DNA from: Candidatus Saccharimonadota bacterium
GTDB lineage: Bacteria > Patescibacteriota > Saccharimonadia > Saccharimonadales > SLHW01
Assembly (NCBI GenBank): GCA_050486305.1
Contig: JBJHDA010000001.1
Location: 51,071 to 115,070 of the forward strand
DNA length: 64,000 nucleotides
Direction of reading: 5' to 3'
Notes under the pieces: model-generated
Seen by the model: the letters and a program-made list of their open reading frames with translations, nothing else
Told to the model about the DNA's origin: nothing
The model's database searches: none
Shown here: positions 1-64,000 of the stretch, one piece after another
How the letters are laid out: every line of letters starts with the position of its first letter
Position numbering within the stretch: the stretch's first letter is position 1
Translations under genes and position numbers: made by a program

Positions 1-2
1 TT

Positions 3-206
3 AAACGAAAAGACTCCAAAGAGTCAGTTGAAAATGCATTGCGCCGCTTTACGCGAAAGGTGCAGCAGGCTGGCGTCATCGCAAAAGCTAAGCAGTCTCA
101 ATACTTTGAGAAACCAATGAGCAAGCGTGACCGGCGGATAAAGGCAATTCAGCGCAAAGAGCGAAAAGCGCAAAAGGTCCGACGCACAAAGTTTGGCGTG
201 CGTTAA
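3..206 (+). CDS. rpsU: 30S ribosomal protein bS21, 5-prime end cut by window edge
   Basis: Not in the supplied ORF track because no start lies in the window. Frame 3 translates to KRKDSKESVENALRRFTRKVQQAGVIAKAKQSQYFEKPMSKRDRRIKAIQRKERKAQKVRRTKFGVR with TAA at 204-206. The ALRRF..K...G......YEKP...R.R pattern and basic tail are typical of bS21. Confidence 0.8.
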   Translation, partial: KRKDSKESVENALRRFTRKVQQAGVIAKAKQSQYFEKPMSKRDRRIKAIQRKERKAQKVRRTKFGVR

Positions 207-303
207 GAACGCGCCGGGGCGGGGTTTACGGCAGAGAGGTGTTTCCCAGTAGAAGGAGACGCCTTCGTTAATTTTAATGCATATTTGCTACACTATTTAA
301 GTA

Positions 304-759
304 ATGTCGATTAAACAAAAGATACAAGATGACCTAAAGAAGGCAATGCTGAGCGGCGACAAGCAAGTTGCTGCAGTTTTACAGGGCATCAAGAGCGCAT
401 TGCTTTATGCCGAAGTTGAAGCAGGTAAGCGAGAGAAGGGATTGTCTGACGATGAGGCGTTAGCTGTCCTTGGTAAAGAGGCAAAAAAGCGCCAGGAAAG
501 CATCGAGCTATATAAGCAAGGAGGCAGCCAGGATCAAGCTGATGCTGAAGCGTTCGAAAAAAGTATAATCGAGAATTATCTGCCAGCGAAACTAACAGAT
601 GATGAGCTCCGAGCGATTATTAATGAAGAGCTTGCAAAAATAGACAATCCGACAATAAAAGATATGGGTATGATAATAGGCGCAGTGAAAAGACGCGCCG
701 GTTTAGCGGCTGATGGTGCCACGCTCGCTAAAATGGTAAAAGAAAGCTTGTCAGGATGA
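304..759 (+). CDS. GatB/YqeY domain-containing protein
   Basis: 151 aa. The helical protein opens with MSIKQKIQDDLKKAMLSGDK..., contains L..IK.A and ends with ...M..VK. It sits after rpsU, as yqeY does in many genomes. Confidence 0.75.
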   Translation: MSIKQKIQDDLKKAMLSGDKQVAAVLQGIKSALLYAEVEAGKREKGLSDDEALAVLGKEAKKRQESIELYKQGGSQDQADAEAFEKSIIENYLPAKLTDDELRAIINEELAKIDNPTIKDMGMIIGAVKRRAGLAADGATLAKMVKESLSG

Positions 760-1289
760 TTATATTTACCGGTGTTGCCGGCTCAGGAAAAAGTATACAA
801 GGGAGAATGTTGGCGGATGCGAAGGGGTATCCTTGGCTGTCGACCGGAGAGTTCTTGCGCATGCTTGTCTCGGGAGAGAAACGTCGTCATATGCTTGAGG
901 GTAAATTGCTGCCAGACGAAGACATAATTCCGATTGTAGATAAAATATTTAATCTCATCGATATCAACAAGGAATTTGTTCTTGACGGATTCCCGCGGAC
1001 TCGCACACAGGCGAGCTGGTTGTATGATGTTGCAATGTCAGCCGATACAGGAATTTCGTATGTCTTCCACTTAGAGGCAAAAAAAGACACTGTGCGTAAT
1101 CGACTGCTACAGCGAGGCAGGCAAGATGATCATGATGATGCAATAGGTGAGCGGTTTGACGAGTACGAGAGAACGATAAAACCAATACTCAGTTTTTTTA
1201 AAGAAAACAACGTGCCAGTCGTAGATGTAGATGCAGAGCAATCGGTTTCTGTTATTCATCAGGAGATAATGGCTACGGTAATGCAGTAA
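756..1289 (+). CDS. adk: Adenylate kinase (short, lid-less type)
   Basis: P-loop GVAGSGKS, LSTGEFLR (compare ISTGDMLR) and DGFPRTRTQA (compare DGFPRT..QA). The ATGA start/stop overlap with the upstream gene suggests translational coupling. Confidence 0.75.
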   Translation: MIIFTGVAGSGKSIQGRMLADAKGYPWLSTGEFLRMLVSGEKRRHMLEGKLLPDEDIIPIVDKIFNLIDINKEFVLDGFPRTRTQASWLYDVAMSADTGISYVFHLEAKKDTVRNRLLQRGRQDDHDDAIGERFDEYERTIKPILSFFKENNVPVVDVDAEQSVSVIHQEIMATVMQ

Positions 1290-1310
1290 TCCGAAAAGGG
1301 CTGAAGCGAA

Positions 1311-2066
1311 ATGTATACAAAGGTAAAGACTGAGAAGGAAATCCAGGCGATGCGAGAAGGCGGTGCCATGTTGGCTGCTGTTTTGGAGGAAGCTAAGAAG
1401 CACGCGCATCCTGGTGTTAGCACACAGAGCCTATCCGACGTAGCATATAAGGAGATAAAGGTGCTTGGGGCTGAGCCAGCGTTTCTCGGGTATCAAGGCT
1501 TTCCAGAAGCTCTCTGTGTTTCTGTGAATGACGAAGTAGTTCATGGGATTCCTCGAAAAGACGTTATTTTGCAGGAAGGTGATATCGTCAGCATGGACTT
1601 CGGTGTTAACTATCGTGGCTTGATTACTGACTCTGCAATAAGCATGATTGTAGGGAGGGGTGACCCGCAGGACATTCGTTTGCTTGAGGTTACCAAAAAA
1701 TCTCTAATGAAGGGTATTGCCAAGTTGAAGCACGGTACTCGGGTGGGTGATATCGGAAGTACTATTCAGGCGGTACTAGAGAATGCGGGTTATGGAGTAG
1801 TACGGGAGCTAGTAGGTCACGGCGTCGGCCATGCGGTTCACGAAGAGCCTAACATCCCAAATTACGGTAAACCAAAAACCGGTCCAACGCTGGAAGCAGG
1901 TATGACAATTGCGATTGAGCCGATGGCCACAAGGCGCAATCATCAAATCTTTATTGACTCTGATGGCTGGACAGTTCGCACCCGAGACGGATCTCGCTCA
2001 GCTCATTTCGAGCATACTGTTCTGATAACTGAGTCCGGATCAGAGATACTCACCCAAAAACGATAA
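1311..2066 (+). CDS. map: Methionine aminopeptidase type I
   Basis: 251 aa with metal-ligand context DIVSMDFG, GLITDSA, GHGVGHAVHEEP, TIAIEP and HFEHTV. Confidence 0.9.
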   Translation: MYTKVKTEKEIQAMREGGAMLAAVLEEAKKHAHPGVSTQSLSDVAYKEIKVLGAEPAFLGYQGFPEALCVSVNDEVVHGIPRKDVILQEGDIVSMDFGVNYRGLITDSAISMIVGRGDPQDIRLLEVTKKSLMKGIAKLKHGTRVGDIGSTIQAVLENAGYGVVRELVGHGVGHAVHEEPNIPNYGKPKTGPTLEAGMTIAIEPMATRRNHQIFIDSDGWTVRTRDGSRSAHFEHTVLITESGSEILTQKR

Positions 2067-2114
2067 GTTGACAAAATATTGCGACTGCCAAGGGTTAGCG
2101 CTATACTGACAGAT

Positions 2115-3368
2115 ATGCGCGATCAATCGCCGACATACTATTGCGGCATAGATATTGGCACCCAGACTGTTCGGTGCGTTATTGGTATTCAAGATTTGAA
2201 TGATTCCAGTAAGCTATCTGTTGTCGGGCACGGTTCTGCCCGTAATACTGGCATGCGCAAGGGTGTTGTATCACATGTAGATGAAGTTTCAGAAGCAATT
2301 ATCAAGGCAGTTACGGAAGCAGAGCGTGTCTCGGGCGCTAGTATTACGACTGCTACGGTAAACATTAACGGCTCACACATACAAGGGCTTAACTCGCGCG
2401 GTGTTATCGCTATCAGTACAGCGAACAAAGAAATTTCTCCAGAAGATAGGCTGCGTGCTGAAGACGCAGCTGCGACTATTCAAATGCCTCCGAATAGAGA
2501 AATTGTTCAGCAATTTTCCCGTAGTTACCGCGTTGACGGCCAAGACAACATAAAGGATCCTGTGGGCATGCAAGGAGTTAGACTAGAGGTAGATACCCAT
2601 ATTGTGACCGCTACAACGCAAAATGTTCGAGCCCTCTTTGATTGCTTGCAGGGTGCTCGCATCCACCCCAATCGCTACACATTATCAGCCTTAGCGGCCG
2701 CAGAAGTTACACTGAACCGGCAACAGCGAGAATCAGGCACTCTTGTGCTCGATATTGGAGCTGGTACAACCGGCATAACGGTTATCGAGGACGGTGAGGT
2801 TCAACACGTAGCTGTTATACCGATGGGGGGCATTCATATTACAAATGATCTTGCGATTGGCTTAAAGACCGATCTGGAGATTGCGGAAGCGGTAAAAATA
2901 AACCACGGAGCGCTCAGTGAAGATGACATGGAGGGTGATGAAGTATCCGTAGAGTACAAAGACCGCACCTATACGTTTGACGCTTCAGATGTCGCGCTTA
3001 TTATCGAATCACGAGCTGAAGAGATTCTTGAATTTGTTGAAAAAGAGTTACGAAAGATAGGGCGATCTCAAAAGCTCCCTGGCGGTGTCGTCTTAGTCGG
3101 TGGAACAGCAAATCTCAATGGGATTGACACCTTCACAAAAGAAAAGCTGCAACTGGCAGCTCGGGTCGGTTCAATTGAGCAGGTTAATGGACTTATTGAT
3201 ACGATTGAGGACCCATCGTATGCAACCCCGATCGGCCTTATGATGCTTGACATGTTTCTCGGCCCGGATAGCGGAATCGCCATCGGTGAACCGAATCAAA
3301 GCTTTTTCGGTTTCTTGGATGGCTTTTGGCGTTCAGCAAAATCGGTAACGAAAAGTAAGCGGGCCTGA
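2115..3368 (+). CDS. ftsA: Cell division protein FtsA
   Basis: Actin-fold motifs GIDIGTQTVRCV and LDIGAGTTGITV, located directly upstream of ftsZ. The track ORF starts at TTG 2079; the ATG at 2115 (MRDQSPTYYCGIDIG) is more plausible. Confidence 0.85.
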   Translation: MRDQSPTYYCGIDIGTQTVRCVIGIQDLNDSSKLSVVGHGSARNTGMRKGVVSHVDEVSEAIIKAVTEAERVSGASITTATVNINGSHIQGLNSRGVIAISTANKEISPEDRLRAEDAAATIQMPPNREIVQQFSRSYRVDGQDNIKDPVGMQGVRLEVDTHIVTATTQNVRALFDCLQGARIHPNRYTLSALAAAEVTLNRQQRESGTLVLDIGAGTTGITVIEDGEVQHVAVIPMGGIHITNDLAIGLKTDLEIAEAVKINHGALSEDDMEGDEVSVEYKDRTYTFDASDVALIIESRAEEILEFVEKELRKIGRSQKLPGGVVLVGGTANLNGIDTFTKEKLQLAARVGSIEQVNGLIDTIEDPSYATPIGLMMLDMFLGPDSGIAIGEPNQSFFGFLDGFWRSAKSVTKSKRA

Positions 3369-3461
3369 AATGTCCCGGGGTGTTGCTGGTAAGCTAGTCA
3401 TTACGCTATACTGTTTTCCGAGGATCACATATTAAGATGAAAGAGGCCACTAGAGGTTAAG

Positions 3462-4889
3462 ATGAAACAGGTTGCTCCAGCTATTGAGACATTTGCAAGA
3501 ATTAAGGTTGTCGGCGTCGGTGGCGCAGGAGGTGCTGCAGTAAACCGGATGGTTGAAGCTGGCGTTGAAAACGTTGAGTTTATTGCAGTCAATACTGATG
3601 CGCAGGCATTGCACCATTCCAAGGCACATCAGAAAATTCACATCGGAAAAGATACAACAAGAGGCCTGGGAGCTGGTGCAGACCCTGACGTGGGTGAGCG
3701 AGCAGCCCTGGAGTCAACTGATGAGATAAAAAAGGCTCTGGATGGAGCAGATATGGTTTTTATTACAATCGGAGCAGGAGGTGGCACCGGTAGTGGTGCT
3801 GGACACGTTATTGCTGAAATTGCGAAACAATCAAATGCCCTTGTTGTTGGATTTGCTACGAAGCCGTTTGCTTTCGAGGGAGAAAAACGTAGAGAGAACG
3901 CTGATATTGCGATTGATAATCTTCGTGGAGCTGTCGATACCCTTATTATTATTCCAAACGATCGCCTACTTCAGACGATCGACAGAGACACTCCGCTTCT
4001 TGAAGCCTTCAAGGTTGCGGATGACGTGCTACGCCAAGGAGTTCAGGGGATCTCTGATCTGATTACAGTTCACGGGTTAATAAACCTCGACTTCGCTGAC
4101 GTAAAAGCAGTCATGAGCAGCGCAGGATCTGCACTCATGGGGATTGGTCGCTCAAGTGGAGAGGATAGAGCCGTTGAGGCTGCACAGCAAGCAATTGAGT
4201 CCCCATTACTGGAAGTTTCGATCGATGGAGCTCGAGGGATACTATTCAATGTTATCGGTGGGCACAACATGTCGATGCATGAAATAAACCAGGCCGCAGA
4301 AGCAATCACGGCTGCAGCCGATCCAGAGGCTAACATTATTTTCGGCGCGACAATAAACCCAGAGATTGAGGAAGATATTATTATCACAGTTGTCGCTACC
4401 GGTTTTGACGCTTCATACTATGCGAACCGTGCCCCTGATGATGAGTCCGGAGCGACTACAGAACGTAAGTCTGCATCAGCAATGACACCTAGGAAAGAGG
4501 AGGCATCCGCCAAACAGCAAGGCTCAGCAGACGAAAAGAAGCAGCAACAAGGAGCCTCTGACGATGATGCGGTTATTAAAGAGCTTGATATGGACTTAGA
4601 TAAAGATGCTAAGAAGCTAAGCTCATTCGAAAACGATACACCGATGCCGAGTATCTGGTCCCTAGATAATAATAACGGGGAAGCAACTCCAGCTGACAAA
4701 AAGCCCGGTAGAGGCAAAAGATCCTCGCTACTTGACGCTGATTCTAGTGGTCAAGACGGAAACGATTCTCCGATTGACGAAAACGAACTGGATAAACCAT
4801 CGTTCCTGCGCAGGCTGACAAAAAAACGCCTCGGTCAAAACAAGAAAAACAAAAAAACAGATGATAATGACCAAAAAGACAGTAAATAA
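3462..4889 (+). CDS. ftsZ: Cell division protein FtsZ with long disordered C-terminal linker and K-rich tail
   Basis: [17 protein letters not shown], the tubulin signature GGGTGSGA and NTDAQAL. The C-terminal peptide DKPSFLRRL (4791-4817) is followed by a 24-aa lysine-rich tail. Confidence 0.95.
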
Positions 4890-4911
4890 TACGACACATT
4901 TTTCTTGAAAT

Positions 4912-4960
4912 ACACCATAGATAGCGCTATTCTATGATATAGAAGCACTATATATAGTAT
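4912..4960. promoter_or_regulatory. Candidate tandem NrdR boxes upstream of nrdR
   Basis: 4945-4960 GCACTATATATAGTAT is a near-perfect match to the 16-bp NrdR-box palindrome acaCwAtATaTwGtgt. 4912-4927 ACACCATAGATAGCGC is a weaker copy (about 12 of 16), 33 bp upstream start to start. Both lie about 80-125 bp upstream of the nrdR ATG. Confidence 0.55.
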
Positions 4961-5037
4961 TTTAATAGGTGCCATTAGTACATTAAACGAATAAAAAATG
5001 TGTTTCGACTAATCGAAACACAATAAGGAGACAGTTA

Positions 5038-5520
5038 ATGAAGTGCAGTCAATGTACGATAGCTGATACGAAGGTTATTGAGTCTCGCGATGTACATGAT
5101 GGCCAGTCTGTAAGAAGGCGCCGAGAGTGCTTAGGTTGTTCATTCCGCTTTACAACATACGAGCGAGTTGAGCAGCCGCAGATTACAGTCATAAAGTCTG
5201 ATGGCAATCGTGAACTTTTTGATCGACATAAACTGCTTGCCGGCTTACGGCGGGCTTGCGAAAAGACTCCTGTAACAACTCTCCAGCTTGAGCGACTTGT
5301 GTCTGAGATTGAAAAAGAGATTCAGTCTTGCGGTGACCAAGAAGTTTTATCTGGAAAGATAGGCGACATGGTGATAGACAAGCTTTCAAAGCTAAACGAA
5401 GTCGCTTACGTAAGGTTCGCAAGCGTGTATCGGAAATTCACTGATATATCAGGATTTGAACGTGAGTTATTGCAGATTCGAGATCAGCAAAAGAATACGC
5501 AAAGCAAGGTCTCAAAGTAA
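5038..5520 (+). CDS. nrdR: Transcriptional repressor NrdR (Zn-ribbon plus ATP-cone)
   Basis: MKCSQCTIADTKVIESR...RRRRECLGCSFRFTTYE zinc ribbon followed by an ATP-cone. An AAGGAG RBS lies 7 nt upstream. Confidence 0.95.
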   Translation: MKCSQCTIADTKVIESRDVHDGQSVRRRRECLGCSFRFTTYERVEQPQITVIKSDGNRELFDRHKLLAGLRRACEKTPVTTLQLERLVSEIEKEIQSCGDQEVLSGKIGDMVIDKLSKLNEVAYVRFASVYRKFTDISGFERELLQIRDQQKNTQSKVSK

Positions 5521-5682
5521 TACAGACAGTCCTTTACTGGTTTTAGTGGCGGTTCAGAAGCCAGTAGAAGCAAGTAAAGGGCTGTTTGTGGACAATAACG
5601 AGAGGCTATTGTTTGCGCAACTCTAAACAAATACATTAAAAATAACGTAAACAGCTTTCTAAAAATAAGGGAGCTATAAAAA

Positions 5683-8514
5683 GTGAGGGAACAAATGGGA
5701 CAAACAACCAAATCAAGCACCGGTCGATTATTCACGGCGCCGAACAAAAAGGCGTATGATCAGATCGAATGGGTAGAACGTGATGCTATTATCATGAACC
5801 CTATGACTGGCAAGCCAGTCTATGAACAAAAAGACGTTGTGTTTCCGGAGTCGTGGACACAGAATGCGATAAATATTGTCTCGCAAAAATATTTTTCGGG
5901 TACACCTGGGACCAAAGAAAGGGAAGCGTCGCTTAAGACGTTGATCGATCGTGTTGTCGATACAGTTGCACGACACGGCCAGCAGGAAGGCTACTTTACT
6001 AGTGACAAAGAAGTAGATAGTTTCACCGAGGAGCTAAAATACATTTTAGCAACGCAACGGGCTGCCTTTAACTCTCCGGTTTGGTTTAACATAGGCGCGG
6101 CCGATCGCTCCCAACAGGCGAGCGCCTGCTTTATTTTGGCGGTAGAAGATAGTATGCCGGCAATTCTCAATTGGTACAAAGAAGAGGGCATGATCTTTAA
6201 AGGTGGCTCCGGTTCAGGTATTAACCTGAGCAGTATTCGTTCTTCTTACGAGAAGCTTGGCAAAAGCGCTGGAACCGCATCGGGCCCACTCTCGTTTATG
6301 CGCGGAGCTGATGCTTCAGCCGGTGCCATAAAGAGCGGAGGAAAGACTCGTCGGGCGGCAAAGATGGTTATTTTAAACGCTGACCATCCAGACGTTGAAG
6401 AGTTTATTTGGTGTAAGGCTATTGAGGAACGAAAAGCCCGTGCTCTACAAGAGTATGGCTTTGATATGTCGCTGGACGGAAAAGACTCCTTCTCGGTTCA
6501 ATACCAAAATGCAAATAACTCTGTCCGGGTAACAGATGAGTTTATGCAGGCGGTGGTTAATGATGAGGAGTATGAGCTCACGTCCGTCACTACCGGTGAA
6601 CCGGTAAGGACTGTTCGTGCAAAAGAAATCTTTCGCCAAATCTCTGAAGCAGCATGGGAATGTGCAGATCCAGGTATGCAGTTTGACACCACAATCAATA
6701 ACTGGCACACCACGCCAAACGCGGGAAGAATCAATGCAAGTAACCCCTGTAGTGAATACATGCACTTAGATAACTCTGCCTGTAACCTTGCTTCTATCAA
6801 CCTACTTAAGTATTTAAATGAAGATGGAACGTTTGATATTGAGTCATTCAAGCACACAGTAGAAGTCGTGTTTACCGCACAAGAGATTTTGGTCGGATAC
6901 AGTGAATATCCAACTGAAAGCATCACGAAGAACGCCAAGGCGTATCGTGAACTCGGACTTGGCTACGCCAACCTAGGTGCTCTGCTTATGGCTCAAGGGC
7001 TTCCATACGATAGTGATGAAGGGCGCGCTCAAGCCGCTGCGATTACTGCCGTTATGACTGGTCGGGCTTATGCAACGAGTGCGAAAATCGCGAAACGCGT
7101 CGGTCCATTTGCCGGATTTCATAAGGATCGAAAAGGTATGCTGCGAGTACTCAAGATGCATCGTGAGGAGGTATCTAAGATAAATCCATCCCATGTATCT
7201 GAAGAGTTGCTCCGGGCAGCTGCAACAGCTTGGGATGAGGCAGTAGAGCTTGGTACGCTCTACGGTGTACGGAATTCTCAGGCAAGCGTGCTTGCTCCAA
7301 CCGGTACAATCGGCCTAATGATGGATTGTGACACGACAGGCATCGAGCCAGACCTTGGGCTTGTAAAGCACAAGAAGCTTGTTGGCGGCGGTACGATGAA
7401 CATAGTGAACCACACCGTACCCCGAGCACTAAAAGTACTCGGCTATAGCAAGGAGCAAGTTGATGAAATTGTTGCCTATATTGATGAAGAAAAAACAATA
7501 TTGGGCGCACCTCACCTCAAGAAAGAGCACGAGCCTGTCTTTGCTTGCTCTATGGGTGATAACTCGATTCACTATATGGGTCACGTAAAAATGATGTCTG
7601 CGGTACAACCATTCTTATCTGGAGCGATCAGTAAAACTGTCAACATGCCGGAATCTGCAAGCGTAGAGGATGTAGAGCAGCTGCATATCGAGTCTTGGAA
7701 GCTTGGGCTTAAGGCAGTCGCAATTTACCGCGATAACTGTAAGGTCGGTCAGCCGCTATCAATGGCCAAGAAAGAAGCTAAAGAAAAGATTACCGATGCC
7801 GTAGAAGCAGGGCCAGCAAAGGAAGTAAGCGAGGTTAATGACAAGATCATCCTAAAAGGAGCGGTTCGCAAAGAATTGCCGAAGATGCGTAAGTCTAAAA
7901 CATTTTCGTTTACGGTTGCTGATAGTCACGGCTATATAACAGTTGGTGAGTACGATGACGGAAATCCAGGTGAGCTATTCATCCACTTTGCAAAGCACGG
8001 ATCAACACTGCGAGGAATTATGGATTCATTTGCAATGTCTGTTAGCCATGGCTTGCAGTATGGGGTACCGCTTAAGACGTATGTAAAGTCGTTTTCTAAC
8101 ACAAGCTTTGCACCTGCAGGCATAACAGATGATCCTGAGATAAGAACAGCGTCTTCGTTGATTGACTATATTTTCCGACGGTTGGCGCTTAGTTATCTAA
8201 GTTTCGATGACCGACTAGAACTTGGCCTGGCTTCTATCGATGACATGCCAGAAGATCAGACAAGCCTCCTCTCTGATAGCAGTGAAACTTCTGCTGATAC
8301 GTCAGCAGCTCAAGGGAAGCTGACCGCCGAAGAGGTAGCTGCAGTTGAAAAGCGCCAAGAAGAGCCGACCCCGCAACGGTCTGCCGTAAAAAATAAGCCC
8401 GCTACTGTAGCAGATGATACTGCTCCACTCTGTTATAGCTGCGGAAATCAAACGCAACGCTCAGGAAGCTGTTACGTTTGCACTAGTTGTGGGTCAACTA
8501 CTGGCTGTAGTTAG
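5683..8514 (+). CDS. nrdJ: Adenosylcobalamin-dependent (class II) ribonucleoside reductase with C-terminal Cys-rich tail
   Basis: 943 aa with NPCSEY, the radical-Cys context and the C-terminal tail CYSCGNQTQRSGSCYVCTSCGSTTGCS. GTG start at 5683 with an AAGGGAG RBS; an alternative ATG lies at 5695. Confidence 0.9.
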   Translation: MREQMGQTTKSSTGRLFTAPNKKAYDQIEWVERDAIIMNPMTGKPVYEQKDVVFPESWTQNAINIVSQKYFSGTPGTKEREASLKTLIDRVVDTVARHGQQEGYFTSDKEVDSFTEELKYILATQRAAFNSPVWFNIGAADRSQQASACFILAVEDSMPAILNWYKEEGMIFKGGSGSGINLSSIRSSYEKLGKSAGTASGPLSFMRGADASAGAIKSGGKTRRAAKMVILNADHPDVEEFIWCKAIEERKARALQEYGFDMSLDGKDSFSVQYQNANNSVRVTDEFMQAVVNDEEYELTSVTTGEPVRTVRAKEIFRQISEAAWECADPGMQFDTTINNWHTTPNAGRINASNPCSEYMHLDNSACNLASINLLKYLNEDGTFDIESFKHTVEVVFTAQEILVGYSEYPTESITKNAKAYRELGLGYANLGALLMAQGLPYDSDEGRAQAAAITAVMTGRAYATSAKIAKRVGPFAGFHKDRKGMLRVLKMHREEVSKINPSHVSEELLRAAATAWDEAVELGTLYGVRNSQASVLAPTGTIGLMMDCDTTGIEPDLGLVKHKKLVGGGTMNIVNHTVPRALKVLGYSKEQVDEIVAYIDEEKTILGAPHLKKEHEPVFACSMGDNSIHYMGHVKMMSAVQPFLSGAISKTVNMPESASVEDVEQLHIESWKLGLKAVAIYRDNCKVGQPLSMAKKEAKEKITDAVEAGPAKEVSEVNDKIILKGAVRKELPKMRKSKTFSFTVADSHGYITVGEYDDGNPGELFIHFAKHGSTLRGIMDSFAMSVSHGLQYGVPLKTYVKSFSNTSFAPAGITDDPEIRTASSLIDYIFRRLALSYLSFDDRLELGLASIDDMPEDQTSLLSDSSETSADTSAAQGKLTAEEVAAVEKRQEEPTPQRSAVKNKPATVADDTAPLCYSCGNQTQRSGSCYVCTSCGSTTGCS

Positions 8515-8540
8515 CCAAAAATAAAAATCCACATTTAATA

Positions 8541-8575
8541 AAAAGAGAGCCAACAAACATAGGCTCTCTTTTTTA
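8541..8575 (+). terminator. Rho-independent terminator after nrdJ
   Basis: aaaaGAGAGCCaacaaacataGGCTCTCttttttat: GC-rich stem followed by a T-run. Confidence 0.75.
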
Positions 8576-8607
8576 TGTAGAACGTTTTTGGTTTATACTA
8601 AAGCGGA

Positions 8608-8871
8608 ATGAGAATAGTTATTTTGTATCACCCGAATTCAGAATTTGCGCGACCGGTAGAGCAATATGTAGCCGATTTCGAGCGTTCACAGGGCGGAACT
8701 ATAGAATTGATAAGCCTGGAAACACGCGAAGGGGCTGAGATGGCCCGCTTACACGACATTGTTCGTTATCCAGCTGTGCTTGCAATTCAGCAAAACGGGG
8801 CATTGGCAAGTGAATGGCAAGGCGACAAACTTCCGTTGATGAGCGAAGTTGCCTCTTACTATCACCGCTGA
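8608..8871 (+). CDS. Small hypothetical protein, possibly a thioredoxin fold without CxxC
   Basis: 87 aa. A beta-strand IVILYHP occupies the place where redoxins carry CxxC (here PNSE). RYPAVL resembles the cis-Pro loop. There are no cysteines, so the function call is weak. Confidence 0.45.
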   Translation: MRIVILYHPNSEFARPVEQYVADFERSQGGTIELISLETREGAEMARLHDIVRYPAVLAIQQNGALASEWQGDKLPLMSEVASYYHR

Positions 8872-8889
8872 TATAATGAACGCGATATG

Positions 8890-9090
8890 TTCCGTCAATC
8901 GACGGGTGAGTGGCTATCAACCACAAACTCTGTATGCAGAGCGTAGCGGGAAGAACGTCTGCCCAAAGCGGATTAGTAGAACCCGGCAGTCGAGGCACTG
9001 ACCAGAAAGCCGTAAATAAGCCCCGAACAGGATGGTACCGATTCATCACTTGATGGATCTCCTGTAGTAATCAGGGGTATTTTTTATTTA
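8890..9090 (+). promoter_or_regulatory. T-box leader (Ile specifier) controlling ileS
   Basis: The hairpin gagtgg-CUAUCAA-ccac presents AUC followed by A at 8916-8919. The T-box core CAGGATGGTACCGATT at 9028-9043 compares with GGGUGGUACCGCG, and its UGGU would pair with an ACCA acceptor end. The terminator-like hairpin ctcctg-tagtaa-cagggg plus tattttttattt (9056-9087) lies just before the ileS ATG at 9118. Confidence 0.65.
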
Positions 9091-9117
9091 AAAATCTATT
9101 TCTGACAGGACGTTATT

Positions 9118-12000
9118 ATGAAATATAAGCATGGCACAAGGCGACGAGCCAAGGAGTACGAAAGAGATCTAGTTTCGTATTGGCAAAAGAGCAAAACCTT
9201 TGAGAAATCTGTTGAGAACCGGCCAAAGGATAACTCATATGTGTTCTATGACGGGCCGCCGTTTATTACAGGTGTTCCGCACCACGGCACACTACTCTCA
9301 AGTATTGTAAAAGATGCTGTGCCACGTTACTGGACAATGAAGGGTAAACGCGTGGAGCGAGTTTGGGGCTGGGATTGCCACGGCTTGCCAGCTGAGGTTT
9401 ATACAGAAAAGAAACTCGGCGTTAAGAGCAAGCAAGAAGTATACGAATTAGGCCTTGAGAAATACATTCTGACCTGTCGAGAAAACATGGTGCAGACCGG
9501 AAGTGAATGGGAGGATACTATTGCGCGGATCGGTCGCTGGGTTGACTTTAAGGGCGCCTATAAAACCATGGACAAAGAGTATATGGAGTCTGTCTGGTGG
9601 GCATTTAAACAGCTGTATGAGAAGGGGAAAATTTATGAAGGCGAGAAGGTGCTGCTGTACTGTACACGCGATGCAACACCGTTATCAAAAGCCGAGGTGG
9701 CGATGGATAACTCCTACCAAGATGTTACTGACCCATCTGTGTATGTGAAGTTTAAGCTAACTGATAGTGATAAGTATTTGTTGGCTTGGACGACGACTGC
9801 TTGGACATTGCCGGCTAACACGGCTGTAGCCTTGAACCAGGATGAAACATATGCAGAAGTTAGAGTGGGTGATGAAATACTTATTCTGGCTGACGCGTTG
9901 TTGGGCAAAGTCCTTACTGACGAAAAGCACCAACAGCTCGATTACGAAGTAATACGCACCCTAAAGGGCAAAGAGCTAGTAGGTAAGTCATACGAGCCTT
10001 TATTTGAAGACCGTGGTAAGAACGCGCACAAGGTTTGGCATGCGGATTACGTGAGCCTTGAGGACGGTACTGGAATTGTCCACTTGGCGCCAGCGTATGG
10101 TGAGGAGGATTATGAACTCAGTCGAGAAAAAGGCTTCCCGTTTGTTTCCAATATCGATGATAACGGCTTCTTTACTTCAGGTGACTGGAAGGGTGAGTAC
10201 GTGTGGGACATTAATAAGCCGATTGCGAAAGAGTTACATGCCCGAAAGGTTGTCTGGAAGATAGACTACATAAAACACAGTTATCCTCACTGTCACAGGT
10301 GTGGCACAAAACTAATGTACCGTGCCCATCCGAGCTGGTTTATGGACATAGAGGGTCAGCGTGAGCAAATGCTAGAGCAAAACGGCGACATCAACTGGTT
10401 TCCCGGGCACATAAAGCACGGCAGATTTGAAAAGACTGTCCAGTCTGCTCCTGATTGGAACTTGAGCCGGGATCGTTTCTGGGCAACAGCTATGCCTGTA
10501 TGGAAAGGGACCGATAAAGATGGCAAAGAGCTTGTAAAGGTTGTCGGAAGTTATGCTGAGCTGAAAGAGCTGTCCGGAGTAGAGCTGGACGATTACCACC
10601 GCCCATGGATAGATGATGTAACATTCACAATCGATAATGTCGAATATAAGAGAGTAGACAAAGTGATAGACAGCTGGTTTGAAAGCGGCAGTATGCCATT
10701 TGCTCAATTCCACTACCCGTTCGAGAATGTCGAAAAGTTTGAGCAGAATTTTCCTGGTGACTTTATTGCGGAATACGTAGGGCAGGTTAGAGCCTGGTTC
10801 TACTACTTGCATGCCGTATCTACTGCCTTGTTCGGCAAAAATTCATTCAAGAACGTTATTGTGACTGGCACGCTTGCAGGAAACGATGGCCGCAAGATGA
10901 GTAAAAGCTACGGTAATTACACTGACCCTAACGAGCTAATGGATATGTACAGTGCCGATGCGCTTCGTTACTTACTTTTATCAAGCCCGCTTTTGAATGG
11001 TGAGGACTTCTCGCTGATAGACAAAGATGTAGCAGATGTGAGTCGAAAGCTAGCAATGGTTTGGAATATGTACGACTTCTTTACGATGTATGCAGACGTT
11101 GATGGCTGGGAGTGGGACGGAAAGCTGGTGGATCCGGCTGAAAGCCTGACAAACCCACTTGATCAGTGGATTGTCTCCCGTGTACATCAGCTAACGGAGG
11201 AGATCGACAGGCATATGCAACGCTATGATATTCCGAACGCAACCAAGCCGATTCTGCCGTTCATTGACGATGCTTCTAACTGGTACGTTCGCCGCTCTCG
11301 TAAACGGTTTTGGAAAAGTGATAACGATGCGGATAAAAACGATGCCTACAAGACACTGCATTATGTATTGGTGCGATTGAGCCAGGTGATGGCGCCGTTT
11401 ACCCCATTTCTTGCCGAGGAGCTCTACCAGAAGCTCACTGGAGGTGAGTCGGTTCACCTGCTTGATTGGCCGGAGCACGGCCACGTTAATGAGCTTATCG
11501 TTGATAGGATGGCATTTGTCCGAGAAATTATAAACGAGGGTTTATCACAGCGTTCGCAGGCGAGCATCAAGGTTCGTCAGCCGCTACGAAAGGTAACAGT
11601 CAGCGGCTACGACACCAACTTAGGTGAAAACCAAAAAGAGCTGTCGTCAATAATTCTTGAAGAATTAAATGTAAAAGAGTGGGTGAGTTCATCCGTTGGT
11701 GAGCAGTCAGTTACGCTGGACACGGAGATAACGCCAGCACTGAAGAAGGAAGGCTTGGCTCGTGAAGTCGTTCGCCTGGTTCAGAATGCTAGAAAACAGG
11801 CAGGACTACAAGTGGATGATCGTATAAAGCTTGCGCTGAAGACAGACGACGAAGAGCTCTTAGGGGCAATTACAGAGAACAAAGACTACATTTGCGCAGA
11901 GACACTCTGTAAAGCCAAGGTAGATGGTATAGAGGACGGACACACGGTAAACGCGAACATTGGGAAGGTACAGCTCACTATAGAGCTAAAAAAGCACTAA
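9118..12000 (+). CDS. ileS: Isoleucyl-tRNA synthetase (type 2, eukaryote-like)
   Basis: 960 aa with PPFITGVPHHGT (HIGH region), KMSKS (GRKMSKSYGN) and a WDCHGLP editing-domain context. Confidence 0.95.
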   Translation: MKYKHGTRRRAKEYERDLVSYWQKSKTFEKSVENRPKDNSYVFYDGPPFITGVPHHGTLLSSIVKDAVPRYWTMKGKRVERVWGWDCHGLPAEVYTEKKLGVKSKQEVYELGLEKYILTCRENMVQTGSEWEDTIARIGRWVDFKGAYKTMDKEYMESVWWAFKQLYEKGKIYEGEKVLLYCTRDATPLSKAEVAMDNSYQDVTDPSVYVKFKLTDSDKYLLAWTTTAWTLPANTAVALNQDETYAEVRVGDEILILADALLGKVLTDEKHQQLDYEVIRTLKGKELVGKSYEPLFEDRGKNAHKVWHADYVSLEDGTGIVHLAPAYGEEDYELSREKGFPFVSNIDDNGFFTSGDWKGEYVWDINKPIAKELHARKVVWKIDYIKHSYPHCHRCGTKLMYRAHPSWFMDIEGQREQMLEQNGDINWFPGHIKHGRFEKTVQSAPDWNLSRDRFWATAMPVWKGTDKDGKELVKVVGSYAELKELSGVELDDYHRPWIDDVTFTIDNVEYKRVDKVIDSWFESGSMPFAQFHYPFENVEKFEQNFPGDFIAEYVGQVRAWFYYLHAVSTALFGKNSFKNVIVTGTLAGNDGRKMSKSYGNYTDPNELMDMYSADALRYLLLSSPLLNGEDFSLIDKDVADVSRKLAMVWNMYDFFTMYADVDGWEWDGKLVDPAESLTNPLDQWIVSRVHQLTEEIDRHMQRYDIPNATKPILPFIDDASNWYVRRSRKRFWKSDNDADKNDAYKTLHYVLVRLSQVMAPFTPFLAEELYQKLTGGESVHLLDWPEHGHVNELIVDRMAFVREIINEGLSQRSQASIKVRQPLRKVTVSGYDTNLGENQKELSSIILEELNVKEWVSSSVGEQSVTLDTEITPALKKEGLAREVVRLVQNARKQAGLQVDDRIKLALKTDDEELLGAITENKDYICAETLCKAKVDGIEDGHTVNANIGKVQLTIELKKH

Positions 12001-12070
12001 GCCTTTGACAAGGGTCGTTTACTCTGTTAGGATACGCTGGTACAATTTTACGACTTAAGGAATAATACGC

Positions 12071-12379
12071 ATGAAAAAAGCAGTCATTTTAACTGGCGGA
12101 AAGCAATATATCGTCTCAGAAGGGGATAAAATCGAAGTAGAGCTGTTAAGCGATGCTAAAAAAACTGTCAGCTTCGTGCCATTGCTAGTTACAGACGGAG
12201 AGAAGACAACAGTCGGTACACCAGAGGTAAAAGATGCGAAGGTAACAGCTGATGTTGTCGAGTCAGATCTTCAAACTGACAAGGTAACATCAATCCGATT
12301 CAAGGCAAAGAAGCGCGTTAATAAGAAGCGTGGCCATCGTCAGAGAAAAGCTATTCTATCTATTAAAAAGATCAGCTAG
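12071..12379 (+). CDS. rplU: 50S ribosomal protein bL21
   Basis: MKKAVILTGGKQYIVSEGDKIEV... with a basic C-terminus KKRGHRQ. No rpmA follows it. Confidence 0.9.
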   Translation: MKKAVILTGGKQYIVSEGDKIEVELLSDAKKTVSFVPLLVTDGEKTTVGTPEVKDAKVTADVVESDLQTDKVTSIRFKAKKRVNKKRGHRQRKAILSIKKIS

Positions 12380-12406
12380 CTAACCTTTGCCTATAACACC
12401 TCTTAC

Positions 12407-12435
12407 AAAAATGCTTGCTCGGGCAAGCATTTTTA
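12407..12435 (+). terminator. Rho-independent terminator after rplU
   Basis: aaaaATGCTTGCtcggGCAAGCATttttaaa: perfect 8-bp stem, 4-nt loop and T-run. Confidence 0.8.
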
Positions 12436-12713
12436 AATGTCACGGCAAACTAAGGGTAACTTACTACATAAAACAAATGTATTCCTGTGGATAACCCCCA
12501 CACTCACCACCCAAACATTTTGTACTCACCCAGCATTACCCTTGAGCCCGTCTATCGCAAAACCAAGCAATTCTAAGCATAAGCCTCATCTGTTAGCTGT
12601 CACATAGTTATGTAATCACCACAACATTACCATCACGTCACCCTGTCAACCAGTGCGTTTTTCTGTCTGCCATACAGGGGTAAAAACCGCATACATTTCG
12701 TGTCCACTGCCTC

Positions 12714-12742
12714 TTGCCATATATAAGGTGACTTGTCATACT
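12714..12742 (+). promoter_or_regulatory. Candidate sigma-70-type promoter of giant gene 1
   Basis: TTGCCA, a 17-nt spacer, then CATACT. Spacing and the spacer motif (atat..ataagg.g) match the candidate promoter of giant gene 2. It implies a CA-rich leader of about 145 nt. Confidence 0.45.
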
Positions 12743-12894
12743 GTAGCTAGGCTTTAAAAAACAAAAACATAACCTTTCAAAAAAGCCGGCGAACAATAAA
12801 CCTTACTGCAGTTATTTCACTTAACGCTTTGACGGCGAAACAACCGCAGTAAAACAAACAAACAACTAAAACCAAAAAGGGCAGGCCGCCACTG

Positions 12895-15800
12895 ATGGCG
12901 CACCAAAAACAAAAATCACCAACAGGTCTTTCGAGACGCTTCTCCAACTACGTACTTCCACGTGGTCTTTCTGCATTCCTGCCCAAGTCCTTTGCCACCC
13001 GTGCCATTGCCTCTCTTACCCTTATCGCCGCCTTCCTCTTCTTTTCTCTTGCTAGCTTCTATTTCCTGGCTCCGGCCTTCCAGACTACTATATACGCGCA
13101 AAGCGTCCCCTCTACCCTCAACTTCCAGGCCCGCCTCCTGACTAGTTCCGGTGCAATCGTTCCCGATGGTACCTACAACGTCGAGTTCAAGCTCTACGAC
13201 CAAGAATCAGGCGGCACTGAACTCTGGACCGAAACCCGCACCTTCGACACTGACAGCAGTGACCTCCACCTCAACGTCCGCTCCGGTTATCTCTCCGTCT
13301 ATCTGGGTGACAAGACCCCGTTCCCATCCTCCATCGACTGGAACGACCAGCACTACCTCACCATGAACATCGGTGGCACCAGTGTTACCCCAACCTGGGA
13401 CGGCGAGATGACCCCACGTATCCGCCTTACCAGCGTGCCGTACGCCTTCCAGGCAGAGCAGGCCAACCAGGCACTTGACTCAGAACAGCTGCAAGGGCGT
13501 TCAGCCAGTGAGTTCGTCCAGCTCAGCCCTTCATCACAGCAGAGCGGCGGTATTAACATCTCCGGCACCGGTCAGTTTGGTAGCAACCTCTCCACCCAGG
13601 GTAACCTTACTGCCAACGGTACGCTTACCATCCAGGGCACTAGCAACTCATCCATCGCCGGCAACCTTGCCATTGGCCACACCAACCCCCAGGTCGCCCT
13701 CGATGTCGATGGCGGCGTCCGTGTTGGCAGTACTTCCGTCAACCTCTCCGGTGTCATCCGCTGGACTGGCTCTGATCTTGAAGTCTACGACGGCAGTACT
13801 TGGGTGTCTCTCACAGAAGGTAGCGGCTCCGGCGGTTCCAGTGTCGAGTCTCTGAACACCCTCACCGGCGCCCTCACCCTCCAAGGCACCACCAACCAAG
13901 TCACCGTCTCTGACGACGGCACCGACACCATCACCATCTCTCTGCCACAGGACATCAACACCACCGCAGCAGTTGAGTTCGGTAGCCTTACCACATCAGG
14001 CAACATCAGTGCTGGCGGTAATCTCAGCACAGACGGCACCCTCACTGTCACCCAATCCAGCACGTTCAACGGCAATGTCACTGTGGCCAGCGGCCAAAGC
14101 CTCCGCCTGACCGGCTCTGACACCTTCCCGGGTTCACCGGAAGAAGGGGAGCTCTACTTCCGAACTGACCTGAATCGTCTCTACATCTACGCAGACGGTC
14201 AATGGACCAACCTCCATGACACCGGCTCTGACAGCAGAACCGCCACCGCCATCGTGGCAGCCGATGACTCACCAGCCCAAGCCAAAGCCAGCGCTGACTA
14301 CGTTGCCACCGGCTCCAGTGACCAAGACACCATCAACGATGCCCTGACTGCCGCAGCTGGAGGGTATGTGTACCTGCATGAAGGAACGTACACCGTAGAC
14401 GACAGTATTGAGATACCGAATGACACTACACTGGCGGGAGCGGGCACAGGGACAGTCATTACGATTCCGGATGGGCATGATGCGAATCTAGAAGTGATTA
14501 CTAATGTTGACACCACGACGGGTACTGGCGTAACGATCCGAGACCTGAAGGTAGATGGCAATAAAGATGATCAGAATAGCGGTACAATGGACGGCATCTA
14601 TCTAGAGGGAATGGGTGGCGGCAGTGGCAGCTCGGCTCGGCAAGGCGCTGAACTGACCAACCTGACCATTGTAGACGTTCGCGGCAGAGGAATCCTGCTT
14701 GATAATAGCTCCAATAACTCTATTGTAAATAACTACCTATCCGGCAACGACAGGTTTGAGCAAATAATTTTATATCCAGACTCAAATAACAATATAATTT
14801 CGGGAAACCGCATACTCGCTGGCCAAGTCGGAATCTCTATTAGTGACAGCCGCCACAACGTCATCTCCAATAATGTTATCCAGGGCGGTACCTGGGGTAT
14901 CTATCTGCCAGCCTGGGGTAGCTCAGATTACACGACTATTTCCGGCAACAATATCTACGACCACTCTATATACGGGATCAGCGTGGAGGCCGGTGATTAC
15001 GTAACTGTTACCGGCAACACGATCCGCGGTACCTGCGCCGGCTGCGCCGGTCTCATATTCGAGGCTGATTACGGCATCATCTCCTCAAATACGTTTAATG
15101 AAGTTGGCAGCTATGAGATTTACATCCACGGCTCAAACAATAGTATTACTGGTAACCTCATTGGTGATAATAGTGCTATTTCTGCTCAAGGCATTTTCAT
15201 TAGTAGCTTTGCCAGCGACAACTACCTCTCAAATAACACTCTAAACGGCGGTGAAATTGACGATGTCGGCACCAACACCATCTACAGTAACCAAATTGGT
15301 AACAACGGCGCCATCATCAACCGTAGTGCTAACTCTACGACTATGTTCCAACTCCAAGACGCCTCAGGAGATGTCCTCTTCAATGCAGACACAGAAAACA
15401 TGAGAATCGGTATCGGTACAGACTCACCAGCCTACGCCCTGGACGTTGTCACCGCAGACGATATTGCCGCCCGCTTCTCCGGCAGGGTCATTGGAGCTGA
15501 TGCGGTGAACAATGATGAGTTCATAACTCTAGGCCAAGCCAATACTCTCTACCAAACAGCAGGTGACTACTTCCTCCAGGGTGGCAACAGCTTCGGTTCG
15601 ACAGCCACTCTTGGTACGACTGACAACAATGCTCTTGAATTTATCACCAATGACATCACACGTTTGACCATCGCTGCTGATGGCAGCACCGTTACTCTTG
15701 CTTCTGGCACTGGTCTCTTCCTGCAAGGCAACGCTACGCTTACAAATCCTGGAACTGGGTCAGGTAGCGAGCAGTTCGGCCTTAACGCATCCGCTCAGGG

Positions 15801-18800
15801 TAACAACAGCGTAGCCGTCGGCAATGCTGCCACGGCTGCCGCTCAAGATGCAGTGGCACTTGGCCAGAACAGCTATGCTGGACCGGAAAGTATTGCTATA
15901 GGCCCGTCTGCACACACAGGGGTTAACGCTTGGGGCAATGTGGCCATTGGCCCCTGGAACACTATCAGTGATGACACTTTCGAGAATATCCTTATAGGTT
16001 ACGGAGGTTCAATTTCAAGCGACGAATCAATCGGAATCGGCTCGGGTGTTGATGTACAGGGCAGCTCCAGTATCGCTATGGGGTTATTTGCTTCGACTGG
16101 GAGTGATGCTTCTGACGGAATTGCTATAGGTCGCAGCTCATATGTTGATAATTCAGTGTCGATTGCACTTGGCCGAAACGCTGAGACATTCGGACTAAAT
16201 ACGATATCTATCGGTGCTTTCTCTGGTACGGGCTCGGGAGCTACCGACAGTATCGTTATTGGTGGCTCTGGCTGGGCGTCCGGCGCCCAAAGCGTCGCGC
16301 TTGGTCAGGCAGCTGAGGTGTTTGCAGATGGTTCCACCGCACTTGGAGCCTACAGTTCAGTACAAAGCACTGCAACGGACTCAATTGCAATCGGGAATAT
16401 GGCGCGAGTTGACTCTGCTAACACTTTTGTAGCAGGCTCTCGGGACGCCCCGATTAGCACAGTCTTTTTCGGCAATGGTGAAACTGCGACTTCCGGTATC
16501 ACCCCGACCAGTTACACCATCCAAGGAACAGGCGGCAATGGTACGGACATACAGGGTGGAAATATTTCTATAGCCGGTGGCCGCGGCACGGGAACTGGAC
16601 CAGGCGGTGATATTATCTTTGAGACCGCAGCTTCCAGCGGCTCCTCAGGTACCACGCAAAACGCACTCAACGAACGTTTGCGTATCACTAGCGAAGGTGA
16701 TGTTGGTATCGGTACAGCTAGTCCTAGCTATAGGTTAGATGTTCAGGGTGGGTCTGGTGCAATTGCCCGCTTCTCCGGCCGTGTCATCGGTGCTGATGCG
16801 GTGAACACAGACGAGTTCACCACGCTGAGCCAGCTCAACGCCGTCGAAGACGCAGCCGTCCAAGGTTCCGGCACCCAAGGCCAAGTCGGCTTCTTCAATT
16901 CCAACGGAGATCTCACTGGCAGCAACAGCTTGTACTGGGACAACTCTTCTGGTGCTCTCGGCATCGGCACCAACGATCCAAACTCCTTCACCCTCCAGGT
17001 CGCTGGCTCCATCGGCCCTGACGCCAATGACACCTATGACCTTGGCTCCAGCTCCCGTCGTTGGCGTGATCTCTACCTCGGCCCTGACAGCCTCAACATC
17101 GGGACGCACACCAACAACGCCACCATGAGCTATAACACCACCACCAACCGCTTCAACTTCTCTCATGGCATCAATGTCTCCGGTACCACTGTGGCCACCT
17201 CATTCTCTGGTGACGGTGCTAACCTCACCAACCTTGATGCCGACAACATCACCACCGGCACGCTCAGTGTCTCCCGCGGCGGTACCGGCGTGGACTCCTT
17301 CACCCAGTACGGTATTCCATACGGCAACAGCACCAGCAGCATGGGTGTCACCGCTGCTGGTGTCACCGGTGAGTGTCTGACTGGCAACACCGGCAATGCG
17401 CCATCTTGGGTGGACTGTTCCATTGTCGGCGAAGGCGCTGAACCGGGTGGCACCGCTGGCGGTGACCTCTCCGGCACCTACCCGAATCCAACCGTTGCCC
17501 GAATCAACGGTGCAGCGCTTGGTACTACCACGGCTGATGCCGGCCGTATTCTCATTGGCTCCGGCAGCCAGTGGATCTCCAGAAGCTTCTCTGGCGACCT
17601 CACCGTCAGCAGTACCGGTACGACCACTCTCGCTGACACCAGCGTCTCAGCTGGTGCCTATGGCTCTGGCACTCAAGTCGCTACCTTCACGGTTGACAGC
17701 AAGGGAAGACTGACCGCTGCCGGGCAAACGACGATTGACATCAACAACCTTGGCGCTTTCATGCAGGGCGGGAACAGCTTTGGTGAGATGGCAACGCTTG
17801 GGACGAACGATAACCAAGCCCTCAGATTTATCACCAACAATACGGAGCGAATGCGTATCTTGGCTAATGGGAATGTGGGGATAGGGACGGGGAGTCCGAG
17901 CGCACCTCTGGAGGTGTCAGGAGGCTCAGGTACGAGAGTGATAATCGGCAACCCTTCTGGTGGCCACCCCACTATGGTACTTGGACGGCAGAGCGGTCAG
18001 CCAAGCATACAGAGTAATTCTGGCTGGTTTATTGCTGATGGCGGGGGAGGCACGGGTAATGCTGGACTAAACTACTGGAGTAGCGGAGACGTTATTTTGG
18101 CTAATGGCGGTGGAAACGTTGGTATTGGGACCATAAGCCCTTCAGAACCCCTTGATGTTTCAATCAGCACGTCTACATATCAAGGAATCCGATTTTCTAA
18201 TGCCGAGGAGGATGTGCGCATAGCTGTCGGCGCCTCAGGTATTGGTTACCTTAGAACATCAAGCGACAGACTGTATATAGGGGATAGTAATGCTAATAGG
18301 CTAGTGATAAGGAGCGGAAACGTTGGCATTGGTACAACAAATCCACAAGATTTATTGCATATCAACGGGGGTGATATTCGCATGTCATCACCATCACCAA
18401 GCGTTAACCTGTTTGAGACTGATACAGGGAAGAGTTGGTTTGTTGTAGCTGATGATAATAAGTTTGATGTTCGGGAGGACGGGACATCAGGATCGAATGC
18501 AAGGTTTACTATACGCGATGGTAATGTTGGTATTAATAATATAAATCCTTCTTCTACTCTGACAGTTGGCGGCAACCTAAGGTTTACTGGAGGCACGCGT
18601 CACATATTGATACCTAATGATACTCGTCTTGAATTTCGTAGCTCTTCAGGTAATCAAATTTTAGATATTCGTGATGAGGTTGGCGGCTCAAATGATCCAG
18701 GGTTGCGCTCATTAGCCACCTATGATCGCACCACAACTGCTAGTGCCAATCTGCATATTACATCTGCCGCGAACTTTTCCCGCTCCACTTCTTCCGCTCG

Positions 18801-19785
18801 CTTCAAGACAAATGTCCAAACAATTCAGTCGATTGATTACAATAAGGTGTTAGATCTAAGGCCCGTAAAGTACAACTCTCTAGGCACGGACGATGACAGC
18901 AGTACCGTATTTTATGGCTATATCGCTGAAGAGGTGGCAAAAATTGATCGCCGACTTGTACAGTGGAGCGGCCCTGGCCCTAACGCGGTAGCAGAAGGGG
19001 TAATGTATGACAGGGTTAACGCCCTCTTGTTACCGGTCGTGCGTGACAACAGAGGAAGAATCACCAGACTAGAAGTTAGGGTCTCAGATCTTCAATCAAG
19101 AGCCAACTCCCTCCAATCTCAAATCAACACCCTCAAAAACACCAAAGCCACCAAAACAGCCCACAACAATCTAAAGAACCGTGTCACCCAAGCTGAAGCT
19201 ACCCTTGGTGATCTCGTTGTTGCCTCTAGTAGCTACCTCCAAAACGGTCAAAGCGCCACCTTCTCTAGTCTTAACGTCTCCGGTCAGACCACCCTCAAGA
19301 GCCTGACGGTCACCGGTAACGCAAGCATCCAAGGCAACTTGAGTGTCGGAGGGAAGCTAACCGTAGAAACAGCCACAGTAACAGGCAACCTGACAGTTGG
19401 CGGCAGAGTACTGAGTCAGGCGACTGAGGCGCCGGAGGTGACTACTGATCTGGATGTGTTCGGTGAATCGCTTCTAGCAGAGCTTGATGGTACAGATGTC
19501 GCAGGTACGATAACACTTACTACCATCGAAAGCGATGGCGCATCACTTTTTGCTGCGCTGGATCAGGAGGAGTATGTGCTCGCCAGAGTTACTTTTACGA
19601 GCGAATACGAGCTGTTGTCGCGCGTTTCCCTGACAGCAATGAATAGTGAGGCCTCTCACCTGCGCATTTACGCTGAGCGTACTGCAGACGGCTTCATAAT
19701 AAAAACTACTGACGCACCGGATGCCGACAAAGAATACGTGTTTGACTACATAATTGTCGGTGCAGAAGCCATGACCAGCAACTAA
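12895..19785 (+). CDS. Giant envelope fibre protein 1 (2296 aa): signal/anchor helix, conserved N-domain, beta-helix, YadA-head-like repeats, tail-fibre stalk repeats, S74 intramolecular chaperone domain, coiled coil
   Basis: Uninterrupted 6.9-kb ORF. Hydrophobic helix at aa 37-60 followed by TIYA|QS. The N-domain TLNFQARLL...RIRLTSVPYAFQ is shared with the next gene. PbH1-like repeats (NNSIVNNYLSGN, ISGNRI, ISNNVIQG, ISGNNIY, VTGNTI, ITGNLI) span 14238-15290. Gly/Ala-rich head-type repeats (SVAVGNAA..AVALGQNS..SIAIGPSA) span about 15765-16440. NVGIGT..P...L.V units recur. SSARFK lies at aa 1966-1971 in a Peptidase_S74-like context. Confidence 0.85.
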   Translation: MAHQKQKSPTGLSRRFSNYVLPRGLSAFLPKSFATRAIASLTLIAAFLFFSLASFYFLAPAFQTTIYAQSVPSTLNFQARLLTSSGAIVPDGTYNVEFKLYDQESGGTELWTETRTFDTDSSDLHLNVRSGYLSVYLGDKTPFPSSIDWNDQHYLTMNIGGTSVTPTWDGEMTPRIRLTSVPYAFQAEQANQALDSEQLQGRSASEFVQLSPSSQQSGGINISGTGQFGSNLSTQGNLTANGTLTIQGTSNSSIAGNLAIGHTNPQVALDVDGGVRVGSTSVNLSGVIRWTGSDLEVYDGSTWVSLTEGSGSGGSSVESLNTLTGALTLQGTTNQVTVSDDGTDTITISLPQDINTTAAVEFGSLTTSGNISAGGNLSTDGTLTVTQSSTFNGNVTVASGQSLRLTGSDTFPGSPEEGELYFRTDLNRLYIYADGQWTNLHDTGSDSRTATAIVAADDSPAQAKASADYVATGSSDQDTINDALTAAAGGYVYLHEGTYTVDDSIEIPNDTTLAGAGTGTVITIPDGHDANLEVITNVDTTTGTGVTIRDLKVDGNKDDQNSGTMDGIYLEGMGGGSGSSARQGAELTNLTIVDVRGRGILLDNSSNNSIVNNYLSGNDRFEQIILYPDSNNNIISGNRILAGQVGISISDSRHNVISNNVIQGGTWGIYLPAWGSSDYTTISGNNIYDHSIYGISVEAGDYVTVTGNTIRGTCAGCAGLIFEADYGIISSNTFNEVGSYEIYIHGSNNSITGNLIGDNSAISAQGIFISSFASDNYLSNNTLNGGEIDDVGTNTIYSNQIGNNGAIINRSANSTTMFQLQDASGDVLFNADTENMRIGIGTDSPAYALDVVTADDIAARFSGRVIGADAVNNDEFITLGQANTLYQTAGDYFLQGGNSFGSTATLGTTDNNALEFITNDITRLTIAADGSTVTLASGTGLFLQGNATLTNPGTGSGSEQFGLNASAQGNNSVAVGNAATAAAQDAVALGQNSYAGPESIAIGPSAHTGVNAWGNVAIGPWNTISDDTFENILIGYGGSISSDESIGIGSGVDVQGSSSIAMGLFASTGSDASDGIAIGRSSYVDNSVSIALGRNAETFGLNTISIGAFSGTGSGATDSIVIGGSGWASGAQSVALGQAAEVFADGSTALGAYSSVQSTATDSIAIGNMARVDSANTFVAGSRDAPISTVFFGNGETATSGITPTSYTIQGTGGNGTDIQGGNISIAGGRGTGTGPGGDIIFETAASSGSSGTTQNALNERLRITSEGDVGIGTASPSYRLDVQGGSGAIARFSGRVIGADAVNTDEFTTLSQLNAVEDAAVQGSGTQGQVGFFNSNGDLTGSNSLYWDNSSGALGIGTNDPNSFTLQVAGSIGPDANDTYDLGSSSRRWRDLYLGPDSLNIGTHTNNATMSYNTTTNRFNFSHGINVSGTTVATSFSGDGANLTNLDADNITTGTLSVSRGGTGVDSFTQYGIPYGNSTSSMGVTAAGVTGECLTGNTGNAPSWVDCSIVGEGAEPGGTAGGDLSGTYPNPTVARINGAALGTTTADAGRILIGSGSQWISRSFSGDLTVSSTGTTTLADTSVSAGAYGSGTQVATFTVDSKGRLTAAGQTTIDINNLGAFMQGGNSFGEMATLGTNDNQALRFITNNTERMRILANGNVGIGTGSPSAPLEVSGGSGTRVIIGNPSGGHPTMVLGRQSGQPSIQSNSGWFIADGGGGTGNAGLNYWSSGDVILANGGGNVGIGTISPSEPLDVSISTSTYQGIRFSNAEEDVRIAVGASGIGYLRTSSDRLYIGDSNANRLVIRSGNVGIGTTNPQDLLHINGGDIRMSSPSPSVNLFETDTGKSWFVVADDNKFDVREDGTSGSNARFTIRDGNVGINNINPSSTLTVGGNLRFTGGTRHILIPNDTRLEFRSSSGNQILDIRDEVGGSNDPGLRSLATYDRTTTASANLHITSAANFSRSTSSARFKTNVQTIQSIDYNKVLDLRPVKYNSLGTDDDSSTVFYGYIAEEVAKIDRRLVQWSGPGPNAVAEGVMYDRVNALLLPVVRDNRGRITRLEVRVSDLQSRANSLQSQINTLKNTKATKTAHNNLKNRVTQAEATLGDLVVASSSYLQNGQSATFSSLNVSGQTTLKSLTVTGNASIQGNLSVGGKLTVETATVTGNLTVGGRVLSQATEAPEVTTDLDVFGESLLAELDGTDVAGTITLTTIESDGASLFAALDQEEYVLARVTFTSEYELLSRVSLTAMNSEASHLRIYAERTADGFIIKTTDAPDADKEYVFDYIIVGAEAMTSN

Positions 19786-20303
19786 AGAGTAGTCAAATAA
19801 TAGGATTGATGAGCCGCTGTTAGGTTGACTGTAGCAACTGAAGCGTCAACCTGTAATTGTGTAGCGAGAATTTGTTTAATACAGAAGTTAGTCCATGTAT
19901 TCAAAATTAACGGCTTACTAAGACGCATAAAGCAGAGCCAGCAAGAGAGTACAGGAGGAAGGAGGCTAAAGGCGCCTAAGCTAACGATTAAAGCAACTTA
20001 TTGACTCAGGCGATAAGTGAAAACTATGAGTTATCACGTTATCAAAGGGCACTGGTTTTGTACGCAAAAATAGTAAAATATGGTATTTTGCTCAAAATGC
20101 TTGTGGATAACTCATCATGCAATTATATGTATGTAGATTAAAAAACATCACTTTACATCTAATATTTATATTCTGAACACATGTCCACTGACAGTAAAAT
20201 AAGCTTAAAAGCAATATAACGTTATTATTTATACATCGTTATTAATATAATTTTTACGGAATTATCGGCTATCTGACTGCATAAAAAAAGTATACGTAAC
20301 GAC

Positions 20304-20332
20304 TTGAACCATATGCTATAAGGGGTCATAAT
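20304..20332 (+). promoter_or_regulatory. Candidate sigma-70-type promoter of giant gene 2
   Basis: TTGAAC, a 17-nt spacer, then CATAAT. It is paralogous in layout to 12714-12742 and implies a CA-rich leader of about 145 nt ending in caaacaaacaactaaa. Confidence 0.45.
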
Positions 20333-20483
20333 CCGTACTGTGTACCTGCTAAGCAGGGGGTCGTATCCCTGCAAGGCAACAAAAAGGAACACAAACACGA
20401 TTTTCTAAAACAAAAGTAATGCTCCGGCCGCGGATCATGAACAAAGAAAATCAAACAAACAACTAAATCAAACAAACACATAA

Positions 20484-23400
20484 ATGCCAAAGACAATCCC
20501 CAGCGTCGGCAGGCACGCTTATTTGCGTATTCCTGTAAAACTATGGCAACTACTGCAACATATTGTAGTGGGGTTGGTTCGTAGTAGCCTTTCTCAGAAC
20601 AAATCAAGTGCAGTAGGTGGTATTCTTGTTGCCTTCACACTGTTCCTGATGATTTTCGGAACGGTATTTTTGCATTTTCAGAAAACTATATACGCGAGCG
20701 ATACGCTTAACTTCCAAGCCCGTCTTCTGACCAGTAGCGGATCGGTAGCACCAGATGGGGTGTACAACGTTGAGTTCAAGCTGTATGACCAAGAGTCAGG
20801 TGGCACAGAGCTCTGGACCGAGACTCGATTGACGACTGATAGCAGTGACCTGCAAGTGACTGTACGCAGCGGTTACTTGAGTGTTTACCTCGGAGACAAG
20901 ACAGGTTTCCCAGGTAGTATCGACTGGAACGACCAGCTTTACCTGACCATGAACATCGGCGGTACGAGCGGTACTCCGGCATGGGATGGCGAGATGACAC
21001 CGAGGATACGGCTTACAAGCGTACCGTTTGCGTTCCAAGCAGACCGGGCAAACGTAGCGACTGAGCTTGAAGATCGGCAGGGCAGCAACACTGGTTCGCT
21101 TCGATTCGGCGCCTTAACGAACGATCGAAATATTCTTTTACCGAACTCTAGCGGTACGGTTGCGCTACTTCAGACTGCACAGACATTCTCCGGGGCAATA
21201 ACCTTCAGCGCTTCTGGTACCGGCTTAACCGTAACGAACAGTGCGATTATCGGGGGCAGCCTGACTGTTGATGGGGATACGCTTCGTGTAAATTCGTCTA
21301 CCAGCCGCGTCGGTATTGGCACGACCTCGCCTGACGCACGACTTACCGTAACTGGAGGAGCGGACGAGGTGCAGCTTAGAGTCGGGGCGAACGGCGTACA
21401 GACGAGCGATATCTTCCAGATTACCGATAGTACAAATAACGTCCTGGCTGGCTTCAACAGTCTCGGACAGCTCTTTTTGCGCGACTCCGGTTTCCGTGCA
21501 ACGCTTGAAACTGCCACGCTAACGGACGATCATTCCTACGTTCTCCCTGATGTTGGTGGTACATTTTGTTTGACGAGTGGTAACTGTTCTGGTGTTGGCG
21601 GCCAGGTTGGCGGAACTGGTACAGCTGGTCGGATTGCGATGTTTACCGCTGTCTCTGATATAGCTGATTCGTTCTTATCACAAGACGCAGACAGCATCAT
21701 CATTGATGCTGGCAGAAATCTAGCAGTTAACAACAACACGTTGTTCGTAGATGGTGACACTGGCAGAGTAGGCATCGGTACTACCTCACCTGAATACTTG
21801 CTGGATGTGCAAGACGGAACAGGCACAGTTGCGCGGTTTAGTGGTAGGGTAATCGGTGGCGAGGCAGTTAATTCTGACGAGTTCGTAACCCTTGCGCAGC
21901 TTGAAAGTGCGGTCGGTGCGACGGGAGCTTATGTGCTGGGCGGTAATGCGTTCGGTGAGCTTGCGGTTCTTGGTACCACCGACAATTATGGGCTCCAGTT
22001 TGTCACGAATGGGCAGGCTCGCCTTACCATAGCGAACAGCGGGGAAATCACTGCGGCCAACGCTCTAAGTGTGGACGGACAGCTTACGGTTACCAGCGGT
22101 GGAGCAAATATTACTGGCAATGTTGCTATTACCGGCGGACTGACGGTCACTGATGCTTCAACGTTTGAAAGTGCTGTGACGATAACTGACGGCGGACTGG
22201 ATGTTACAGGGCCAGTTATACTCCAGGGCAATACTGAAATAACCGATGCGAACACGTTCACCGTCGGCACGGGAGCTACCACGCTTGGTGGAACCCTCAG
22301 TGTCGACGGTATCGCTACCTTTAATAACGAAGTTATCATTGCTGCAGAGCAGTCTATTCGTTTGGTCGGCGGTGACACGGCTAGCCGGCCAGCGTCACCA
22401 GAGGAAGGCACCCTCTACTTCGACACACAGACGAACCGACTGCTTGTCTATGCAAATGGCAAGTGGCAGGCGGATCGTTCTATTGCCACCGTTATTGTTG
22501 CTCCCGAGGACGCTACTCAGGCCGCCAAAGACAGCGCGGACTTTGTTGTTCCTGACAGTGCCGATGATGCTCAGGATACGCTAAATGCTGCAATAGCGAC
22601 GCTGCCAAGCTCTGGCGGAACTGTTTATCTTCTCGAAGGTACCTACCTAATCTCTGGCTCTATTGAGCTCCCTGACAATACCACGTTAGCAGGCGCGGGT
22701 ACTGCGACTGTAATTAAGGTAAGAGACAGTCACGATGCAAGCTTCAATGCCCTCGAAAACGCTGACGCGACCGGTGGCAACAACAACATCACCCTTCGCG
22801 ATTTCGCGTTGGACGGTAATCGCAGCGAGCAAGCCGCCGGTGAGATGAATGGTATTTTCCTTGAAAACGTCGGTAGCGACACCGGTGGGGACGGGTTAAA
22901 CGGGATTACTATCACAAATGTTTCAGTTAATAACTTTAGCCATCGAGGGCTCACAGCAGTCAATTTGCGCAACAGTACGATAACCGGCTCTACCTTTAGA
23001 AACAACGACGACACTGGTATCGCACTCGGCGGTTCACTGGTGGGCCACAACAACATAGTCGATAACCTTGTGCAAGGTAACCGTGAAATGGGTATACACG
23101 TCGAAGGAGGTGGCTTTAACAACATATCAAACAACATGGTGCAGGGAAACCGCCGAACTGGTATTCGTGTGGACGCACCAGGCAACCTTGTAGCTGACAA
23201 CACAATCAAAGACAACGGCCTAACTTCACGCAGCCTTTATATAAATAGTGACGGTAATACTGTTACTGGCAATAGGGTACTTAACGGAAGTGCTATAGGT
23301 ATTGGGGTAGAAGGGGACAACAACCTTATATCAGGCAACACCGTGGCAGAAAATGCACTTCGAGGTATCGAGGTAAACGGCGACAGCAATACAGTTACTG

Positions 23401-26400
23401 CGAACACCGTTCGCGGCAATGGTGAGGCAGCTATATCTATTATCAGCTCTTCGAACGGTACGCTTATTACTTCGAACAGGATTTCCAACATAAATACTGA
23501 GCCGGCCATCGATATTGTCAGCGGTGCTGAAAATACTTACCTATCAAATAATACTTACAGTGGAAGTGCTGATCCATTCATTGTTGATGCAAGCAGTACA
23601 ACGATTTATGCAAATCAAATCGGCAACAATGGCGCTATCATCAACCGTACTGCTGACAGTGAAGCCATGTTCCAGCTCCAGGCAAGTAACGGCGACGTGC
23701 TCTTCAACGCCGACACCCAGAACATGCGCATAGGTATTGGTACTGACGCTCCGGAATATGCTCTTGATGTGGTTACGGCCGATGCTATCAGCGCCCGATT
23801 TAGCGGCCGTGTCATCGGTGCTGCTGCGGTGAATGCCAATGAATTCGTCACCCTCGCCCAGCTCGAATCTGCAACGGGTGTTGTTGGCAGCGCCTTCCTC
23901 CAGGGTGGTAACGCCTTCGATGAAGCGGCAGTGCTTGGTACGACTGATGCGTATGGCCTCAACCTTATAACTGACGGCACCACCAGACTTGCTATATCTG
24001 AAGTCGGCAACATAACGCTTGCCGATGACGTCCTTTATGTAGACGCAGTAAACGAAAGAGTACAAATTGGTTCAAGCGACAGTATTGACGCGCGACTGAG
24101 TGTGATCGGCGGTGCCGATCAGACTCAGTTGCTTGTCCGTGCTCACGCTACCCAAACTAGTCCGCTGGTGTTGCTCCAGGACAGTACGGGTGGTGAGCTA
24201 GCACGGCTGAACGCAACTGACAGTAGTTTGTACCTAGGATTTGAAGCTGGTGGGTCGACCGCTTCAGGAGATAACAATATAGGAATAGGCGCGAGCGCTC
24301 TAGGCGCTGTCTCGACGGGGGCAGCGAATACGACGCTGGGTTCTGGGGCGCTCGCATCTGTTTCTATAGGCAGCAACAACACGGCTGTTGGCTACAACGC
24401 TGGAAATCTCCTCACAGGTTCCAATAACATATTACTTGGATACGAGGCTGGCAGCAACATAGAAGACGGTAGCAACAACATTATTATTGGCTACAGCCTG
24501 GGCGCTTCAAGTCCGAACGTCAGCAATGAACTTAGAATAGGCGGCATACTACAAGGTAACCTTGATACGCTTGAGCTAACCTTTAACGGAGATGTCACAG
24601 TTACCGGCGGACTCACCGTTCAAGACGGGTTAGTTGTTACTGCTGGTGGCATAGATGTAACAGGCGACAGCACGATTGATGGCACACTTGATGTTACTGG
24701 TGAGGCAACGTTTGATGACGGTGTAACGATTACTGACGGTGGCATAGACGTAACAGGCGACAGCACGATCACTGGCAACCTTGGCCTAGACGGTAACTTC
24801 CAGATATTCGGTACCGGCACATTCACGAGCGGCACCGGTGCAGTTACCCTGCAAGGCGACACAGAAATAACCGGTGCAAATACCTTCACGGTTGGCACTG
24901 GTGCAACCACACTTGGCGGCAGTCTCCAGGTTGATGGCCAAACAACCTTCAACGATACCGTTACGGTAAACGCTGGTACTGGAATCGTCGCTAGCTTCTC
25001 AGGCAGGGTAGCTGGTCAAGATGCAGTCGAGCAAGACGAATTTACTACCCTCGCACAGCTGCAATCTGCCGTCGGTGCAGTCAACGCCTTCCTCCAAGGC
25101 GGTAACGCTTTCGATGAAGCAGCGGTGCTTGGTACGACTGACAACGAAGACCTACAGTTTATTACTAATAACGAAGTCCGACTTACGGTAACTGCCGGTG
25201 GAGACATAACAATAGCCAATGCTCTCGCAGTAGGTGGTGATCTCACGGTAACTGGAGTGGCAACCTTCGAGGACGGCCTTACGGTAACTGCTGGTGGCAT
25301 AGACGTCATTGGCGACAGTGCGATTACCGGTAATCTTGATATTACTGGCGACATCACAGCAACTGGCGACGCAGTCTTTGCTGCTGAGACTGATTCTACG
25401 ACAACCTTCCAGATTCAAAATGCAACTGGTGCCGCTCTCTTCAACGCCGACACCCAGAACATGCGCATAGGTATTGGTACTGACGCTCCGGAATATGCTC
25501 TTGATGTGGTTACGGCCGATGCTATCAGCGCCCGATTTAGCGGCCGTGTCATCGGTGCTGCTGCGGTGAATGCCAATGAATTCGTCACCCTCGCCCAGCT
25601 CGAATCTGCAACGGGTGTTGTTGGCAGCGCCTTCCTCCAGGGTGGTAACGCCTTCGATGAAGCGGCAGTGCTTGGTACGACTGATGCGTATGGCCTCAAC
25701 CTTATAACTGACGGCACCACCAGACTTGCTATATCTGAAGTCGGCAACATAACGCTTGCCGATGACGTCCTTTATGTAGACGCAGTAAACGAAAGAGTAC
25801 AAATTGGTTCAAGCGACAGTATTGACGCGCGACTGAGTGTGATCGGCGGTGCCGATCAGACTCAGTTGCTTGTCCGTGCTCACGCTACCCAAACTAGTCC
25901 GCTGGTGTTGCTCCAGGACAGTACGGGTGGTGAGCTAGCACGGCTGAACGCAACTGACAGTAGTTTGTACCTAGGATTTGAAGCTGGTGGGTCGACCGCT
26001 TCAGGAGATAACAATATAGGAATAGGCGCGAGCGCTCTAGGCGCTGTCTCGACGGGGGCAGCGAATACGACGCTGGGTTCTGGGGCGCTCGCATCTGTTT
26101 CTATAGGCAGCAACAACACGGCTGTTGGCTACAACGCTGGAAATCTCCTCACAGGTTCCAATAACATATTACTTGGATACGAGGCTGGCAGCAACATAGA
26201 AGACGGTAGCAACAACATTATTATTGGCTACAGCCTGGGCGCTTCAAGTCCGAACGTCAGCAATGAACTTAGAATAGGCGGCATACTACAAGGTAACCTT
26301 GATACGCTTGAGCTAACCTTTAACGGAGATGTCACAGTTACCGGCGGACTCACCGTTCAAGACGGGTTAGTTGTTACTGCTGGTGGCATAGATGTAACAG

Positions 26401-28439
26401 GCGACAGCACGATTGATGGCACACTTGATGTTACTGGTGAGGCAACGTTTGATGACGGTGTAACGATTACTGACGGTGGCATAGACGTAACAGGCGACAG
26501 CACGATCACTGGCAACCTTGGCCTAGACGGTAACTTCCAGATATTCGGTACCGGCACATTCACGAGCGGCACCGGTGCAGTTACCCTGCAAGGCGACACA
26601 GAAATAACCGGTGCAAATACCTTCACGGTTGGCACTGGTGCAACCACACTTGGCGGCAGTCTCCAGGTTGATGGCCAAACAACCTTCAACGATACCGTTA
26701 CGGTAAACGCTGGTACTGGAATCGTCGCTAGCTTCTCAGGCAGGGTAGCTGGTCAAGATGCAGTCGAGCAAGACGAATTTACTACCCTCGCACAGCTGCA
26801 ATCTGCCGTCGGTGCAGTCAACGCCTTCCTCCAAGGCGGTAACGCTTTCGATGAAGCAGCGGTGCTTGGTACGACTGACAACGAAGACCTACAGTTTATT
26901 ACTAATAACGAAGTCCGACTTACGGTAACTGCCGGTGGAGACATAACAATAGCCAATGCTCTCGCAGTAGGTGGTGATCTCACGGTAACTGGAGTGGCAA
27001 CCTTCGAGGACGGCCTTACGGTAACTGCTGGTGGGGCTGACATAACCGGTGATGTGTCAATTACTGGTGAACTAAGCGTGACTGGCCAAACGACATTTGA
27101 GGACGCTATCACCGTAAATGCTGGCACCGGTATTGTCGCCAGCTTCTCCGGACGTGTTTCCGGCGCGGATGCAGTCGAGCAAGACGAATTTACTACCCTC
27201 GCACAATTGCAATCTGCCGTCGGTGCAGTCAACGCCTTCCTCCAAGGCGGTAACGCTTTTGATGAAGCAGCAGTGCTTGGTACAACTGACAACTACAGTC
27301 TCCAATTCATTACCAACAATGAAGCCCGTCTTGCTATCGCCAATGACGGTGATGTTGCTATCGCCAACGCCCTGAGTGTCGGTGGACAGCTCACTGTCGT
27401 TTCTGGCGGTGCCGACATCACTGGAGATGTCCTCATAACAGGCGAGCTAACCGTTACAGGTGTGACAACCTTTACCGATATAATATTTGTCGATGCTGGC
27501 ACCGGTATTGTCGCCAGCTTCTCCGGACGTGTTTCCGGCGCGGATGCAGTCGAGCAAGACGAATTTGTGACCCTTGGTCAGGTTAGCAGCGCTACGGCTA
27601 ATGTCTTCACCCAACAGGGCAATAACTTTGGCGAACTTGCCGTCCTCGGTACCACTGACGACTACGGCCTCCAATTCATTACCAACAACGAAGTTCGGCT
27701 TTCCATTAACCATGATGGATCACTATCGAGTGTACAAATAGGTGACGGCTCCGACACAAGTGGGTCATCAACACTTCTGACGCTTGACCGTTCTGCGGGA
27801 CCACCTGTAGCCGACGACGATGCTTATCTTGGCTCAATGTACTATGACACCACAATCGGACGAATCCAGTGTTACGAAGCTGGCGGATGGGGCTCTTGTG
27901 GCTCTCCACCAGATAACATCGTTAATCTTGACCCAGAGTATGCCGGCGCTGTTCTCAACGGCAGTGGTATCGGCACCATGACTGCAGACTTCTGTGCGAA
28001 TGAATCGGGCGTGCTTTCAGTTAACTCCTCATTATGTGAAGAGGGTGAAGCGCTTAACTTCTACCGCTGGGCATCACCTCAGGCAACACAGCAAACCTAC
28101 GGTATCTACATTACATACCAGCTGCCTTCAACCTTTGACGGATTTGCCAGCGATGAAACCGTACAATTGACAGCTCGCCGTGACAACAGTAATGCCGAGG
28201 TAAGTTACGAAATGTTCCGTAACCAGGACGGTCAGATTACCCAGTGTGGCACTGAAACAGTTGTAACGACAGTCGACAATGTGTGGCAAACCGTCGGAAT
28301 CAATGGCGATGAGGCAACTGACTGTGGCTTTACCGCAGCATCTGCTAATGGCTACGTCATATTCAAGATAAATATGAAGGCAAGTAATAACGCGAATGCT
28401 TATTCAAGCACATTAACTTTCACGACGACTGGTCGATAG
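20484..28439 (+). CDS. Giant envelope fibre protein 2 (2651 aa): signal/anchor helix, conserved N-domain, beta-helix, seven FSGRV stalk modules including a large internal duplication, Cys-containing C-terminal tip domain
   Basis: Uninterrupted 8-kb ORF. Hydrophobic helix at aa 44-64 followed by TIYA|SD. The N-domain is roughly 85 percent identical to giant 1 by eye. Beta-helix repeats (ITGSTFRNN, VDNLVQGN, ISNNMVQGN, VADNTIKDN, VTGNRVLNG, ISGNTVAEN, VTANTVRGN, ITSNRISN) span about 22480-23610. A 579-aa period duplication is present. Confidence 0.85.
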   Translation: MPKTIPSVGRHAYLRIPVKLWQLLQHIVVGLVRSSLSQNKSSAVGGILVAFTLFLMIFGTVFLHFQKTIYASDTLNFQARLLTSSGSVAPDGVYNVEFKLYDQESGGTELWTETRLTTDSSDLQVTVRSGYLSVYLGDKTGFPGSIDWNDQLYLTMNIGGTSGTPAWDGEMTPRIRLTSVPFAFQADRANVATELEDRQGSNTGSLRFGALTNDRNILLPNSSGTVALLQTAQTFSGAITFSASGTGLTVTNSAIIGGSLTVDGDTLRVNSSTSRVGIGTTSPDARLTVTGGADEVQLRVGANGVQTSDIFQITDSTNNVLAGFNSLGQLFLRDSGFRATLETATLTDDHSYVLPDVGGTFCLTSGNCSGVGGQVGGTGTAGRIAMFTAVSDIADSFLSQDADSIIIDAGRNLAVNNNTLFVDGDTGRVGIGTTSPEYLLDVQDGTGTVARFSGRVIGGEAVNSDEFVTLAQLESAVGATGAYVLGGNAFGELAVLGTTDNYGLQFVTNGQARLTIANSGEITAANALSVDGQLTVTSGGANITGNVAITGGLTVTDASTFESAVTITDGGLDVTGPVILQGNTEITDANTFTVGTGATTLGGTLSVDGIATFNNEVIIAAEQSIRLVGGDTASRPASPEEGTLYFDTQTNRLLVYANGKWQADRSIATVIVAPEDATQAAKDSADFVVPDSADDAQDTLNAAIATLPSSGGTVYLLEGTYLISGSIELPDNTTLAGAGTATVIKVRDSHDASFNALENADATGGNNNITLRDFALDGNRSEQAAGEMNGIFLENVGSDTGGDGLNGITITNVSVNNFSHRGLTAVNLRNSTITGSTFRNNDDTGIALGGSLVGHNNIVDNLVQGNREMGIHVEGGGFNNISNNMVQGNRRTGIRVDAPGNLVADNTIKDNGLTSRSLYINSDGNTVTGNRVLNGSAIGIGVEGDNNLISGNTVAENALRGIEVNGDSNTVTANTVRGNGEAAISIISSSNGTLITSNRISNINTEPAIDIVSGAENTYLSNNTYSGSADPFIVDASSTTIYANQIGNNGAIINRTADSEAMFQLQASNGDVLFNADTQNMRIGIGTDAPEYALDVVTADAISARFSGRVIGAAAVNANEFVTLAQLESATGVVGSAFLQGGNAFDEAAVLGTTDAYGLNLITDGTTRLAISEVGNITLADDVLYVDAVNERVQIGSSDSIDARLSVIGGADQTQLLVRAHATQTSPLVLLQDSTGGELARLNATDSSLYLGFEAGGSTASGDNNIGIGASALGAVSTGAANTTLGSGALASVSIGSNNTAVGYNAGNLLTGSNNILLGYEAGSNIEDGSNNIIIGYSLGASSPNVSNELRIGGILQGNLDTLELTFNGDVTVTGGLTVQDGLVVTAGGIDVTGDSTIDGTLDVTGEATFDDGVTITDGGIDVTGDSTITGNLGLDGNFQIFGTGTFTSGTGAVTLQGDTEITGANTFTVGTGATTLGGSLQVDGQTTFNDTVTVNAGTGIVASFSGRVAGQDAVEQDEFTTLAQLQSAVGAVNAFLQGGNAFDEAAVLGTTDNEDLQFITNNEVRLTVTAGGDITIANALAVGGDLTVTGVATFEDGLTVTAGGIDVIGDSAITGNLDITGDITATGDAVFAAETDSTTTFQIQNATGAALFNADTQNMRIGIGTDAPEYALDVVTADAISARFSGRVIGAAAVNANEFVTLAQLESATGVVGSAFLQGGNAFDEAAVLGTTDAYGLNLITDGTTRLAISEVGNITLADDVLYVDAVNERVQIGSSDSIDARLSVIGGADQTQLLVRAHATQTSPLVLLQDSTGGELARLNATDSSLYLGFEAGGSTASGDNNIGIGASALGAVSTGAANTTLGSGALASVSIGSNNTAVGYNAGNLLTGSNNILLGYEAGSNIEDGSNNIIIGYSLGASSPNVSNELRIGGILQGNLDTLELTFNGDVTVTGGLTVQDGLVVTAGGIDVTGDSTIDGTLDVTGEATFDDGVTITDGGIDVTGDSTITGNLGLDGNFQIFGTGTFTSGTGAVTLQGDTEITGANTFTVGTGATTLGGSLQVDGQTTFNDTVTVNAGTGIVASFSGRVAGQDAVEQDEFTTLAQLQSAVGAVNAFLQGGNAFDEAAVLGTTDNEDLQFITNNEVRLTVTAGGDITIANALAVGGDLTVTGVATFEDGLTVTAGGADITGDVSITGELSVTGQTTFEDAITVNAGTGIVASFSGRVSGADAVEQDEFTTLAQLQSAVGAVNAFLQGGNAFDEAAVLGTTDNYSLQFITNNEARLAIANDGDVAIANALSVGGQLTVVSGGADITGDVLITGELTVTGVTTFTDIIFVDAGTGIVASFSGRVSGADAVEQDEFVTLGQVSSATANVFTQQGNNFGELAVLGTTDDYGLQFITNNEVRLSINHDGSLSSVQIGDGSDTSGSSTLLTLDRSAGPPVADDDAYLGSMYYDTTIGRIQCYEAGGWGSCGSPPDNIVNLDPEYAGAVLNGSGIGTMTADFCANESGVLSVNSSLCEEGEALNFYRWASPQATQQTYGIYITYQLPSTFDGFASDETVQLTARRDNSNAEVSYEMFRNQDGQITQCGTETVVTTVDNVWQTVGINGDEATDCGFTAASANGYVIFKINMKASNNANAYSSTLTFTTTGR
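23700..25297. repeat. Direct repeat copy 1 (1598 bp) inside giant gene 2
   Basis: Identical to 25437-27034 at every position I compared, including both boundaries and several internal 60-nt lines. The offset is 1737 bp (3 x 579), so it is in frame. Confidence 0.9.
25437..27034. repeat. Direct repeat copy 2 (1598 bp) inside giant gene 2
   Basis: See copy 1. The copies are separated by a unique 139-bp segment (25298-25436). Identity breaks at 23699/25436 and at 25298/27035. Confidence 0.9.
27118..27191. repeat. 74-bp exact direct repeat, copy 1 (FSGRVSGADAVEQDEF module core)
   Basis: atgctggcaccggtattgtcgccagcttctccggacgtgtttccggcgcggatgcagtcgagcaagacgaattt recurs exactly at 27493-27566. The offset is 375 bp (125 aa). 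Confidence 0.85.
27493..27566. repeat. 74-bp exact direct repeat, copy 2
   Basis: See 27118-27191. Confidence 0.85.
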
Positions 28440-28458
28440 GGGTGAGTAGGATACAGTC

Positions 28459-31400
28459 ATGATAGAATACAGACATAAGAGGAAACAAAAAAGGGAAGCA
28501 AGTACCGTCGTGAAGTTCGCAAAACGATTCAACTCCACAGACAACAACCAGCAGTTTGCACAAAACTGGCTCACTCGTGCGTGGACTGGCTTACGCCACC
28601 CTATACGCTCACTCAAGGCGTCTACCCGTCGGCGCCGTTTTGTCACCTGGGGGCTAGTCCTCTTGGCTGTAGTTGTTCTTGGCTTGACATCGGCATTCAT
28701 ATATATGCGGTTGCAGGCTACTAACTATGATATAACTGCTTTTGAGGGAGTGTTGCTCGATGAGCCGATTGATTTGTATGGGGAGCGACTTGTATTTGAT
28801 GAGGACCGCGAAAAGTATGTCTATAACGATAATTATCTGGCAAATGTTGATGTAGCCGGGCAGGTGTTTGCGCCGAAAGTTACCGCTTATTTCCATGATA
28901 GTCCCTCGGATGGCGTAGAGGTTGTTGACCCAATCAATGATGTTTCGATTACCTTAAAACCATTGTTTCGCAGCGGTTCTCCCCAAAAGAATTTAAATCG
29001 AATCGTGTATCCACTGGCTGGCAACCGTGCAACCAAGATCTACACCCTCAAGGCAAACTCTATAAAAGAAGATATAATCCTGCATGAGTATCAGGGGAAC
29101 GAGCTGAGTTTTGCATATGAGCTAGATCTGCCAGATGGAACTGAGGCTCGATTGGAGTCCGATGGTTCAGTTGGGGTGTATGGAGTGGATAGCATCTTCC
29201 TGGGTGATATTGCGACCGGAAGCGAAGAGGACGAGAGACTTGTAGAAAGTGTACGGGAGAACGGTGAGCGAACTGAGCTCCTGTTTCATCTTCCAGCCCC
29301 GTTTGTAATTGAGGAAAACAAACGAAGCAGTGAAGCAGATGCTTGGTTTACACTCGAGGATGACATCCTAACACTTCATGCTGATAATCTAGATAAAGGT
29401 AATTATCCGCTCAGCATTGACCCAAGCGTGTATGTTGAGTCAGCTATGCAGTTCATGCGGGGCAACAATGAAACAAATGTCTACTTCGATGTAGATTATG
29501 ATTTGATACGGAAAGCAGGGTTTACGGGGGCTAGCTTTGACTCCTGGTCTCCGACACTGGAGTTAAACCAAGGTGTATGGGGTGCAGGTGCGGTAGCAGC
29601 TGGAGGGTATGTGTACTCCGTGGGCGGGAATGATGGTACGAACAATATAAGTAATGTCTACTGGTCAAGATTAAACACCGTCAACTACACGATGATGAGT
29701 CCGAACCCTGGCGATGGCGCCTGCACGAACTGGTGTACTAATGAGAATTATGATTTACCTGAGGCTCTGACCGGACTATCGTTGGTCGCATATAACGGTT
29801 ACTTATACGCCATTGGTGGAGAAGATGATTCGGGTGAGCGGTCTGATCGTGTCTATATCGCAAAACTGGGCAATAATGGTGAGCCGAGATTGTGGCACCC
29901 CACAAGTACTGATGAGAGCGAGTGGGTGTACTGGTATACAGATGCGGATTTTGATTTAAGTTCCGAGCGTAGTTATCACGCGGCTGTCGCTTACGAAAAT
30001 CGATTATATGTATTAGGTGGGCAAACTGATACAGATACAACTGGCATAACTACAGTAGAATTTGTCGACATACAGCCTAACGGTACCCTTAGTAGCTGGT
30101 CGGATACTGGAATGACACCGCTGCCCCCAGGCGCAGGACGACAGCATCTATCAGCGGAAGTCTATAATGATCGAATATATGTGATAGGTGGATCAGAGGG
30201 CTCGATTACAACCGACAACATCGTGGACAGTGTTTTTTACGCTAAGCTAGAAGATGGCACTATGAGCGATTGGGAAGAGACTAGCTCGTTATCATCCCCT
30301 AGTATGGCTTGGGGAGGCGGCTTTACTGCTGTATGGGGAGGACACATTTATCACTCAGGAGGGTGTGCTGAGGTAATTGAAGAAGACCTAGGTGAAGGTA
30401 TAGAGGAGGGTGCAGCGTGCACTGATTTTACCCAAGCTACACAGTTTTCATCCATCAATTCCGACGGCAGTCTTGCGGCTTGGCATACGGTTAGTGACGG
30501 AGACATTCAGCGAATAGGGCATAACTTGGTTGGCTGGAATGGCGTGCTATATCAGGTGGGAGGATGCTCGGCTCAAGATGATTCAGGTAATTGTACTACA
30601 ATTCACAATGAATCGAACTACGCTCCTATTAATCAGGCAGGCGATATATCTGAATTAAGCTTGTCTAGTGCTAGCGGCAGCGGCACATGTGACGGAGCTG
30701 AACCTTATGACTGCCATTTGCCACCGACTGGAAACGGATCAGGTGAGGGTGGCCAGAAGTTGACCGCCTCGACCATATTAAACGGTCATTTGTACGTAAT
30801 AGGTGGCTGCATAGACACTGACTGCAACAACGCGTCTGGCAATGTCTCATACACACAGGTCGCCACCGATGGCACTTTAGCGATGCCGGAGTCATGTGAC
30901 GGAACCTATTATGGGGCGTGGTGTGTTGATAGTTCAAATCAAGTCAATGGCAACCAAGGTGTAGCAGCCGCCAGCATCACCGTATTTAACAATGTTATAT
31001 ACGTAGTAGGCGGAACGGATGGAAACTCAAACACCAACACCATCTTCCGTAATACTGTGGAGAGCGACGGTAGTTTAAGCGGCTCATGGATATCTCAGAA
31101 TCTTTCAGGAGGAGCTGGAGTAGGAGCAACTAGCCTGTCCCATACTTTTGCTTATGCCAGGGCTATTCCTGGATCTAGTTCTATCCCTGGCAATCTGTAT
31201 ATATTTGGTGGCTGTAGCGACACTTCAGGCTCTGAGTGTGTGGGCGGAAGCTACGAAGAGGTAGTATATAAATGTGATATTGGAAATGATGGCGCGATAG
31301 ATAATTGCGATAGCACGGGCCAGCTACAGATAAATGCTGCTAGCGGAGCTTCTGACTCTGGACTGGCACTGCATGGAGGGGCAGTTTTCAGTGATTATAT

Positions 31401-33900
31401 ATATTTAGTGGGGGGTGCTGCTCCTGGCCAAAGCAACTTAAATACGGTTAGATATGCAATGTTTGATGAAAATAACGACGTAGTGGCGGTAAGTGGCGGT
31501 TCTTGGGTAGAATCTACTTCCTTGTTGAATAATGAGGTTGCTGGTGGTGATAGCTTTGCCCTTAATGGCTACTTGTATTCTGTAGGTGGTTACAGTGACA
31601 GTGCTGTGCTGGATAGTATGGAGTTTTCTAAAATCAATCCGAATGACGGTAGTCTTGATAATTTCGCGACATCCAGTACAAGTATAGATTCTAGATGGGG
31701 GCAGAGCATTGTTGTGTCTAACTCTAGGGCGTATATATTGGGTGGGTGTGGCAGTGGAGCTGGGTCCGGCAGCTGCTCCCAGCTGGAAGAGACAGTACGT
31801 ACTGTGCAGATTCATAATAACGCAAGTGGCTCCCCAGCCAATTATTCCGCAGCCGATAATCTTTTCAGTACTGACCGAATAGCGGCAGGCTCGGCAATTT
31901 ATGACGGGTACATATATATAGCAGGTGGATGCACAGACAGTGCAAGCTGTATAAATCTAACAACAGACGTCCAGTATGCTCCTCTGGATGAACAGGGTAA
32001 TATTGGTAGCTGGTCGACTGCGACGGCTGACCTACCTGCAGACAGGGCTTGGGGCAGGCTAGAGGTAGCAGGAGGTACACTCTACTATATCGGTGGACAG
32101 GATGGGTCTGGTAACGCATCTGCGGACATATACTATGCCATTCCATCCTCGGGCGATGTAAGTAACTGGAATATAGTCAGTAACGGTTTACCGGAAGCTA
32201 GAACTCAGCACAGCACCGCCGTTTGGGACGATAGGATATACGTAACTGGCGGAGAAGATGGAAACGGGGTACTACAAGACAGTGTGTATGTAAGTCCGCA
32301 GCTAAGTTCAGGAGGTGATATAACCAATAGCTGGACTTCATCTACTGTATTCGAAGGAGCAAGACGAGGCCATACAGCAGCTGTTTATGCTAACAATATC
32401 TATGTAATAGGCGGTTACGATGGCGATAATTATTTAAGTGATGTCCAGTATGCCTCTATAAATACTGATGGGTCGATAGGAGACTGGGCCTCTACTACTA
32501 GTCTGCCTATGCCCGTTCAACAAGGTGACGGTTTTGCGGCTGATGGATATATATACTTATTTGGCGGTAGGTTTGGCGACCAAGAAGAAAACTGCCTCAA
32601 TAGTACTTTTGTAGCGCCCATCAGCGCTAATACTTCAGAGGGTGAAGGCGGTAATCCAACAGGACTAGGCAGTTGGTTTGAGTCTGCATCACATTTTGGG
32701 GGAGAGAGGTTCGGTGTATCCGCTTCTTATCACGAAGGGAAAACATACGTGCTCGGAGGCGGATGTGCTGAACTGCTTAACGTTTCAGAGTTGTTCTCAA
32801 GCCCTGGTTTACATACTTTTACACCCCCTGAAGAAACCACCCAGGTAATAATAGAAGCATGGGGCGGCGGTGGTGGCGGTGGTCAAGGTGAAGCTGGCAG
32901 TGGAAATGCAGCCGGAGCCGGTGGTGGCGGTGGTGGGTACTCTCGTCATACTATGCCTATCAGTCAGGGCAACTACGATGTCTATGTAGGTGCTGGAGGC
33001 TCTTCTGGGAATGATGGAGAGGGGTCCTGGTTTGATGATTTGACAACCGCTTTTGCTGCTGGCGGCGGCGGCGCCGGTTGGGGACCTAGTTTTGGAGCCG
33101 GTGGTAGCGCAAATATCGGTAGTGACGCCACATTTGATGGTGGAGACGGTGGGACTGGGCATGACGCTGCTCAACCACCACTTCGTACTGGTGGTGGAGG
33201 TGGTGGCTCTGCATTCTTCGATGCTGATGGTGGCGACGGTCAGGCGGGAGATAGAGGGACTGGTGGAGCTGGGGGTATAGGTACTGGAGATGGTGGCGAC
33301 GGAAACTCTGGTGCCGGCACTGGTGGCTCAGGATCGATTCCTGGTGCCGGCGGCGGCGGCGGCGGATATGAGGGAACAGGAGGCAGCGGTGCTACAGGTA
33401 GGGTCATCGTTTTTTACGATGAGTGGAGCGAGCTCGTATTGTCTGGCGCCAACAGGGTGTCAGTAGGCTCTCTTGAGACCCAGCCACAGACTGCAAACTA
33501 TTCGTATATAGTTGATACCGATACCGATGTATTCCCTTATGCATGGTTGATGAACGGCACGAATGACACAAATACTTTACCGTGGCGGATGGAATACCTA
33601 TCATCTACATCTGTTGCAGTCACTTGGGGTCAGAACACTGATTACGAAGTCGTGACTTTTGGCCAACCAGAAACTTATGTTCCTCTCGACGACTCAGGTG
33701 TAGATACTAACTTCGCTAGATATTATTATTTCTCGGTATCAGTTGACAGCTCCACTATGTTCGGATTTCCATACGATGTATCAAGAGGTGCGACAGTTAC
33801 TGATATGACATTGTATTTCACTTCGAATCCGGGTCAACGCTTGCGCCACGGCAAAACGTTCACCGGCGGTGAACAACAGTCGTTTGATACTCCGTTTTAG
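28459..33900 (+). CDS. Giant envelope protein 3 (1813 aa): signal/anchor helix, unknown N-domain, 18 Kelch-like blades, polyglycine (Gly_rich-type) domain, unknown C-domain
   Basis: Starts 20 nt after the giant 2 stop. Hydrophobic helix FVTWGLVLLAVVVLGLTSAFIYM. I counted 18 occurrences of the blade motif x-[LIVAT]-Y-x-x-G-G, from YVYSVGG to KTYVLGG. The Gly-rich block HTFTPPEETTQVIIEAWGGGGGGG...GRVIVFYDEW spans 32809-33426. Confidence 0.85.
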   Translation: MIEYRHKRKQKREASTVVKFAKRFNSTDNNQQFAQNWLTRAWTGLRHPIRSLKASTRRRRFVTWGLVLLAVVVLGLTSAFIYMRLQATNYDITAFEGVLLDEPIDLYGERLVFDEDREKYVYNDNYLANVDVAGQVFAPKVTAYFHDSPSDGVEVVDPINDVSITLKPLFRSGSPQKNLNRIVYPLAGNRATKIYTLKANSIKEDIILHEYQGNELSFAYELDLPDGTEARLESDGSVGVYGVDSIFLGDIATGSEEDERLVESVRENGERTELLFHLPAPFVIEENKRSSEADAWFTLEDDILTLHADNLDKGNYPLSIDPSVYVESAMQFMRGNNETNVYFDVDYDLIRKAGFTGASFDSWSPTLELNQGVWGAGAVAAGGYVYSVGGNDGTNNISNVYWSRLNTVNYTMMSPNPGDGACTNWCTNENYDLPEALTGLSLVAYNGYLYAIGGEDDSGERSDRVYIAKLGNNGEPRLWHPTSTDESEWVYWYTDADFDLSSERSYHAAVAYENRLYVLGGQTDTDTTGITTVEFVDIQPNGTLSSWSDTGMTPLPPGAGRQHLSAEVYNDRIYVIGGSEGSITTDNIVDSVFYAKLEDGTMSDWEETSSLSSPSMAWGGGFTAVWGGHIYHSGGCAEVIEEDLGEGIEEGAACTDFTQATQFSSINSDGSLAAWHTVSDGDIQRIGHNLVGWNGVLYQVGGCSAQDDSGNCTTIHNESNYAPINQAGDISELSLSSASGSGTCDGAEPYDCHLPPTGNGSGEGGQKLTASTILNGHLYVIGGCIDTDCNNASGNVSYTQVATDGTLAMPESCDGTYYGAWCVDSSNQVNGNQGVAAASITVFNNVIYVVGGTDGNSNTNTIFRNTVESDGSLSGSWISQNLSGGAGVGATSLSHTFAYARAIPGSSSIPGNLYIFGGCSDTSGSECVGGSYEEVVYKCDIGNDGAIDNCDSTGQLQINAASGASDSGLALHGGAVFSDYIYLVGGAAPGQSNLNTVRYAMFDENNDVVAVSGGSWVESTSLLNNEVAGGDSFALNGYLYSVGGYSDSAVLDSMEFSKINPNDGSLDNFATSSTSIDSRWGQSIVVSNSRAYILGGCGSGAGSGSCSQLEETVRTVQIHNNASGSPANYSAADNLFSTDRIAAGSAIYDGYIYIAGGCTDSASCINLTTDVQYAPLDEQGNIGSWSTATADLPADRAWGRLEVAGGTLYYIGGQDGSGNASADIYYAIPSSGDVSNWNIVSNGLPEARTQHSTAVWDDRIYVTGGEDGNGVLQDSVYVSPQLSSGGDITNSWTSSTVFEGARRGHTAAVYANNIYVIGGYDGDNYLSDVQYASINTDGSIGDWASTTSLPMPVQQGDGFAADGYIYLFGGRFGDQEENCLNSTFVAPISANTSEGEGGNPTGLGSWFESASHFGGERFGVSASYHEGKTYVLGGGCAELLNVSELFSSPGLHTFTPPEETTQVIIEAWGGGGGGGQGEAGSGNAAGAGGGGGGYSRHTMPISQGNYDVYVGAGGSSGNDGEGSWFDDLTTAFAAGGGGAGWGPSFGAGGSANIGSDATFDGGDGGTGHDAAQPPLRTGGGGGGSAFFDADGGDGQAGDRGTGGAGGIGTGDGGDGNSGAGTGGSGSIPGAGGGGGGYEGTGGSGATGRVIVFYDEWSELVLSGANRVSVGSLETQPQTANYSYIVDTDTDVFPYAWLMNGTNDTNTLPWRMEYLSSTSVAVTWGQNTDYEVVTFGQPETYVPLDDSGVDTNFARYYYFSVSVDSSTMFGFPYDVSRGATVTDMTLYFTSNPGQRLRHGKTFTGGEQQSFDTPF

Positions 33901-33963
33901 GCTCAGGATGATTAACTATCAAAAACCGCTCAATACGCAACTGACTATGTCATAATACCTATC

Positions 33964-34716
33964 ATGCACAACGGGGATGAATTGCGATCACGATATCAAA
34001 CACGGCAACGAGCAACCGGTTCCGTCTTGCAGCATGAAAGCAATCCTGTTATTGCGTCGAAAATGCGGGCGTCACGAACTACTGACACCAGAAAACTCCA
34101 GGACCAGCGGAGCAAAAATAAAAATATAGAGAAGAAACCCCGGCAGAACTATAGAAGCGCCATACCAAAATGGGTCAGAGGCCAGTCCAAGCGTACCAAG
34201 ATTACTTTTGCTGTAGCTGCAGTGGTAGCTGGCGTCGGTGCTGTTGGAGTTGCACCTCAGTTTTTCAGGGAAGATGGACCCCAGTCACTTGGAGTAGCCA
34301 GCGAAGAGTTAGCCATACAAGATGTTCGGCCGGTAGAGGAGCTGTCTTTTGCGCCATTTTATCCGAGTGACTACGAGGACCGGGGTATCGTCTTCGCCCA
34401 GAGACAGCGGGGCGAGACGGATTATGTATCGTATACTGATGTACTTGACGGTGTGCCATTTACGGTGACGCAGCAACGTGCCACAGAGGATATAGCTGGC
34501 GGAGACATTGCTCAGCTGGAAAACCTCGGAAAATCGCTTCCAGAGCCCGCCGAACGATACTTTCGTGTCGACGACACAGTTGTATTCATAAGTTCAGACA
34601 ATAGCACCAGACAGTCGCTCATCTTTGCTAAAGAGGAGGTGCTCATTTTTGTCACAGCAGAAGAGGCAATCCGTGAATTTACGTGGGTCACCTACATAAG
34701 CAATCTTATACAATAG
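33964..34716 (+). CDS. Single-pass membrane protein, last gene of the island
   Basis: 250 aa. Basic disordered N-terminus, one TM (ITFAVAAVVAGVGAVGVAP) and an extracytoplasmic domain of about 150 aa (VPFTVTQQRA...LIFAKEEVLIFVTAEEAI). The start is uncertain, with alternative Met codons downstream. Confidence 0.6.
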   Translation: MHNGDELRSRYQTRQRATGSVLQHESNPVIASKMRASRTTDTRKLQDQRSKNKNIEKKPRQNYRSAIPKWVRGQSKRTKITFAVAAVVAGVGAVGVAPQFFREDGPQSLGVASEELAIQDVRPVEELSFAPFYPSDYEDRGIVFAQRQRGETDYVSYTDVLDGVPFTVTQQRATEDIAGGDIAQLENLGKSLPEPAERYFRVDDTVVFISSDNSTRQSLIFAKEEVLIFVTAEEAIREFTWVTYISNLIQ

Positions 34717-34761
34717 AGCTGGTATTATAAAGCTAGTACTATTATATCTATTTATAATAAA

Positions 34762-34790
34762 TACTTGCCCGAGCAAGTAACTTCTTTTTA
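34762..34790 (+). terminator. Rho-independent terminator closing the island
   Basis: TACTTGCccgaGCAAGTAacttcttttta. The core CTTGCCCGAGCAAG is the exact reverse complement of the rplU terminator core CTTGCTCGGGCAAG. Confidence 0.65.
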
Positions 34791-34973
34791 GGGATAGGAA
34801 GGTTATTGCTACTAAAAGAGGTTGTAGTGTGGAGCCAGTTTTTTCGTTTTCGGGTTGATGGAACGAGGATATCGGTGAAAGCTGTGGCTTTCCAAACGTC
34901 ATAGATATACCGCGGAGGATGAGACTATGCTACGATTAAAGGGTTACATCGAGAGGGTACTCAAACAAATATC

Positions 34974-35735
34974 ATGGAAGTAATTGCTGTATTAAATCAA
35001 AAAGGCGGGGTCGGAAAGACAACGACCGTTATTAATGTAGCTGCTTACTTGGCTAAAAAAGGTAAACGAGTGCTTATTATAGATAGTGACCCCCAAGGTA
35101 ATGCAACGAGCGGACTTGGGATTGATAAGCACTCAGTACAAAAAACAATGTACGACCTACTGATTGATCCGAATACACGACTGGAAGATACTGTACAGCC
35201 AACTGCGATAGGCAATCTTTCGCTTGTTCCAGCGAACGAAACCCTGGCTGCTGCAGAGGTAGACCTCGTTCAGACGCTCGAGCGTGAAAAGCAATTGCGC
35301 AATAGTCTTAGTTCCACAAGTCAGTATGATGTCGTGCTTATTGATTGCCCGCCTTCGCTCGGGCTCCTTACAATCAACGCTTTGACCGCGGCAAGCCACG
35401 TCATTATTCCAGTGCAAGCGGAGTACTATGCACTGGAAGGACTAGGCCAGCTGCTCGATATCGTGCAGCGGGTACGAGGCGGACTTAACCCAGGGCTTGA
35501 GCTTCTGGGTGTCGTGGTAACAATGCACGATAAACGAACGATGCTCTCAGGTCAGGTCCACGACGAACTAACCAAGCATTTTGGCGATAAATTACTAAAG
35601 GCGACTGTTCCTCGAAATATTCGCTTAGCGGAAGCGCCAAGCTACGGCATCAGTATTTTCGAGCATGACAAATGGTCAAAGGGTGCGCGATCGTATAAAT
35701 TAGTAACAGAAGAATTAATGAGGCGATTATCATGA
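34974..35735 (+). CDS. parA: Chromosome partitioning ATPase ParA/Soj
   Basis: Deviant Walker A NQKGGVGKTTT and DCPPSLG. The stop overlaps the parB start in ATGA. Confidence 0.95.
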   Translation: MEVIAVLNQKGGVGKTTTVINVAAYLAKKGKRVLIIDSDPQGNATSGLGIDKHSVQKTMYDLLIDPNTRLEDTVQPTAIGNLSLVPANETLAAAEVDLVQTLEREKQLRNSLSSTSQYDVVLIDCPPSLGLLTINALTAASHVIIPVQAEYYALEGLGQLLDIVQRVRGGLNPGLELLGVVVTMHDKRTMLSGQVHDELTKHFGDKLLKATVPRNIRLAEAPSYGISIFEHDKWSKGARSYKLVTEELMRRLS

Positions 35736-36601
35736 AAAAAACAGGACTAGGCAGAGGATTCGATTCGCTTATACCAACCAATTTTGATACCGAATTATTG
35801 ATCGATAAGGACGATAGGATACAAAAAATCGCCATCGATTCAATACATCCGAATGAGCAACAGCCGAGAAAATCATTTGATAAAGAGGCACTAAAAGAGC
35901 TAAGTGAGTCCATTGCTCGATACGGGGTATTGCAGCCGCTGATTGTCGTACCGGAGAGTGACGATACGTATATAATCGTGGCTGGTGAGCGGCGCTGGCG
36001 GGCAGCTGCGATGGCAAAATTAAAAACCGTTCCTTGTATTGTTCGAAAGCGGGAAGAGCTTGAACAACTTGAGATATCGCTAATTGAGAATGTTCAGCGG
36101 GTTGATCTTACGCCGATTGAGCAGGCGATTTCAATTGAGCGGCTGCATCAAGAGTTTAATATCTCCTATCAGGAGATCTCCAAGCGGCTCGGCAAAGCGC
36201 CAACAACTATTAATAATATTGTTCGGCTACTAGGATTACCCGAATCGGCGAGAGCTGCCTTGAATAACGGAAAAATAAGCGAAGGGCATGCCCGAGCAAT
36301 TCTCGCACTCAAGGGAAATGAAAAAGAACAAGTCAGCTTGCTCGAAAATATTATAAAGAACGCCTGGTCAGTCAGGCAGGCAGAGCAGTATGTAACGGCT
36401 GTGAAGCAGGGCGAGCAAAGTCATGGGGCTAGGCGGCGCACTGCGATAGAAAACGAGCAAACAAAGCAGTTGACGAAGACATTGAACACAAAAGTTACCC
36501 TACGGCACACCGCTAAAGGCGGAAGAATTGAACTTCACTTTACCTCTGATGACGAGTATAAGAAGCTGATAGAAAAGCTTATCTCTTTGCAGCGTTCCTA
36601 G
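35732..36601 (+). CDS. parB: Chromosome partitioning protein ParB/Spo0J
   Basis: QPR..F, the GERRWRAA CTP-binding box and an HTH (YQEISKRLGKAPTTINN). Confidence 0.95.
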   Translation: MKKTGLGRGFDSLIPTNFDTELLIDKDDRIQKIAIDSIHPNEQQPRKSFDKEALKELSESIARYGVLQPLIVVPESDDTYIIVAGERRWRAAAMAKLKTVPCIVRKREELEQLEISLIENVQRVDLTPIEQAISIERLHQEFNISYQEISKRLGKAPTTINNIVRLLGLPESARAALNNGKISEGHARAILALKGNEKEQVSLLENIIKNAWSVRQAEQYVTAVKQGEQSHGARRRTAIENEQTKQLTKTLNTKVTLRHTAKGGRIELHFTSDDEYKKLIEKLISLQRS

Positions 36602-36614
36602 GAGAGAGGAACCG

Positions 36615-37325
36615 TTAAAACGTTGTCATTTCGTTAAAAGGAAAGATACGTAGCACTAGTCGTCCGACTATTTCGTCAGACGAAACGATACCGAACGTAC
36701 GGGAGTCTAGCGAGTTGGATCGATTGTCTCCGAGCACAAACACGTAACCTTCCGGCACGGTTATATCAATATCTGTAGCACCGCCGCGCGAAGCAATGTC
36801 ATCTACGTAACCGCCCGCTTCGTCGGGATCAAAGCCATCCGGATTGTCGTCATTGAATACCGTAATCTGCCCATCAATGACAGTAACCCGATCGCCGGGC
36901 TCGCCGAGCACTCTTTTTATAAGTTGTCGTTTACCGCCAGCCACGGGATCAAATGTGCCGGTTTTTGCGAACACAATTATCTCGCCACGCTCAGGTATGT
37001 AGTCTTGCCCGGTTATTCGCGCCCAGGTCTTTCCAGTTTTCAGTACGAGAAGCCTGTCTTGATGTTGCAGCGTGTGCTCCATGCTCGGCCCATCAACTTC
37101 GTATGACTGGAACACGAACGCAATTAACAGTAATGCTACAAGGGGTGCGGTTACAAGAATGGCAATCGTAGATATGATGCTCTTTGTTCCCTCGCGTCGC
37201 TGTTTGTCTCGGCGGCTTGGTGGCGGGGGAGGCAGAGGCGAAGCATGCGCAGGAGATGGTTCGCCACTTGTGCTATGGCGGGGATTGTTTCCGGGGTAGT
37301 GGTGAGGGGTATTATCTGGTTGCAT
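36615..37325 (-). CDS. lepB: Signal peptidase I with Pro-rich cytoplasmic N-terminus
   Basis: GPSMEHTL (catalytic Ser box), RLLVLK and GDNRSNSLDSR. Confidence 0.9.
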   Translation of the reverse strand: MQPDNTPHHYPGNNPRHSTSGEPSPAHASPLPPPPPSRRDKQRREGTKSIISTIAILVTAPLVALLLIAFVFQSYEVDGPSMEHTLQHQDRLLVLKTGKTWARITGQDYIPERGEIIVFAKTGTFDPVAGGKRQLIKRVLGEPGDRVTVIDGQITVFNDDNPDGFDPDEAGGYVDDIASRGGATDIDITVPEGYVFVLGDNRSNSLDSRTFGIVSSDEIVGRLVLRIFPFNEMTTF

Positions 37326-37423
37326 ATCGTTACTTCGAACTTATATAGTATGGCAGTTGCTATAAAAGCTGCAAATTCAGTTTACGAATAAACAGCATAA
37401 ACGCTATACTATCACAGTATTTC

Positions 37424-39037
37424 ATGGACAATTTCAGACGTAGACAAACAACCGGCAAACCGAGACGATCTGTAGCTTCTACGGATGGTTTTGTCGGTGG
37501 TGCGAAACGAACGTCCGCACGAGCTCAGAGAGATAGCGCGAACATACGTAAGATTGGCGACTTTTCTCACGGCGATGGATTTCATGCCCGGGCTCGCCGA
37601 TCGATGAATCAGACTCGGCAGCCGATGCGGGATAGCAGGGGAGGCATTGCTCTTGGTGCAGCCAAGCGAAGCGCACAAAAACCGAAACGAGGAGGGTGGC
37701 ATACACGACTGCCGTTTTTACAGAAGATGCCGAAGCTCCGGACGGTAGCACTCGTATTTTTGATTGCATTTGGAAGCTACTTTATTACCTCGGCGTATTT
37801 GAAGGCACGGCAAGTGTTCCAAGGCGGCGGCGGCGCCGTAGCGCTGCAAGATAATATTGATCCATCACGTTTGAACGGAGAAGGAGATGGCCGGGTGAAT
37901 ATTCTGCTGCTTGGCAGGGATTCTGCAGGTGGCTTAACTGACACTATTATCGTCGCTAGCATTGACCCCATTCATGACGAAGCAGCTCTACTCAGCATAC
38001 CCCGTGATTTATATGTACGAACGGAAGAGCTTGGTTCTATGAAGATCAACGAAGTGTTTCCGAACGTACGAAACCAGGCAATTGTTCAGCAGGCAACCAC
38101 AAGACAGGCAGAAATCAGGGCGTATCGTGCGATTCAAGACACTGTTTCAGAGGTAACCGGTATCCCGATGCATTATTACGTTAGCATTGATTTTGAAGGG
38201 TTTCGCCGGGCGATTGATACGGTTGGCGGCGTAACCTTAGACGTTGAGGATCCGGTTTATGAGGCAATGAGCTTACAGGGGAGACGATATATACTTGATG
38301 TCAGGCCTGGTGAGGAGAAGTTTGATGGTTTGCGAGCGCTTGCTTACGTACGATCACGCAAAACAAGCCCGCGTGGCGATTACGATCGGTCCGAGCGCCA
38401 GCGTGAAATTCTGATAGGGCTGAAAAGTAAGATAATGTCGTCCGAGACACTATCAAACCCGGCCCGCATTAACGCGCTTTTCAATGATTTTGCTGACAAC
38501 GTGACCACAAGCTTTGGTCTAGACGAGTTGATGCGGCTACGAGAAATAGGCAGCAAGATTCAAGCGGACAATATTTCATCAGTAGAGCTCGTCGGCGAAG
38601 CACCCGACAATTACATTGTTTCCGGGAATATTCCTGGATTGTCTACCGAGCAGCCACGGGCTGGCCTCTATGATTACAGCGAAATACATAATTTTATAAG
38701 AAATAAGCTCCGCGACGGGTATCTCCGCAGCGAGGATGCCAAAGTGCTTGTCATAAACGGTACGCAACAGCCGGAATTAGCAAACCGGACCACAGAAGAA
38801 CTAAAATCTTATGGTTACAGCGTTGCGAGACCACAAGATGCTCCAACGAAAGACTACCGAGAGACGATTCTCGTTGACCTGACTCGAGGTGAAAAGAAAT
38901 ATACGAAGCGCTATCTCGAGCAACGAATGAAAACTTTCGCATCAACTAGTTTGCCGCGAGGCGTGACCATTGATGATGAGTCAGTCGACTTTGTTATACT
39001 AATTGGACAGAATGAAATTACTCGCCTCCAAAATTAA
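37424..39037 (+). CDS. LytR-CpsA-Psr (LCP) family cell-envelope phosphotransferase
   Basis: Basic N-terminus, one TM, then VNILLLGRDS...DTIIVASI...LSIPRDLYV...GFRRAIDTVGGVTLDV...LAYVRSRK...D..R..RQ. Confidence 0.85.
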   Translation: MDNFRRRQTTGKPRRSVASTDGFVGGAKRTSARAQRDSANIRKIGDFSHGDGFHARARRSMNQTRQPMRDSRGGIALGAAKRSAQKPKRGGWHTRLPFLQKMPKLRTVALVFLIAFGSYFITSAYLKARQVFQGGGGAVALQDNIDPSRLNGEGDGRVNILLLGRDSAGGLTDTIIVASIDPIHDEAALLSIPRDLYVRTEELGSMKINEVFPNVRNQAIVQQATTRQAEIRAYRAIQDTVSEVTGIPMHYYVSIDFEGFRRAIDTVGGVTLDVEDPVYEAMSLQGRRYILDVRPGEEKFDGLRALAYVRSRKTSPRGDYDRSERQREILIGLKSKIMSSETLSNPARINALFNDFADNVTTSFGLDELMRLREIGSKIQADNISSVELVGEAPDNYIVSGNIPGLSTEQPRAGLYDYSEIHNFIRNKLRDGYLRSEDAKVLVINGTQQPELANRTTEELKSYGYSVARPQDAPTKDYRETILVDLTRGEKKYTKRYLEQRMKTFASTSLPRGVTIDDESVDFVILIGQNEITRLQN

Positions 39038-39761
39038 GCCGGTGTTCGGATTTGCGCATGTGGCGCACATCGGGCTGTCGGCATTATTACCACTGGCTGT
39101 CTATGTTTTGGTCCGAATCGAGCTCGGGCAGGTTGCGCTGGCTATAATTTTACTTAGCAAATGGCGCATGCTTGCAGTCCAGCCGCGGTTTTGGTGGGCA
39201 CATATACGTGTAAACGCGGTTGATATCATTGTAGGGCTTTCGATTTTGGCGTTCATGGTGAATATTCAGATCGTCTCATGGCAGCTTATGTTCACAGGTA
39301 TATACGTGCTGTGGCTTATTTTCTTAAAGCCGCGGAATGATATTTTGAGTGTTTCAATGCAGGCGTTTGTCGCGCATATTTTTGGATTAAGCGCACTATA
39401 TATAGTCTGGAAAGATGCATCGCTGGCGACCCTGGTTATCGGAACATGGTTTGTCGCCTACATCACCGCACGGCACTTTTTCACGAGTTTTGAGGAGCAG
39501 TACACTCCACTGTTTGCCCACTTTTGGGGATATTTTTCTGCTACGTTAACGTGGATACTTGGCCACTACTTATTGTTTTATAATGTATTAGCGCAGCCGA
39601 CACTGCTATTAACGGTCATTGGCTACGGTCTCGGTGCGCTCTACTATCTGGATCATAAGGATAGGCTATCGAAGCTAGTACGGAGGGAATTCATTTTTGT
39701 AATGGTTGCGGTTATACTGATTATTCTCATTCAGGCGGATTGGACCGACAAAGCTATTTGA
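39012..39761 (+). CDS. Polytopic membrane protein, unknown function
   Basis: About 7 hydrophobic helices. The track start is TTG 39003; the ATG at 39012 (MKLLASK) is preferred. It overlaps the end of the LCP gene, which suggests co-translation. Confidence 0.6.
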   Translation: MKLLASKIKPVFGFAHVAHIGLSALLPLAVYVLVRIELGQVALAIILLSKWRMLAVQPRFWWAHIRVNAVDIIVGLSILAFMVNIQIVSWQLMFTGIYVLWLIFLKPRNDILSVSMQAFVAHIFGLSALYIVWKDASLATLVIGTWFVAYITARHFFTSFEEQYTPLFAHFWGYFSATLTWILGHYLLFYNVLAQPTLLLTVIGYGLGALYYLDHKDRLSKLVRREFIFVMVAVILIILIQADWTDKAI

Positions 39762-39787
39762 TATAAATTGCAAGGACGGGAGGGCGT

Positions 39788-40987
39788 GTGCCACAGAAAG
39801 ACACTAAGCGTAAGAAGCAACTTGAAGCAGGACAAACGGCGTATACAAGTATGGTGCCGGCGCGGGTTGCTATCGCTGCGTTACTGCTTGCAGTGTTAGC
39901 TGGTTTTGGTGGCGGCTGGCTTGGTGCGGATCATTATCAGGAGCAACAACGTTCAAGCGGCGATACGATTGTTACTGAAGAAAGCCAGCTAATAAGTGAG
40001 CTCGTGAAAGAAGTTGGTCCGAGTGTTGTGTCGGTAAATGTTCTTTCTTCGCAGCTAGACGATGACTTTTTCTTTGGGTTTGGCCCAGCGACAGAGCGCG
40101 AACGTCAAAGTGCTGGTACCGGTGTGATATTGAGCGAGGACGGGGTGGTGATAACGAACCGGCACGTTATTCCGGAAGGCACAACAAGCGTGACGTTGAC
40201 GTTGTCTGACGGCACGGAGCTAGACGATATTGACATAATTGGCCGAACGAACCAGGGTGATGCCCTTGATGTGGCATTTTTAAGGATAAACGATACACGT
40301 AACAGAGAAATTGTTCCGGCGAAACTAGGCAGCTCTGTTGATGCCGAGGTAGGGGAACGGGTAATCGCTATCGGAAATGCGCTTGGCCGGTTTGATAACA
40401 CCGTTACGAGCGGGATAATTTCTGGCTTTGGCAGAGATGTACTGGCCCACGGCGAAGGCAGCGTCGACACGCTTCAGAATCTTATACAAACAGATGCGGC
40501 GATCAATCAAGGAAATTCTGGAGGGCCACTTGTAAACGGGCGAGGTGAAGTTATCGGAATTAACACGGCAGTTGCTGGCGGCGGTGCAGAAGGTATTGGC
40601 TTTGCGTTGCCGATTGATGACTTGAAGGGCCTGATAGCCGGCGTACTTGATACCGGTGAGCTGCAGCGCCCATATCTTGGCATCCGGTTCGTTATGCTGA
40701 ACGAAGATTATGCGTATCAAGTAAATCTCGAGCAGACCACCGGAGCGTATTTGGCTCCAGGTACCGCCCGAGAGCCAGCAGTACTTCCAGACAGCCCGGC
40801 TGATAATGCAGGCCTCAGAGAAAAGGACATCATTACTCATGTTGATGGGGCCGAGGTAGACGGCAATAATAGCTTGACGTCGCTCGTTGCCAGGAACCAG
40901 GTAGGAGAAACCGTAACACTTACGGTGGTTAGAGACGGCGAGGAGATGACCATAGACGTAACACTTGAAGCTATGCCGGATAGGTAA
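39788..40987 (+). CDS. htrA: HtrA/DegP-family serine protease with PDZ domain
   Basis: Catalytic triad context TNRHVI, DVAFLRI and GNSGGPL, with a C-terminal PDZ. GTG start with a GGGAGGG RBS. Confidence 0.9.
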   Translation: MPQKDTKRKKQLEAGQTAYTSMVPARVAIAALLLAVLAGFGGGWLGADHYQEQQRSSGDTIVTEESQLISELVKEVGPSVVSVNVLSSQLDDDFFFGFGPATERERQSAGTGVILSEDGVVITNRHVIPEGTTSVTLTLSDGTELDDIDIIGRTNQGDALDVAFLRINDTRNREIVPAKLGSSVDAEVGERVIAIGNALGRFDNTVTSGIISGFGRDVLAHGEGSVDTLQNLIQTDAAINQGNSGGPLVNGRGEVIGINTAVAGGGAEGIGFALPIDDLKGLIAGVLDTGELQRPYLGIRFVMLNEDYAYQVNLEQTTGAYLAPGTAREPAVLPDSPADNAGLREKDIITHVDGAEVDGNNSLTSLVARNQVGETVTLTVVRDGEEMTIDVTLEAMPDR

Positions 40988-41044
40988 CGATTTTGGTTTT
41001 GCGAATCAGCTTGCTTGTTACCCGTTCTCTTTTACAGAAAGGCT

Positions 41045-41878
41045 TTATTTACTGGTAAAAATCTGTATGAGGTCATCACTCAGCTGCTCTAGGTAACCAG
41101 CTTGCTGTGCAATAGTTCGGAGCTCTGCGTGTTGAAAGGGGAGCGCTTCCGTATAAACAGCCTGCACGGTCATCGGCAGATCCAAAAGCTGACGGAATAG
41201 TGCTCGATAATAGTCTAGCCCGTCGGTTCCACCGAAGATTGCATGTCTTGGCTCAAATTCAGCAGCCGAGTTAAGCCGATAGCTATCGGGGACATACGGG
41301 AGGTTTGCCAGTACGATAACTTGTGAATCGTGCAGCTTTAGTGACGATATGGGCATGAGAAGGTCACCGTGGAGCAGCTGAACTGAGGCTCCTAATGTCG
41401 TAGCGTTTTTTTGTGCTGTATTGAGGCACTTTTTATCTATGTCAATCCCGATTACTTCGGCTTCGGGGAGCTCCAACTTTACGGTTATCGCAATGCAGCC
41501 ACTGCCCGTTCCAACGTCTACGATTGTCAGGTTGCCACTGCTTTGTTCATTGGCAACACGCTGGAGAAAGAGCTCAACCATTGTTTCGGTCTCTGGCCGT
41601 GGCTCCAGCGTATGCGCGTTAACATTAAATTGCCGGCCGTAGAATTCACTTTTTCCTCTTATATAAGCGAGTGGCTCGTGATGCATACGGCGCGTTATCT
41701 GTGCATCGAGCTGCTTTACGAAAGCAGCATTAAGCAAAAAGTCAGGATGAGCGAGTAGCCAGCCTCTCGTTTTGCCGGTCAGATCTTCAAGCAGGACGAG
41801 ACAGTCCAGTCGGGCGGTTGGCACACCTGCTCCTGCAAGTACTTTACTGTTTTGTTCGAGCCACAGCTTAAGCTTCAT
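41045..41878 (-). CDS. prmC: Release-factor glutamine N5-methyltransferase PrmC/HemK
   Basis: SAM motif [11 protein letters not shown]. The catalytic motif is NLPY (ANLPYVP) rather than the canonical NPPY. It overlaps prfA by 11 nt. Confidence 0.85.
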
Positions 41879-42926
41879 TACTGATCAGCTCGCGATCAAA
41901 GGCTTGGAGCTTTTCAATCAAATCGTCGATGTCGCCATCGAGCGCAGCGGGGATATTACTTCTTGAGTAGCCGATGCGGTGGTCGGTGATGCGATCTTGC
42001 GGAAAGTTATAGGTTCTGATTTTTTCTGCACGGTCACCTGAACCAATAAGTTTTCGTCGCGCGTCAGAGAGCTCTTTTTGCTCTTCCTCAATCTTCTGTT
42101 GTAGCAAACGGGCACGGAGGACGCCCAGCGCTTTCTCCTTGTTTTTTATCTGGCTTTTTTCATCTTGACATGTCACCACGATACCAGTGGGAACGTGAGT
42201 AATACGTACGGCTGAATCAGTCGTGTTAACTGATTGTCCGCCTTTTCCGCTGCTTCGATAAACATCGATACGGAGTTCATTTTGGTCTAGTTCGATGTCG
42301 GTTTCCTCAGCCTCTGGCATCACGGCAACGGTAACGGTACTGGTATGTATTCTGCCTTGGCTTTCGGTGGTTGGGATTCGCTGCACACGGTGTACACCGG
42401 CTTCAAATTTAAGCATGTAATACGGGCTGTCACCGCGTACAGAGAAAGAGATTTCTTTAAATCCGCCGGCTTCGCTTGGGCTTTCTTGTATGAGCCCTAG
42501 TTTGTAATTGTGGTTTTCTGCCCACCTGGTGTACATGCGGTATAAGTCCCCGGCGAAAAGACTGGCCTCGTCGCCGCCTGCTGCCGCTCTTATCTCAATA
42601 ATGATATCTTTATCATCGTTCGGATCCTTCGGAGTTAACGCCTCTTCGAGTTTTGCATTCGTCTTTTCAATGCTATCTCGGAGCTCTTCCAGCTCAACTT
42701 GTGCCATCTCGGCCAGATCGCCAGACTCTTCTTGGGCTATTGTTTTTGATTGGTCGTACGCGCGCTGTAGTTTCGTAAGTTCAGCAAAAAGCGCCAGCGT
42801 TTCCTCTAGATACTTCTGACGTTTCGCCAGCTTCGGGTATTTCGCAGTGGAAAAAACAGCTGGATCTTCAAGCTGCTTTTGTATGTCTGCTAATTCGTTC
42901 TTAAGTGCTGCTTCTTTTTCGTTCAT
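41868..42926 (-). CDS. prfA: Peptide chain release factor 1
   Basis: [14 protein letters not shown] (PxT type) and [16 protein letters not shown] (GGQ). The track start GTG 42959 lies inside the rpmE terminator hairpin, so ATG 42926 (MNEKEAALK) is preferred. Confidence 0.9.
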
Positions 42927-42949
42927 ATGTTTGCATCTCTCACTATAAA

Positions 42950-42987
42950 TTAAAAACACGGCTACTCCTAGGGGATGTTAGCCGTGT
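42950..42987 (-). terminator. Rho-independent terminator after rpmE (minus strand)
   Basis: Minus-strand reading: ACACGGCTAacatcccctaggagTAGCCGTGTttttaattt. 9-bp stem plus a T-run. Confidence 0.6.
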
Positions 42988-43000
42988 GTTAGCAGTCTTG

Positions 43001-43354
43001 TTATTTCTTATCTTGTTTGAGTGTGCCGATTTTTTGAGCTGCTTCTTTTTTTGCAGGCTTTTCTTCAGCAGCTTTTGGTTTGCTCGATTTCTTCTTAGCG
43101 GTGTGAGCCTTGGCAGCTTCGCGTCGCGCTTTAAACTTATCAACCCGGCCTTCCACGTCCATAAGCTTTTCTTGTCCGGTGTAAAAGGGATGTGAGCTGC
43201 TTGAAATATGGACTTGCACAAGCGGGTATTCAATACCGTCAATCGTTATCTTTTCTTCCGCTTTCACCGTTGAACGGGTGACGAACGTTGTTTTATCGTT
43301 TATGTCCTGGAATGCTACCGGACGATAATTGTCTGGGTGAATATCTTTTTTCAT
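43001..43354 (-). CDS. rpmE: 50S ribosomal protein bL31 (type B, no CxxC) with a K-rich C-terminal extension of about 45 aa
   Basis: MKKDIHPDNYRPV...SSSHPFYTG followed by KFKARREAAKAHTAKKKSSKPKAAEEKPAKKEAAQKIGTLKQDKK. Confidence 0.9.
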   Translation of the reverse strand: MKKDIHPDNYRPVAFQDINDKTTFVTRSTVKAEEKITIDGIEYPLVQVHISSSSHPFYTGQEKLMDVEGRVDKFKARREAAKAHTAKKKSSKPKAAEEKPAKKEAAQKIGTLKQDKK

Positions 43355-43669
43355 ATGGATGAAACCTTCTTTATGAGCGTATCTTTATAATTTTGGTTCA
43401 TCGGTTAGCAGCGTGCTCAGGGTCTGCAGGCGACGGCTGTTTCCTTACGAAGGCATTATGTCTCCGGTACGGAATGTAAGCTTAGGAAAACCAAGTCGCT
43501 ATTGTAGCGATGAATCTGTCTATTGTCAATCTGATTGCTATCTGGTACTATGTTACGGTCAAAAAGAAGCAGTCGGGATGGTAACGTCCTCCACGCTCTA
43601 GGCATCACTCGACGCCGAGCGAAGGTAACCCGACGGTGATTAAAGGATGTGTAAAGGAGTAATACACGT

Positions 43670-44410
43670 ATGTCCAAAACCATTGATATAAAGGAATTGT
43701 TTGCAGCTGGAGCGCACTTTGGCCATAAAACGAGCCGATGGCACCCAAAGATGGCGCCATATATTCACAGCAAGCGCGACGGGAGCCACGTTATTGACCT
43801 GGCTAGGACGGTCGTACAGCTTGAAGACGCCTGCAAGTTTATCGAAAAAACTGCGAGCGAGGGCAAGCAAGTGCTGCTGGTTGGCACCAAGCGTCAGGCT
43901 CGGGATGCCATAAAAGAGGCTGCTAATAAAACTGGTATGCCATATGTTACTGAGCGGTGGCTCGGCGGCATGCTAACGAACCGATCGACGATTGGCGGCA
44001 GGGTAAAACACCTTAAGAAGCTTGAGGAAGATATGGCTTCCGGAAAGCTTGCGAGTAAGTACAGCAAGCTCGAAGTCCAGCGGTTTCAGGAAGAAATCGA
44101 TCAAATGAACCACTTGTTCGGCGGCATTAAGCAGATGATGCAATTGCCGGCTGTGGTTTTTGTAACCGATATTCTATATGACGTGAATGCTGTCCGAGAG
44201 GCTCGTAAACTGAACATACCGATTGTTGCTATTGTCGACACGAATGCAGATCCATCCAATATTGACTATGCGATTCCTGCAAACGACGACGCCATTAAAT
44301 CGGTAAAACTAATTACCGATCTTATCTCTGCTGCAATCGAGAGCGGGAAGCAAAAGGCAGATAAATCAAAAGCATCTGCAGACGCAAAGAAGAAAGAGGA
44401 GGCTAAGTAA
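43670..44410 (+). CDS. rpsB: 30S ribosomal protein uS2
   Basis: LFAAGAHFGHKTSRWHPKM, VLLVGTKRQA and DTNADP. Confidence 0.95.
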   Translation: MSKTIDIKELFAAGAHFGHKTSRWHPKMAPYIHSKRDGSHVIDLARTVVQLEDACKFIEKTASEGKQVLLVGTKRQARDAIKEAANKTGMPYVTERWLGGMLTNRSTIGGRVKHLKKLEEDMASGKLASKYSKLEVQRFQEEIDQMNHLFGGIKQMMQLPAVVFVTDILYDVNAVREARKLNIPIVAIVDTNADPSNIDYAIPANDDAIKSVKLITDLISAAIESGKQKADKSKASADAKKKEEAK

Positions 44411-45010
44411 ATGAGTAAGATAGATGTTGCTGATATACGACGATTACGTGAGCTGACTGGTGTCGGCATTACAGATGCAAAGCAAGCGCTCGTCGACACG
44501 GACGGTGATTTTGACAAAGCGCTTGAAGCGATGCGGAAAAAAGGCCTGACAAAGGCAGAGAAGCGCGGTGAGCGCGAGGCTCGTGCTGGAGTTGTCGGTA
44601 CGTACAATCATGATAATCGCATCGGGGTACTTGTAGAGGTGAACTGTGAGACTGATTTTGTAGCACGGAACGAGCTCTTTACCGATTTTGTTAAAGACAT
44701 TTCTATGCATATAGCGGCCAGCAATCCCGAATATCTCTCGCAGGAAGCTATCGCAAAATCAGATTATGAAGAAAAAAAGACAGAGTTTACCGAGAAAGCC
44801 AAAGAAGAAGGTAAGCCGGAAAATATGCTAGAAAATATCGTAGAAGGTATGTTAAAAAAGCATTTTGCGGAACGCTGCCTACTTGACCAGCCGTTCGTAA
44901 AGAACCCTGATATAACCGTTGGTGAATACACAAAGGAAATGATAGCCAAGCTCGGCGAAAATATTGTGATCCGTCGGTATTCGCGTATTGCCCTTGGCGA
45001 AGTTGAATAA
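44411..45010 (+). CDS. tsf: Elongation factor Ts (short form)
   Basis: LRELTGVGITDAKQAL...G....A...MRKKG and VEVNCETDFVARN. It starts immediately after the rpsB stop. Confidence 0.9.
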   Translation: MSKIDVADIRRLRELTGVGITDAKQALVDTDGDFDKALEAMRKKGLTKAEKRGEREARAGVVGTYNHDNRIGVLVEVNCETDFVARNELFTDFVKDISMHIAASNPEYLSQEAIAKSDYEEKKTEFTEKAKEEGKPENMLENIVEGMLKKHFAERCLLDQPFVKNPDITVGEYTKEMIAKLGENIVIRRYSRIALGEVE

Positions 45011-45125
45011 ACGAACAAGTGCAAATATGACTATCTGTCAGAGGTTTGTTAGTTGCACTCAATAAGCCAGAGCCGATATACTACCCGTACAGCAATAAAT
45101 GAGACAACAGCGAGGAGTTTAGATT

Positions 45126-45689
45126 TTGAGTCCGGAAAGCGTCGTACAAGCAGCAAAACAAAAATTTCAACAAGCGGTCACTCACTTAGAGGACGAACTA
45201 AAGAACATACGCACGGGTCGCGCTCATCCTTCCATGCTTGATGGGATTCAGGTCGAGGCATACGGGGCTAAAATGCCACTGATGCAGGTAGGCTCAATCT
45301 CTGTGCCGGAACCCCAGCTTTTGCAGGTTACTCCGTTTGATCCAAATAACCTTGAGGCCATCAGTAAGGCTATCAGGGAAAACCAGTCACTCGGCTTAAA
45401 TCCGATGGATGACGGTAAGGTTATTCGCATACCAATTCCGCCGCTTACGGAGGAGCGCCGTCGTGAATATGTAAAGCTCGTCGGGGCGAAGCTTGAAGAC
45501 GCCATGGTTAGCAGCCGGAACGCTCGGCATGAAGCCATGAAATTGATCGATCAGGCAAAGAAAGACAAGGATATCAGCGAGGATGACATGAAGCGCCTCC
45601 AGGAGAAGGTTGATAACGCCATGTCTGAGGCAAAACAGCAGGCCGAGGAGCTCGCAAAGCATAAAGAAAATGAGATTATGACCGTTTAG
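45126..45689 (+). CDS. frr: Ribosome recycling factor
   Basis: L..IRTGRAHPSMLD and IPIPPLTEERRREYVK. TTG start with a GAGGAG RBS 7 nt upstream. Confidence 0.9.
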   Translation: MSPESVVQAAKQKFQQAVTHLEDELKNIRTGRAHPSMLDGIQVEAYGAKMPLMQVGSISVPEPQLLQVTPFDPNNLEAISKAIRENQSLGLNPMDDGKVIRIPIPPLTEERRREYVKLVGAKLEDAMVSSRNARHEAMKLIDQAKKDKDISEDDMKRLQEKVDNAMSEAKQQAEELAKHKENEIMTV

Positions 45690-45710
45690 GTCAAGGAAAA
45701 CCACCACATT

Positions 45711-46412
45711 ATGAGCAATTCATCACCTAGCAATGTGCCCCGGCATGTCGGCATTATCCTTGATGGTAATCGCCGATGGGCGAAGCAAGCGGGGCTGCCG
45801 ACGGTTGAAGGACACCGCCGCGGTTCGGATATTTTTGGTGATATTGCCAAGCATTTATTCAACGTAGGTGTTTCTTACGTTTCAGCTTTTGTATTTTCGA
45901 CAGAAAACTGGAAGCGGACGGAAGAAGAAGTGAGCTTTTTGATGAGGCTAGTTATTAAGTACACTGAGGATCGCCTAAATGAGTTTAGCGATGCCGGAAT
46001 CCGCATTGTCATTCTGGGTTCGCGTGACCGGTTGAGCGATAAGGTAAAAAATGCCATCGACAGAGTCGAGGCTGAAACGCAAAATAATACCAAAGGGACA
46101 CTCGCCCTTTGTTTTAACTATGGCGGCCATGAAGAGATAGCCAGCGCCGTTCGTCAGCTCATCAAGCAAAACGTGGCAGCGGCTGATGTTACTCCTGAGC
46201 GAATCGAACAGGCACTATATTACCCGGAGGTTCCGCCGGTAGATTTGGTAATTCGAACGTCCGGCGAGCAGCGTCTTAGCGGGTTTATGTTATATCGAGC
46301 TGCGTATGCTGAGCTACTTTTTATAGAAAAGCACTGGCCGGCAATCACCACAGACGATATAGACAAAGCGCTTGCAGCGTATGCGAACCGTCAAAGAAGG
46401 TATGGAGCGTAG
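45711..46412 (+). CDS. uppS: Undecaprenyl diphosphate synthase
   Basis: HVGIILDGNRRWA, FSTENWKR and IRTSGEQRLSGFMLY. Confidence 0.9.
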   Translation: MSNSSPSNVPRHVGIILDGNRRWAKQAGLPTVEGHRRGSDIFGDIAKHLFNVGVSYVSAFVFSTENWKRTEEEVSFLMRLVIKYTEDRLNEFSDAGIRIVILGSRDRLSDKVKNAIDRVEAETQNNTKGTLALCFNYGGHEEIASAVRQLIKQNVAAADVTPERIEQALYYPEVPPVDLVIRTSGEQRLSGFMLYRAAYAELLFIEKHWPAITTDDIDKALAAYANRQRRYGA

Positions 46413-47594
46413 ATGGCAATAGCACTACTTATTATCGGATTACTACTGTTTATCGGGCTTGTCGTCGTCCATGAGTACGGCCACTTTATTATGGCTCGAC
46501 GCGGCGGCGTTGACGTTGAGGAATTTGGCATCGGTTTTCCGCCGCGGGCGTGGAAACGTCGCATAAAAAGCAAAAAAGGTGAATACGACTTTTCAATCAA
46601 CTGGCTACCGCTCGGAGGATTTGTTCGGCTTAAAGGCGAAAATGATGATGCGGATGAGCCAGGGAGTTTTGGTGCCGCGCCACTGGGCGTCAAGGTAAAG
46701 GTGATGATTGCCGGTGTGATAATGAACCTTATTACGGCGTTTGTGTTATTCATGATCGTTGCTTGGGTCGGTATGCCGCGGCTGCCCGAATTCGCTGTGC
46801 CGAACCAATTTACTGTCGCCGCGGATGAGCACGTCGTATCAGAGCCACGCAACCAAGATGTCGTGCTAATCGGCAGAGTAGTTGAAGATTCACCTGCAGA
46901 GGCGGCTGGCATCCAGGAGGGGGATGAGCTCGTCGCGATTAACGATGTTGTTATTGATGACCCGGCGACCGTACTCGAGATGACTGAACAGAATGCCGGA
47001 AAAGAGATAGCAATGACAGTATTGACGGATGGTGAAGAGCGGCAACTGAGCGTTACGCTAAATCCGGAAGACGTCGCAGCCGACCAAGGCTATCTTGGCG
47101 TTGCTCCAATGTCTGGACAGGAAGGTTTCAAGATAGTGCGTTATAGCTGGTCTGCCCCGATTGTTGCGGCGGGGTCCATTGCTCAGTTTACGCAACTGAC
47201 GTTTGTTGGATTATGGGATGCTCTAAGCGGCTTCGGGCAGTATTTGGTGTCGTTTGTCACTGGGAATCAGGAGGCGCGCCAGGAAGGGCAGGCCCAGGCG
47301 ACAGAGCAGGTGACCGGGCCGGTCGGTATCTTCATGACGTTAGCTGCCGTCAGCCAAGAGGGAGTCTCGCTGCTGCTGTTTGTTATCGCGTTGATTTCGC
47401 TGGCACTGGCTATTATGAACTTTTTGCCCATTCCGGCACTTGATGGCGGGAGGCTTTTCGTGACATTACTATTCCGTGCGCTTAAGCGTCCGCTTACGAA
47501 ATCGCTCGAAGAAAAGATACATGCTACCGGCTTTATGGCGTTGATGCTTCTTTTTGTCCTGATTACTATCGTAGATGTACGCAGGTTTTTCTGA
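46413..47594 (+). CDS. rseP: RseP/site-2 protease family M50 zinc metalloprotease with PDZ
   Basis: HEYGHF (HExxH), a PDZ segment (SPAEAAGIQEGDELVAIND) and NFLPIPALDGG. Confidence 0.9.
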   Translation: MAIALLIIGLLLFIGLVVVHEYGHFIMARRGGVDVEEFGIGFPPRAWKRRIKSKKGEYDFSINWLPLGGFVRLKGENDDADEPGSFGAAPLGVKVKVMIAGVIMNLITAFVLFMIVAWVGMPRLPEFAVPNQFTVAADEHVVSEPRNQDVVLIGRVVEDSPAEAAGIQEGDELVAINDVVIDDPATVLEMTEQNAGKEIAMTVLTDGEERQLSVTLNPEDVAADQGYLGVAPMSGQEGFKIVRYSWSAPIVAAGSIAQFTQLTFVGLWDALSGFGQYLVSFVTGNQEARQEGQAQATEQVTGPVGIFMTLAAVSQEGVSLLLFVIALISLALAIMNFLPIPALDGGRLFVTLLFRALKRPLTKSLEEKIHATGFMALMLLFVLITIVDVRRFF

Positions 47595-47616
47595 GGCTGA
47601 CGGTATACTGGTATAG

Positions 47617-48486
47617 ATGCCATTATTACAATCAAAAACTAAGCCCGAGGACGAAGCAGCAGCCACTGACCCCGCTCAGCAAAATCGGGATACTTCAAAA
47701 GATACGGCCAAAAAACCAATAGATCAGCAAAAAACATCATCACCGAGGCGGTCTTCGCCAGGCGGTGACCCAAGTCCGCTGCAGCTGATTTTACTAACGA
47801 TTGGAATTTTTCTTTTTGCACAACTGGTTATCGGTGTAGTTATTGCACTTTATGCGGTGGTGAGCGGACAGGGAGAAGCGGCGTTCGATACGATCACTGA
47901 GTCGAATCTAAACAACTTCCTCATTATTGCTACGCTTGCAATTGTCCAGTTTGCGGGGGTGTATTTTGTGTTGCGGCGGTACGGCAAACCGCTCAAGTCA
48001 ATCGGCTTGGTGCGACCTAAGCTCGCAGATCTACCGCGTTCAATCGTAGCGTGGGGCATTTACATGGTGTTTACTGTCGTGGCGGTCGGCATATTCCAGC
48101 TGCTAGATATCGGTATCGACTTTGAGCAGGAGCAGGTGATTGATCTTGCTCCGGTCGTCGATACAGCCGGCAGAGTGTTCGTGTTTGCCTCGCTCGTATT
48201 GATACCGGCATTCATTGAAGAAGTGCTTATGCGGGGCTTTTTGTTTATGTGGCTCCGGAAAAAACTGTCGTTCGTTCACAGTACGGCAATCGTTTCCGTT
48301 ATATTCGGTGCTGCACATCTACAGTTTGGTACCGGCGAGCCGCTGCTTTGGGCAGCATTTATTGATACGCTGGTTCTTTCGATTGTATTGTGTGGCCTAA
48401 CAGAGAGATACAAGAGTATTTGGCCTGCGATTTTTGTCCATGGCATCAAGAACGGCATCGCGTTTGTGTACTTATTTGTGCTCTAG
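47617..48486 (+). CDS. CPBP (CAAX) family intramembrane glutamic endopeptidase
   Basis: A disordered N-terminus followed by multiple TMs. Motifs EEVLMRGF, FGAAH and VHGIKN. Confidence 0.8.
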   Translation: MPLLQSKTKPEDEAAATDPAQQNRDTSKDTAKKPIDQQKTSSPRRSSPGGDPSPLQLILLTIGIFLFAQLVIGVVIALYAVVSGQGEAAFDTITESNLNNFLIIATLAIVQFAGVYFVLRRYGKPLKSIGLVRPKLADLPRSIVAWGIYMVFTVVAVGIFQLLDIGIDFEQEQVIDLAPVVDTAGRVFVFASLVLIPAFIEEVLMRGFLFMWLRKKLSFVHSTAIVSVIFGAAHLQFGTGEPLLWAAFIDTLVLSIVLCGLTERYKSIWPAIFVHGIKNGIAFVYLFVL

Positions 48487-48637
48487 CAGCCGATAGTAGT
48501 ACAATGGTCGCGAAATGACGTATCAAAAAGCATTGATTACTATTTGCACTTCTCTTATGCCCCGCTAGGGGTACTCAGCCGACGGTTTTTTGATAGAACT
48601 TTTTTATGACAGCAATACCCATCACAAGGAGAAGACT

Positions 48638-49891
48638 ATGAGAGTTTCTGAACTTTTCACAAAAACACAAAAGCACATCCCAGCGGACGAGACAGCCAAA
48701 AATGCCCAGCTGCTTATTCAAGCCGGCTATATTCATAAAGAAATGGCGGGGGTCTATGCCTACTTGCCGCTTGGCTTATTGGTGCTCGAGAATATCAAAT
48801 CAATCGTGCGAGAAGAGATGAACGCCATCGGCGGCCAGGAGCTTATCATGACTTCTTTGCAGCGAAAAGAGCTATGGGAAAAGACCGATCGTTGGGACGA
48901 TGAAAAGGTAGACGTTTGGTTTAAGTCACAGCTAAAAAACGGCACGGACGTCGGGTTTGGCTGGTCACACGAAGAGCAAATCACCAGCATGATGAAAAAC
49001 TACATCGCCAGCTACCGGGATTTGCCGGTTTTCGTGTATCAATTTCAGACAAAGCTCCGTAATGAGCTTCGTTCAAAGAGCGGTATAATGCGTGGCCGCG
49101 AGTTCGTCATGAAAGACATGTATTCGTATACACATGACGAAAAGCTGCACCAGAAATTTTATGATGAAACGATAGCGAGCTATATGCGGGTTTTTGATCG
49201 GGTTGGCCTGGGTGATGATACGTACATTACTGTGGCCTCGGGCGGTCCGTTTACAGATAACTTTAGCCACGAGTTCCAGACAATATCAGAAGCGGGCGAG
49301 GATGTTATTTACTTACACAAAGAAAAGCGCCTGGCAATAAACGAAGAAGACTACACCGAGGCGAACCTTGAGAAGCTCGGCCTAAAGAAAGACGAGCTGA
49401 CCAAGCATAAAGCTGCTGAGGTTGGGAACATTTTCAGCTTTGGCGGCAGCAAGTCAGAAGAGCTCGGCCTGTTCTTTACAGATGAAGACGGTAGCGAGAA
49501 ACCGGTGATTCTTGGCTCATACGGCATTGGTATCACCAGGCTGATGGGAGTTATCGTAGAGCACTTCAGTGATGATAAAGGTATCGTGTGGCCAGAGGCA
49601 GTTGCACCGATGAAGGTCTATCTTGCACGCCTTTCCGATGACGAGGCGGTTGTCGAGGCAGCAGATGAGCTATACCAACAATTGACCCAAAAAAATATTA
49701 CGGTATTATATGATGACCGTGATGAGAGGGCCGGCAAAAAATTTGCAGATGCGGACCTGATTGGTTTACCGCATCGTGTTGTGGTAAGCAGCAAAACATG
49801 TCAGGCTGGCGAACACGAATATAAGCGCCGCAGCGATGACGAAATCACGTATATGCCAACAGCAAAAATTATCGAAGCACTGGCACGCTAA
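48638..49891 (+). CDS. proS: Prolyl-tRNA synthetase, bacterial type lacking the INS editing domain
   Basis: The ATG at 48638 is preceded by an AAGGAG RBS (track start is 48590). MRVSELF..T.K..PADE, FQTKLRNELRSKSGIMRGREF and GSYGIGITR. Only about 35 aa lie between SGED and the motif-3 region, where the E. coli enzyme carries an INS domain of about 180 aa. Confidence 0.9.
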   Translation: MRVSELFTKTQKHIPADETAKNAQLLIQAGYIHKEMAGVYAYLPLGLLVLENIKSIVREEMNAIGGQELIMTSLQRKELWEKTDRWDDEKVDVWFKSQLKNGTDVGFGWSHEEQITSMMKNYIASYRDLPVFVYQFQTKLRNELRSKSGIMRGREFVMKDMYSYTHDEKLHQKFYDETIASYMRVFDRVGLGDDTYITVASGGPFTDNFSHEFQTISEAGEDVIYLHKEKRLAINEEDYTEANLEKLGLKKDELTKHKAAEVGNIFSFGGSKSEELGLFFTDEDGSEKPVILGSYGIGITRLMGVIVEHFSDDKGIVWPEAVAPMKVYLARLSDDEAVVEAADELYQQLTQKNITVLYDDRDERAGKKFADADLIGLPHRVVVSSKTCQAGEHEYKRRSDDEITYMPTAKIIEALAR

Positions 49892-49995
49892 AGCAGGTTT
49901 TGCTAACATAGGTGCCACTCAGGGAGCAAGAACGCTAGACCAAACAGTATTTAAACGAATACGTTTGATAATAAACAAGGCAAAGGGAACAACGT

Positions 49996-50454
49996 ATGAA
50001 AAAACAATTTCACTTAACAGCAGAAGGTGTTGAAGAGCTCAAAGCAGAACTTGATGAGGCGGTTGCTGCGCGTACGGAAATTGCAGAACGAATAAAGTTA
50101 GCTCGCGAGTTTGGTGACTTGAGCGAAAACGCAGAGTATCAGGCAGCTAGGCAGGAGCAGGAAAAAAATGAAACACGTATCGGCGAACTCGAGCATATTC
50201 TTGCCAACGTAGAGCTTATAAAAAAGCCCCGTGGGGACAAAAAAATACAACTTGGCTCAAAAGTACTCCTGAAGTCAGGCAGCAAAGCAAAGAATCTGCA
50301 GGTCGTCGGTACTGTTGAAGCAGATCCGCTTGAAGGGAAAATAAGCGACGAGTCACCAATCGGCAAAGCACTTCTTGGCAAACAGGTCGGTGATGAGGTT
50401 GAAATAAAGAACACTGTCGATACTGCTAAGTATACTGTTGAGGAGATTAGCTAA
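49996..50454 (+). CDS. greA: Transcription elongation factor GreA
   Basis: LT.EG...L..EL......R.EI...I..AREFGDLSENAEY.AAR.EQ and a C-terminal S..SPIGKALLGK.VGD. Confidence 0.9.
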   Translation: MKKQFHLTAEGVEELKAELDEAVAARTEIAERIKLAREFGDLSENAEYQAARQEQEKNETRIGELEHILANVELIKKPRGDKKIQLGSKVLLKSGSKAKNLQVVGTVEADPLEGKISDESPIGKALLGKQVGDEVEIKNTVDTAKYTVEEIS

Positions 50455-50455
50455 C

Positions 50456-50483
50456 TTGACAAATTTGTAACTTAGTATATACT
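50456..50483 (+). promoter_or_regulatory. Near-consensus sigma-70-type promoter immediately after greA
   Basis: TTGACA (50456-50461), a 16-nt spacer, then TATACT (50478-50483). It drives an untranslated region of about 180 nt before the ORF at 50669. Confidence 0.55.
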
Positions 50484-50668
50484 ATGATATTATGAGCCGT
50501 ATTGAACGCCAAAATCTCTTTAGCAGAAAGCCAAAGCTCTGGTCGTAAGAATCGACAGGGCTTGAGCGTAAATACAGGCAACAGCACTCCCGGATTCTTG
50601 CGACGAAAGAAGCAAAAGATACGGGAGTGTATGTATATAAAGCCGAAATAACACAATAAGGATATAAA

Positions 50669-51037
50669 ATGAATCAGCAACAAATAACAGGTGAGCAGCT
50701 ACTCGACGCATTTACTATGCCGCTGCCGGAAGCCAAAGAGCTGCAGGCTACTTTGGAGCAAGCCGGTTACGAGCAAGTCGTGGCTCTTAGTTTTCCAGAC
50801 GCGGTTCGGGAGTCGGATTTTACGGATATGGCTCGTGAGATCACACGCGAGAAGTGCCATGCAACGACAGCTTTATCGCTCGGCAATCTCGTCGTTGCAC
50901 CGATAGTCGTTACGGACCAAGCAGCGAGCCGAGTGCGGCGGTTTGTCGGTGTTTGGCAGTCGGCGAGCAGTACAGAAGCCGCTGGCGGACAAGTGGCGCC
51001 GCCACACCAAACAGTACAAACTGAGGCAGTAGCCTAA
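50669..51037 (+). CDS. Hypothetical protein (122 aa)
   Basis: ORF with a TAAGGA RBS-like sequence upstream. I recognise no family motif. Confidence 0.5.
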   Translation: MNQQQITGEQLLDAFTMPLPEAKELQATLEQAGYEQVVALSFPDAVRESDFTDMAREITREKCHATTALSLGNLVVAPIVVTDQAASRVRRFVGVWQSASSTEAAGGQVAPPHQTVQTEAVA

Positions 51038-51092
51038 GATAGCCCGCCAGATGCTACAATAGAAAAAACCAGCAACAAGACGGAGAGACTAC

Positions 51093-52613
51093 ATGGCAAC
51101 CTTAAAAGAACTGCGAGATGAGCGACTACGCAAACGCGAAGAGCTAATTGCTCAAGGAGTAGCGCTGTATCCCGGGGACGTGACTCGAACCCACCAGGCA
51201 AAAGAAGTAATCGACTCATATGAAGCGCTCGAGGGTGAGCCTGTCAGTGTAACTGGCCGGCTTGTCAGTACCCGGAAATTCGGTAAGATTGCATTTTTTG
51301 TACTGCGCGACAGCAGTGCTTCACTACAGTTATTTTTAACGAACGATGCTCTCGGTGACGCTGATCCATCAAGAAGCGAGATTACGTACCAGCAGCTTAA
51401 CTTGCTTGATCCTGGTGACTTTATTGAAGCGAGCGGACCGGTTATTAAAACGCAAACGGGCGAGATTTCGATAGAGGTAAGCAAGCTGCGGCTCTTGACG
51501 AAAACACTTCGGCCGCTGCCGACCGACCACGATGGCTTTACGAACAAAGAAGTCCGTATGCGCCGTCGCTATATCGACACGAATGTGAACAAAGAGGTTT
51601 ACGAGCGGTATCTCCGACGCAGTACGTTTTGGCAGGAAACACGGTCATTCCTGCTTAAAGAAGGTTTTACTGAAATAAGCACACCAGTGCTAGAAAATGT
51701 TCCCGGTGGCGCAGACGCAAAACCGTTTATCACACACATGGACGCGCTTGATCATGATTTCTACCTACGTATTTCGCACGAGCTTCCCTTGAAGCGCTTA
51801 CTCGGCGGAGGCTACGAAAAGGTGTTCGATATTGGCCCACGCTTCCGTAACGAAAACTACTCCGATGAGCATCTGCCGGAGCACAATGCGATGGAATGGT
51901 ATTGGGCATATGCTAACTGGGAGAACGGAATGCAATTGACGCAGCGCCTGGTCCGCGCGGTAGCAGACAACACCTGGGGTAAACGACAATTTACGTTGGC
52001 AAATGGGTTGAGCGTTGATTTGGGTGCTGACGGGACTGATTGGAAGCGCATAAGTTTCGTTGAAGTCATTAAAGAGCATTATGGGCTTGATGTGCACGAA
52101 TGCAGCCTGGAAGAAGTAAAAGATCAACTTAAGCAACACAACTTAGAGGTGGAGAAGCAGGACAATCGGGCTCGGGGCATAGATAAGCTTTGGAAGAAAA
52201 TCAGAGTTACGTTACCTGGGCCAGCTTTCTTGGTAGATGTGCCGACGTTCCTGCAGCCGCTCGCAAAGACGCAGCCAGGCGATGAGCGTTTGACTGAGCA
52301 ATTTAATTTGATTCTTGGCGGTACTGAGGCGTGTAAGGCATATTCTGAGCTAAATGACCCGATAGATCAGCTGGAGCGCTTTAAAGAGCAGCAGGCAATG
52401 CGTGATGCGGGCGATGATGAGGCGCAGATGCTGGATATCGACTTTGTTGAAATGCTCGAATACGGCATGCCGCCAGCCTGTGGTTTTGGGTATAGCGAAC
52501 GATTGTTTTGGTTATTGGAAGGGGTGACAGCACGAGAAGGTGTTCCGTTTCCGCAGCTCCGTCACGAAGTCTCTGAGACCACTAAAGAGCTCTATCCAGA
52601 TATAAGCTTGTAA
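51093..52613 (+). CDS. lysS: Lysyl-tRNA synthetase, class II
   Basis: An OB-fold N-domain (VSVTGRLVSTRKFGKIAFFVLRD), FRNE and class II motifs, with a C-terminal GFGYSERL. Confidence 0.95.
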   Translation: MATLKELRDERLRKREELIAQGVALYPGDVTRTHQAKEVIDSYEALEGEPVSVTGRLVSTRKFGKIAFFVLRDSSASLQLFLTNDALGDADPSRSEITYQQLNLLDPGDFIEASGPVIKTQTGEISIEVSKLRLLTKTLRPLPTDHDGFTNKEVRMRRRYIDTNVNKEVYERYLRRSTFWQETRSFLLKEGFTEISTPVLENVPGGADAKPFITHMDALDHDFYLRISHELPLKRLLGGGYEKVFDIGPRFRNENYSDEHLPEHNAMEWYWAYANWENGMQLTQRLVRAVADNTWGKRQFTLANGLSVDLGADGTDWKRISFVEVIKEHYGLDVHECSLEEVKDQLKQHNLEVEKQDNRARGIDKLWKKIRVTLPGPAFLVDVPTFLQPLAKTQPGDERLTEQFNLILGGTEACKAYSELNDPIDQLERFKEQQAMRDAGDDEAQMLDIDFVEMLEYGMPPACGFGYSERLFWLLEGVTAREGVPFPQLRHEVSETTKELYPDISL

Positions 52614-52619
52614 AGAAGT

Positions 52620-53789
52620 ATGCAGTATCTCGCAGATAATTCCGATATGCTAAAGCAGCTGGCGAAGGAGCACGGAACGCCGCTGTTTGTATACGACAGG
52701 GCAGTGCTCACAGCACAAGCCGACCGCCTGAAGGCTGTACCGGCACCATTTGGTTATCAGCCGCGTTACGCCATGAAGGCAAACCCACACCCGGACATCG
52801 TACGGTTTTTTACAGAGAGAAGTATCAGTATCGACGCCAGCAGTAGTTACGAGGCGGAAGCTGCGGTTTCCTGTGGTATTGCACCAGGTCAGATTATGTT
52901 AACGAGCCAGCAGAGTGCACATAACCTGAAAGAGCTGGTTAAAAAAGGTGTGCAATATAACGCGACAAGCTTGCAACAGTTGCGTTTATTTGGTGAGCAG
53001 TTCCCGGGCTCAACCGTTGGGGTAAGGCTAAATCCGGGGATTGGTTCAGGGCAATCAAGGAAAACAAACGTCGGCGGCGTAACAAGCAGTTTTGGTATCT
53101 GGCATGAGCAGCTGGATACTATTTTTGAGATCGCAGAGCAATATAGTTTGACGATAAACCGCCTGCACACGCATATTGGCTCCGGTACTGACCCACTTGT
53201 ATGGAAGGATGCCATTGAGATCAGCCTTGCGCTTGCTAAACAATTTCCTGACATCACGACCGTAAACCTCGGCGGTGGTTTTAAGGTAGCTCGAACAGTG
53301 GCTGAGCAAGAGACGCCTATTGAAGAAGTCGGCGATATACTACGCTCGCAGCTAGAAACGTTTTATCGAGAAACGGGTAAAAAATTACAGCTGGAGCTCG
53401 AGCTTGGCAATTTTCTCGTTGCAAATGCTGGTGTCCTACTCGCGTCTGTAGACGATATTGTTAGCACCGGATCGCAAGGATACCGATTTATAAAATTGAA
53501 TACTGGCATGAACGACATACTGCGCCCAACGTTGTATGCAGCTCAGCATCCAATTTCGGTCTTGAACGATAAAACAGAACAAGAAGAATGCGTCGTCGTT
53601 GGTCATAACTGTGAAAGTGGCGACTTGCTCACGCCAGCTCCCACTGACCCGGAAGAGCTAATGCCGCGACTTCTTAACAAAGCTTCGATTGGTGATATTG
53701 TTGCAATCGGCGGAGCAGGTGCTTACTGTTCGAGTATGAGTGCCCACGGCTATAATCAGTTTCCGTCAGCCAAAGAAGTTGTAGTATAA
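52620..53789 (+). CDS. lysA: PLP-dependent decarboxylase of the diaminopimelate decarboxylase family
   Basis: YAMKAN (PLP Lys), HTHIGSG, GGGF, NCESGD and GAYCSSMSAHGYN. Substrate specificity is not provable from the sequence. Confidence 0.7.
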   Translation: MQYLADNSDMLKQLAKEHGTPLFVYDRAVLTAQADRLKAVPAPFGYQPRYAMKANPHPDIVRFFTERSISIDASSSYEAEAAVSCGIAPGQIMLTSQQSAHNLKELVKKGVQYNATSLQQLRLFGEQFPGSTVGVRLNPGIGSGQSRKTNVGGVTSSFGIWHEQLDTIFEIAEQYSLTINRLHTHIGSGTDPLVWKDAIEISLALAKQFPDITTVNLGGGFKVARTVAEQETPIEEVGDILRSQLETFYRETGKKLQLELELGNFLVANAGVLLASVDDIVSTGSQGYRFIKLNTGMNDILRPTLYAAQHPISVLNDKTEQEECVVVGHNCESGDLLTPAPTDPEELMPRLLNKASIGDIVAIGGAGAYCSSMSAHGYNQFPSAKEVVV

Positions 53790-53797
53790 TTTTTGCC

Positions 53798-54124
53798 ATG
53801 AAGACGTACGGGGATTTACTTGAGCTTGGCTGTCAGGTGCTGCAGCAAGACGATGTACGTTTAAGTAAAAATGAACTGATAGCAAGGTGGAGTCAAGAGG
53901 TGCCGCCTCATGAGCTACACATAACGGCAGGACTTCTTGAGGCTGGAAACGTGTTGATAAGCTCTGTTCGCGAAATATTGCTGTCCCACGTTGAGCTTAC
54001 GGATGAAGTGTCAGTTTTGATTAAGCCGCGGAAGACCGAGCTGAGTCAAGCAGATCCATTCGTCGACTATGTGTATGGCCGCTTTGAGGCATTAGCCGCT
54101 GCACGGCAAGGACAAACCACCTGA
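53798..54124 (+). CDS. Hypothetical protein (108 aa)
   Basis: ORF in operon-like spacing after the lysA-like gene, with no recognisable motif. Confidence 0.45.
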   Translation: MKTYGDLLELGCQVLQQDDVRLSKNELIARWSQEVPPHELHITAGLLEAGNVLISSVREILLSHVELTDEVSVLIKPRKTELSQADPFVDYVYGRFEALAAARQGQTT

Positions 54125-54169
54125 GAACAGGTTATATACGACAGATAACAACTGTGGTACACTTTTGGC

Positions 54170-55129
54170 ATGGCAAAGAGAGCAAACACCAAGAAGCAGG
54201 TGGGCACGGCTTCGAAAGCACGCGCTAAGAAAACGAGTGCGGCTTCTACGACTAAGAAAAGAACCACAAAAACAAGTGCGGCGAAAACAAAGCGAAGCAC
54301 GACAAAAAAACCAACCCGAGCAAAAGCAACAAAGAAAACAACAAAACAAGCGGACATCAATCAAGTTATTGCAACGCTAAAAGTTAAGCTTCGCGGTTTG
54401 CGCGGGCTACACGCCTTGTCTGCAGCGGTCTTCGCAGCACTTCTAGCGGTTGTTTATACGTTTATGGAGGCAGTAGAACGAAGTGTAGTCGTCGGGTATA
54501 CGGCAACCGATGCATTGCGAGATGATGTATTGGCACCGGCAGTACATAACGTGCTGACCGTTGATGTTCGTCACCTTATCGCAGCAATCTTAGCGGTCGG
54601 GCTCGTCTATAGCGTCTATATCGCAACCCGAGGCTGGGAGACATATAATTCTCGGGCGAACAAAGGAGTGCTCGTGAGCCGATGGGTGCTTGCGGCTGTT
54701 CTCGGTGTGTTGGCGCTTAAGCTTACCGCGCTATTGCTCGGAGTATATGACTTGAGCTTTATTAAGCTCCTGGGACTTATCTTGCTTGGCGCAAGCTTCT
54801 TAGCGTACCAGGCAAATAGAGAGACAGGGGTAAAGCGTAAGGCAACGCTATTTTTGACAGCAGTTGTCGGCAGTGCTGTCGTATTTCTGACGCTCGCAGC
54901 GTTCGTCGCATTCAGTATGTTGTACGGAACAACCTTGCCGCTTCACATGTATGTAGCTGCAGATATTTTTGCACTCGCTCTGTTGGCGTATGCGGTAAAC
55001 CAGCTATTTAGCTTGAAGAAGCGCAAAGGCTTTACGCAGCCGGAAATCGTTGAGCGCAATTACGTGGTTATCACGACCACTGCAACCCTGCTGTTCGTGG
55101 TAACACTCGTGCTTGGATCATTAGCATAA
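54170..55129 (+). CDS. Seven-helix membrane protein with histone-H1-like K/T/A-rich N-terminal tail
   Basis: The N-terminal 60 aa are AKRANTKKQVGTASKARAKKTSAASTTKKRTTKTSAAKTKRSTTKKPTRAKATKKTTK. Seven hydrophobic segments follow. Confidence 0.65.
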   Translation: MAKRANTKKQVGTASKARAKKTSAASTTKKRTTKTSAAKTKRSTTKKPTRAKATKKTTKQADINQVIATLKVKLRGLRGLHALSAAVFAALLAVVYTFMEAVERSVVVGYTATDALRDDVLAPAVHNVLTVDVRHLIAAILAVGLVYSVYIATRGWETYNSRANKGVLVSRWVLAAVLGVLALKLTALLLGVYDLSFIKLLGLILLGASFLAYQANRETGVKRKATLFLTAVVGSAVVFLTLAAFVAFSMLYGTTLPLHMYVAADIFALALLAYAVNQLFSLKKRKGFTQPEIVERNYVVITTTATLLFVVTLVLGSLA

Positions 55130-55187
55130 GTTAGGGCCTATCCCAGCTTGGGCTGATGGCGGCTTAGATTCTGCTAGTATAGAGCTA

Positions 55188-56444
55188 GTGGATTTTTCTG
55201 AGACAATACAGCTAGAAAAGCTCGTTCATGGCGGACAGGCGCTCGGCCGTCTCCGCGATGGGCGGGCTGTGTTCGTATGGGGAGGGCTGCCGGGCGAGCA
55301 AGTTCGCATACGGCCGATCAAGCAAAAGAAAGATTATGTCCTGGCGGTCACAACAGAAGTGCTGGCCACCTCTCCTGACCGCGTGGAACCGAAAGATCCA
55401 GCTTATTTGAGTACAAGTCCGTGGCAGATTTTGACATTTTCTGCTGAAAATACGACGAAGCAAACGATACTGACGGAAACGATGCAGCGGGCAGGGGTGC
55501 TGCTGCCCGACTCCGTTGAATGGAAGCATGATGATACCCAGTGGCAGTACCGGAATAAAATGGAGTACAGTTTTTGGGGAGACGAGGATGGGCTGCACTT
55601 GGCGTTTTACCAGCGAGGGAGCAACAAAAAACAAATCGTGCACGGCAGCTCATTAGCGATGCCGGTACTAGATGAAGCAGCGCAGGCAATTTTAGGTACG
55701 CTTGGGCGCCAGCGGGTACGAGCCGGACAACTTAAAACACTGCTGCTGCGCGCAAGCCAAACCGGTAAAGTCGCAGCCTCTCTTTATGTGAAAGATGAGT
55801 CGTTTCCTGATATCCAAGAACTGTCTGCATTAGGGGCAGGAATAAACGTACACTTCTCAACGCCGAAAAGTCCAGCAAGTGTTATCACACGTACGCTTAA
55901 GCGATATGGCTCAACCGAGTTGAGCGACAAAGTGCAGGGAAGACGCTTTCAATACGATGTGGATGGATTCTTTCAGGTGAATGTCCCGATGTTTGAGCGA
56001 GCACTCCGAGATATCAAGGCGTTCGTAAGCGGTGCACCGTCAATTATCGATATGTATGCTGGTGTTGGGGCAATCGGGCTGTCAGTCGGAGCGGAACGTC
56101 TGGTTGAGTTGGATGCTGGAAACGTTCGTTTAGCACAGCAGAATGCCGGCAATGATACATCAGCAGAAATCACTCATGCCAGCACCGAAAAGGCCCTCAG
56201 CGCGATTGAGCCGAATACGACGGTAATATTTGATCCGCCTCGCTCTGGTCTGCACCCAAAGCTCACTCGGCATATAGTGGAGGTGAGGCCGGCTAAGCTA
56301 GTGTATCTCAGCTGTAATCCGGCGACGCAAGCGCGGGATATTGCTCAGCTGCAGCCAGCTTATAGACTAACGAATCTTGTTGGGTACAATTTTTTTCCGA
56401 AAACGCCGCACATTGAAAGTCTTGCGGTTTTGGAGCTGTCATAA
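55188..56444 (+). CDS. RNA (uracil-5)-methyltransferase of the RlmD/TrmA family (TRAM plus SAM-MTase)
   Basis: A TRAM-like N-terminus (GGQALGRL.DGRAVFVWGGLPGEQV.IR), DMYAGVGAIGL, FDPPRSG and a nucleophile context YLSCNPAT. No Fe-S Cys cluster is present. GTG start. Confidence 0.75.
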   Translation: MDFSETIQLEKLVHGGQALGRLRDGRAVFVWGGLPGEQVRIRPIKQKKDYVLAVTTEVLATSPDRVEPKDPAYLSTSPWQILTFSAENTTKQTILTETMQRAGVLLPDSVEWKHDDTQWQYRNKMEYSFWGDEDGLHLAFYQRGSNKKQIVHGSSLAMPVLDEAAQAILGTLGRQRVRAGQLKTLLLRASQTGKVAASLYVKDESFPDIQELSALGAGINVHFSTPKSPASVITRTLKRYGSTELSDKVQGRRFQYDVDGFFQVNVPMFERALRDIKAFVSGAPSIIDMYAGVGAIGLSVGAERLVELDAGNVRLAQQNAGNDTSAEITHASTEKALSAIEPNTTVIFDPPRSGLHPKLTRHIVEVRPAKLVYLSCNPATQARDIAQLQPAYRLTNLVGYNFFPKTPHIESLAVLELS

Positions 56445-56446
56445 TT

Positions 56447-57148
56447 ATGAGCATGCGGCGGTTTTATTTAGCAACTGGTGAAGTAGGAAAAACTACTGTT
56501 TCGGTGTCCGATAATCAGTTACTGCATCAGTGGCAACGAGTATTACGGTATGTTCCAGGAGATGAAGTTGTGCTGTTTGACGGGAAACATGCAGATGTGC
56601 GATATAAAATTGTTCAGATACAAAAGAAGCAAGTGAAACTTACTAAAATCCAAGACGAACCACGCCGTTTGCCGAACCGGGAAGTAAGCCTGGCCTGGTC
56701 TTTATTAAAACGAGAAAACAACGAGCTTATCATTCAGAAGGCAACGGAGCTTGGCGTGTCACGGCTCACCCCACTGATAGCTGATCGATGTATTCGATCT
56801 GATGTATCAAAAACCCGCAGTGACAGGTGGCAGAAAATCGCGATAGAGGCTGCAGAGCAATGCGGACGCAGCGATATACCAAAGCTACAAGAGCCAGTAA
56901 CAGTCGACGAATTTGTCCAAGCAGAATCCGGGGCTAATCTGCTGATTTGCCGAATTGAAGATGCGCCTGACCAGGCGGTGCTCTCCAGTACCGAACCGGT
57001 TAGTATAGCAATCGGACCGGAAGGCGGCTGGTCGGAGCGGGAAGAGCAAATGTTTCAGGAGAATGCGCTCCAAACACTACCGCTCGGACAGTTTACGCTC
57101 CGCGCCGAAACCGCTGCTATCGTTGCCGTTTCTTTTCTCGCCAGATAA
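56447..57148 (+). CDS. rsmE: 16S rRNA (uracil1498-N3)-methyltransferase RsmE
   Basis: MRRFY start, a PUA-like N-terminus, KRENNELIIQKATELGV and IGPEGGWSEREE. Confidence 0.85.
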   Translation: MSMRRFYLATGEVGKTTVSVSDNQLLHQWQRVLRYVPGDEVVLFDGKHADVRYKIVQIQKKQVKLTKIQDEPRRLPNREVSLAWSLLKRENNELIIQKATELGVSRLTPLIADRCIRSDVSKTRSDRWQKIAIEAAEQCGRSDIPKLQEPVTVDEFVQAESGANLLICRIEDAPDQAVLSSTEPVSIAIGPEGGWSEREEQMFQENALQTLPLGQFTLRAETAAIVAVSFLAR

Positions 57149-57216
57149 CCCTTAGTAATGATGGCGTGGTAATATAGTTCATAGAAACCATTAGCGTAAA
57201 AAGATAAAAATGAACC

Positions 57217-59199
57217 ATGCAAAAACGCCCCACACAACGAAACGGCATAAAGGATAGCGTTAGCGTTGCATGGGAGCGATTTCTTGCGCTTGCGTTGCCG
57301 AAAAAGATAGTACTGGTGACCGCAAGCTTAGCCGGGGTGATACTTCTTGGCTTGATGGTTAGTTTTGTAGTGCCGCGTAGCGTTGTTTTGTCATATAGCG
57401 AACCGACATGCGTGAGCAACATCATTCTGCTGCCGTCGTTATACACAAGTGATGATTCAGCAGCAGTTTCGGTCACAACCGACCGGGCAGTAAGTTTCAG
57501 AGGGTATCCTTTGGCCGCCCGCTCTCTATGTGTCGAGCCAAACGTTCTGCCCATACCGAATGAAGCGATGGATGGAACGGTCTCGCTGCGGGGAGTTCCG
57601 TTTTGGCAAAAACGTATTCGGCTTGATGTTCCCTCATATCCCGCTCCAGAGCAGCATTCTCTGACCGAGTTTTTGGAGGTGTCAGTGAAAGATGATATCG
57701 AGATAGCTTTTTCGCAGCCGGATGAGCTTTTCCAGTACTATGCTCACGCTAACGACAATGATAAGGAATGCTACAAAAACGATATCGTGTTAACGTGCAG
57801 CCTGGAGGAGCTCGAACTTGAACAGGCAGAAGAGTATCAGCTGGAAATAGCGCGGGTATTCAACGGCGTGAAGGTTGAGGAAATACAGCGTGCAAATCTG
57901 CGTACGCTCGATCCGTTGCTGGTCGAGGAGAGCTCCATAGAGAATAATGAAGAGGTCTTCGAAAAACCCTCGGAACTCACGATATCGCTTAATAAGCCGG
58001 TTCAGCAGCCTGATAGTTCAGCCATAATGCTTCAAGACGAGGCGAATGAGAACGTTGATTTTGATGTCACCTATGAAGGAGCTGAGCTGCAGGTGCTGTT
58101 TCTTGAAGAGCTGGAACGAGAGACTGAATTTACTCTAACGATTAACGAATTACAGGCAAGAGACAACTCTGTATTGCCTGAACCATGGGAGCTGACCTTT
58201 ACCACTTCAGGCGGTCCGGAAGTCACCGGCAGCAATATGCCGAGCTATGGCATGCCGCTTGGTTACGTGCTCCGGCTGACGTTCGATCAATCACTGGAAG
58301 AAGAACCAGACGAGCTGCCGAGCATTCAACTTACAGCAGGCGGGTCAGCAGTTGAAAATTCGGTACGCGTGGATGGCGACCAGCTTGTTATCACTCCTTC
58401 GTCCAATCTGCCGCGATGTAGCAGTATAACCGTTGGTATTTCTGGAGAGGTGATGAGCGAACACGGGGTATCTAACGAGCTAGATTGGAGTACCAGTACT
58501 AGCACAACGTGTAAACAGACGACAACTATCGGCCACTCGGTTGAGGGAAGGCCGATTCAGGCGTACTCATTCGGCAACGGGTCACGCAAGATTGTCTACG
58601 TTGGCGGAATGCATGGGAACGAATATAGCAGTGTGGTTTTGATGGATGCTTGGATAGAAGAGCTGGAGGCTAACCCGGGCCGTCTCCCGAACGACAAGAC
58701 ACTTATAATCATACCGCGCAGCAGTCCTGACAGTGTGGTTGCGCGCAGTCGCTTGAACGCCCGTGGCGTTGATCTAAACCGAAACTTTCCGACCAATGAT
58801 TGGCAAACCGAGGTGTACATACCCGGTCCGACATTCTTGTCAGAAGGAGGAGGCAGCGAACCGTTATCAGAGCCGGAGGCAAGTGCATTAGCTGCCTTCA
58901 TTAGAAGGCAACGCCCTGAGCTTGTGCTGACCTACCATGCTGTTGCATCAGTGGTTATCAGTAATGACGCCGGTAATTCAGTAGCGGTCGGCCAACGATA
59001 TGCTCAGCTGAGTAACTATGGCTTTTCAACGACGAACGATCTAGAGGACGTATTTAATTACCCGGCCACTGGCGCGTTTGAGGACTGGATTCATGACGAA
59101 CTAAACTCGCCAGCATTGCTTATTGAGCTGGCTACTATGACAGGCAATGAGATGACTCGAAACCGCAATGCGTTATGGTACACAGCAGAGCTGCCGTAA
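57217..59199 (+). CDS. Membrane-anchored M14 zinc carboxypeptidase with large N-terminal Ig-like region
   Basis: An N-terminal TM is followed by about 400 aa of beta-rich modules. The M14 core follows: GGMHGNEYSS (HxxE), RGVDLNRNFP and LVLTYHA. Confidence 0.75.
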   Translation: MQKRPTQRNGIKDSVSVAWERFLALALPKKIVLVTASLAGVILLGLMVSFVVPRSVVLSYSEPTCVSNIILLPSLYTSDDSAAVSVTTDRAVSFRGYPLAARSLCVEPNVLPIPNEAMDGTVSLRGVPFWQKRIRLDVPSYPAPEQHSLTEFLEVSVKDDIEIAFSQPDELFQYYAHANDNDKECYKNDIVLTCSLEELELEQAEEYQLEIARVFNGVKVEEIQRANLRTLDPLLVEESSIENNEEVFEKPSELTISLNKPVQQPDSSAIMLQDEANENVDFDVTYEGAELQVLFLEELERETEFTLTINELQARDNSVLPEPWELTFTTSGGPEVTGSNMPSYGMPLGYVLRLTFDQSLEEEPDELPSIQLTAGGSAVENSVRVDGDQLVITPSSNLPRCSSITVGISGEVMSEHGVSNELDWSTSTSTTCKQTTTIGHSVEGRPIQAYSFGNGSRKIVYVGGMHGNEYSSVVLMDAWIEELEANPGRLPNDKTLIIIPRSSPDSVVARSRLNARGVDLNRNFPTNDWQTEVYIPGPTFLSEGGGSEPLSEPEASALAAFIRRQRPELVLTYHAVASVVISNDAGNSVAVGQRYAQLSNYGFSTTNDLEDVFNYPATGAFEDWIHDELNSPALLIELATMTGNEMTRNRNALWYTAELP

Positions 59200-59228
59200 T
59201 GCTCATGCACCTGCTACAATAGTAGGTA

Positions 59229-60014
59229 ATGAGTTATCGTTATCAGCGTAGTCAGCCGTATCGGCCCGGTCAAAAGACGCCCTATAAAGTATCAAGAAGT
59301 AAAATAGAGCTTTTCATGCAGTGTCCACGCTGTTTTTGGCTCGACAATCGCCTAAAGATTAAGCGACCGAGCAGTCCGCCGTTTCGTATAAATTCTGCCA
59401 TTGACGAGCTCTTAAAAAAAGAATTTGATGCTTACCGAAAAAAGGCGCAGCCACATCCAATAATGACAGAAAATAATGTCGCAGCTGTACCGTTCGTGCA
59501 TGACGATCTGGATACGTGGCGGGCAAATTTCACCGGTGTCTCGACAACTCATGAACCGACAAACCTGCATGTATTTGGCGCAGTGGACGATATTTGGGTA
59601 GATGGCGACGGCAAGCTCATCGTTGTTGACTACAAAGCTACCGCAAAAGACAGGGAAGTATCGATTGATGCAGATTGGCAGATTGCTTACAAAAGACAAA
59701 TGGAAGTTTACCAATGGTTGCTTCGGCAAAATGGTTTTGACGTGTCGGACACTGGATACTTTGTCTATGCGAACGGGAGGCTTGACCTAGATAGCTTTGA
59801 CAATAAGGTTGAGTTTACGACCAAGCTTATTCCGTACACCGGTAGCGCAGGTTGGGTTGAGGGAGCGCTTCACTCTATCAAAGAAGTTCTGGAGAACGAT
59901 ATGCCAGATGTCGGCACCGCTGCAATGGGAGGTCCATGCGACTTTTGTAACTATGCCCGGTCACGTACTGAGTTGACGATTGAAGCGCTCAAGCAAAAAT
60001 CATACGGCAGCTAA
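59229..60014 (+). CDS. PD-(D/E)XK nuclease, Cas4/RecB-like with four Cys
   Basis: CPRC near the N-terminus, GAVDD...VVDYK (D...DxK), QMEVYQWLL (QxxxY) and a C-terminal CDFC. Confidence 0.65.
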   Translation: MSYRYQRSQPYRPGQKTPYKVSRSKIELFMQCPRCFWLDNRLKIKRPSSPPFRINSAIDELLKKEFDAYRKKAQPHPIMTENNVAAVPFVHDDLDTWRANFTGVSTTHEPTNLHVFGAVDDIWVDGDGKLIVVDYKATAKDREVSIDADWQIAYKRQMEVYQWLLRQNGFDVSDTGYFVYANGRLDLDSFDNKVEFTTKLIPYTGSAGWVEGALHSIKEVLENDMPDVGTAAMGGPCDFCNYARSRTELTIEALKQKSYGS

Positions 60015-60043
60015 GCCAGAAATAATTTATACTAGGGGTAAAT

Positions 60044-61345
60044 ATGCTAGACATCCAATTTATCAGGAATAATCCGGACACCGTAAAAGAAAAGTCAGGC
60101 CAGAAGGGCTATGCAGTGGAGGTAGAGCAGCTTCTGCGTCTAGACGATGAGCGGAGCGTGTTAATCCAACAGGTTGAAGAACTCCGCCGACAACGCAACG
60201 AAAACGCGTCGGCAATCAAGCAAGCACAAGGTAAACCGGATGAAACGCTGATTGATAAAGGGAAGCAAATAAAAGTCGAGTTGTCTCATCGCGAAACGCT
60301 GCTAAAGAAGACAGATGCTGAATGGCTTGAGCTGCTCAAGCAAGTGCCTAATATGCCGCTCGATGACGTGCCGGTAGGAGAGACAGAAGACCAGAACGTC
60401 GTTGTACGAGAGGTGGGTGAAAAGCCACAGTTTGGGTTTGAACCAAAAAATCATGCCCAAATAGCGGAAGCAAAAGGCTGGATCGACAAAGAACGGGCAG
60501 CCAAAGTTTCCGGCGCTCGATTCGCCTATTTAAAGGGTGATCTGGTGCGTTTGCAGTGGGCGATGATGCAGTTCGGCCTCGATTGCCTTATGGATGAGTC
60601 GATTATAGAAAAATTAATATCCGAACATGATTTAAAAATTCCGGTTAAGCCCTTCACGCCGGTTTTACCGCCGCATCTACTCAAAACCGAGGCGTACGAT
60701 GCTATGGATCGGCTCGAGCCACGTGAAGATCGCTACAAGATTGAAGGCGAGGAGCTGTGGCTTCAAGGCAGTGCTGAGCACGTACTAGGCAGTATGCACT
60801 CGGACGAAATAATCGCAGAAACTGAGCTGCCACTTCGGTATGTCGGGTACGCGACCTCTTTTCGGCGCGAAGCAGGTACTTACGGAAAGGATATGGAAGG
60901 CATTATCCGGATGCACCAGTTCGATAAACTTGAGATGCAGAGTTTGACGAGTCCGGAAACATCGTTTGATGAACATCTGCTTATGATTGCGCTGCAAGAG
61001 CATCTTATGCAGTCGCTCGGGTTGCCGTACCGGGTTTTAAACAAGTGCACGGTTGATATCGGCAAACCAAATGCGCGCGGCTGGGACGTGGACGTATGGC
61101 TGCCTGGGCAGGGCAAGTACCGCGAGACACATACGGCGGACTACATGACCGACTACCAGGCTCGTCGGCTCAATACCAGGGTTCGCCGCAGTGACGGAAG
61201 CGTTGAGCTTGTGCATACGAATGATGCGACGGCGTTTTCGCAGCGGCCGCTAATCGCGATTATTGAAAACTACCAAACGGAGGAGGGAAATGTGATTGTA
61301 CCGGAAGTACTCAGGCCATATATGGGAGGAAAGGAGCAGCTATGA
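60044..61345 (+). CDS. serS: Seryl-tRNA synthetase
   Basis: An N-terminal coiled-coil arm, FRREAG, the class II core and a C-terminal IPE.LRPYMGG. Confidence 0.95.
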   Translation: MLDIQFIRNNPDTVKEKSGQKGYAVEVEQLLRLDDERSVLIQQVEELRRQRNENASAIKQAQGKPDETLIDKGKQIKVELSHRETLLKKTDAEWLELLKQVPNMPLDDVPVGETEDQNVVVREVGEKPQFGFEPKNHAQIAEAKGWIDKERAAKVSGARFAYLKGDLVRLQWAMMQFGLDCLMDESIIEKLISEHDLKIPVKPFTPVLPPHLLKTEAYDAMDRLEPREDRYKIEGEELWLQGSAEHVLGSMHSDEIIAETELPLRYVGYATSFRREAGTYGKDMEGIIRMHQFDKLEMQSLTSPETSFDEHLLMIALQEHLMQSLGLPYRVLNKCTVDIGKPNARGWDVDVWLPGQGKYRETHTADYMTDYQARRLNTRVRRSDGSVELVHTNDATAFSQRPLIAIIENYQTEEGNVIVPEVLRPYMGGKEQL

Positions 61346-61713
61346 TAAAAAAATTCGAGATTACAGGTAAAAAAATAGACCTGTCAGATGATCTTAAGCG
61401 ATACGTTACCCGAAAGATTACGAAACTGGACAAATACCTGCCGCGCCAAGCCCGCGAATCTGCCCACGCCGAGGTTATCATGAAAGAGGCGACCAAAGGA
61501 AAAGGCAAAAAAACCTATACTTGCGAGGTGATACTGCGCGTGCCTCAGGAGACAATTACGGTTTCGCAATCAACAATAAACCCGTTTGCTGCGGTTGATA
61601 TTGCTGAAGACACCTTAAAGAACCGTATTAGAAAGTACAAAAATACTCATGGCAGCAATAGGCTGCACAAGCGCGTTTTAGCTCGGATGCGCCGCCAAAC
61701 CGGCGGACAATAA
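61342..61713 (+). CDS. hpf: Ribosome hibernation promoting factor / RaiA family (short)
   Basis: I.GK.I.L.D.L..YV..K..KL.KY pattern. ATGA overlap with serS and a basic C-tail. Confidence 0.8.
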   Translation: MIKKFEITGKKIDLSDDLKRYVTRKITKLDKYLPRQARESAHAEVIMKEATKGKGKKTYTCEVILRVPQETITVSQSTINPFAAVDIAEDTLKNRIRKYKNTHGSNRLHKRVLARMRRQTGGQ

Positions 61714-61904
61714 GCGGCGATATCCTGCTGCCGTTGAGCTGCTGGGAACAGGTTGCACTATTTGCAAGAAACGTTTCGCGTATCTGGAGGGAGTACGGTA
61801 CAATGAGAGCTAGTATTTTTTACGCAGGGGTGGCATATGATTTCCGCCGACATGCGTAATTTCAATCAGGAACAATTATTTCGAGGAGTAGATACGAACG
61901 TATT

Positions 61905-64000
61905 ATGAAGCGAGTTTTAAAACATATGCTGGGCGACCCGCAGATTCGCACGATCCGGCGACTGCGAAAGCGTGTTAAAGATGTTAATCTGCACACTGAC
62001 ACGTTCAAGAAAATGTCAGATGCAAAATTAAAAAAGCAGACTGATGTCCTAAAAAAGCGTTTGAAGAAAGACTCACTCGATACAATTTTACCCGAGGCCT
62101 TCGCTCTGGTTCGTGAGGCTGCTGATCGAACGGTGGGCATGCGGCACTTTGATGTACAGATTATCGGCGGCATTGCCCTGCATGAAGGGAGCGTTACTGA
62201 GATGAAAACCGGTGAGGGAAAAACCCTTGTCGCCACCGCACCGGTTTACCTCAACGCATTAACGGGTAAAGGTGTCCACGTTGTGACCGTAAATGATTAC
62301 TTAGCTCAGCGTGATGCCGGCTGGATGGCAGAAATATACGACTTTCTTGGGCTTTCTGTCGGTGTTATTATCGCGAACAGCTCATTTATTTTCGACAAAT
62401 CATTCAAAAACGATGATCACGATGATCCGCGCTTCCGTCATCTTAAGCCATGTACGCGTCAAGAGGCTTATGCGGCGGACATAACCTACGGAACGAACAA
62501 TGAGTTCGGCTTCGATTATCTTCGCGATAACATGGTTCGTGAAGTCGATCAGCTTCGGCAGCGTGAGCCACACTATGCGATCGTTGACGAGGTTGACTCG
62601 ATCCTTATCGACGAAGCTCGTACGCCACTTATTATTTCTGCGCCTTCCGTCACGAGCGGCAGCGCCTATGCACAGTTCGCAAAAGTAACCAGACAGTTAG
62701 AGCGGGATACTCACTATGAAGTCGACGAGAAGCGCCGAACGGTTGTATTGAACGATGCTGGGGTTGAAAAAGTACAGAAAATACTCGGCGTTGATAATAT
62801 TTACGGGTCCGAACACATCAGGACGATTTACCACCTGGAACAAGCACTGAAAGCTCAGGCAATTTTTAAACGCGATAAAGACTATGTCGTGACGAATGAC
62901 GGTGAAGTAGTGATTGTTGACGAGTTTACCGGACGATTGATGCACGGTCGTCGTTATAACGAGGGGCTCCACCAGGCGATCGAAGCAAAAGAAGGTGTTG
63001 AGGTGCAGCAAGAATCTATGACGCTCGCCACTATTTCGTTCCAAAATTACTTTCGGCTGTACGACAAGTTAGCTGGTATGACCGGTACCGCAATGACCGA
63101 AAGCGAAGAGTTTCACCAGATTTATAAGCTAGATAGCGTCGAAATACCGCCGAACCGGCCGCTTGTCCGAAAAGATATGCCGGATAAGATTTACAAGTCA
63201 GAAATGGGGAAGTTCCGGGCGATTATCCGTCAGGTGAAGGCGCTCCACCAAAAGGGACAGCCAGTCCTTATTGGTACGAACTCTATCGAAAAGAATGAGC
63301 TACTCGGCAACCTATTGCACGAAGAAAAGATTCCGCATCAAGTCTTGAACGCAAAAAACAACGAAAAAGAAGCAGCCATCGTCGCGAAGGCCGGTCAAAA
63401 AGGTGCGGTGACATTGGCGACGAACATTGCCGGTCGTGGTACTGATATCGTGCTTGGTGAGGGGGTAAAAGACCTTGGCGGACTGTTCGTACTCGGTACC
63501 GAACGGAACGATTCTAGGCGTGTCGACAACCAGCTGCGTGGCCGTGCCGGGCGACAAGGTGACCCGGGCGCCAGTCAGTTCTATGTCAGCACCGAGGATC
63601 ATCTGATGCGCGTGTTCGGTGGTGAAAAAATCGGCAACTTTATGAGTCGACTGGGAGCAGATGACGAAACACCGATCGAAAGCCGCTTTATCTCCAAGAG
63701 CCTCGAGGCAGCTCAGAAGCGGGTCGAGGGTTATAATTTTGACGCTAGAAAAAACGTGGTGAAGTACGACGACGTGATGAACCGCCACCGCCGTGCAACC
63801 TACGTAATGCGGCGTGAAATACTACACGAGGCCGACATAAAAAAACGTATTAAGATTTTTGTCGAGGAAGAAGCTGCGCAATTAGCGAGCTCGCCGCTCC
63901 TTACCACAGATAAATTTGAGTCTATCGTTACTCATGTATTTCCGCTTGATGATGCGGCGCTGGACCGGCTGTTTGATACTGATGCGGAAAAATTCCAGGA
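61905..64000 (+). CDS. secA: Preprotein translocase ATPase SecA, 3-prime end cut by window edge
   Basis: Not in the ORF track because no stop lies in the window. My translation from ATG 61905 gives [13 protein letters not shown]...[38 protein letters not shown]...[17 protein letters not shown]...[21 protein letters not shown]. The three minus-strand track ORFs here are antisense shadows. Confidence 0.95.

Follow-up and report, generated by a model that had tools for sequence, protein, structure and literature searches.

Why do two giant genes of a Saccharibacteria (CPR) chromosome begin behind the same arrangement of promoter, leader and start region, and does this arrangement extend beyond a single genome? 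Saccharibacteria live attached to host bacteria and are, to our knowledge, the only widely cultivated CPR bacteria, and we know of almost nothing on how their genes are controlled. A preliminary description of the two regions had pointed to paired promoter hexamers, A/C-rich leaders of equal length and a common CA-rich word, and had suggested a shared expression programme. Here we followed both regions through homologous loci of other Saccharibacteria. The observation is real and broader than first noted; the conserved layout was its robust part, whereas the exact motif, the equal leader length, the spacers and the involvement of S1 were the least robust.

The giant fibre genes and the loci compared

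The window, by which we mean the whole 64-kb stretch that was analysed, is a compact bacterial chromosome segment. Its 5′ genes encode YqeY, adenylate kinase, Map, FtsA, FtsZ, NrdR, a class II ribonucleotide reductase, IleRS and L21. These are followed by three giant ORFs, past which lie ParA/ParB, a signal peptidase, a LytR-CpsA-Psr protein, HtrA, PrmC, RF1, S2, a short EF-Ts and others. Right-handed beta-helix/NosD domains are present in the products of both gene 1 and gene 2, to which gene 1 adds YadA-head repeats and a Peptidase_S74 chaperone domain. The two products showed 41–48% identity over their aligned segments, with a closely similar N-terminal domain that matched solely proteins of Saccharibacteria/Saccharimonadales metagenome-assembled genomes, most of them cut off at contig ends. 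Since the N-terminus M-x-K-Q-T-P... is common to the fibre family, both annotated start codons (ATG at 12,895 and 20,484) are supported. Gene 3 is probably co-transcribed with gene 2.

The intergenic regions of gene 1 and gene 2 can barely be aligned outside the shared motifs, and neither upstream region had a match when its DNA was compared with E. coli genomes and phages. The comparison sample comprised 80 loci from species-representative genomes and four loci with the closest relatives, and counts are given over 83 homologous loci. L084, where IleRS, L21 and one ORF precede the giant gene, is the syntenic orthologue of gene 1, with L082 and L083 as additional copies; gene 2 has its orthologues in L081 and L001. 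The features identified in the window are listed in Table 1.

Table 1. Features of the window upstream of and within the giant fibre genes; all RNA folds are predicted
Feature	Coordinates	Strand	Remarks
TGTGGATAA box, gene 1	12486–12494	+	228 nt before −35; perfect DnaA-box consensus on the opposite strand
IR2, GTWG-N-ACWAC type, gene 1	12611–12629	+	positionally conserved in the 47-region alignment; weaker than in most loci
UP-element-like block GCATACATTT...ctc, gene 1	12689–12713	+	directly 5′ of −35; kept in L082 and L084
Putative sigma-70-type promoter, gene 1	12714–12742	+	TTGCCA 12714–12719, 17-nt spacer tatataaggtgacttgt, CATACT 12737–12742
5′-terminal stem AGGCUU...AAGCC around an A/C-rich loop, gene 1	12750–12787	+	predicted fold; starts 8 nt after −10
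Second leader hairpin, gene 1	12803–12852	+	predicted; within an insertion of ~85 nt absent from L082 and L084
A/C-rich tract, gene 1	12847–12894	+	ends at ATG; 16-mer at 12855–12870
Giant fibre gene 1	12895–19785	+	2296 aa; Beta_helix, NosD, YadA_head and Peptidase_S74 domains (Pfam)
TGTGGATAA box, gene 2	20102–20110	+	202 nt before −35; perfect DnaA-box consensus on the opposite strand
IR1-type element TGTAG-N-CATCAC, gene 2	20132–20151	+	30 nt after box start
IR2-type element CGTTA-N-ACATCG, gene 2	20220–20238	+	88 nt after IR1
UP-element-like block GCATAAAAAAA, gene 2	20279–20303	+	25 nt before −35, offset as in gene 1
Putative sigma-70-type promoter, gene 2	20304–20332	+	TTGAAC 20304–20309, 17-nt spacer, CATAAT 20327–20332
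5′-terminal hairpin domain, gene-2 leader	20339–20393	+	predicted; conserved loop GGUCGUAU, covarying stem; z −3.4 to −4.1
Second leader domain, gene 2	20399–20452	+	predicted; stem GAUUUUCU/AGAAAAUC around CCGGCCGCGG hairpin
A/C-rich G-poor tract, gene 2	20447–20483	+	up to ATG; predicted unpaired (0.85); without Shine-Dalgarno sequence
Giant fibre gene 2	20484–28439	+	2651 aa; paralogue of gene 1
Gene 3	28459–33900	+	19-nt gap after gene 2

Promoters and the box upstream of them

The hexamers first described in front of both genes, TTGCCA-17-CATACT and TTGAAC-17-CATAAT, are present as read. Their −10 elements had both been placed 152 nt before the start codon, which is correct for gene 1, the distance being 151 nt in gene 2. 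Similarity between the two 17-nt spacers had been pointed out as well; only TATAAGG is common to them, at offsets 5 nt apart, and as the gene-2 spacer is not conserved in L081 this similarity carries no weight.

Within the window alone the promoter pattern was found 5 times against 2.1 expected, which is not significant, and it is thus convincing only through other genomes. There, TTGnnn-N16–18-nATAnT was detected within 400 nt upstream of the gene in 60 of the 83 loci, compared with 11.5 (maximum 18) in shuffles and 14 on the reverse strand, and 23 loci had no match to this simple pattern. The −10 element is nearly always (C/G)ATA(C/A)T across the loci, including the CATACT and CATAAT of the window genes, and the spacer measured 17 nt at 42 of 50 sites. 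C stands at −1 relative to TTG in 80% of the promoter sites, with an A/T run at −20 to −14, and a GCATA word is found about 25 nt upstream of the −35 element across the family (exactly 25 nt in both window genes).

Both promoters are kept in the direct orthologues (L081, L082 and L084), while the flanking DNA diverges. The gene-1 promoter forms an island of identity in the alignment with L082 and L084, and L081 has TTGCAT-17-CATACT at the place equivalent to the gene-2 promoter. In the orthologue alignments identity stays at background from the box to the promoter, rises sharply at the −35 and −10 elements and is high through the gene-2 leader. With a TTGnnn −35 element and an nAnnnT −10 element 17 ± 1 nt apart in both window genes, and with above-chance occurrence in the family, the hexamers have the marks of a sigma-70-type promoter. 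Leaderless mRNAs were considered and rejected, since 152 and 151 nt separate −10 and ATG in the window genes, and at least 41 nt in the family, against the roughly 12 nt that define that class. A literature search for transcription start sites or Shine-Dalgarno (SD) usage in Saccharibacteria returned nothing specific.

The most unexpected result, new here and missed in the preliminary description, is a DnaA-box-like element at a fixed distance upstream of these promoters. The word TGTGGATAA occurs exactly twice in the window, once 5′ of each fibre gene, and in both places its minus strand matches the DnaA consensus TTATCCACA exactly; one-mismatch matches to the DnaA box were at chance level in the window. 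Across the family the box is exact and gene-oriented in 47 of the 83 loci, is present with at most one mismatch in 69 (the usual variant being TGTGGAAAA), and is exact in reverse orientation in 4, and no exact copies were found elsewhere in the 838 kb of strand-bases that the loci comprise. The distance from the box to the −35 element is 182–228 nt in 47 of the 50 loci with both elements, about 30 of them falling within 198–203 nt, and is uncorrelated with leader length (r = −0.01). Eight loci have the box placed after the stop codon of the upstream gene but before its terminator, so that it can be transcribed.

In an alignment of 47 regions, the DNA between box and −35 element was poorly conserved, except for an ACAGG word and two GTWG-N-ACWAC elements, which occupy fixed places about 88 nt from each other. 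For the plus strand of these 47 sequences RNAalifold predicted no pairs, and repeat arms such as GTAG with CAAC showed no covariation; on these grounds a structured RNA in this 200-bp upstream region was rejected. As both an RNA fold on the plus strand and covariation are missing, DNA-binding sites are favoured, and protein-binding DNA sites are the likeliest reading of the elements between box and promoter. A search for small ORFs in the same interval gave none that was convincing.

Two other identities of the box were rejected. An origin of replication does not agree with single boxes, the lack of a cluster and the lack of a GC-skew switch, the skew being positive across nearly the whole window with no change of strand. 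The −10 element of an alternative sigma factor, namely sigma-28, whose −10 sequence is GCCGATAA, would need an upstream partner at fixed spacing, which the box does not have.

Leader hairpins and the A/C-rich start region

The equal length of the two leaders, which had seemed meaningful, turned out to be a coincidence. The distance from −10 to ATG is 69 nt in L084, 68 nt in L082 and 151 nt in L081, amounts to 187 nt up to the contig end in L001, and spans 41–199 nt in the family; since it varies in this way among orthologues, the agreement of 152 and 151 nt is coincidental. The gene-1 leader differs from its orthologues by the ~85-nt insertion, which brought both the second hairpin and the shared 16-mer, and the 5′-terminal stem AGGCUU...AAGCC is predicted in L082 and L084 as well.

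The gene-2 leader is predicted to fold into two domains, after which about 48 nt, the AUG among them, are unpaired (z = −3.4), and the same fold is predicted in L081 (z = −4.05) and L001 (z = −4.1). The consensus of the three sequences has 36 predicted pairs, 15 of them with a double change, around the invariant loop; a fold conserved over three sequences is suggestive, not proven. A subgroup of ten species has two conserved 5′ hairpins of its own together with a conserved word, AAACCAATACAAA, near the ATG, and the leader hairpins vary from lineage to lineage. Their position is more constant, as a stem starts 7–9 nt after the −10 element in 26 of 50 loci (52%), compared with 14% of control positions, and for this reason the transcription start is likely to lie at the foot of the 5′-terminal hairpin.

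No match at the gathering score was found in Rfam for the window and 15 loci; at E values up to 5, the intergenic region of gene 1 yielded five sub-threshold chance matches and that of gene 2 yielded none. Scanning metagenomes for the hairpin pattern of gene 2, GGGGTCGTATCC-N-ACAAAAAGG, gave two unrelated chance matches (L085 and L086) and no new orthologues. An attenuator working through a leader peptide was rejected, as the 15-codon uORF at 20419–20466 of gene 2 has no start codon in L081 and L001, and the gene-1 leader has no uORF in the corresponding frame.

The A/C richness of the leaders had been described correctly. A+C makes up 67% of both whole leaders and 78% (gene 1) and 87% (gene 2) of their last 45 nt, against 50% of the window, and outside these two tracts no intergenic 30-mer of the 64 kb reaches 87% A+C. 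The leaders had also been called unstructured, and this holds for the last 40 nt or so, which are predicted to be open, but not for the 5′ parts with their conserved predicted hairpins.

The tract is a property of the whole family. Median A+C from −40 to −1 was 0.775 in 78 homologous loci compared with 0.50 in 70 neighbouring ORFs (p = 3e-17), and a value of 0.8 was reached by only one of 240 control ORFs. The base profile from −20 to −1 in the homologous loci is 55% A, 25% C, 7% G and 13% T. The bias fades by about −60 upstream and runs some 20 nt into the gene, where K, N, T, Q, H and P, the six amino acids with all-A/C codons, make up 51–61% of codons 2–7; the pure A/C codons account for 77% of these residues there and for 55% in the gene body. 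That the bias reaches codons 2–7 suggests a constraint as long as the 30S footprint. The predicted unpaired probability from −25 to +12 was likewise higher in the homologous loci than in controls (0.67 vs 0.42, p = 2e-23). Homologous giant genes of related genomes thus carry the same type of leader (A+C of 0.775 vs 0.50) and of promoter (60/83), and with both promoters kept in the direct orthologues the shared expression programme first proposed is borne out.

The tract goes together with a scarcity of SD-like sequence. SD-like 5-mers were found in none of the 83 loci and SD-like 4-mers in five. Gene 2, reported from the outset to have no purine-rich SD, indeed contains no SD-like 4-mer at all, and gene 1 has AAGG alone, 14 nt from the ATG; the GGAGG-like core 5–10 nt upstream that marks SD-led initiation is absent from both. 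Of the remaining genes in the window, about half carry an SD-like motif, and nine, or about a quarter, look leaderless. A Kozak-like A at −3 was present in 36% across the loci and is not enriched. An unstructured A/C-rich stretch adjoining the start codon, as expected of an enhancer or standby sequence, is found here in terms of composition and predicted accessibility. Gene 1 is the weaker example, with G/C-rich last 20 nt, a small hairpin predicted over the AUG and an unpaired probability of 0.54.

The word shared by the two leaders is the 16-mer CAAACAAACAACTAAA, whose gene-2 copy lies where it was first placed (20452–20467) and whose gene-1 copy lies at 12855–12870, not 12854–12869; a degenerate third copy is present at 20469–20484. 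None of 100 shuffles reached as many matches at up to 3 mismatches. It cannot be regarded as a conserved motif, for it is lineage-specific: ACAACTAAA occurs in 3 of the 83 loci and CAAACAAACAAC solely in the window, with neither the 16-mer nor its parts found beyond the window and L081. As read across the loci, the conserved property of the tract is its composition and not a defined word, no position being strongly specified.

The CA-rich leaders had been linked to ribosomal protein S1. Among those window genes that were scanned against Pfam, none was identified as an S1 gene. In CPR bacteria bS1 mostly has only 3–4 S1 domains (PMC9297842), and because these proteins are so short the involvement of S1, extrapolated from E. 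coli and putative even there, is doubtful here. With the anti-SD kept in Saccharibacteria and S1 short in CPR bacteria, the E. coli mechanism of S1 may not transfer.

A candidate expression cassette, its alternatives and known counterparts

Since the layout is repeated in front of dozens of homologues from other Saccharibacteria, layout and box together are, on this comparative evidence, a real conserved expression module. We consider it fairly probable that this module is a class-wide expression cassette with SD-independent initiation on an unstructured A/C tract. Both regions would then be copies of a Saccharibacteria-wide cassette that serves a family of genes for giant beta-helix surface fibres with an N-terminal anchor. 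In 5′ to 3′ order, it would consist of a TGTGGA(T/A)AA box, about 200 bp of poorly conserved DNA with the two GTWG-N-ACWAC elements at fixed places, an A/T-rich UP-element-like block, a housekeeping-type promoter cTTGnnn-17-(C/G)ATA(C/A)T, a variable leader (about 35–190 nt) opening with a stable hairpin, and a tract of about 40 nt, nearly all A and C, that adjoins the start codon and continues through codons 2–7.

We infer transcription start, promoter strength, initiation mode, mRNA stabilisation and regulator binding from sequence. The promoter would be regulated and probably strong, and the 5′-terminal stem-loops may protect a very long mRNA (7–21 kb) from decay that depends on the 5′ end. 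Since the tract lacks G it should be unable to pair, so that the start region from about −40 to +20 would stay single-stranded and the 30S subunit could load there and find the AUG without SD pairing. The tract may thus serve as a natural A/C-rich enhancer or standby site, and it would also clear spurious SD, AUG and GUG sequences from the vicinity. The box and the GTWG-N-ACWAC elements could be bound by one or several regulators through which all fibre paralogues are co-ordinated.

Three of the alternatives, a small-RNA or protein target, a Rho or antitermination leader and a distal promoter, agree less well than the cassette with where the tract lies and how far it extends. The tract might mainly be a landing site for a trans-acting regulator, either a small RNA with a G/U-rich seed or an RNA-binding protein, that switches all fibre genes by occluding the start region, its enhancer activity being secondary. 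CA-rich enhancers in Salmonella double as GcvB target sites (PMC3879156), the tract is common to all paralogues and orthologues as the target of a whole regulon would be, and the subgroup word near the ATG is complementary to ATTGGTT in the same leader. However, composition and not a defined sequence is conserved, no complementary G/U-rich stretch was found on either strand of the 64 kb, and the bias enters the coding region as a ribosome footprint would; we therefore regard such a target as unlikely, and it would in any case be compatible with the cassette. More improbable is that the G-poor, C-containing leader is a Rho loading site whose 5′ hairpins signal processive antitermination over genes of 7–8 kb, much as in the leaders of operons that depend on RfaH or LoaP. 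The extreme length of the genes would agree with this, as would the excess of C over G in a tract predicted to be unpaired and the conserved hairpins of the gene-2 lineage with their invariant loop, but these hairpins differ between lineages, no ops-like or other known antitermination RNA was found, and Rfam gave no match. The tract itself is dominated by A (55–67% A, 20–27% C) with few YC dinucleotides, measures about 40–60 nt against at least 70 nt for a Rho utilisation site, and, in adjoining the ATG, overlapping the ribosome site and entering codons 2–7, fits translation. We rate this explanation as very unlikely.

It is also quite unlikely, if a little less so, that the named hexamers are not the active promoter and that the transcript begins further 5′, close to the TGTGGATAA box or a GTWG-N-ACWAC element, with a real leader of 350–400 nt. 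Conservation is stronger in box and GTWG-N-ACWAC elements than in the hexamers, whose pattern is not significant in the window alone, and in the eight loci mentioned above the box could be transcribed. Yet those eight loci have the terminator between box and fibre gene, the box has no partner at fixed spacing with which to make a −10 or −35 element, the region from box to −35 shows no conserved RNA structure on the plus strand, identity climbs sharply at the proposed promoter, and leader stems start 7–9 nt past the proposed −10 element. That the tract is chance or neutral low-complexity sequence without function, for example from (CAAA)n slippage, is hardly credible: its low complexity and the failure of the exact 16-mer to persist beyond the closest relatives would agree with it, but the feature is family-wide, specific in position and strand (p of 1e-17 to 1e-23 against neighbouring genes) and extends into the coding sequence, so that comparative data already contradict this explanation.

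The cassette may also be given a more specific form, which we offer as speculation and hold to be rather unlikely. Box, the two GTWG-N-ACWAC elements and core promoter would make up a rigid upstream architecture, about 200 bp long, by which a class-wide fibre regulon is defined and which is read by DnaA or another box-binding protein. Fibre expression would thereby be tied to the state of replication or of the cell cycle in the epibiont, perhaps via DNA wrapping or looping of fixed length, and the A/C tract would provide a mode of SD-independent initiation dedicated to this regulon.

The comparison provides a concrete cis-regulatory grammar for what are probably the main surface fibres (promoter type, putative 5′ stabiliser, proposed SD-independent start and fixed-distance box), one that is testable by genome-to-genome comparison and whose box is a simple search key for the whole regulon. 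Promoter and leader are also candidate strong expression parts for the new genetic systems of Saccharibacteria (PMC10633639). As an instance of A/C-rich SD-independent initiation outside enterobacteria the leader would be both natural and conserved, and it could show whether a long S1 is needed.

Several parts of the proposed cassette have counterparts among known systems. In UP-element promoters of the rrn type, an A/T-rich block lies upstream of the −35 element. The fibre promoters resemble these in the A/T-rich block at about −40 to −60, a −35 TTG near consensus and the 17-nt spacer, and differ in the additional conserved GCATA word, any contact with the alpha-CTD being hypothetical here. 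The box is an exact 9-mer match to the DnaA box, which can act as a transcription-factor site; unlike in its usual settings, it is single, not in a cluster and not at an origin, and its distance from the presumed start downstream is fixed, at about 235 bp. The mRNAs of S-layer and other outer-surface proteins have long structured leaders, with 5′ stabiliser hairpins in ompA, Lactobacillus slpA and Bacillus aprE. These leaders share with the present ones a stem-loop at the mRNA 5′ end, a presumably abundant surface protein and a strong promoter (putative here), whereas they end in a normal SD, and stabilisation is only proposed in our case.

Other parallels concern the start region. CA-repeat 5′ tails serve as ribosome standby sites (PMC5934652), and the tract likewise offers a CA-type stretch of at least 16 nt that is predicted to be single-stranded, adjoins the initiation site and is proposed to hold the 30S subunit. 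Unlike at standby sites, the AUG of the gene-2 type is predicted to be open, with no structure to overcome, and only gene 1, with its small predicted hairpin over the AUG, fits in this respect. Bacteroidia initiate without SD, and A at −3 is a positive determinant there (PMC6847099). SD-less initiation, low structure near the start and few nearby AUG triplets are common to both, but initiation of this kind is genome-wide in Bacteroidia, with a sequestered anti-SD, and specific to a gene family here, where the A at −3 is not enriched. In enterobacteria, CA-rich, ACA and ACAA elements enhance translation or replace the SD (PMC3879156). The enhancers of gltI, dppA and yifK described there, and leaders of the TMV omega type, resemble the fibre leaders in their A/C-rich unstructured sequence just 5′ of the start, in the lack of any SD (in the gene-2 type) and in that the exact position of the element matters little. 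The differences are that the host is here a CPR bacterium whose S1 is probably short (3–4 domains, PMC9297842), enhancer activity being predicted, and that the tract enters the first codons, sits at the 3′ end of a structured leader and is a natural feature of one gene family, conserved throughout a bacterial class.

A DnaA-box-like 9-mer at a set distance from the putative fibre promoter

Both giant beta-helix surface-fibre genes of the window, gene 1 (12895..19785) and gene 2 (20484..28439), are preceded by a perfect copy of a DnaA-box-like 9-mer (the box), for which gcYTGTGGATAAcT is the extended form. Among the homologous fibre-gene loci from other genomes (L006–L084), the box was found upstream and in the same orientation in 47 of 83 as an exact copy and in 69 of 83 when up to one mismatch was allowed, and no exact copy was present elsewhere in the homologous loci. 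In 47 of the 50 loci having both the box and the TTGnnn −35 element of the putative fibre-gene promoter, the two are spaced by 182–228 nt, with about 30 of the 50 falling at 198–203 nt. The leader length in these 50 loci is variable (44–199 nt). The sequence between box and −35 is poorly conserved across the 50 loci (12486–12719 and 20102–20309 in the window), and two GTWG-N(8-10)-ACWAC elements, about 88 nt apart, occupy fixed places between box and promoter. In eight loci, the first of these elements is replaced by the terminator hairpin of the upstream gene.

Coordinates of the upstream elements and of the leaderless-looking genes in the window
Feature	Position	Context
Box TGTGGATAA, perfect DnaA-box-like 9-mer	12486-12494	5′ of gene 1
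Box TGTGGATAA, perfect DnaA-box-like 9-mer	20102-20110	5′ of gene 2
GTWG-N(8-10)-ACWAC-type element	12611-12629	gene 1
GTWG-N(8-10)-ACWAC-type element	20132-20151	gene 2
GTWG-N(8-10)-ACWAC-type element	20220-20238	gene 2
Leaderless-looking genes (starts)	304, 33964, 47617, 52620, 53798, 54170, 55188, 59229, 60044	

A perfect hairpin, AAAAATGCTTGC-tcgg-GCAAGCATTTTT, lies 3′ of the L21 gene (12409–12438); it looks like a bidirectional terminator and was not picked up by a simple terminator scan. The gene 1 box is located 48 nt beyond it, and the same order, terminator then box, is seen in many other loci. In the gene 1 orthologues L084 (1380–1680) and L082 (120–165), repeated units carry the inverted repeat CATACTTTTGT...ACAAAAGTATG; these units, located within a predicted ORF that separates L21 from the fibre gene, may represent some small repeat element and not a gene.

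Gene 2 itself contains a tandem duplication (23691–25184 versus 25428–26921, period 1737 bp, 99–100% identity), besides many older repeat copies that are common to gene 1. Four loci with clear Saccharibacteria-type fibre genes, L001, L049, L074 and L077, come from contigs labelled Balneolia, Limnocylindria, Bacillota and Burkholderiales, and these labels are probably binning errors.

Leader features near the start codons

The AUG of gene 1 is overlapped by a small hairpin, CGCCA-CUGA-UGGCG (12884–12899), and the G/C-rich 20-nt stretch that holds it is absent from the orthologues L082 and L084. The gene 2 leader has a 15-codon uORF, MLRPRIMNKENQTNN (20419–20466), which stops at a TAA within the A/C-rich 16-mer of the leader (20452–20467) and whose start codon is absent in the gene 2 orthologues L081 and L001.

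In a subgroup of ten loci (L020, L039, L041, L043, L054, L058, L063, L072, L073 and L076), hairpin 2 carries the word ATTGGTT in its 3′ arm; this word is complementary to an AACCAA a short distance away and likewise to the conserved AACCAAT adjoining the start codon. Given this complementarity, an alternative pairing that would close the start region is conceivable in the subgroup.

Initiation modes and another gene with an A/C-rich leader

A TAnnnT-type −10 element is positioned just 4–12 nt before the start codon in 9 of the 41 window genes, giving them a leaderless appearance, and SD-like motifs are found in about half of the window genes. Considered together, these sequence patterns indicate that at least three modes of initiation are mixed in this organism. 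One of the leaderless-looking genes (54170–55129) is heliorhodopsin-like (Pfam PF18761, E = 1.5e-10).

Only 1 of 240 control ORFs has an A/C-rich leader (L059:2639–2680, minus strand). The gene in question (1098–2639) is divergent from the fibre gene of that locus and encodes a 513 aa product with a CarboxypepD_reg/Ig-like domain; thus, this type of leader may extend to further surface proteins.

Follow-up and report, generated by a model that had tools for sequence, protein, structure and literature searches.

Macrosatellite-encoded fibrillar adhesins are large, beads-on-a-string surface proteins that carry an LPXTG motif as anchor and have stalks coded by long, identical, in-frame DNA repeats, each encoding stalk modules. 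Rib/alpha-C, SasG/Aap and Esp are also adhesins of this intragenic macrosatellite type, for which CmbA of Limosilactobacillus reuteri serves as the example here. The number of CmbA repeats depends on the strain (11 versus 8 copies of ~290 bp; PMC13339910), and the cmbA repeat counts of published genomes were wrong, the repeats having caused assembly errors (PMC13339910). The mosaic adhesive trimer (MAT) fibres of Bdellovibrio bacteriovorus have a chimeric modular architecture and differ in length (PMC10769870).

Giant gene 2, located in the window (the whole 64-kb stretch of DNA that was analysed, part of a Saccharibacteria (TM7) chromosome), resembles the macrosatellite adhesins in that it encodes a large beads-on-a-string protein, presumably of the cell surface, with stalk modules specified by long identical in-frame repeats. 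It differs from them in having two copies only, of a far longer unit (1598 nt, three heterogeneous modules), in that the copies are split by a unique 139-nt spacer and not arranged head-to-tail, and in being anchored by a predicted N-terminal membrane segment instead of an LPXTG motif. As with the MAT fibres, the organism is a bacterium living on bacteria, there are several paralogous fibre genes annotated as phage-tail-fibre-like, the stalk has beta-helical modules, and an S74 chaperone occurs in some members (here giant gene 1). Block Y of the repeat matches phage tail fibres and tailspikes, and the CBM-like C-terminal domain also matches tail fibre/tailspike chains of Klebsiella phages. Set against these likenesses, the sequence relationship to MAT and phage fibres is weak and partial (E ~1e-4 to 1e-9), the giant fibre proteins are longer by a factor of 2-4, the C-terminal domain is kept across the giant gene 2 family while it is diversified in MAT and phage fibres, and the Foldseek matches of the repeat-unit model to either type of fibre are below significance. 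The features of the locus are listed in Table 1.

Table 1. Features of the giant fibre locus, numbered from the first letter of the 64-kb window.
Feature	Position	Strand	Details
Giant gene 1, paralogous fibre gene of the same cluster	12895-19785	+	2296 aa
Giant gene 2, modular, presumably surface-located fibre; contains the repeat	20484-28439	+	ORF, 2651-aa translation
Predicted N-terminal membrane anchor, AVGGILVAFTLFLMIFGTVFLHF	20610-20678	+	Read from the translation
Right-handed beta-helix (pectate-lyase-like) domain, aa ~689-1003	22548-23492	+	Pfam, PHROG
Repeat copy 1: cassette of K2, YadA-like block Y and K3	23700-25297	+	1598 nt, identical to copy 2; module map
Block Y, YadA-head-like / phage tail-spike-like	24006-24797 (copy 1), 25743-26534 (copy 2)	+	
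Spacer U, IDVIGDSAITGNLDITGDITATGDAVFAAETDSTTTFQIQNATGAA	25298-25436	+	Unique 139 nt, unlike both outer flanks
Repeat copy 2: cassette K4-Y-K5	25437-27034	+	1598 nt, identical to copy 1; context conserved in the orthologue
Older paralogous knob modules K6 and K7, downstream of the repeat	27108-27803	+	63-72% nt identity to paralogues
Conserved C-terminal domain, predicted beta-sandwich with carbohydrate-binding-module-like fold	27717-28436	+	
Giant gene 3, Kelch propeller and Gly_rich_2, conserved neighbour	28459-33900	+	1813 aa

The sequence-only reading had proposed two identical blocks on either side of a unique 139-bp spacer, and comparison of every position bears this out, with 1598 of 1598 nucleotides matching (0 mismatches). 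At an offset of 1737 there is one unbroken matching run, which starts and stops exactly at the borders given in Table 1; the perfect identity and the copy number are those of one assembly. The proposed in-frame period also holds, since 1737 nt is 579 x 3 and position 23700 is read in the frame that starts at 20484. Both copies lie within the giant gene 2 ORF, and the reading frame is unbroken through every junction between repeat, spacer and flank. The cassette, R, comprises three modules (knob, YadA-like block, knob) in 532 codons. The block that had been described as repeated verbatim up to GLTVTAGG begins at LFNADTQNMRIGIGT and covers 533 residues (aa 1073-1605 = aa 1652-2184), residue 533 being a glycine in both copies from a split codon (GGC/GGG). 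The minus-strand ORF pairs that had been pointed out (24143-24382/25880-26119 and 24620-24952/26357-26689) are present, as a trivial consequence of the repeat. No other direct repeat of at least 200 nt at 85% identity or more occurs in the 64-kb window, where the runner-up exact repeat measures 74 nt, and a chance origin of the repeat is excluded.

The giant gene 2 protein is identical to a protein (P0001) encoded on a 629,769-bp NCBI contig. It is a fibre with a predicted anchor at its N-terminus, a beta-helix, phage-tail-fibre-like stalk modules and a predicted CBM-like C-terminus, and the earlier description of a giant fibre gene is thus upheld by Pfam, PHROG, tblastn and Foldseek matches. 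A surface location of the fibre is likely from this architecture, and its assembly may be trimeric. A hydrophobic N-terminal segment comparable to that of giant gene 2 is also found in giants 1 and 3. The beta-helix domain lies outside the repeat and gives Pfam matches to Beta_helix (E=1.3e-19), NosD (E=1.2e-15) and Pect-lyase_RHGA_epim (E=2.3e-13), the first and last of which exceed gathering scores, as well as a PHROG match to a pre-neck appendage protein (E=7e-13). The sole match of the whole protein to PDB sequences is the beta-helix of a mannuronan epimerase (E=0.006). Giants 1 and 2 have the N-terminal domain and knob modules in common (families D4, D6 and D8); by Pfam, giant 1 contains Beta_helix, YadA_head (reaching threshold) and Peptidase_S74, the last of which has no match in giant 2. 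Giant gene 3 is syntenic in L028, the genome that carries the closest orthologue of giant gene 2.

Within the repeat, block Y has PHROG matches to a virion structural protein (E=5e-9) and a tail spike (E=2e-7), and in tblastn it aligns at 30-41% identity with tail spike and tail fibre genes of phages. The repeat unit has no Pfam match at E<=1 and a lone spurious match to PDB sequences (E=0.17). The AF2 monomer model of the 579-aa unit, made from a shallow alignment of 18 rows, is beta-rich with a pLDDT of 63, and a Foldseek search with it returned nothing significant (best E=0.84). The C-terminal domain was modelled by AF2 with a mean pLDDT of 74, most 10-residue blocks across the last ~160 aa scoring 80-97. 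By Foldseek it matches CBM61 (E=5e-6) and other CBMs in the PDB, along with phage tail fibre and tailspike chains (Kp7 gp52, K2-2 TSP), and it occupies the extreme C-terminus in at least 75 of 120 homologues. The 64-kb window gave no matches in Rfam or tRNA scans.

Block Y shows a 'head-repeat'-like sequence (GxxAG/NNxxxG) reminiscent of the YadA family, giant 1 reaches the Pfam YadA_head threshold, and some giant 2 homologues are annotated by JGI as trimeric autotransporter adhesins. Giant 2 is not a member of that family. It is without a C-terminal YadA anchor, being anchored N-terminally and ending in a CBM-like domain, and neither YadA_anchor nor YadA_head was matched at threshold in the protein or at E<=1 in the repeat unit.

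The absence of any divergence between the two copies would imply either a very recent copy or gene conversion. The recency that had been proposed agrees with the contrast between the 0% divergence of the repeat and the 55-72% nucleotide identity of the other knob modules of giant gene 2, in which third-codon-position identity is 0.23-0.51. Three exact patches connect older knob modules: 38 nt (25020-25057/27168-27205), 52 nt (25060-25111/27208-27259) and 74 nt (27118-27191/27493-27566). All three sit in modules that are otherwise 63-72% identical, and such short exact patches in diverged modules are a signature of patchy gene conversion.

At both edges of the repeat the identity falls abruptly from 100% to ~55-60% for 40-70 nt and is random thereafter. 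Spacer U shows ~60% identity to the first ~70 nt after copy 2, and ~55% identity to the last ~40 nt before copy 1. Since it is identical to neither outer flank, the arrangement has two novel junctions, one more than a tandem duplication would create. A plain duplication of a 1737-nt segment, by unequal crossing-over or replication slippage as the sole event, would account for direct, adjacent copies with an in-frame period, and also for the residual flank similarity at offset 1737, since a left-hand stretch of ~40 nt and a right-hand one of ~70 nt together roughly span the 139-nt spacer and could be the decayed edges of an old duplication with a homogenised interior. A recent event of this kind predicts one novel junction and identity over the full 1737 nt; the match in fact stops at 1598 nt, and the other 139 nt differ by 40-45% right next to sequence with 0% divergence. 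Generic linker motifs common to all modules (FQ.Q..G.. and.D.TGD..ITG.L) would equally give weak similarity of the flanks, and a linker homologous to U is present twice in the orthologue. The geometry of the junctions led to the rejection of simple tandem duplication, which we consider improbable as the sole origin of the repeat.

An old duplication is contradicted by the closest orthologue found (P0002 in L028), which is syntenic, has 77% aa identity to giant 2 and shows the module order U-K-Y-U-K-K-K with a single Y block (83% nt identity to block Y of the window). Positions 26757-30971 are collinear with 14198-18412 of L028 (75.7%), and the context of copy 2 together with U matches the module context there. 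With one Y block in L028, and copy 2 plus U fitting its context, the extra cassette postdates the split of the two lineages. The more distant orthologues (L002-L006 and others) have the N- and C-terminal domains in common and lack the knob modules, and are therefore unusable for dating the duplication.

The orthologue carries an in-frame repeat of its own (513 nt, period 1314 nt), which is a mosaic of ~190 nt exact, a ~95-nt patch at ~60% and ~203 nt exact, and which stops after '...TAGG', the site at which the repeat of the window also ends. Concerted evolution by gene conversion is classically seen in bacteria at tufA/tufB and the rRNA operons. The knob paralogues of the fibre genes behave similarly, being 100% identical in the window and 93% identical in L028, compared with 73-74% between the two genomes; this greater closeness within than between genomes is read from the sequences as concerted evolution. 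The mosaic identity tracts, bounded abruptly where homology ends, are likewise as in cases of gene conversion. The present case differs from tufA/tufB and the rRNA operons in that it takes place between modules of one structural protein, within one ORF, and is coupled to a change in module number as well as to homogenisation.

Taken with the junctions, these data suggest that the repeat is probably a very recent intragenic copy of the three-module cassette, produced most likely by non-reciprocal homologous recombination between older paralogous modules. Two novel junctions are better explained by a non-reciprocal copy (gene conversion or gap repair) than by plain tandem duplication; the recombination mechanism and the direction of copying are what we infer from the present arrangement. 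The route could be gene conversion or double-strand-gap repair with the sister chromosome or the same molecule as template, the ends pairing with paralogous modules of greater age, on the left within a knob 'head' (LFNADT...RIGIGT) and on the right at the close of a knob 'shaft' (...TVTAGG). K4-Y-K5, in its ancestral context, would have been copied over whatever module stood between the beta-helix domain and linker U. A ~40-nt diverged 'FQLQ...' head remnant suggests that a recipient module pre-dated the conversion. The outcome would be up to 579 stalk residues added or replaced between the beta-helix and the C-terminal CBM-like domain, with the frame kept, and the added cassette may affect host binding. 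Homology of only 55-60% at the borders is a poor RecA substrate, so that end-pairing there would be rare or may need another mechanism. Once formed, the 1.6 kb of perfect homology could in turn allow RecA-dependent recombination to add or remove the 579-codon unit again. Saccharibacteria are naturally competent epibionts (PMC10633639).

Consensus building or polishing of near-identical repeats can yield just such perfect 1.6-kb identity, and adhesin-gene repeats are a documented source of error even in 'closed' genomes (PMC6868369; PMC13339910). Plain PCR is not a safe guide to their number either, as chimeric amplicons arise from long identical repeats (PMC13339910). A longer R-U array might thus have been collapsed to two copies, or similar but non-identical blocks made identical by bubble-popping or polishing with multi-mapped reads, and both copy number and identity come from one assembly of this species. 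Against such an artefact, U is joined to the end of R on one side and to the start of R on the other; given these joins and those of R to its outer flanks (P-R and R-V), a linear genome must hold two copies or more. The reading frame is moreover intact at every junction, and analogous exact or near-exact in-frame repeats come from an independent metagenome sample. One array from that sample retains single SNPs between its copies, from which it follows that such repeats are not purely assembly products. An artefact is accordingly judged unlikely, although it is the strongest competitor to a recent cassette copy.

In-frame block repeats recur throughout this fibre family. Internal repeats of at least 60 aa were detected by a k-mer/offset scan in 56 of the 120 homologues, several of them exact over 138-639 aa, and all the periods of the family repeats followed to the DNA level are divisible by 3. 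An exact, sharply bordered repeat of 1132 nt is present in one relative (L029), at least three copies of 1110 nt with single-SNP differences among them in another (L030), and stalk length and composition vary widely among relatives. No same-species allele was found in the genome, metagenome and protein collections searched: an exact look-up of the giant 2 protein and one neighbour in public assemblies returned no record, and a metagenome scan with the repeat region gave 179 pattern matches and 0 relatives. The repeat is therefore real in the sequence, yet ordinary and recurrent in its gene family.

Sharp-edged exact tracts in several giant genes of two genomes, with one tract border common to two species, might instead be produced by a dedicated system for programmed variation of the fibre stalk, such as cassette-type antigenic variation, a diversity-generating retroelement or a site-specific shufflon. 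No significant inverted repeats occur between 12 and 34.5 kb (one 27-nt pair at 78%), and Pfam scans of most window ORFs of at least 150 aa gave no reverse transcriptase, invertase, integrase or other recombinase domain. The differences in the diverged patch of the orthologue's repeat are not adenine-specific, contrary to a retroelement of this kind, and the shared border is where homology between paralogous modules ends, which explains it without a specific site. Programmed variation is thus very unlikely. Recombination between modules might still be unusually frequent in Saccharibacteria, as cassette-like gene conversion among giant-fibre stalk modules giving a quasi-programmed change of fibre length and module order; this is speculative and rather improbable, and if true it would alter host or glycan reach, with the sharp-edged exact blocks as its footprints.

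An intragenic cassette repeat is a common phenomenon, and this one reveals no new mechanism. Because in-frame cassette copies are easily mis-assembled, database entries call for care as regards gene length and number of modules. In practical terms the locus is of modest use, giant gene 2 being a possible length-variable fibre for work on this lineage. In the small genomes of Saccharibacteria and other Patescibacteria no part is less well understood than the giant surface proteins, which are prime candidates for attachment to the host, and this locus shows that the stalks of giant fibres evolve via the in-frame copying of entire multi-module cassettes.

A scan of the whole window at an offset of 1737 nt gave a single unbroken run of identity, in which positions 23700–25297 and 25437–27034 agree at 1598 of 1598 positions and which ends exactly at these coordinates. 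Full-length comparison, with 0 differences, therefore bears out the identity claimed in the sequence-only reading. No other pair of direct repeats in the 64 kb window reaches 200 nt at 85% identity or more, and the longest exact repeat after this one has 74 nt. Both copies lie inside the giant 2 ORF, position 23700 is in frame and the period of 1737 nt equals 579 codons, as that reading had proposed; the antisense ORF pairs it listed are also present, as a trivial by-product of the duplication. In the protein, 533 residues occur verbatim twice (aa 1073–1605 and 1652–2184), parted by a linker of 46 residues. The repeated block runs from LFNADTQNMRIGIGT to GLTVTAGG and is a cassette of two knob modules (K) with a YadA-head-like block (Y) between them (K-Y-K). 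The order in the gene is beta-helix, (K2-Y-K3), U, (K4-Y-K5), K6, K7 and C-terminal domain, where U is the spacer between the copies.

At each border of the repeat, identity drops immediately from 100% to about 55–60% and then becomes random. Weak similarity extends over ~40 nt at the left border (FQLQASNGDV vs. FQIQNATGAA) and ~70 nt at the right (IDVIGDSAITG vs. ADITGDVSITG), and is of a kind common to the linkers of all modules in this giant-fibre family. The spacer (139 nt) is not identical to either outer flank. A recent tandem duplication by plain unequal crossing-over should leave a single novel junction and make all 1737 nt identical, whereas two novel junctions are found here, so that this mechanism fits the geometry poorly and is considered quite improbable.

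In the syntenic orthologue of giant 2 (P0002, locus L028; 1959 aa, 77% identity), the modules follow one another as ...U-K-Y-U-K-K-K-C-terminal domain, and its one Y block is 83% identical to each of the two Y blocks of the window. Window positions 26757–30971 are collinear with the orthologue locus (75.7%), and its U-K region aligns with 25252–25712. Copy 2 would thus occupy the ancestral context and copy 1 be the addition, because U upstream of copy 2 and 'ADITGDVSITG' downstream of it match the context in the orthologue. The extra cassette is younger than the separation of the two lineages. With no difference in 1598 nt, the divergence between the copies lies below ~0.2% (95% bound, 3/1598), and single-copy DNA of window and orthologue is ~25% different, from which the copying event would be less than ~1% as old as their separation. 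The orthologue has its own in-frame direct repeat (L028 12668–13180 and 13982–14494; 513 nt, 93% identity, period 1314 nt), a mosaic of ~190 nt exact, a ~95 nt patch at ~60% and ~203 nt exact, which stops after '...TAGG', at the counterpart of the site where the window repeat has its right border. Matching knob paralogues are 100% identical within the window and 93% within L028 but only 73–74% between the genomes, a pattern that marks concerted evolution.

The best-supported explanation is non-reciprocal copying between paralogous modules at a very recent date, through gene conversion or gap repair. Pairing would have taken place in the head of a knob at the left end and at the end of a knob shaft at the right end, and the Y block and second knob in between would have been carried to a new position. 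The stalk between the beta-helix and the C-terminal end would thereby gain up to 579 residues, and the 1.6 kb of perfect homology would be a substrate for later RecA-dependent gain or loss. Import of a rearranged allele from outside is possible, because Saccharibacteria take up DNA by natural competence and recombine it (PMC10633639), but would not by itself explain the identity of the two copies.

The remaining knob modules of the window share 55–72% nucleotide identity (third-position identity 0.23–0.51) and are old paralogues. They nevertheless share stretches without a mismatch, of 38 and 52 nt between K3/K5 and K6 and of 74 nt between K6 and K7, which are read as small conversion tracts; with a third-position background of at most 0.5, the chance of 24 identical codons in a row is ~6e-8. 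Of the 120 best homologues, 56 contain internal repeats (at least 60 aa, ~80% identity or more), several of them exact (those of three proteins are listed in the table). At L029, the locus of the giant 1 orthologue on the same JGI contig as L028, an exact in-frame repeat of 1132 nt (2234–3365 and 3692–4823, period 1458 nt) has equally sharp borders. The L029 giant is 4400 aa long, against 2296 aa for giant 1, and also carries a 164-nt unit four times. The DNA-level repeat periods there and at L030, the locus encoding P0026 (3651 aa; same JGI sample), are all divisible by 3. The L030 flanks repeat each other (1–704 upstream, 12205–12914 downstream), which suggests giant paralogues in tandem. 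In relatives further away, both terminal domains are retained on wholly different stalks, with lengths of 1643–3273 aa.

Identical repeats in adhesin genes are known to have led to miscounted copies, in closed genomes too (PMC6868369, PMC13339910), and an assembly or polishing artefact has to be weighed here. It is judged unlikely, since the reading frame is unbroken throughout and an independent metagenome sample has repeats of the same kind, with SNPs kept between the copies of one array (L030 2084–7995, at least three copies of 1110 nt with single-SNP differences). U has the end of R, the repeated block, on one side of it and the start of R on the other, an arrangement that needs two copies or more; the true number may be above two, and the true identity may fall short of 100%.

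Features of the giant genes, the giant 2 protein and three homologues
Feature	Position	Size	Remarks
Giant 1	12895–19785	2296 aa	Beta_helix, YadA_head, Peptidase_S74
Giant 2	20484–28439 (+)	2651 aa	Carries the repeat
Giant 3	28459–33900	1813 aa	Kelch propeller and Gly_rich_2
Hydrophobic N-terminal segment (giant 2)	aa ~43–65		Followed by a domain common to giants 1 and 2
K1, first knob module			After N-terminal domain, before beta-helix
Right-handed beta-helix	aa ~689–1003		Pfam E=1.3e-19; PHROG pre-neck-appendage E=7e-13
Six further stalk knobs	aa 1106, 1505, 1685, 2084, 2221, 2346		Motif FSGRV..(A)V...EF.TL.QL...GGNAF.E.AVLGTTD
Two Y blocks	aa ~1298–1340, ~1877–1920		YadA-head-like
Spacer U	25298–25436
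C-terminal domain	27717–28436	~240 aa
Exact repeat, P0003		377 aa
Exact repeats, P0026		639 aa and 403 aa
Exact repeat, P0010		138 aa

The Y block gives weak but recurring matches to phage virion structural, tail-spike and tail-fibre proteins (PHROG E=5e-9 and 2e-7; 30–41% identity to phage genes by tblastn). A trimeric autotransporter was rejected, because giant 2 has neither a YadA anchor nor a YadA_head match. The C-terminal domain, which has conserved cysteines, forms the very end of the protein in at least 75 of the 120 best homologues (1500–4400 aa long), with 47–69% identity in an aligned sample, and is retained where the stalks are otherwise unrelated. It models as a beta-sandwich resembling carbohydrate-binding modules (AF2 pLDDT 74 on average, and 80–97 in most 10-residue blocks across the last ~160 residues), and the model matches CBM61 (E=5e-6), CBM4/22/27 and Klebsiella phage tail fibre/tailspike chains. 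Such conservation is unexpected in a distal 'tip', and the domain might serve in assembly or anchoring instead. The repeat unit modelled poorly (pLDDT 63), and its model had no significant structural neighbours. We read giant 2 as a membrane-anchored, phage-tail-fibre-like fibre, presumably surface-located and trimeric, with a polysaccharide-active or polysaccharide-binding beta-helix and a distal domain that would bind glycans.

The window is ordinary chromosome, with yqeY, adk, map, ftsA, ftsZ, nrdR, class II RNR, ileS, parA/parB, signal peptidase, LytR, HtrA, prfA/prmC, rpsB, tsf, frr, uppS, rseP and several aminoacyl-tRNA synthetases; tRNA and Rfam scans of it gave no match. A 319-aa ORF with a heliorhodopsin family match (54170–55129; Pfam E=1.5e-10) is surrounded by housekeeping genes. 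The repeat gene is the second of three giants in a row, and relatives of its protein are nearly all from Saccharibacteria or Patescibacteria MAGs. The closest relative (the 139,929-bp JGI contig of L028 and L029) keeps the order rplU, giant 1, giant 2, Kelch giant and a ~250-aa protein. Two ORFs of ~250 aa in the window (33964–34716 and 39003–39761) lack a Pfam match, and the first has its counterpart (253 aa) beside the Kelch giant of that contig. An A/C-rich leader (AAAACAAACAAACAACTAAA...) lies immediately 5′ of the start codons of giants 1 and 2 (12848–12878 and 20445–20475; 84% alike), and may be a common translation or transcription signal for giant genes. The AT-rich non-coding 700 nt upstream of giant 2 (19786–20483) has no Rfam match and is long for so compact a genome. 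GC skew is strongly negative at the start of giant 1 (12001–16000; −0.21 at 12–14 kb, −0.07 at 14–16 kb) and positive in the remaining window, and the stalk regions of the giants have a GC content of 0.50–0.57, compared with ~0.47.

A programmed variation system acting on the fibre stalk has no support and is very improbable: 12–34.5 kb of the window held no significant inverted repeats, Pfam scans of most window ORFs of 150 aa or more gave neither a reverse transcriptase nor a recombinase, and there is no sign of a dedicated switch. In function the repeat resembles the intragenic macrosatellites of fibrillar adhesins such as CmbA, in which two strains are set apart by 8 vs. 11 identical repeats of ~290 bp (PMC13339910). 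In mechanism it resembles classic concerted evolution. Giant 2 is also similar to the mosaic, phage-tail-fibre-like adhesive fibres of Bdellovibrio (PMC10769870). It differs from these systems in having only two copies, a very long, composite repeat unit, a unique spacer between the copies, an N-terminal anchor, and a C-terminal domain that is conserved rather than variable. That these epibionts vary their host reach in a quasi-programmed way, through unusually frequent conversion of cassette type between modules of the fibres, would be a long shot. The repeat is a good example, and a useful warning for the annotation of giant genes in Patescibacteria, but would come as no surprise to specialists.
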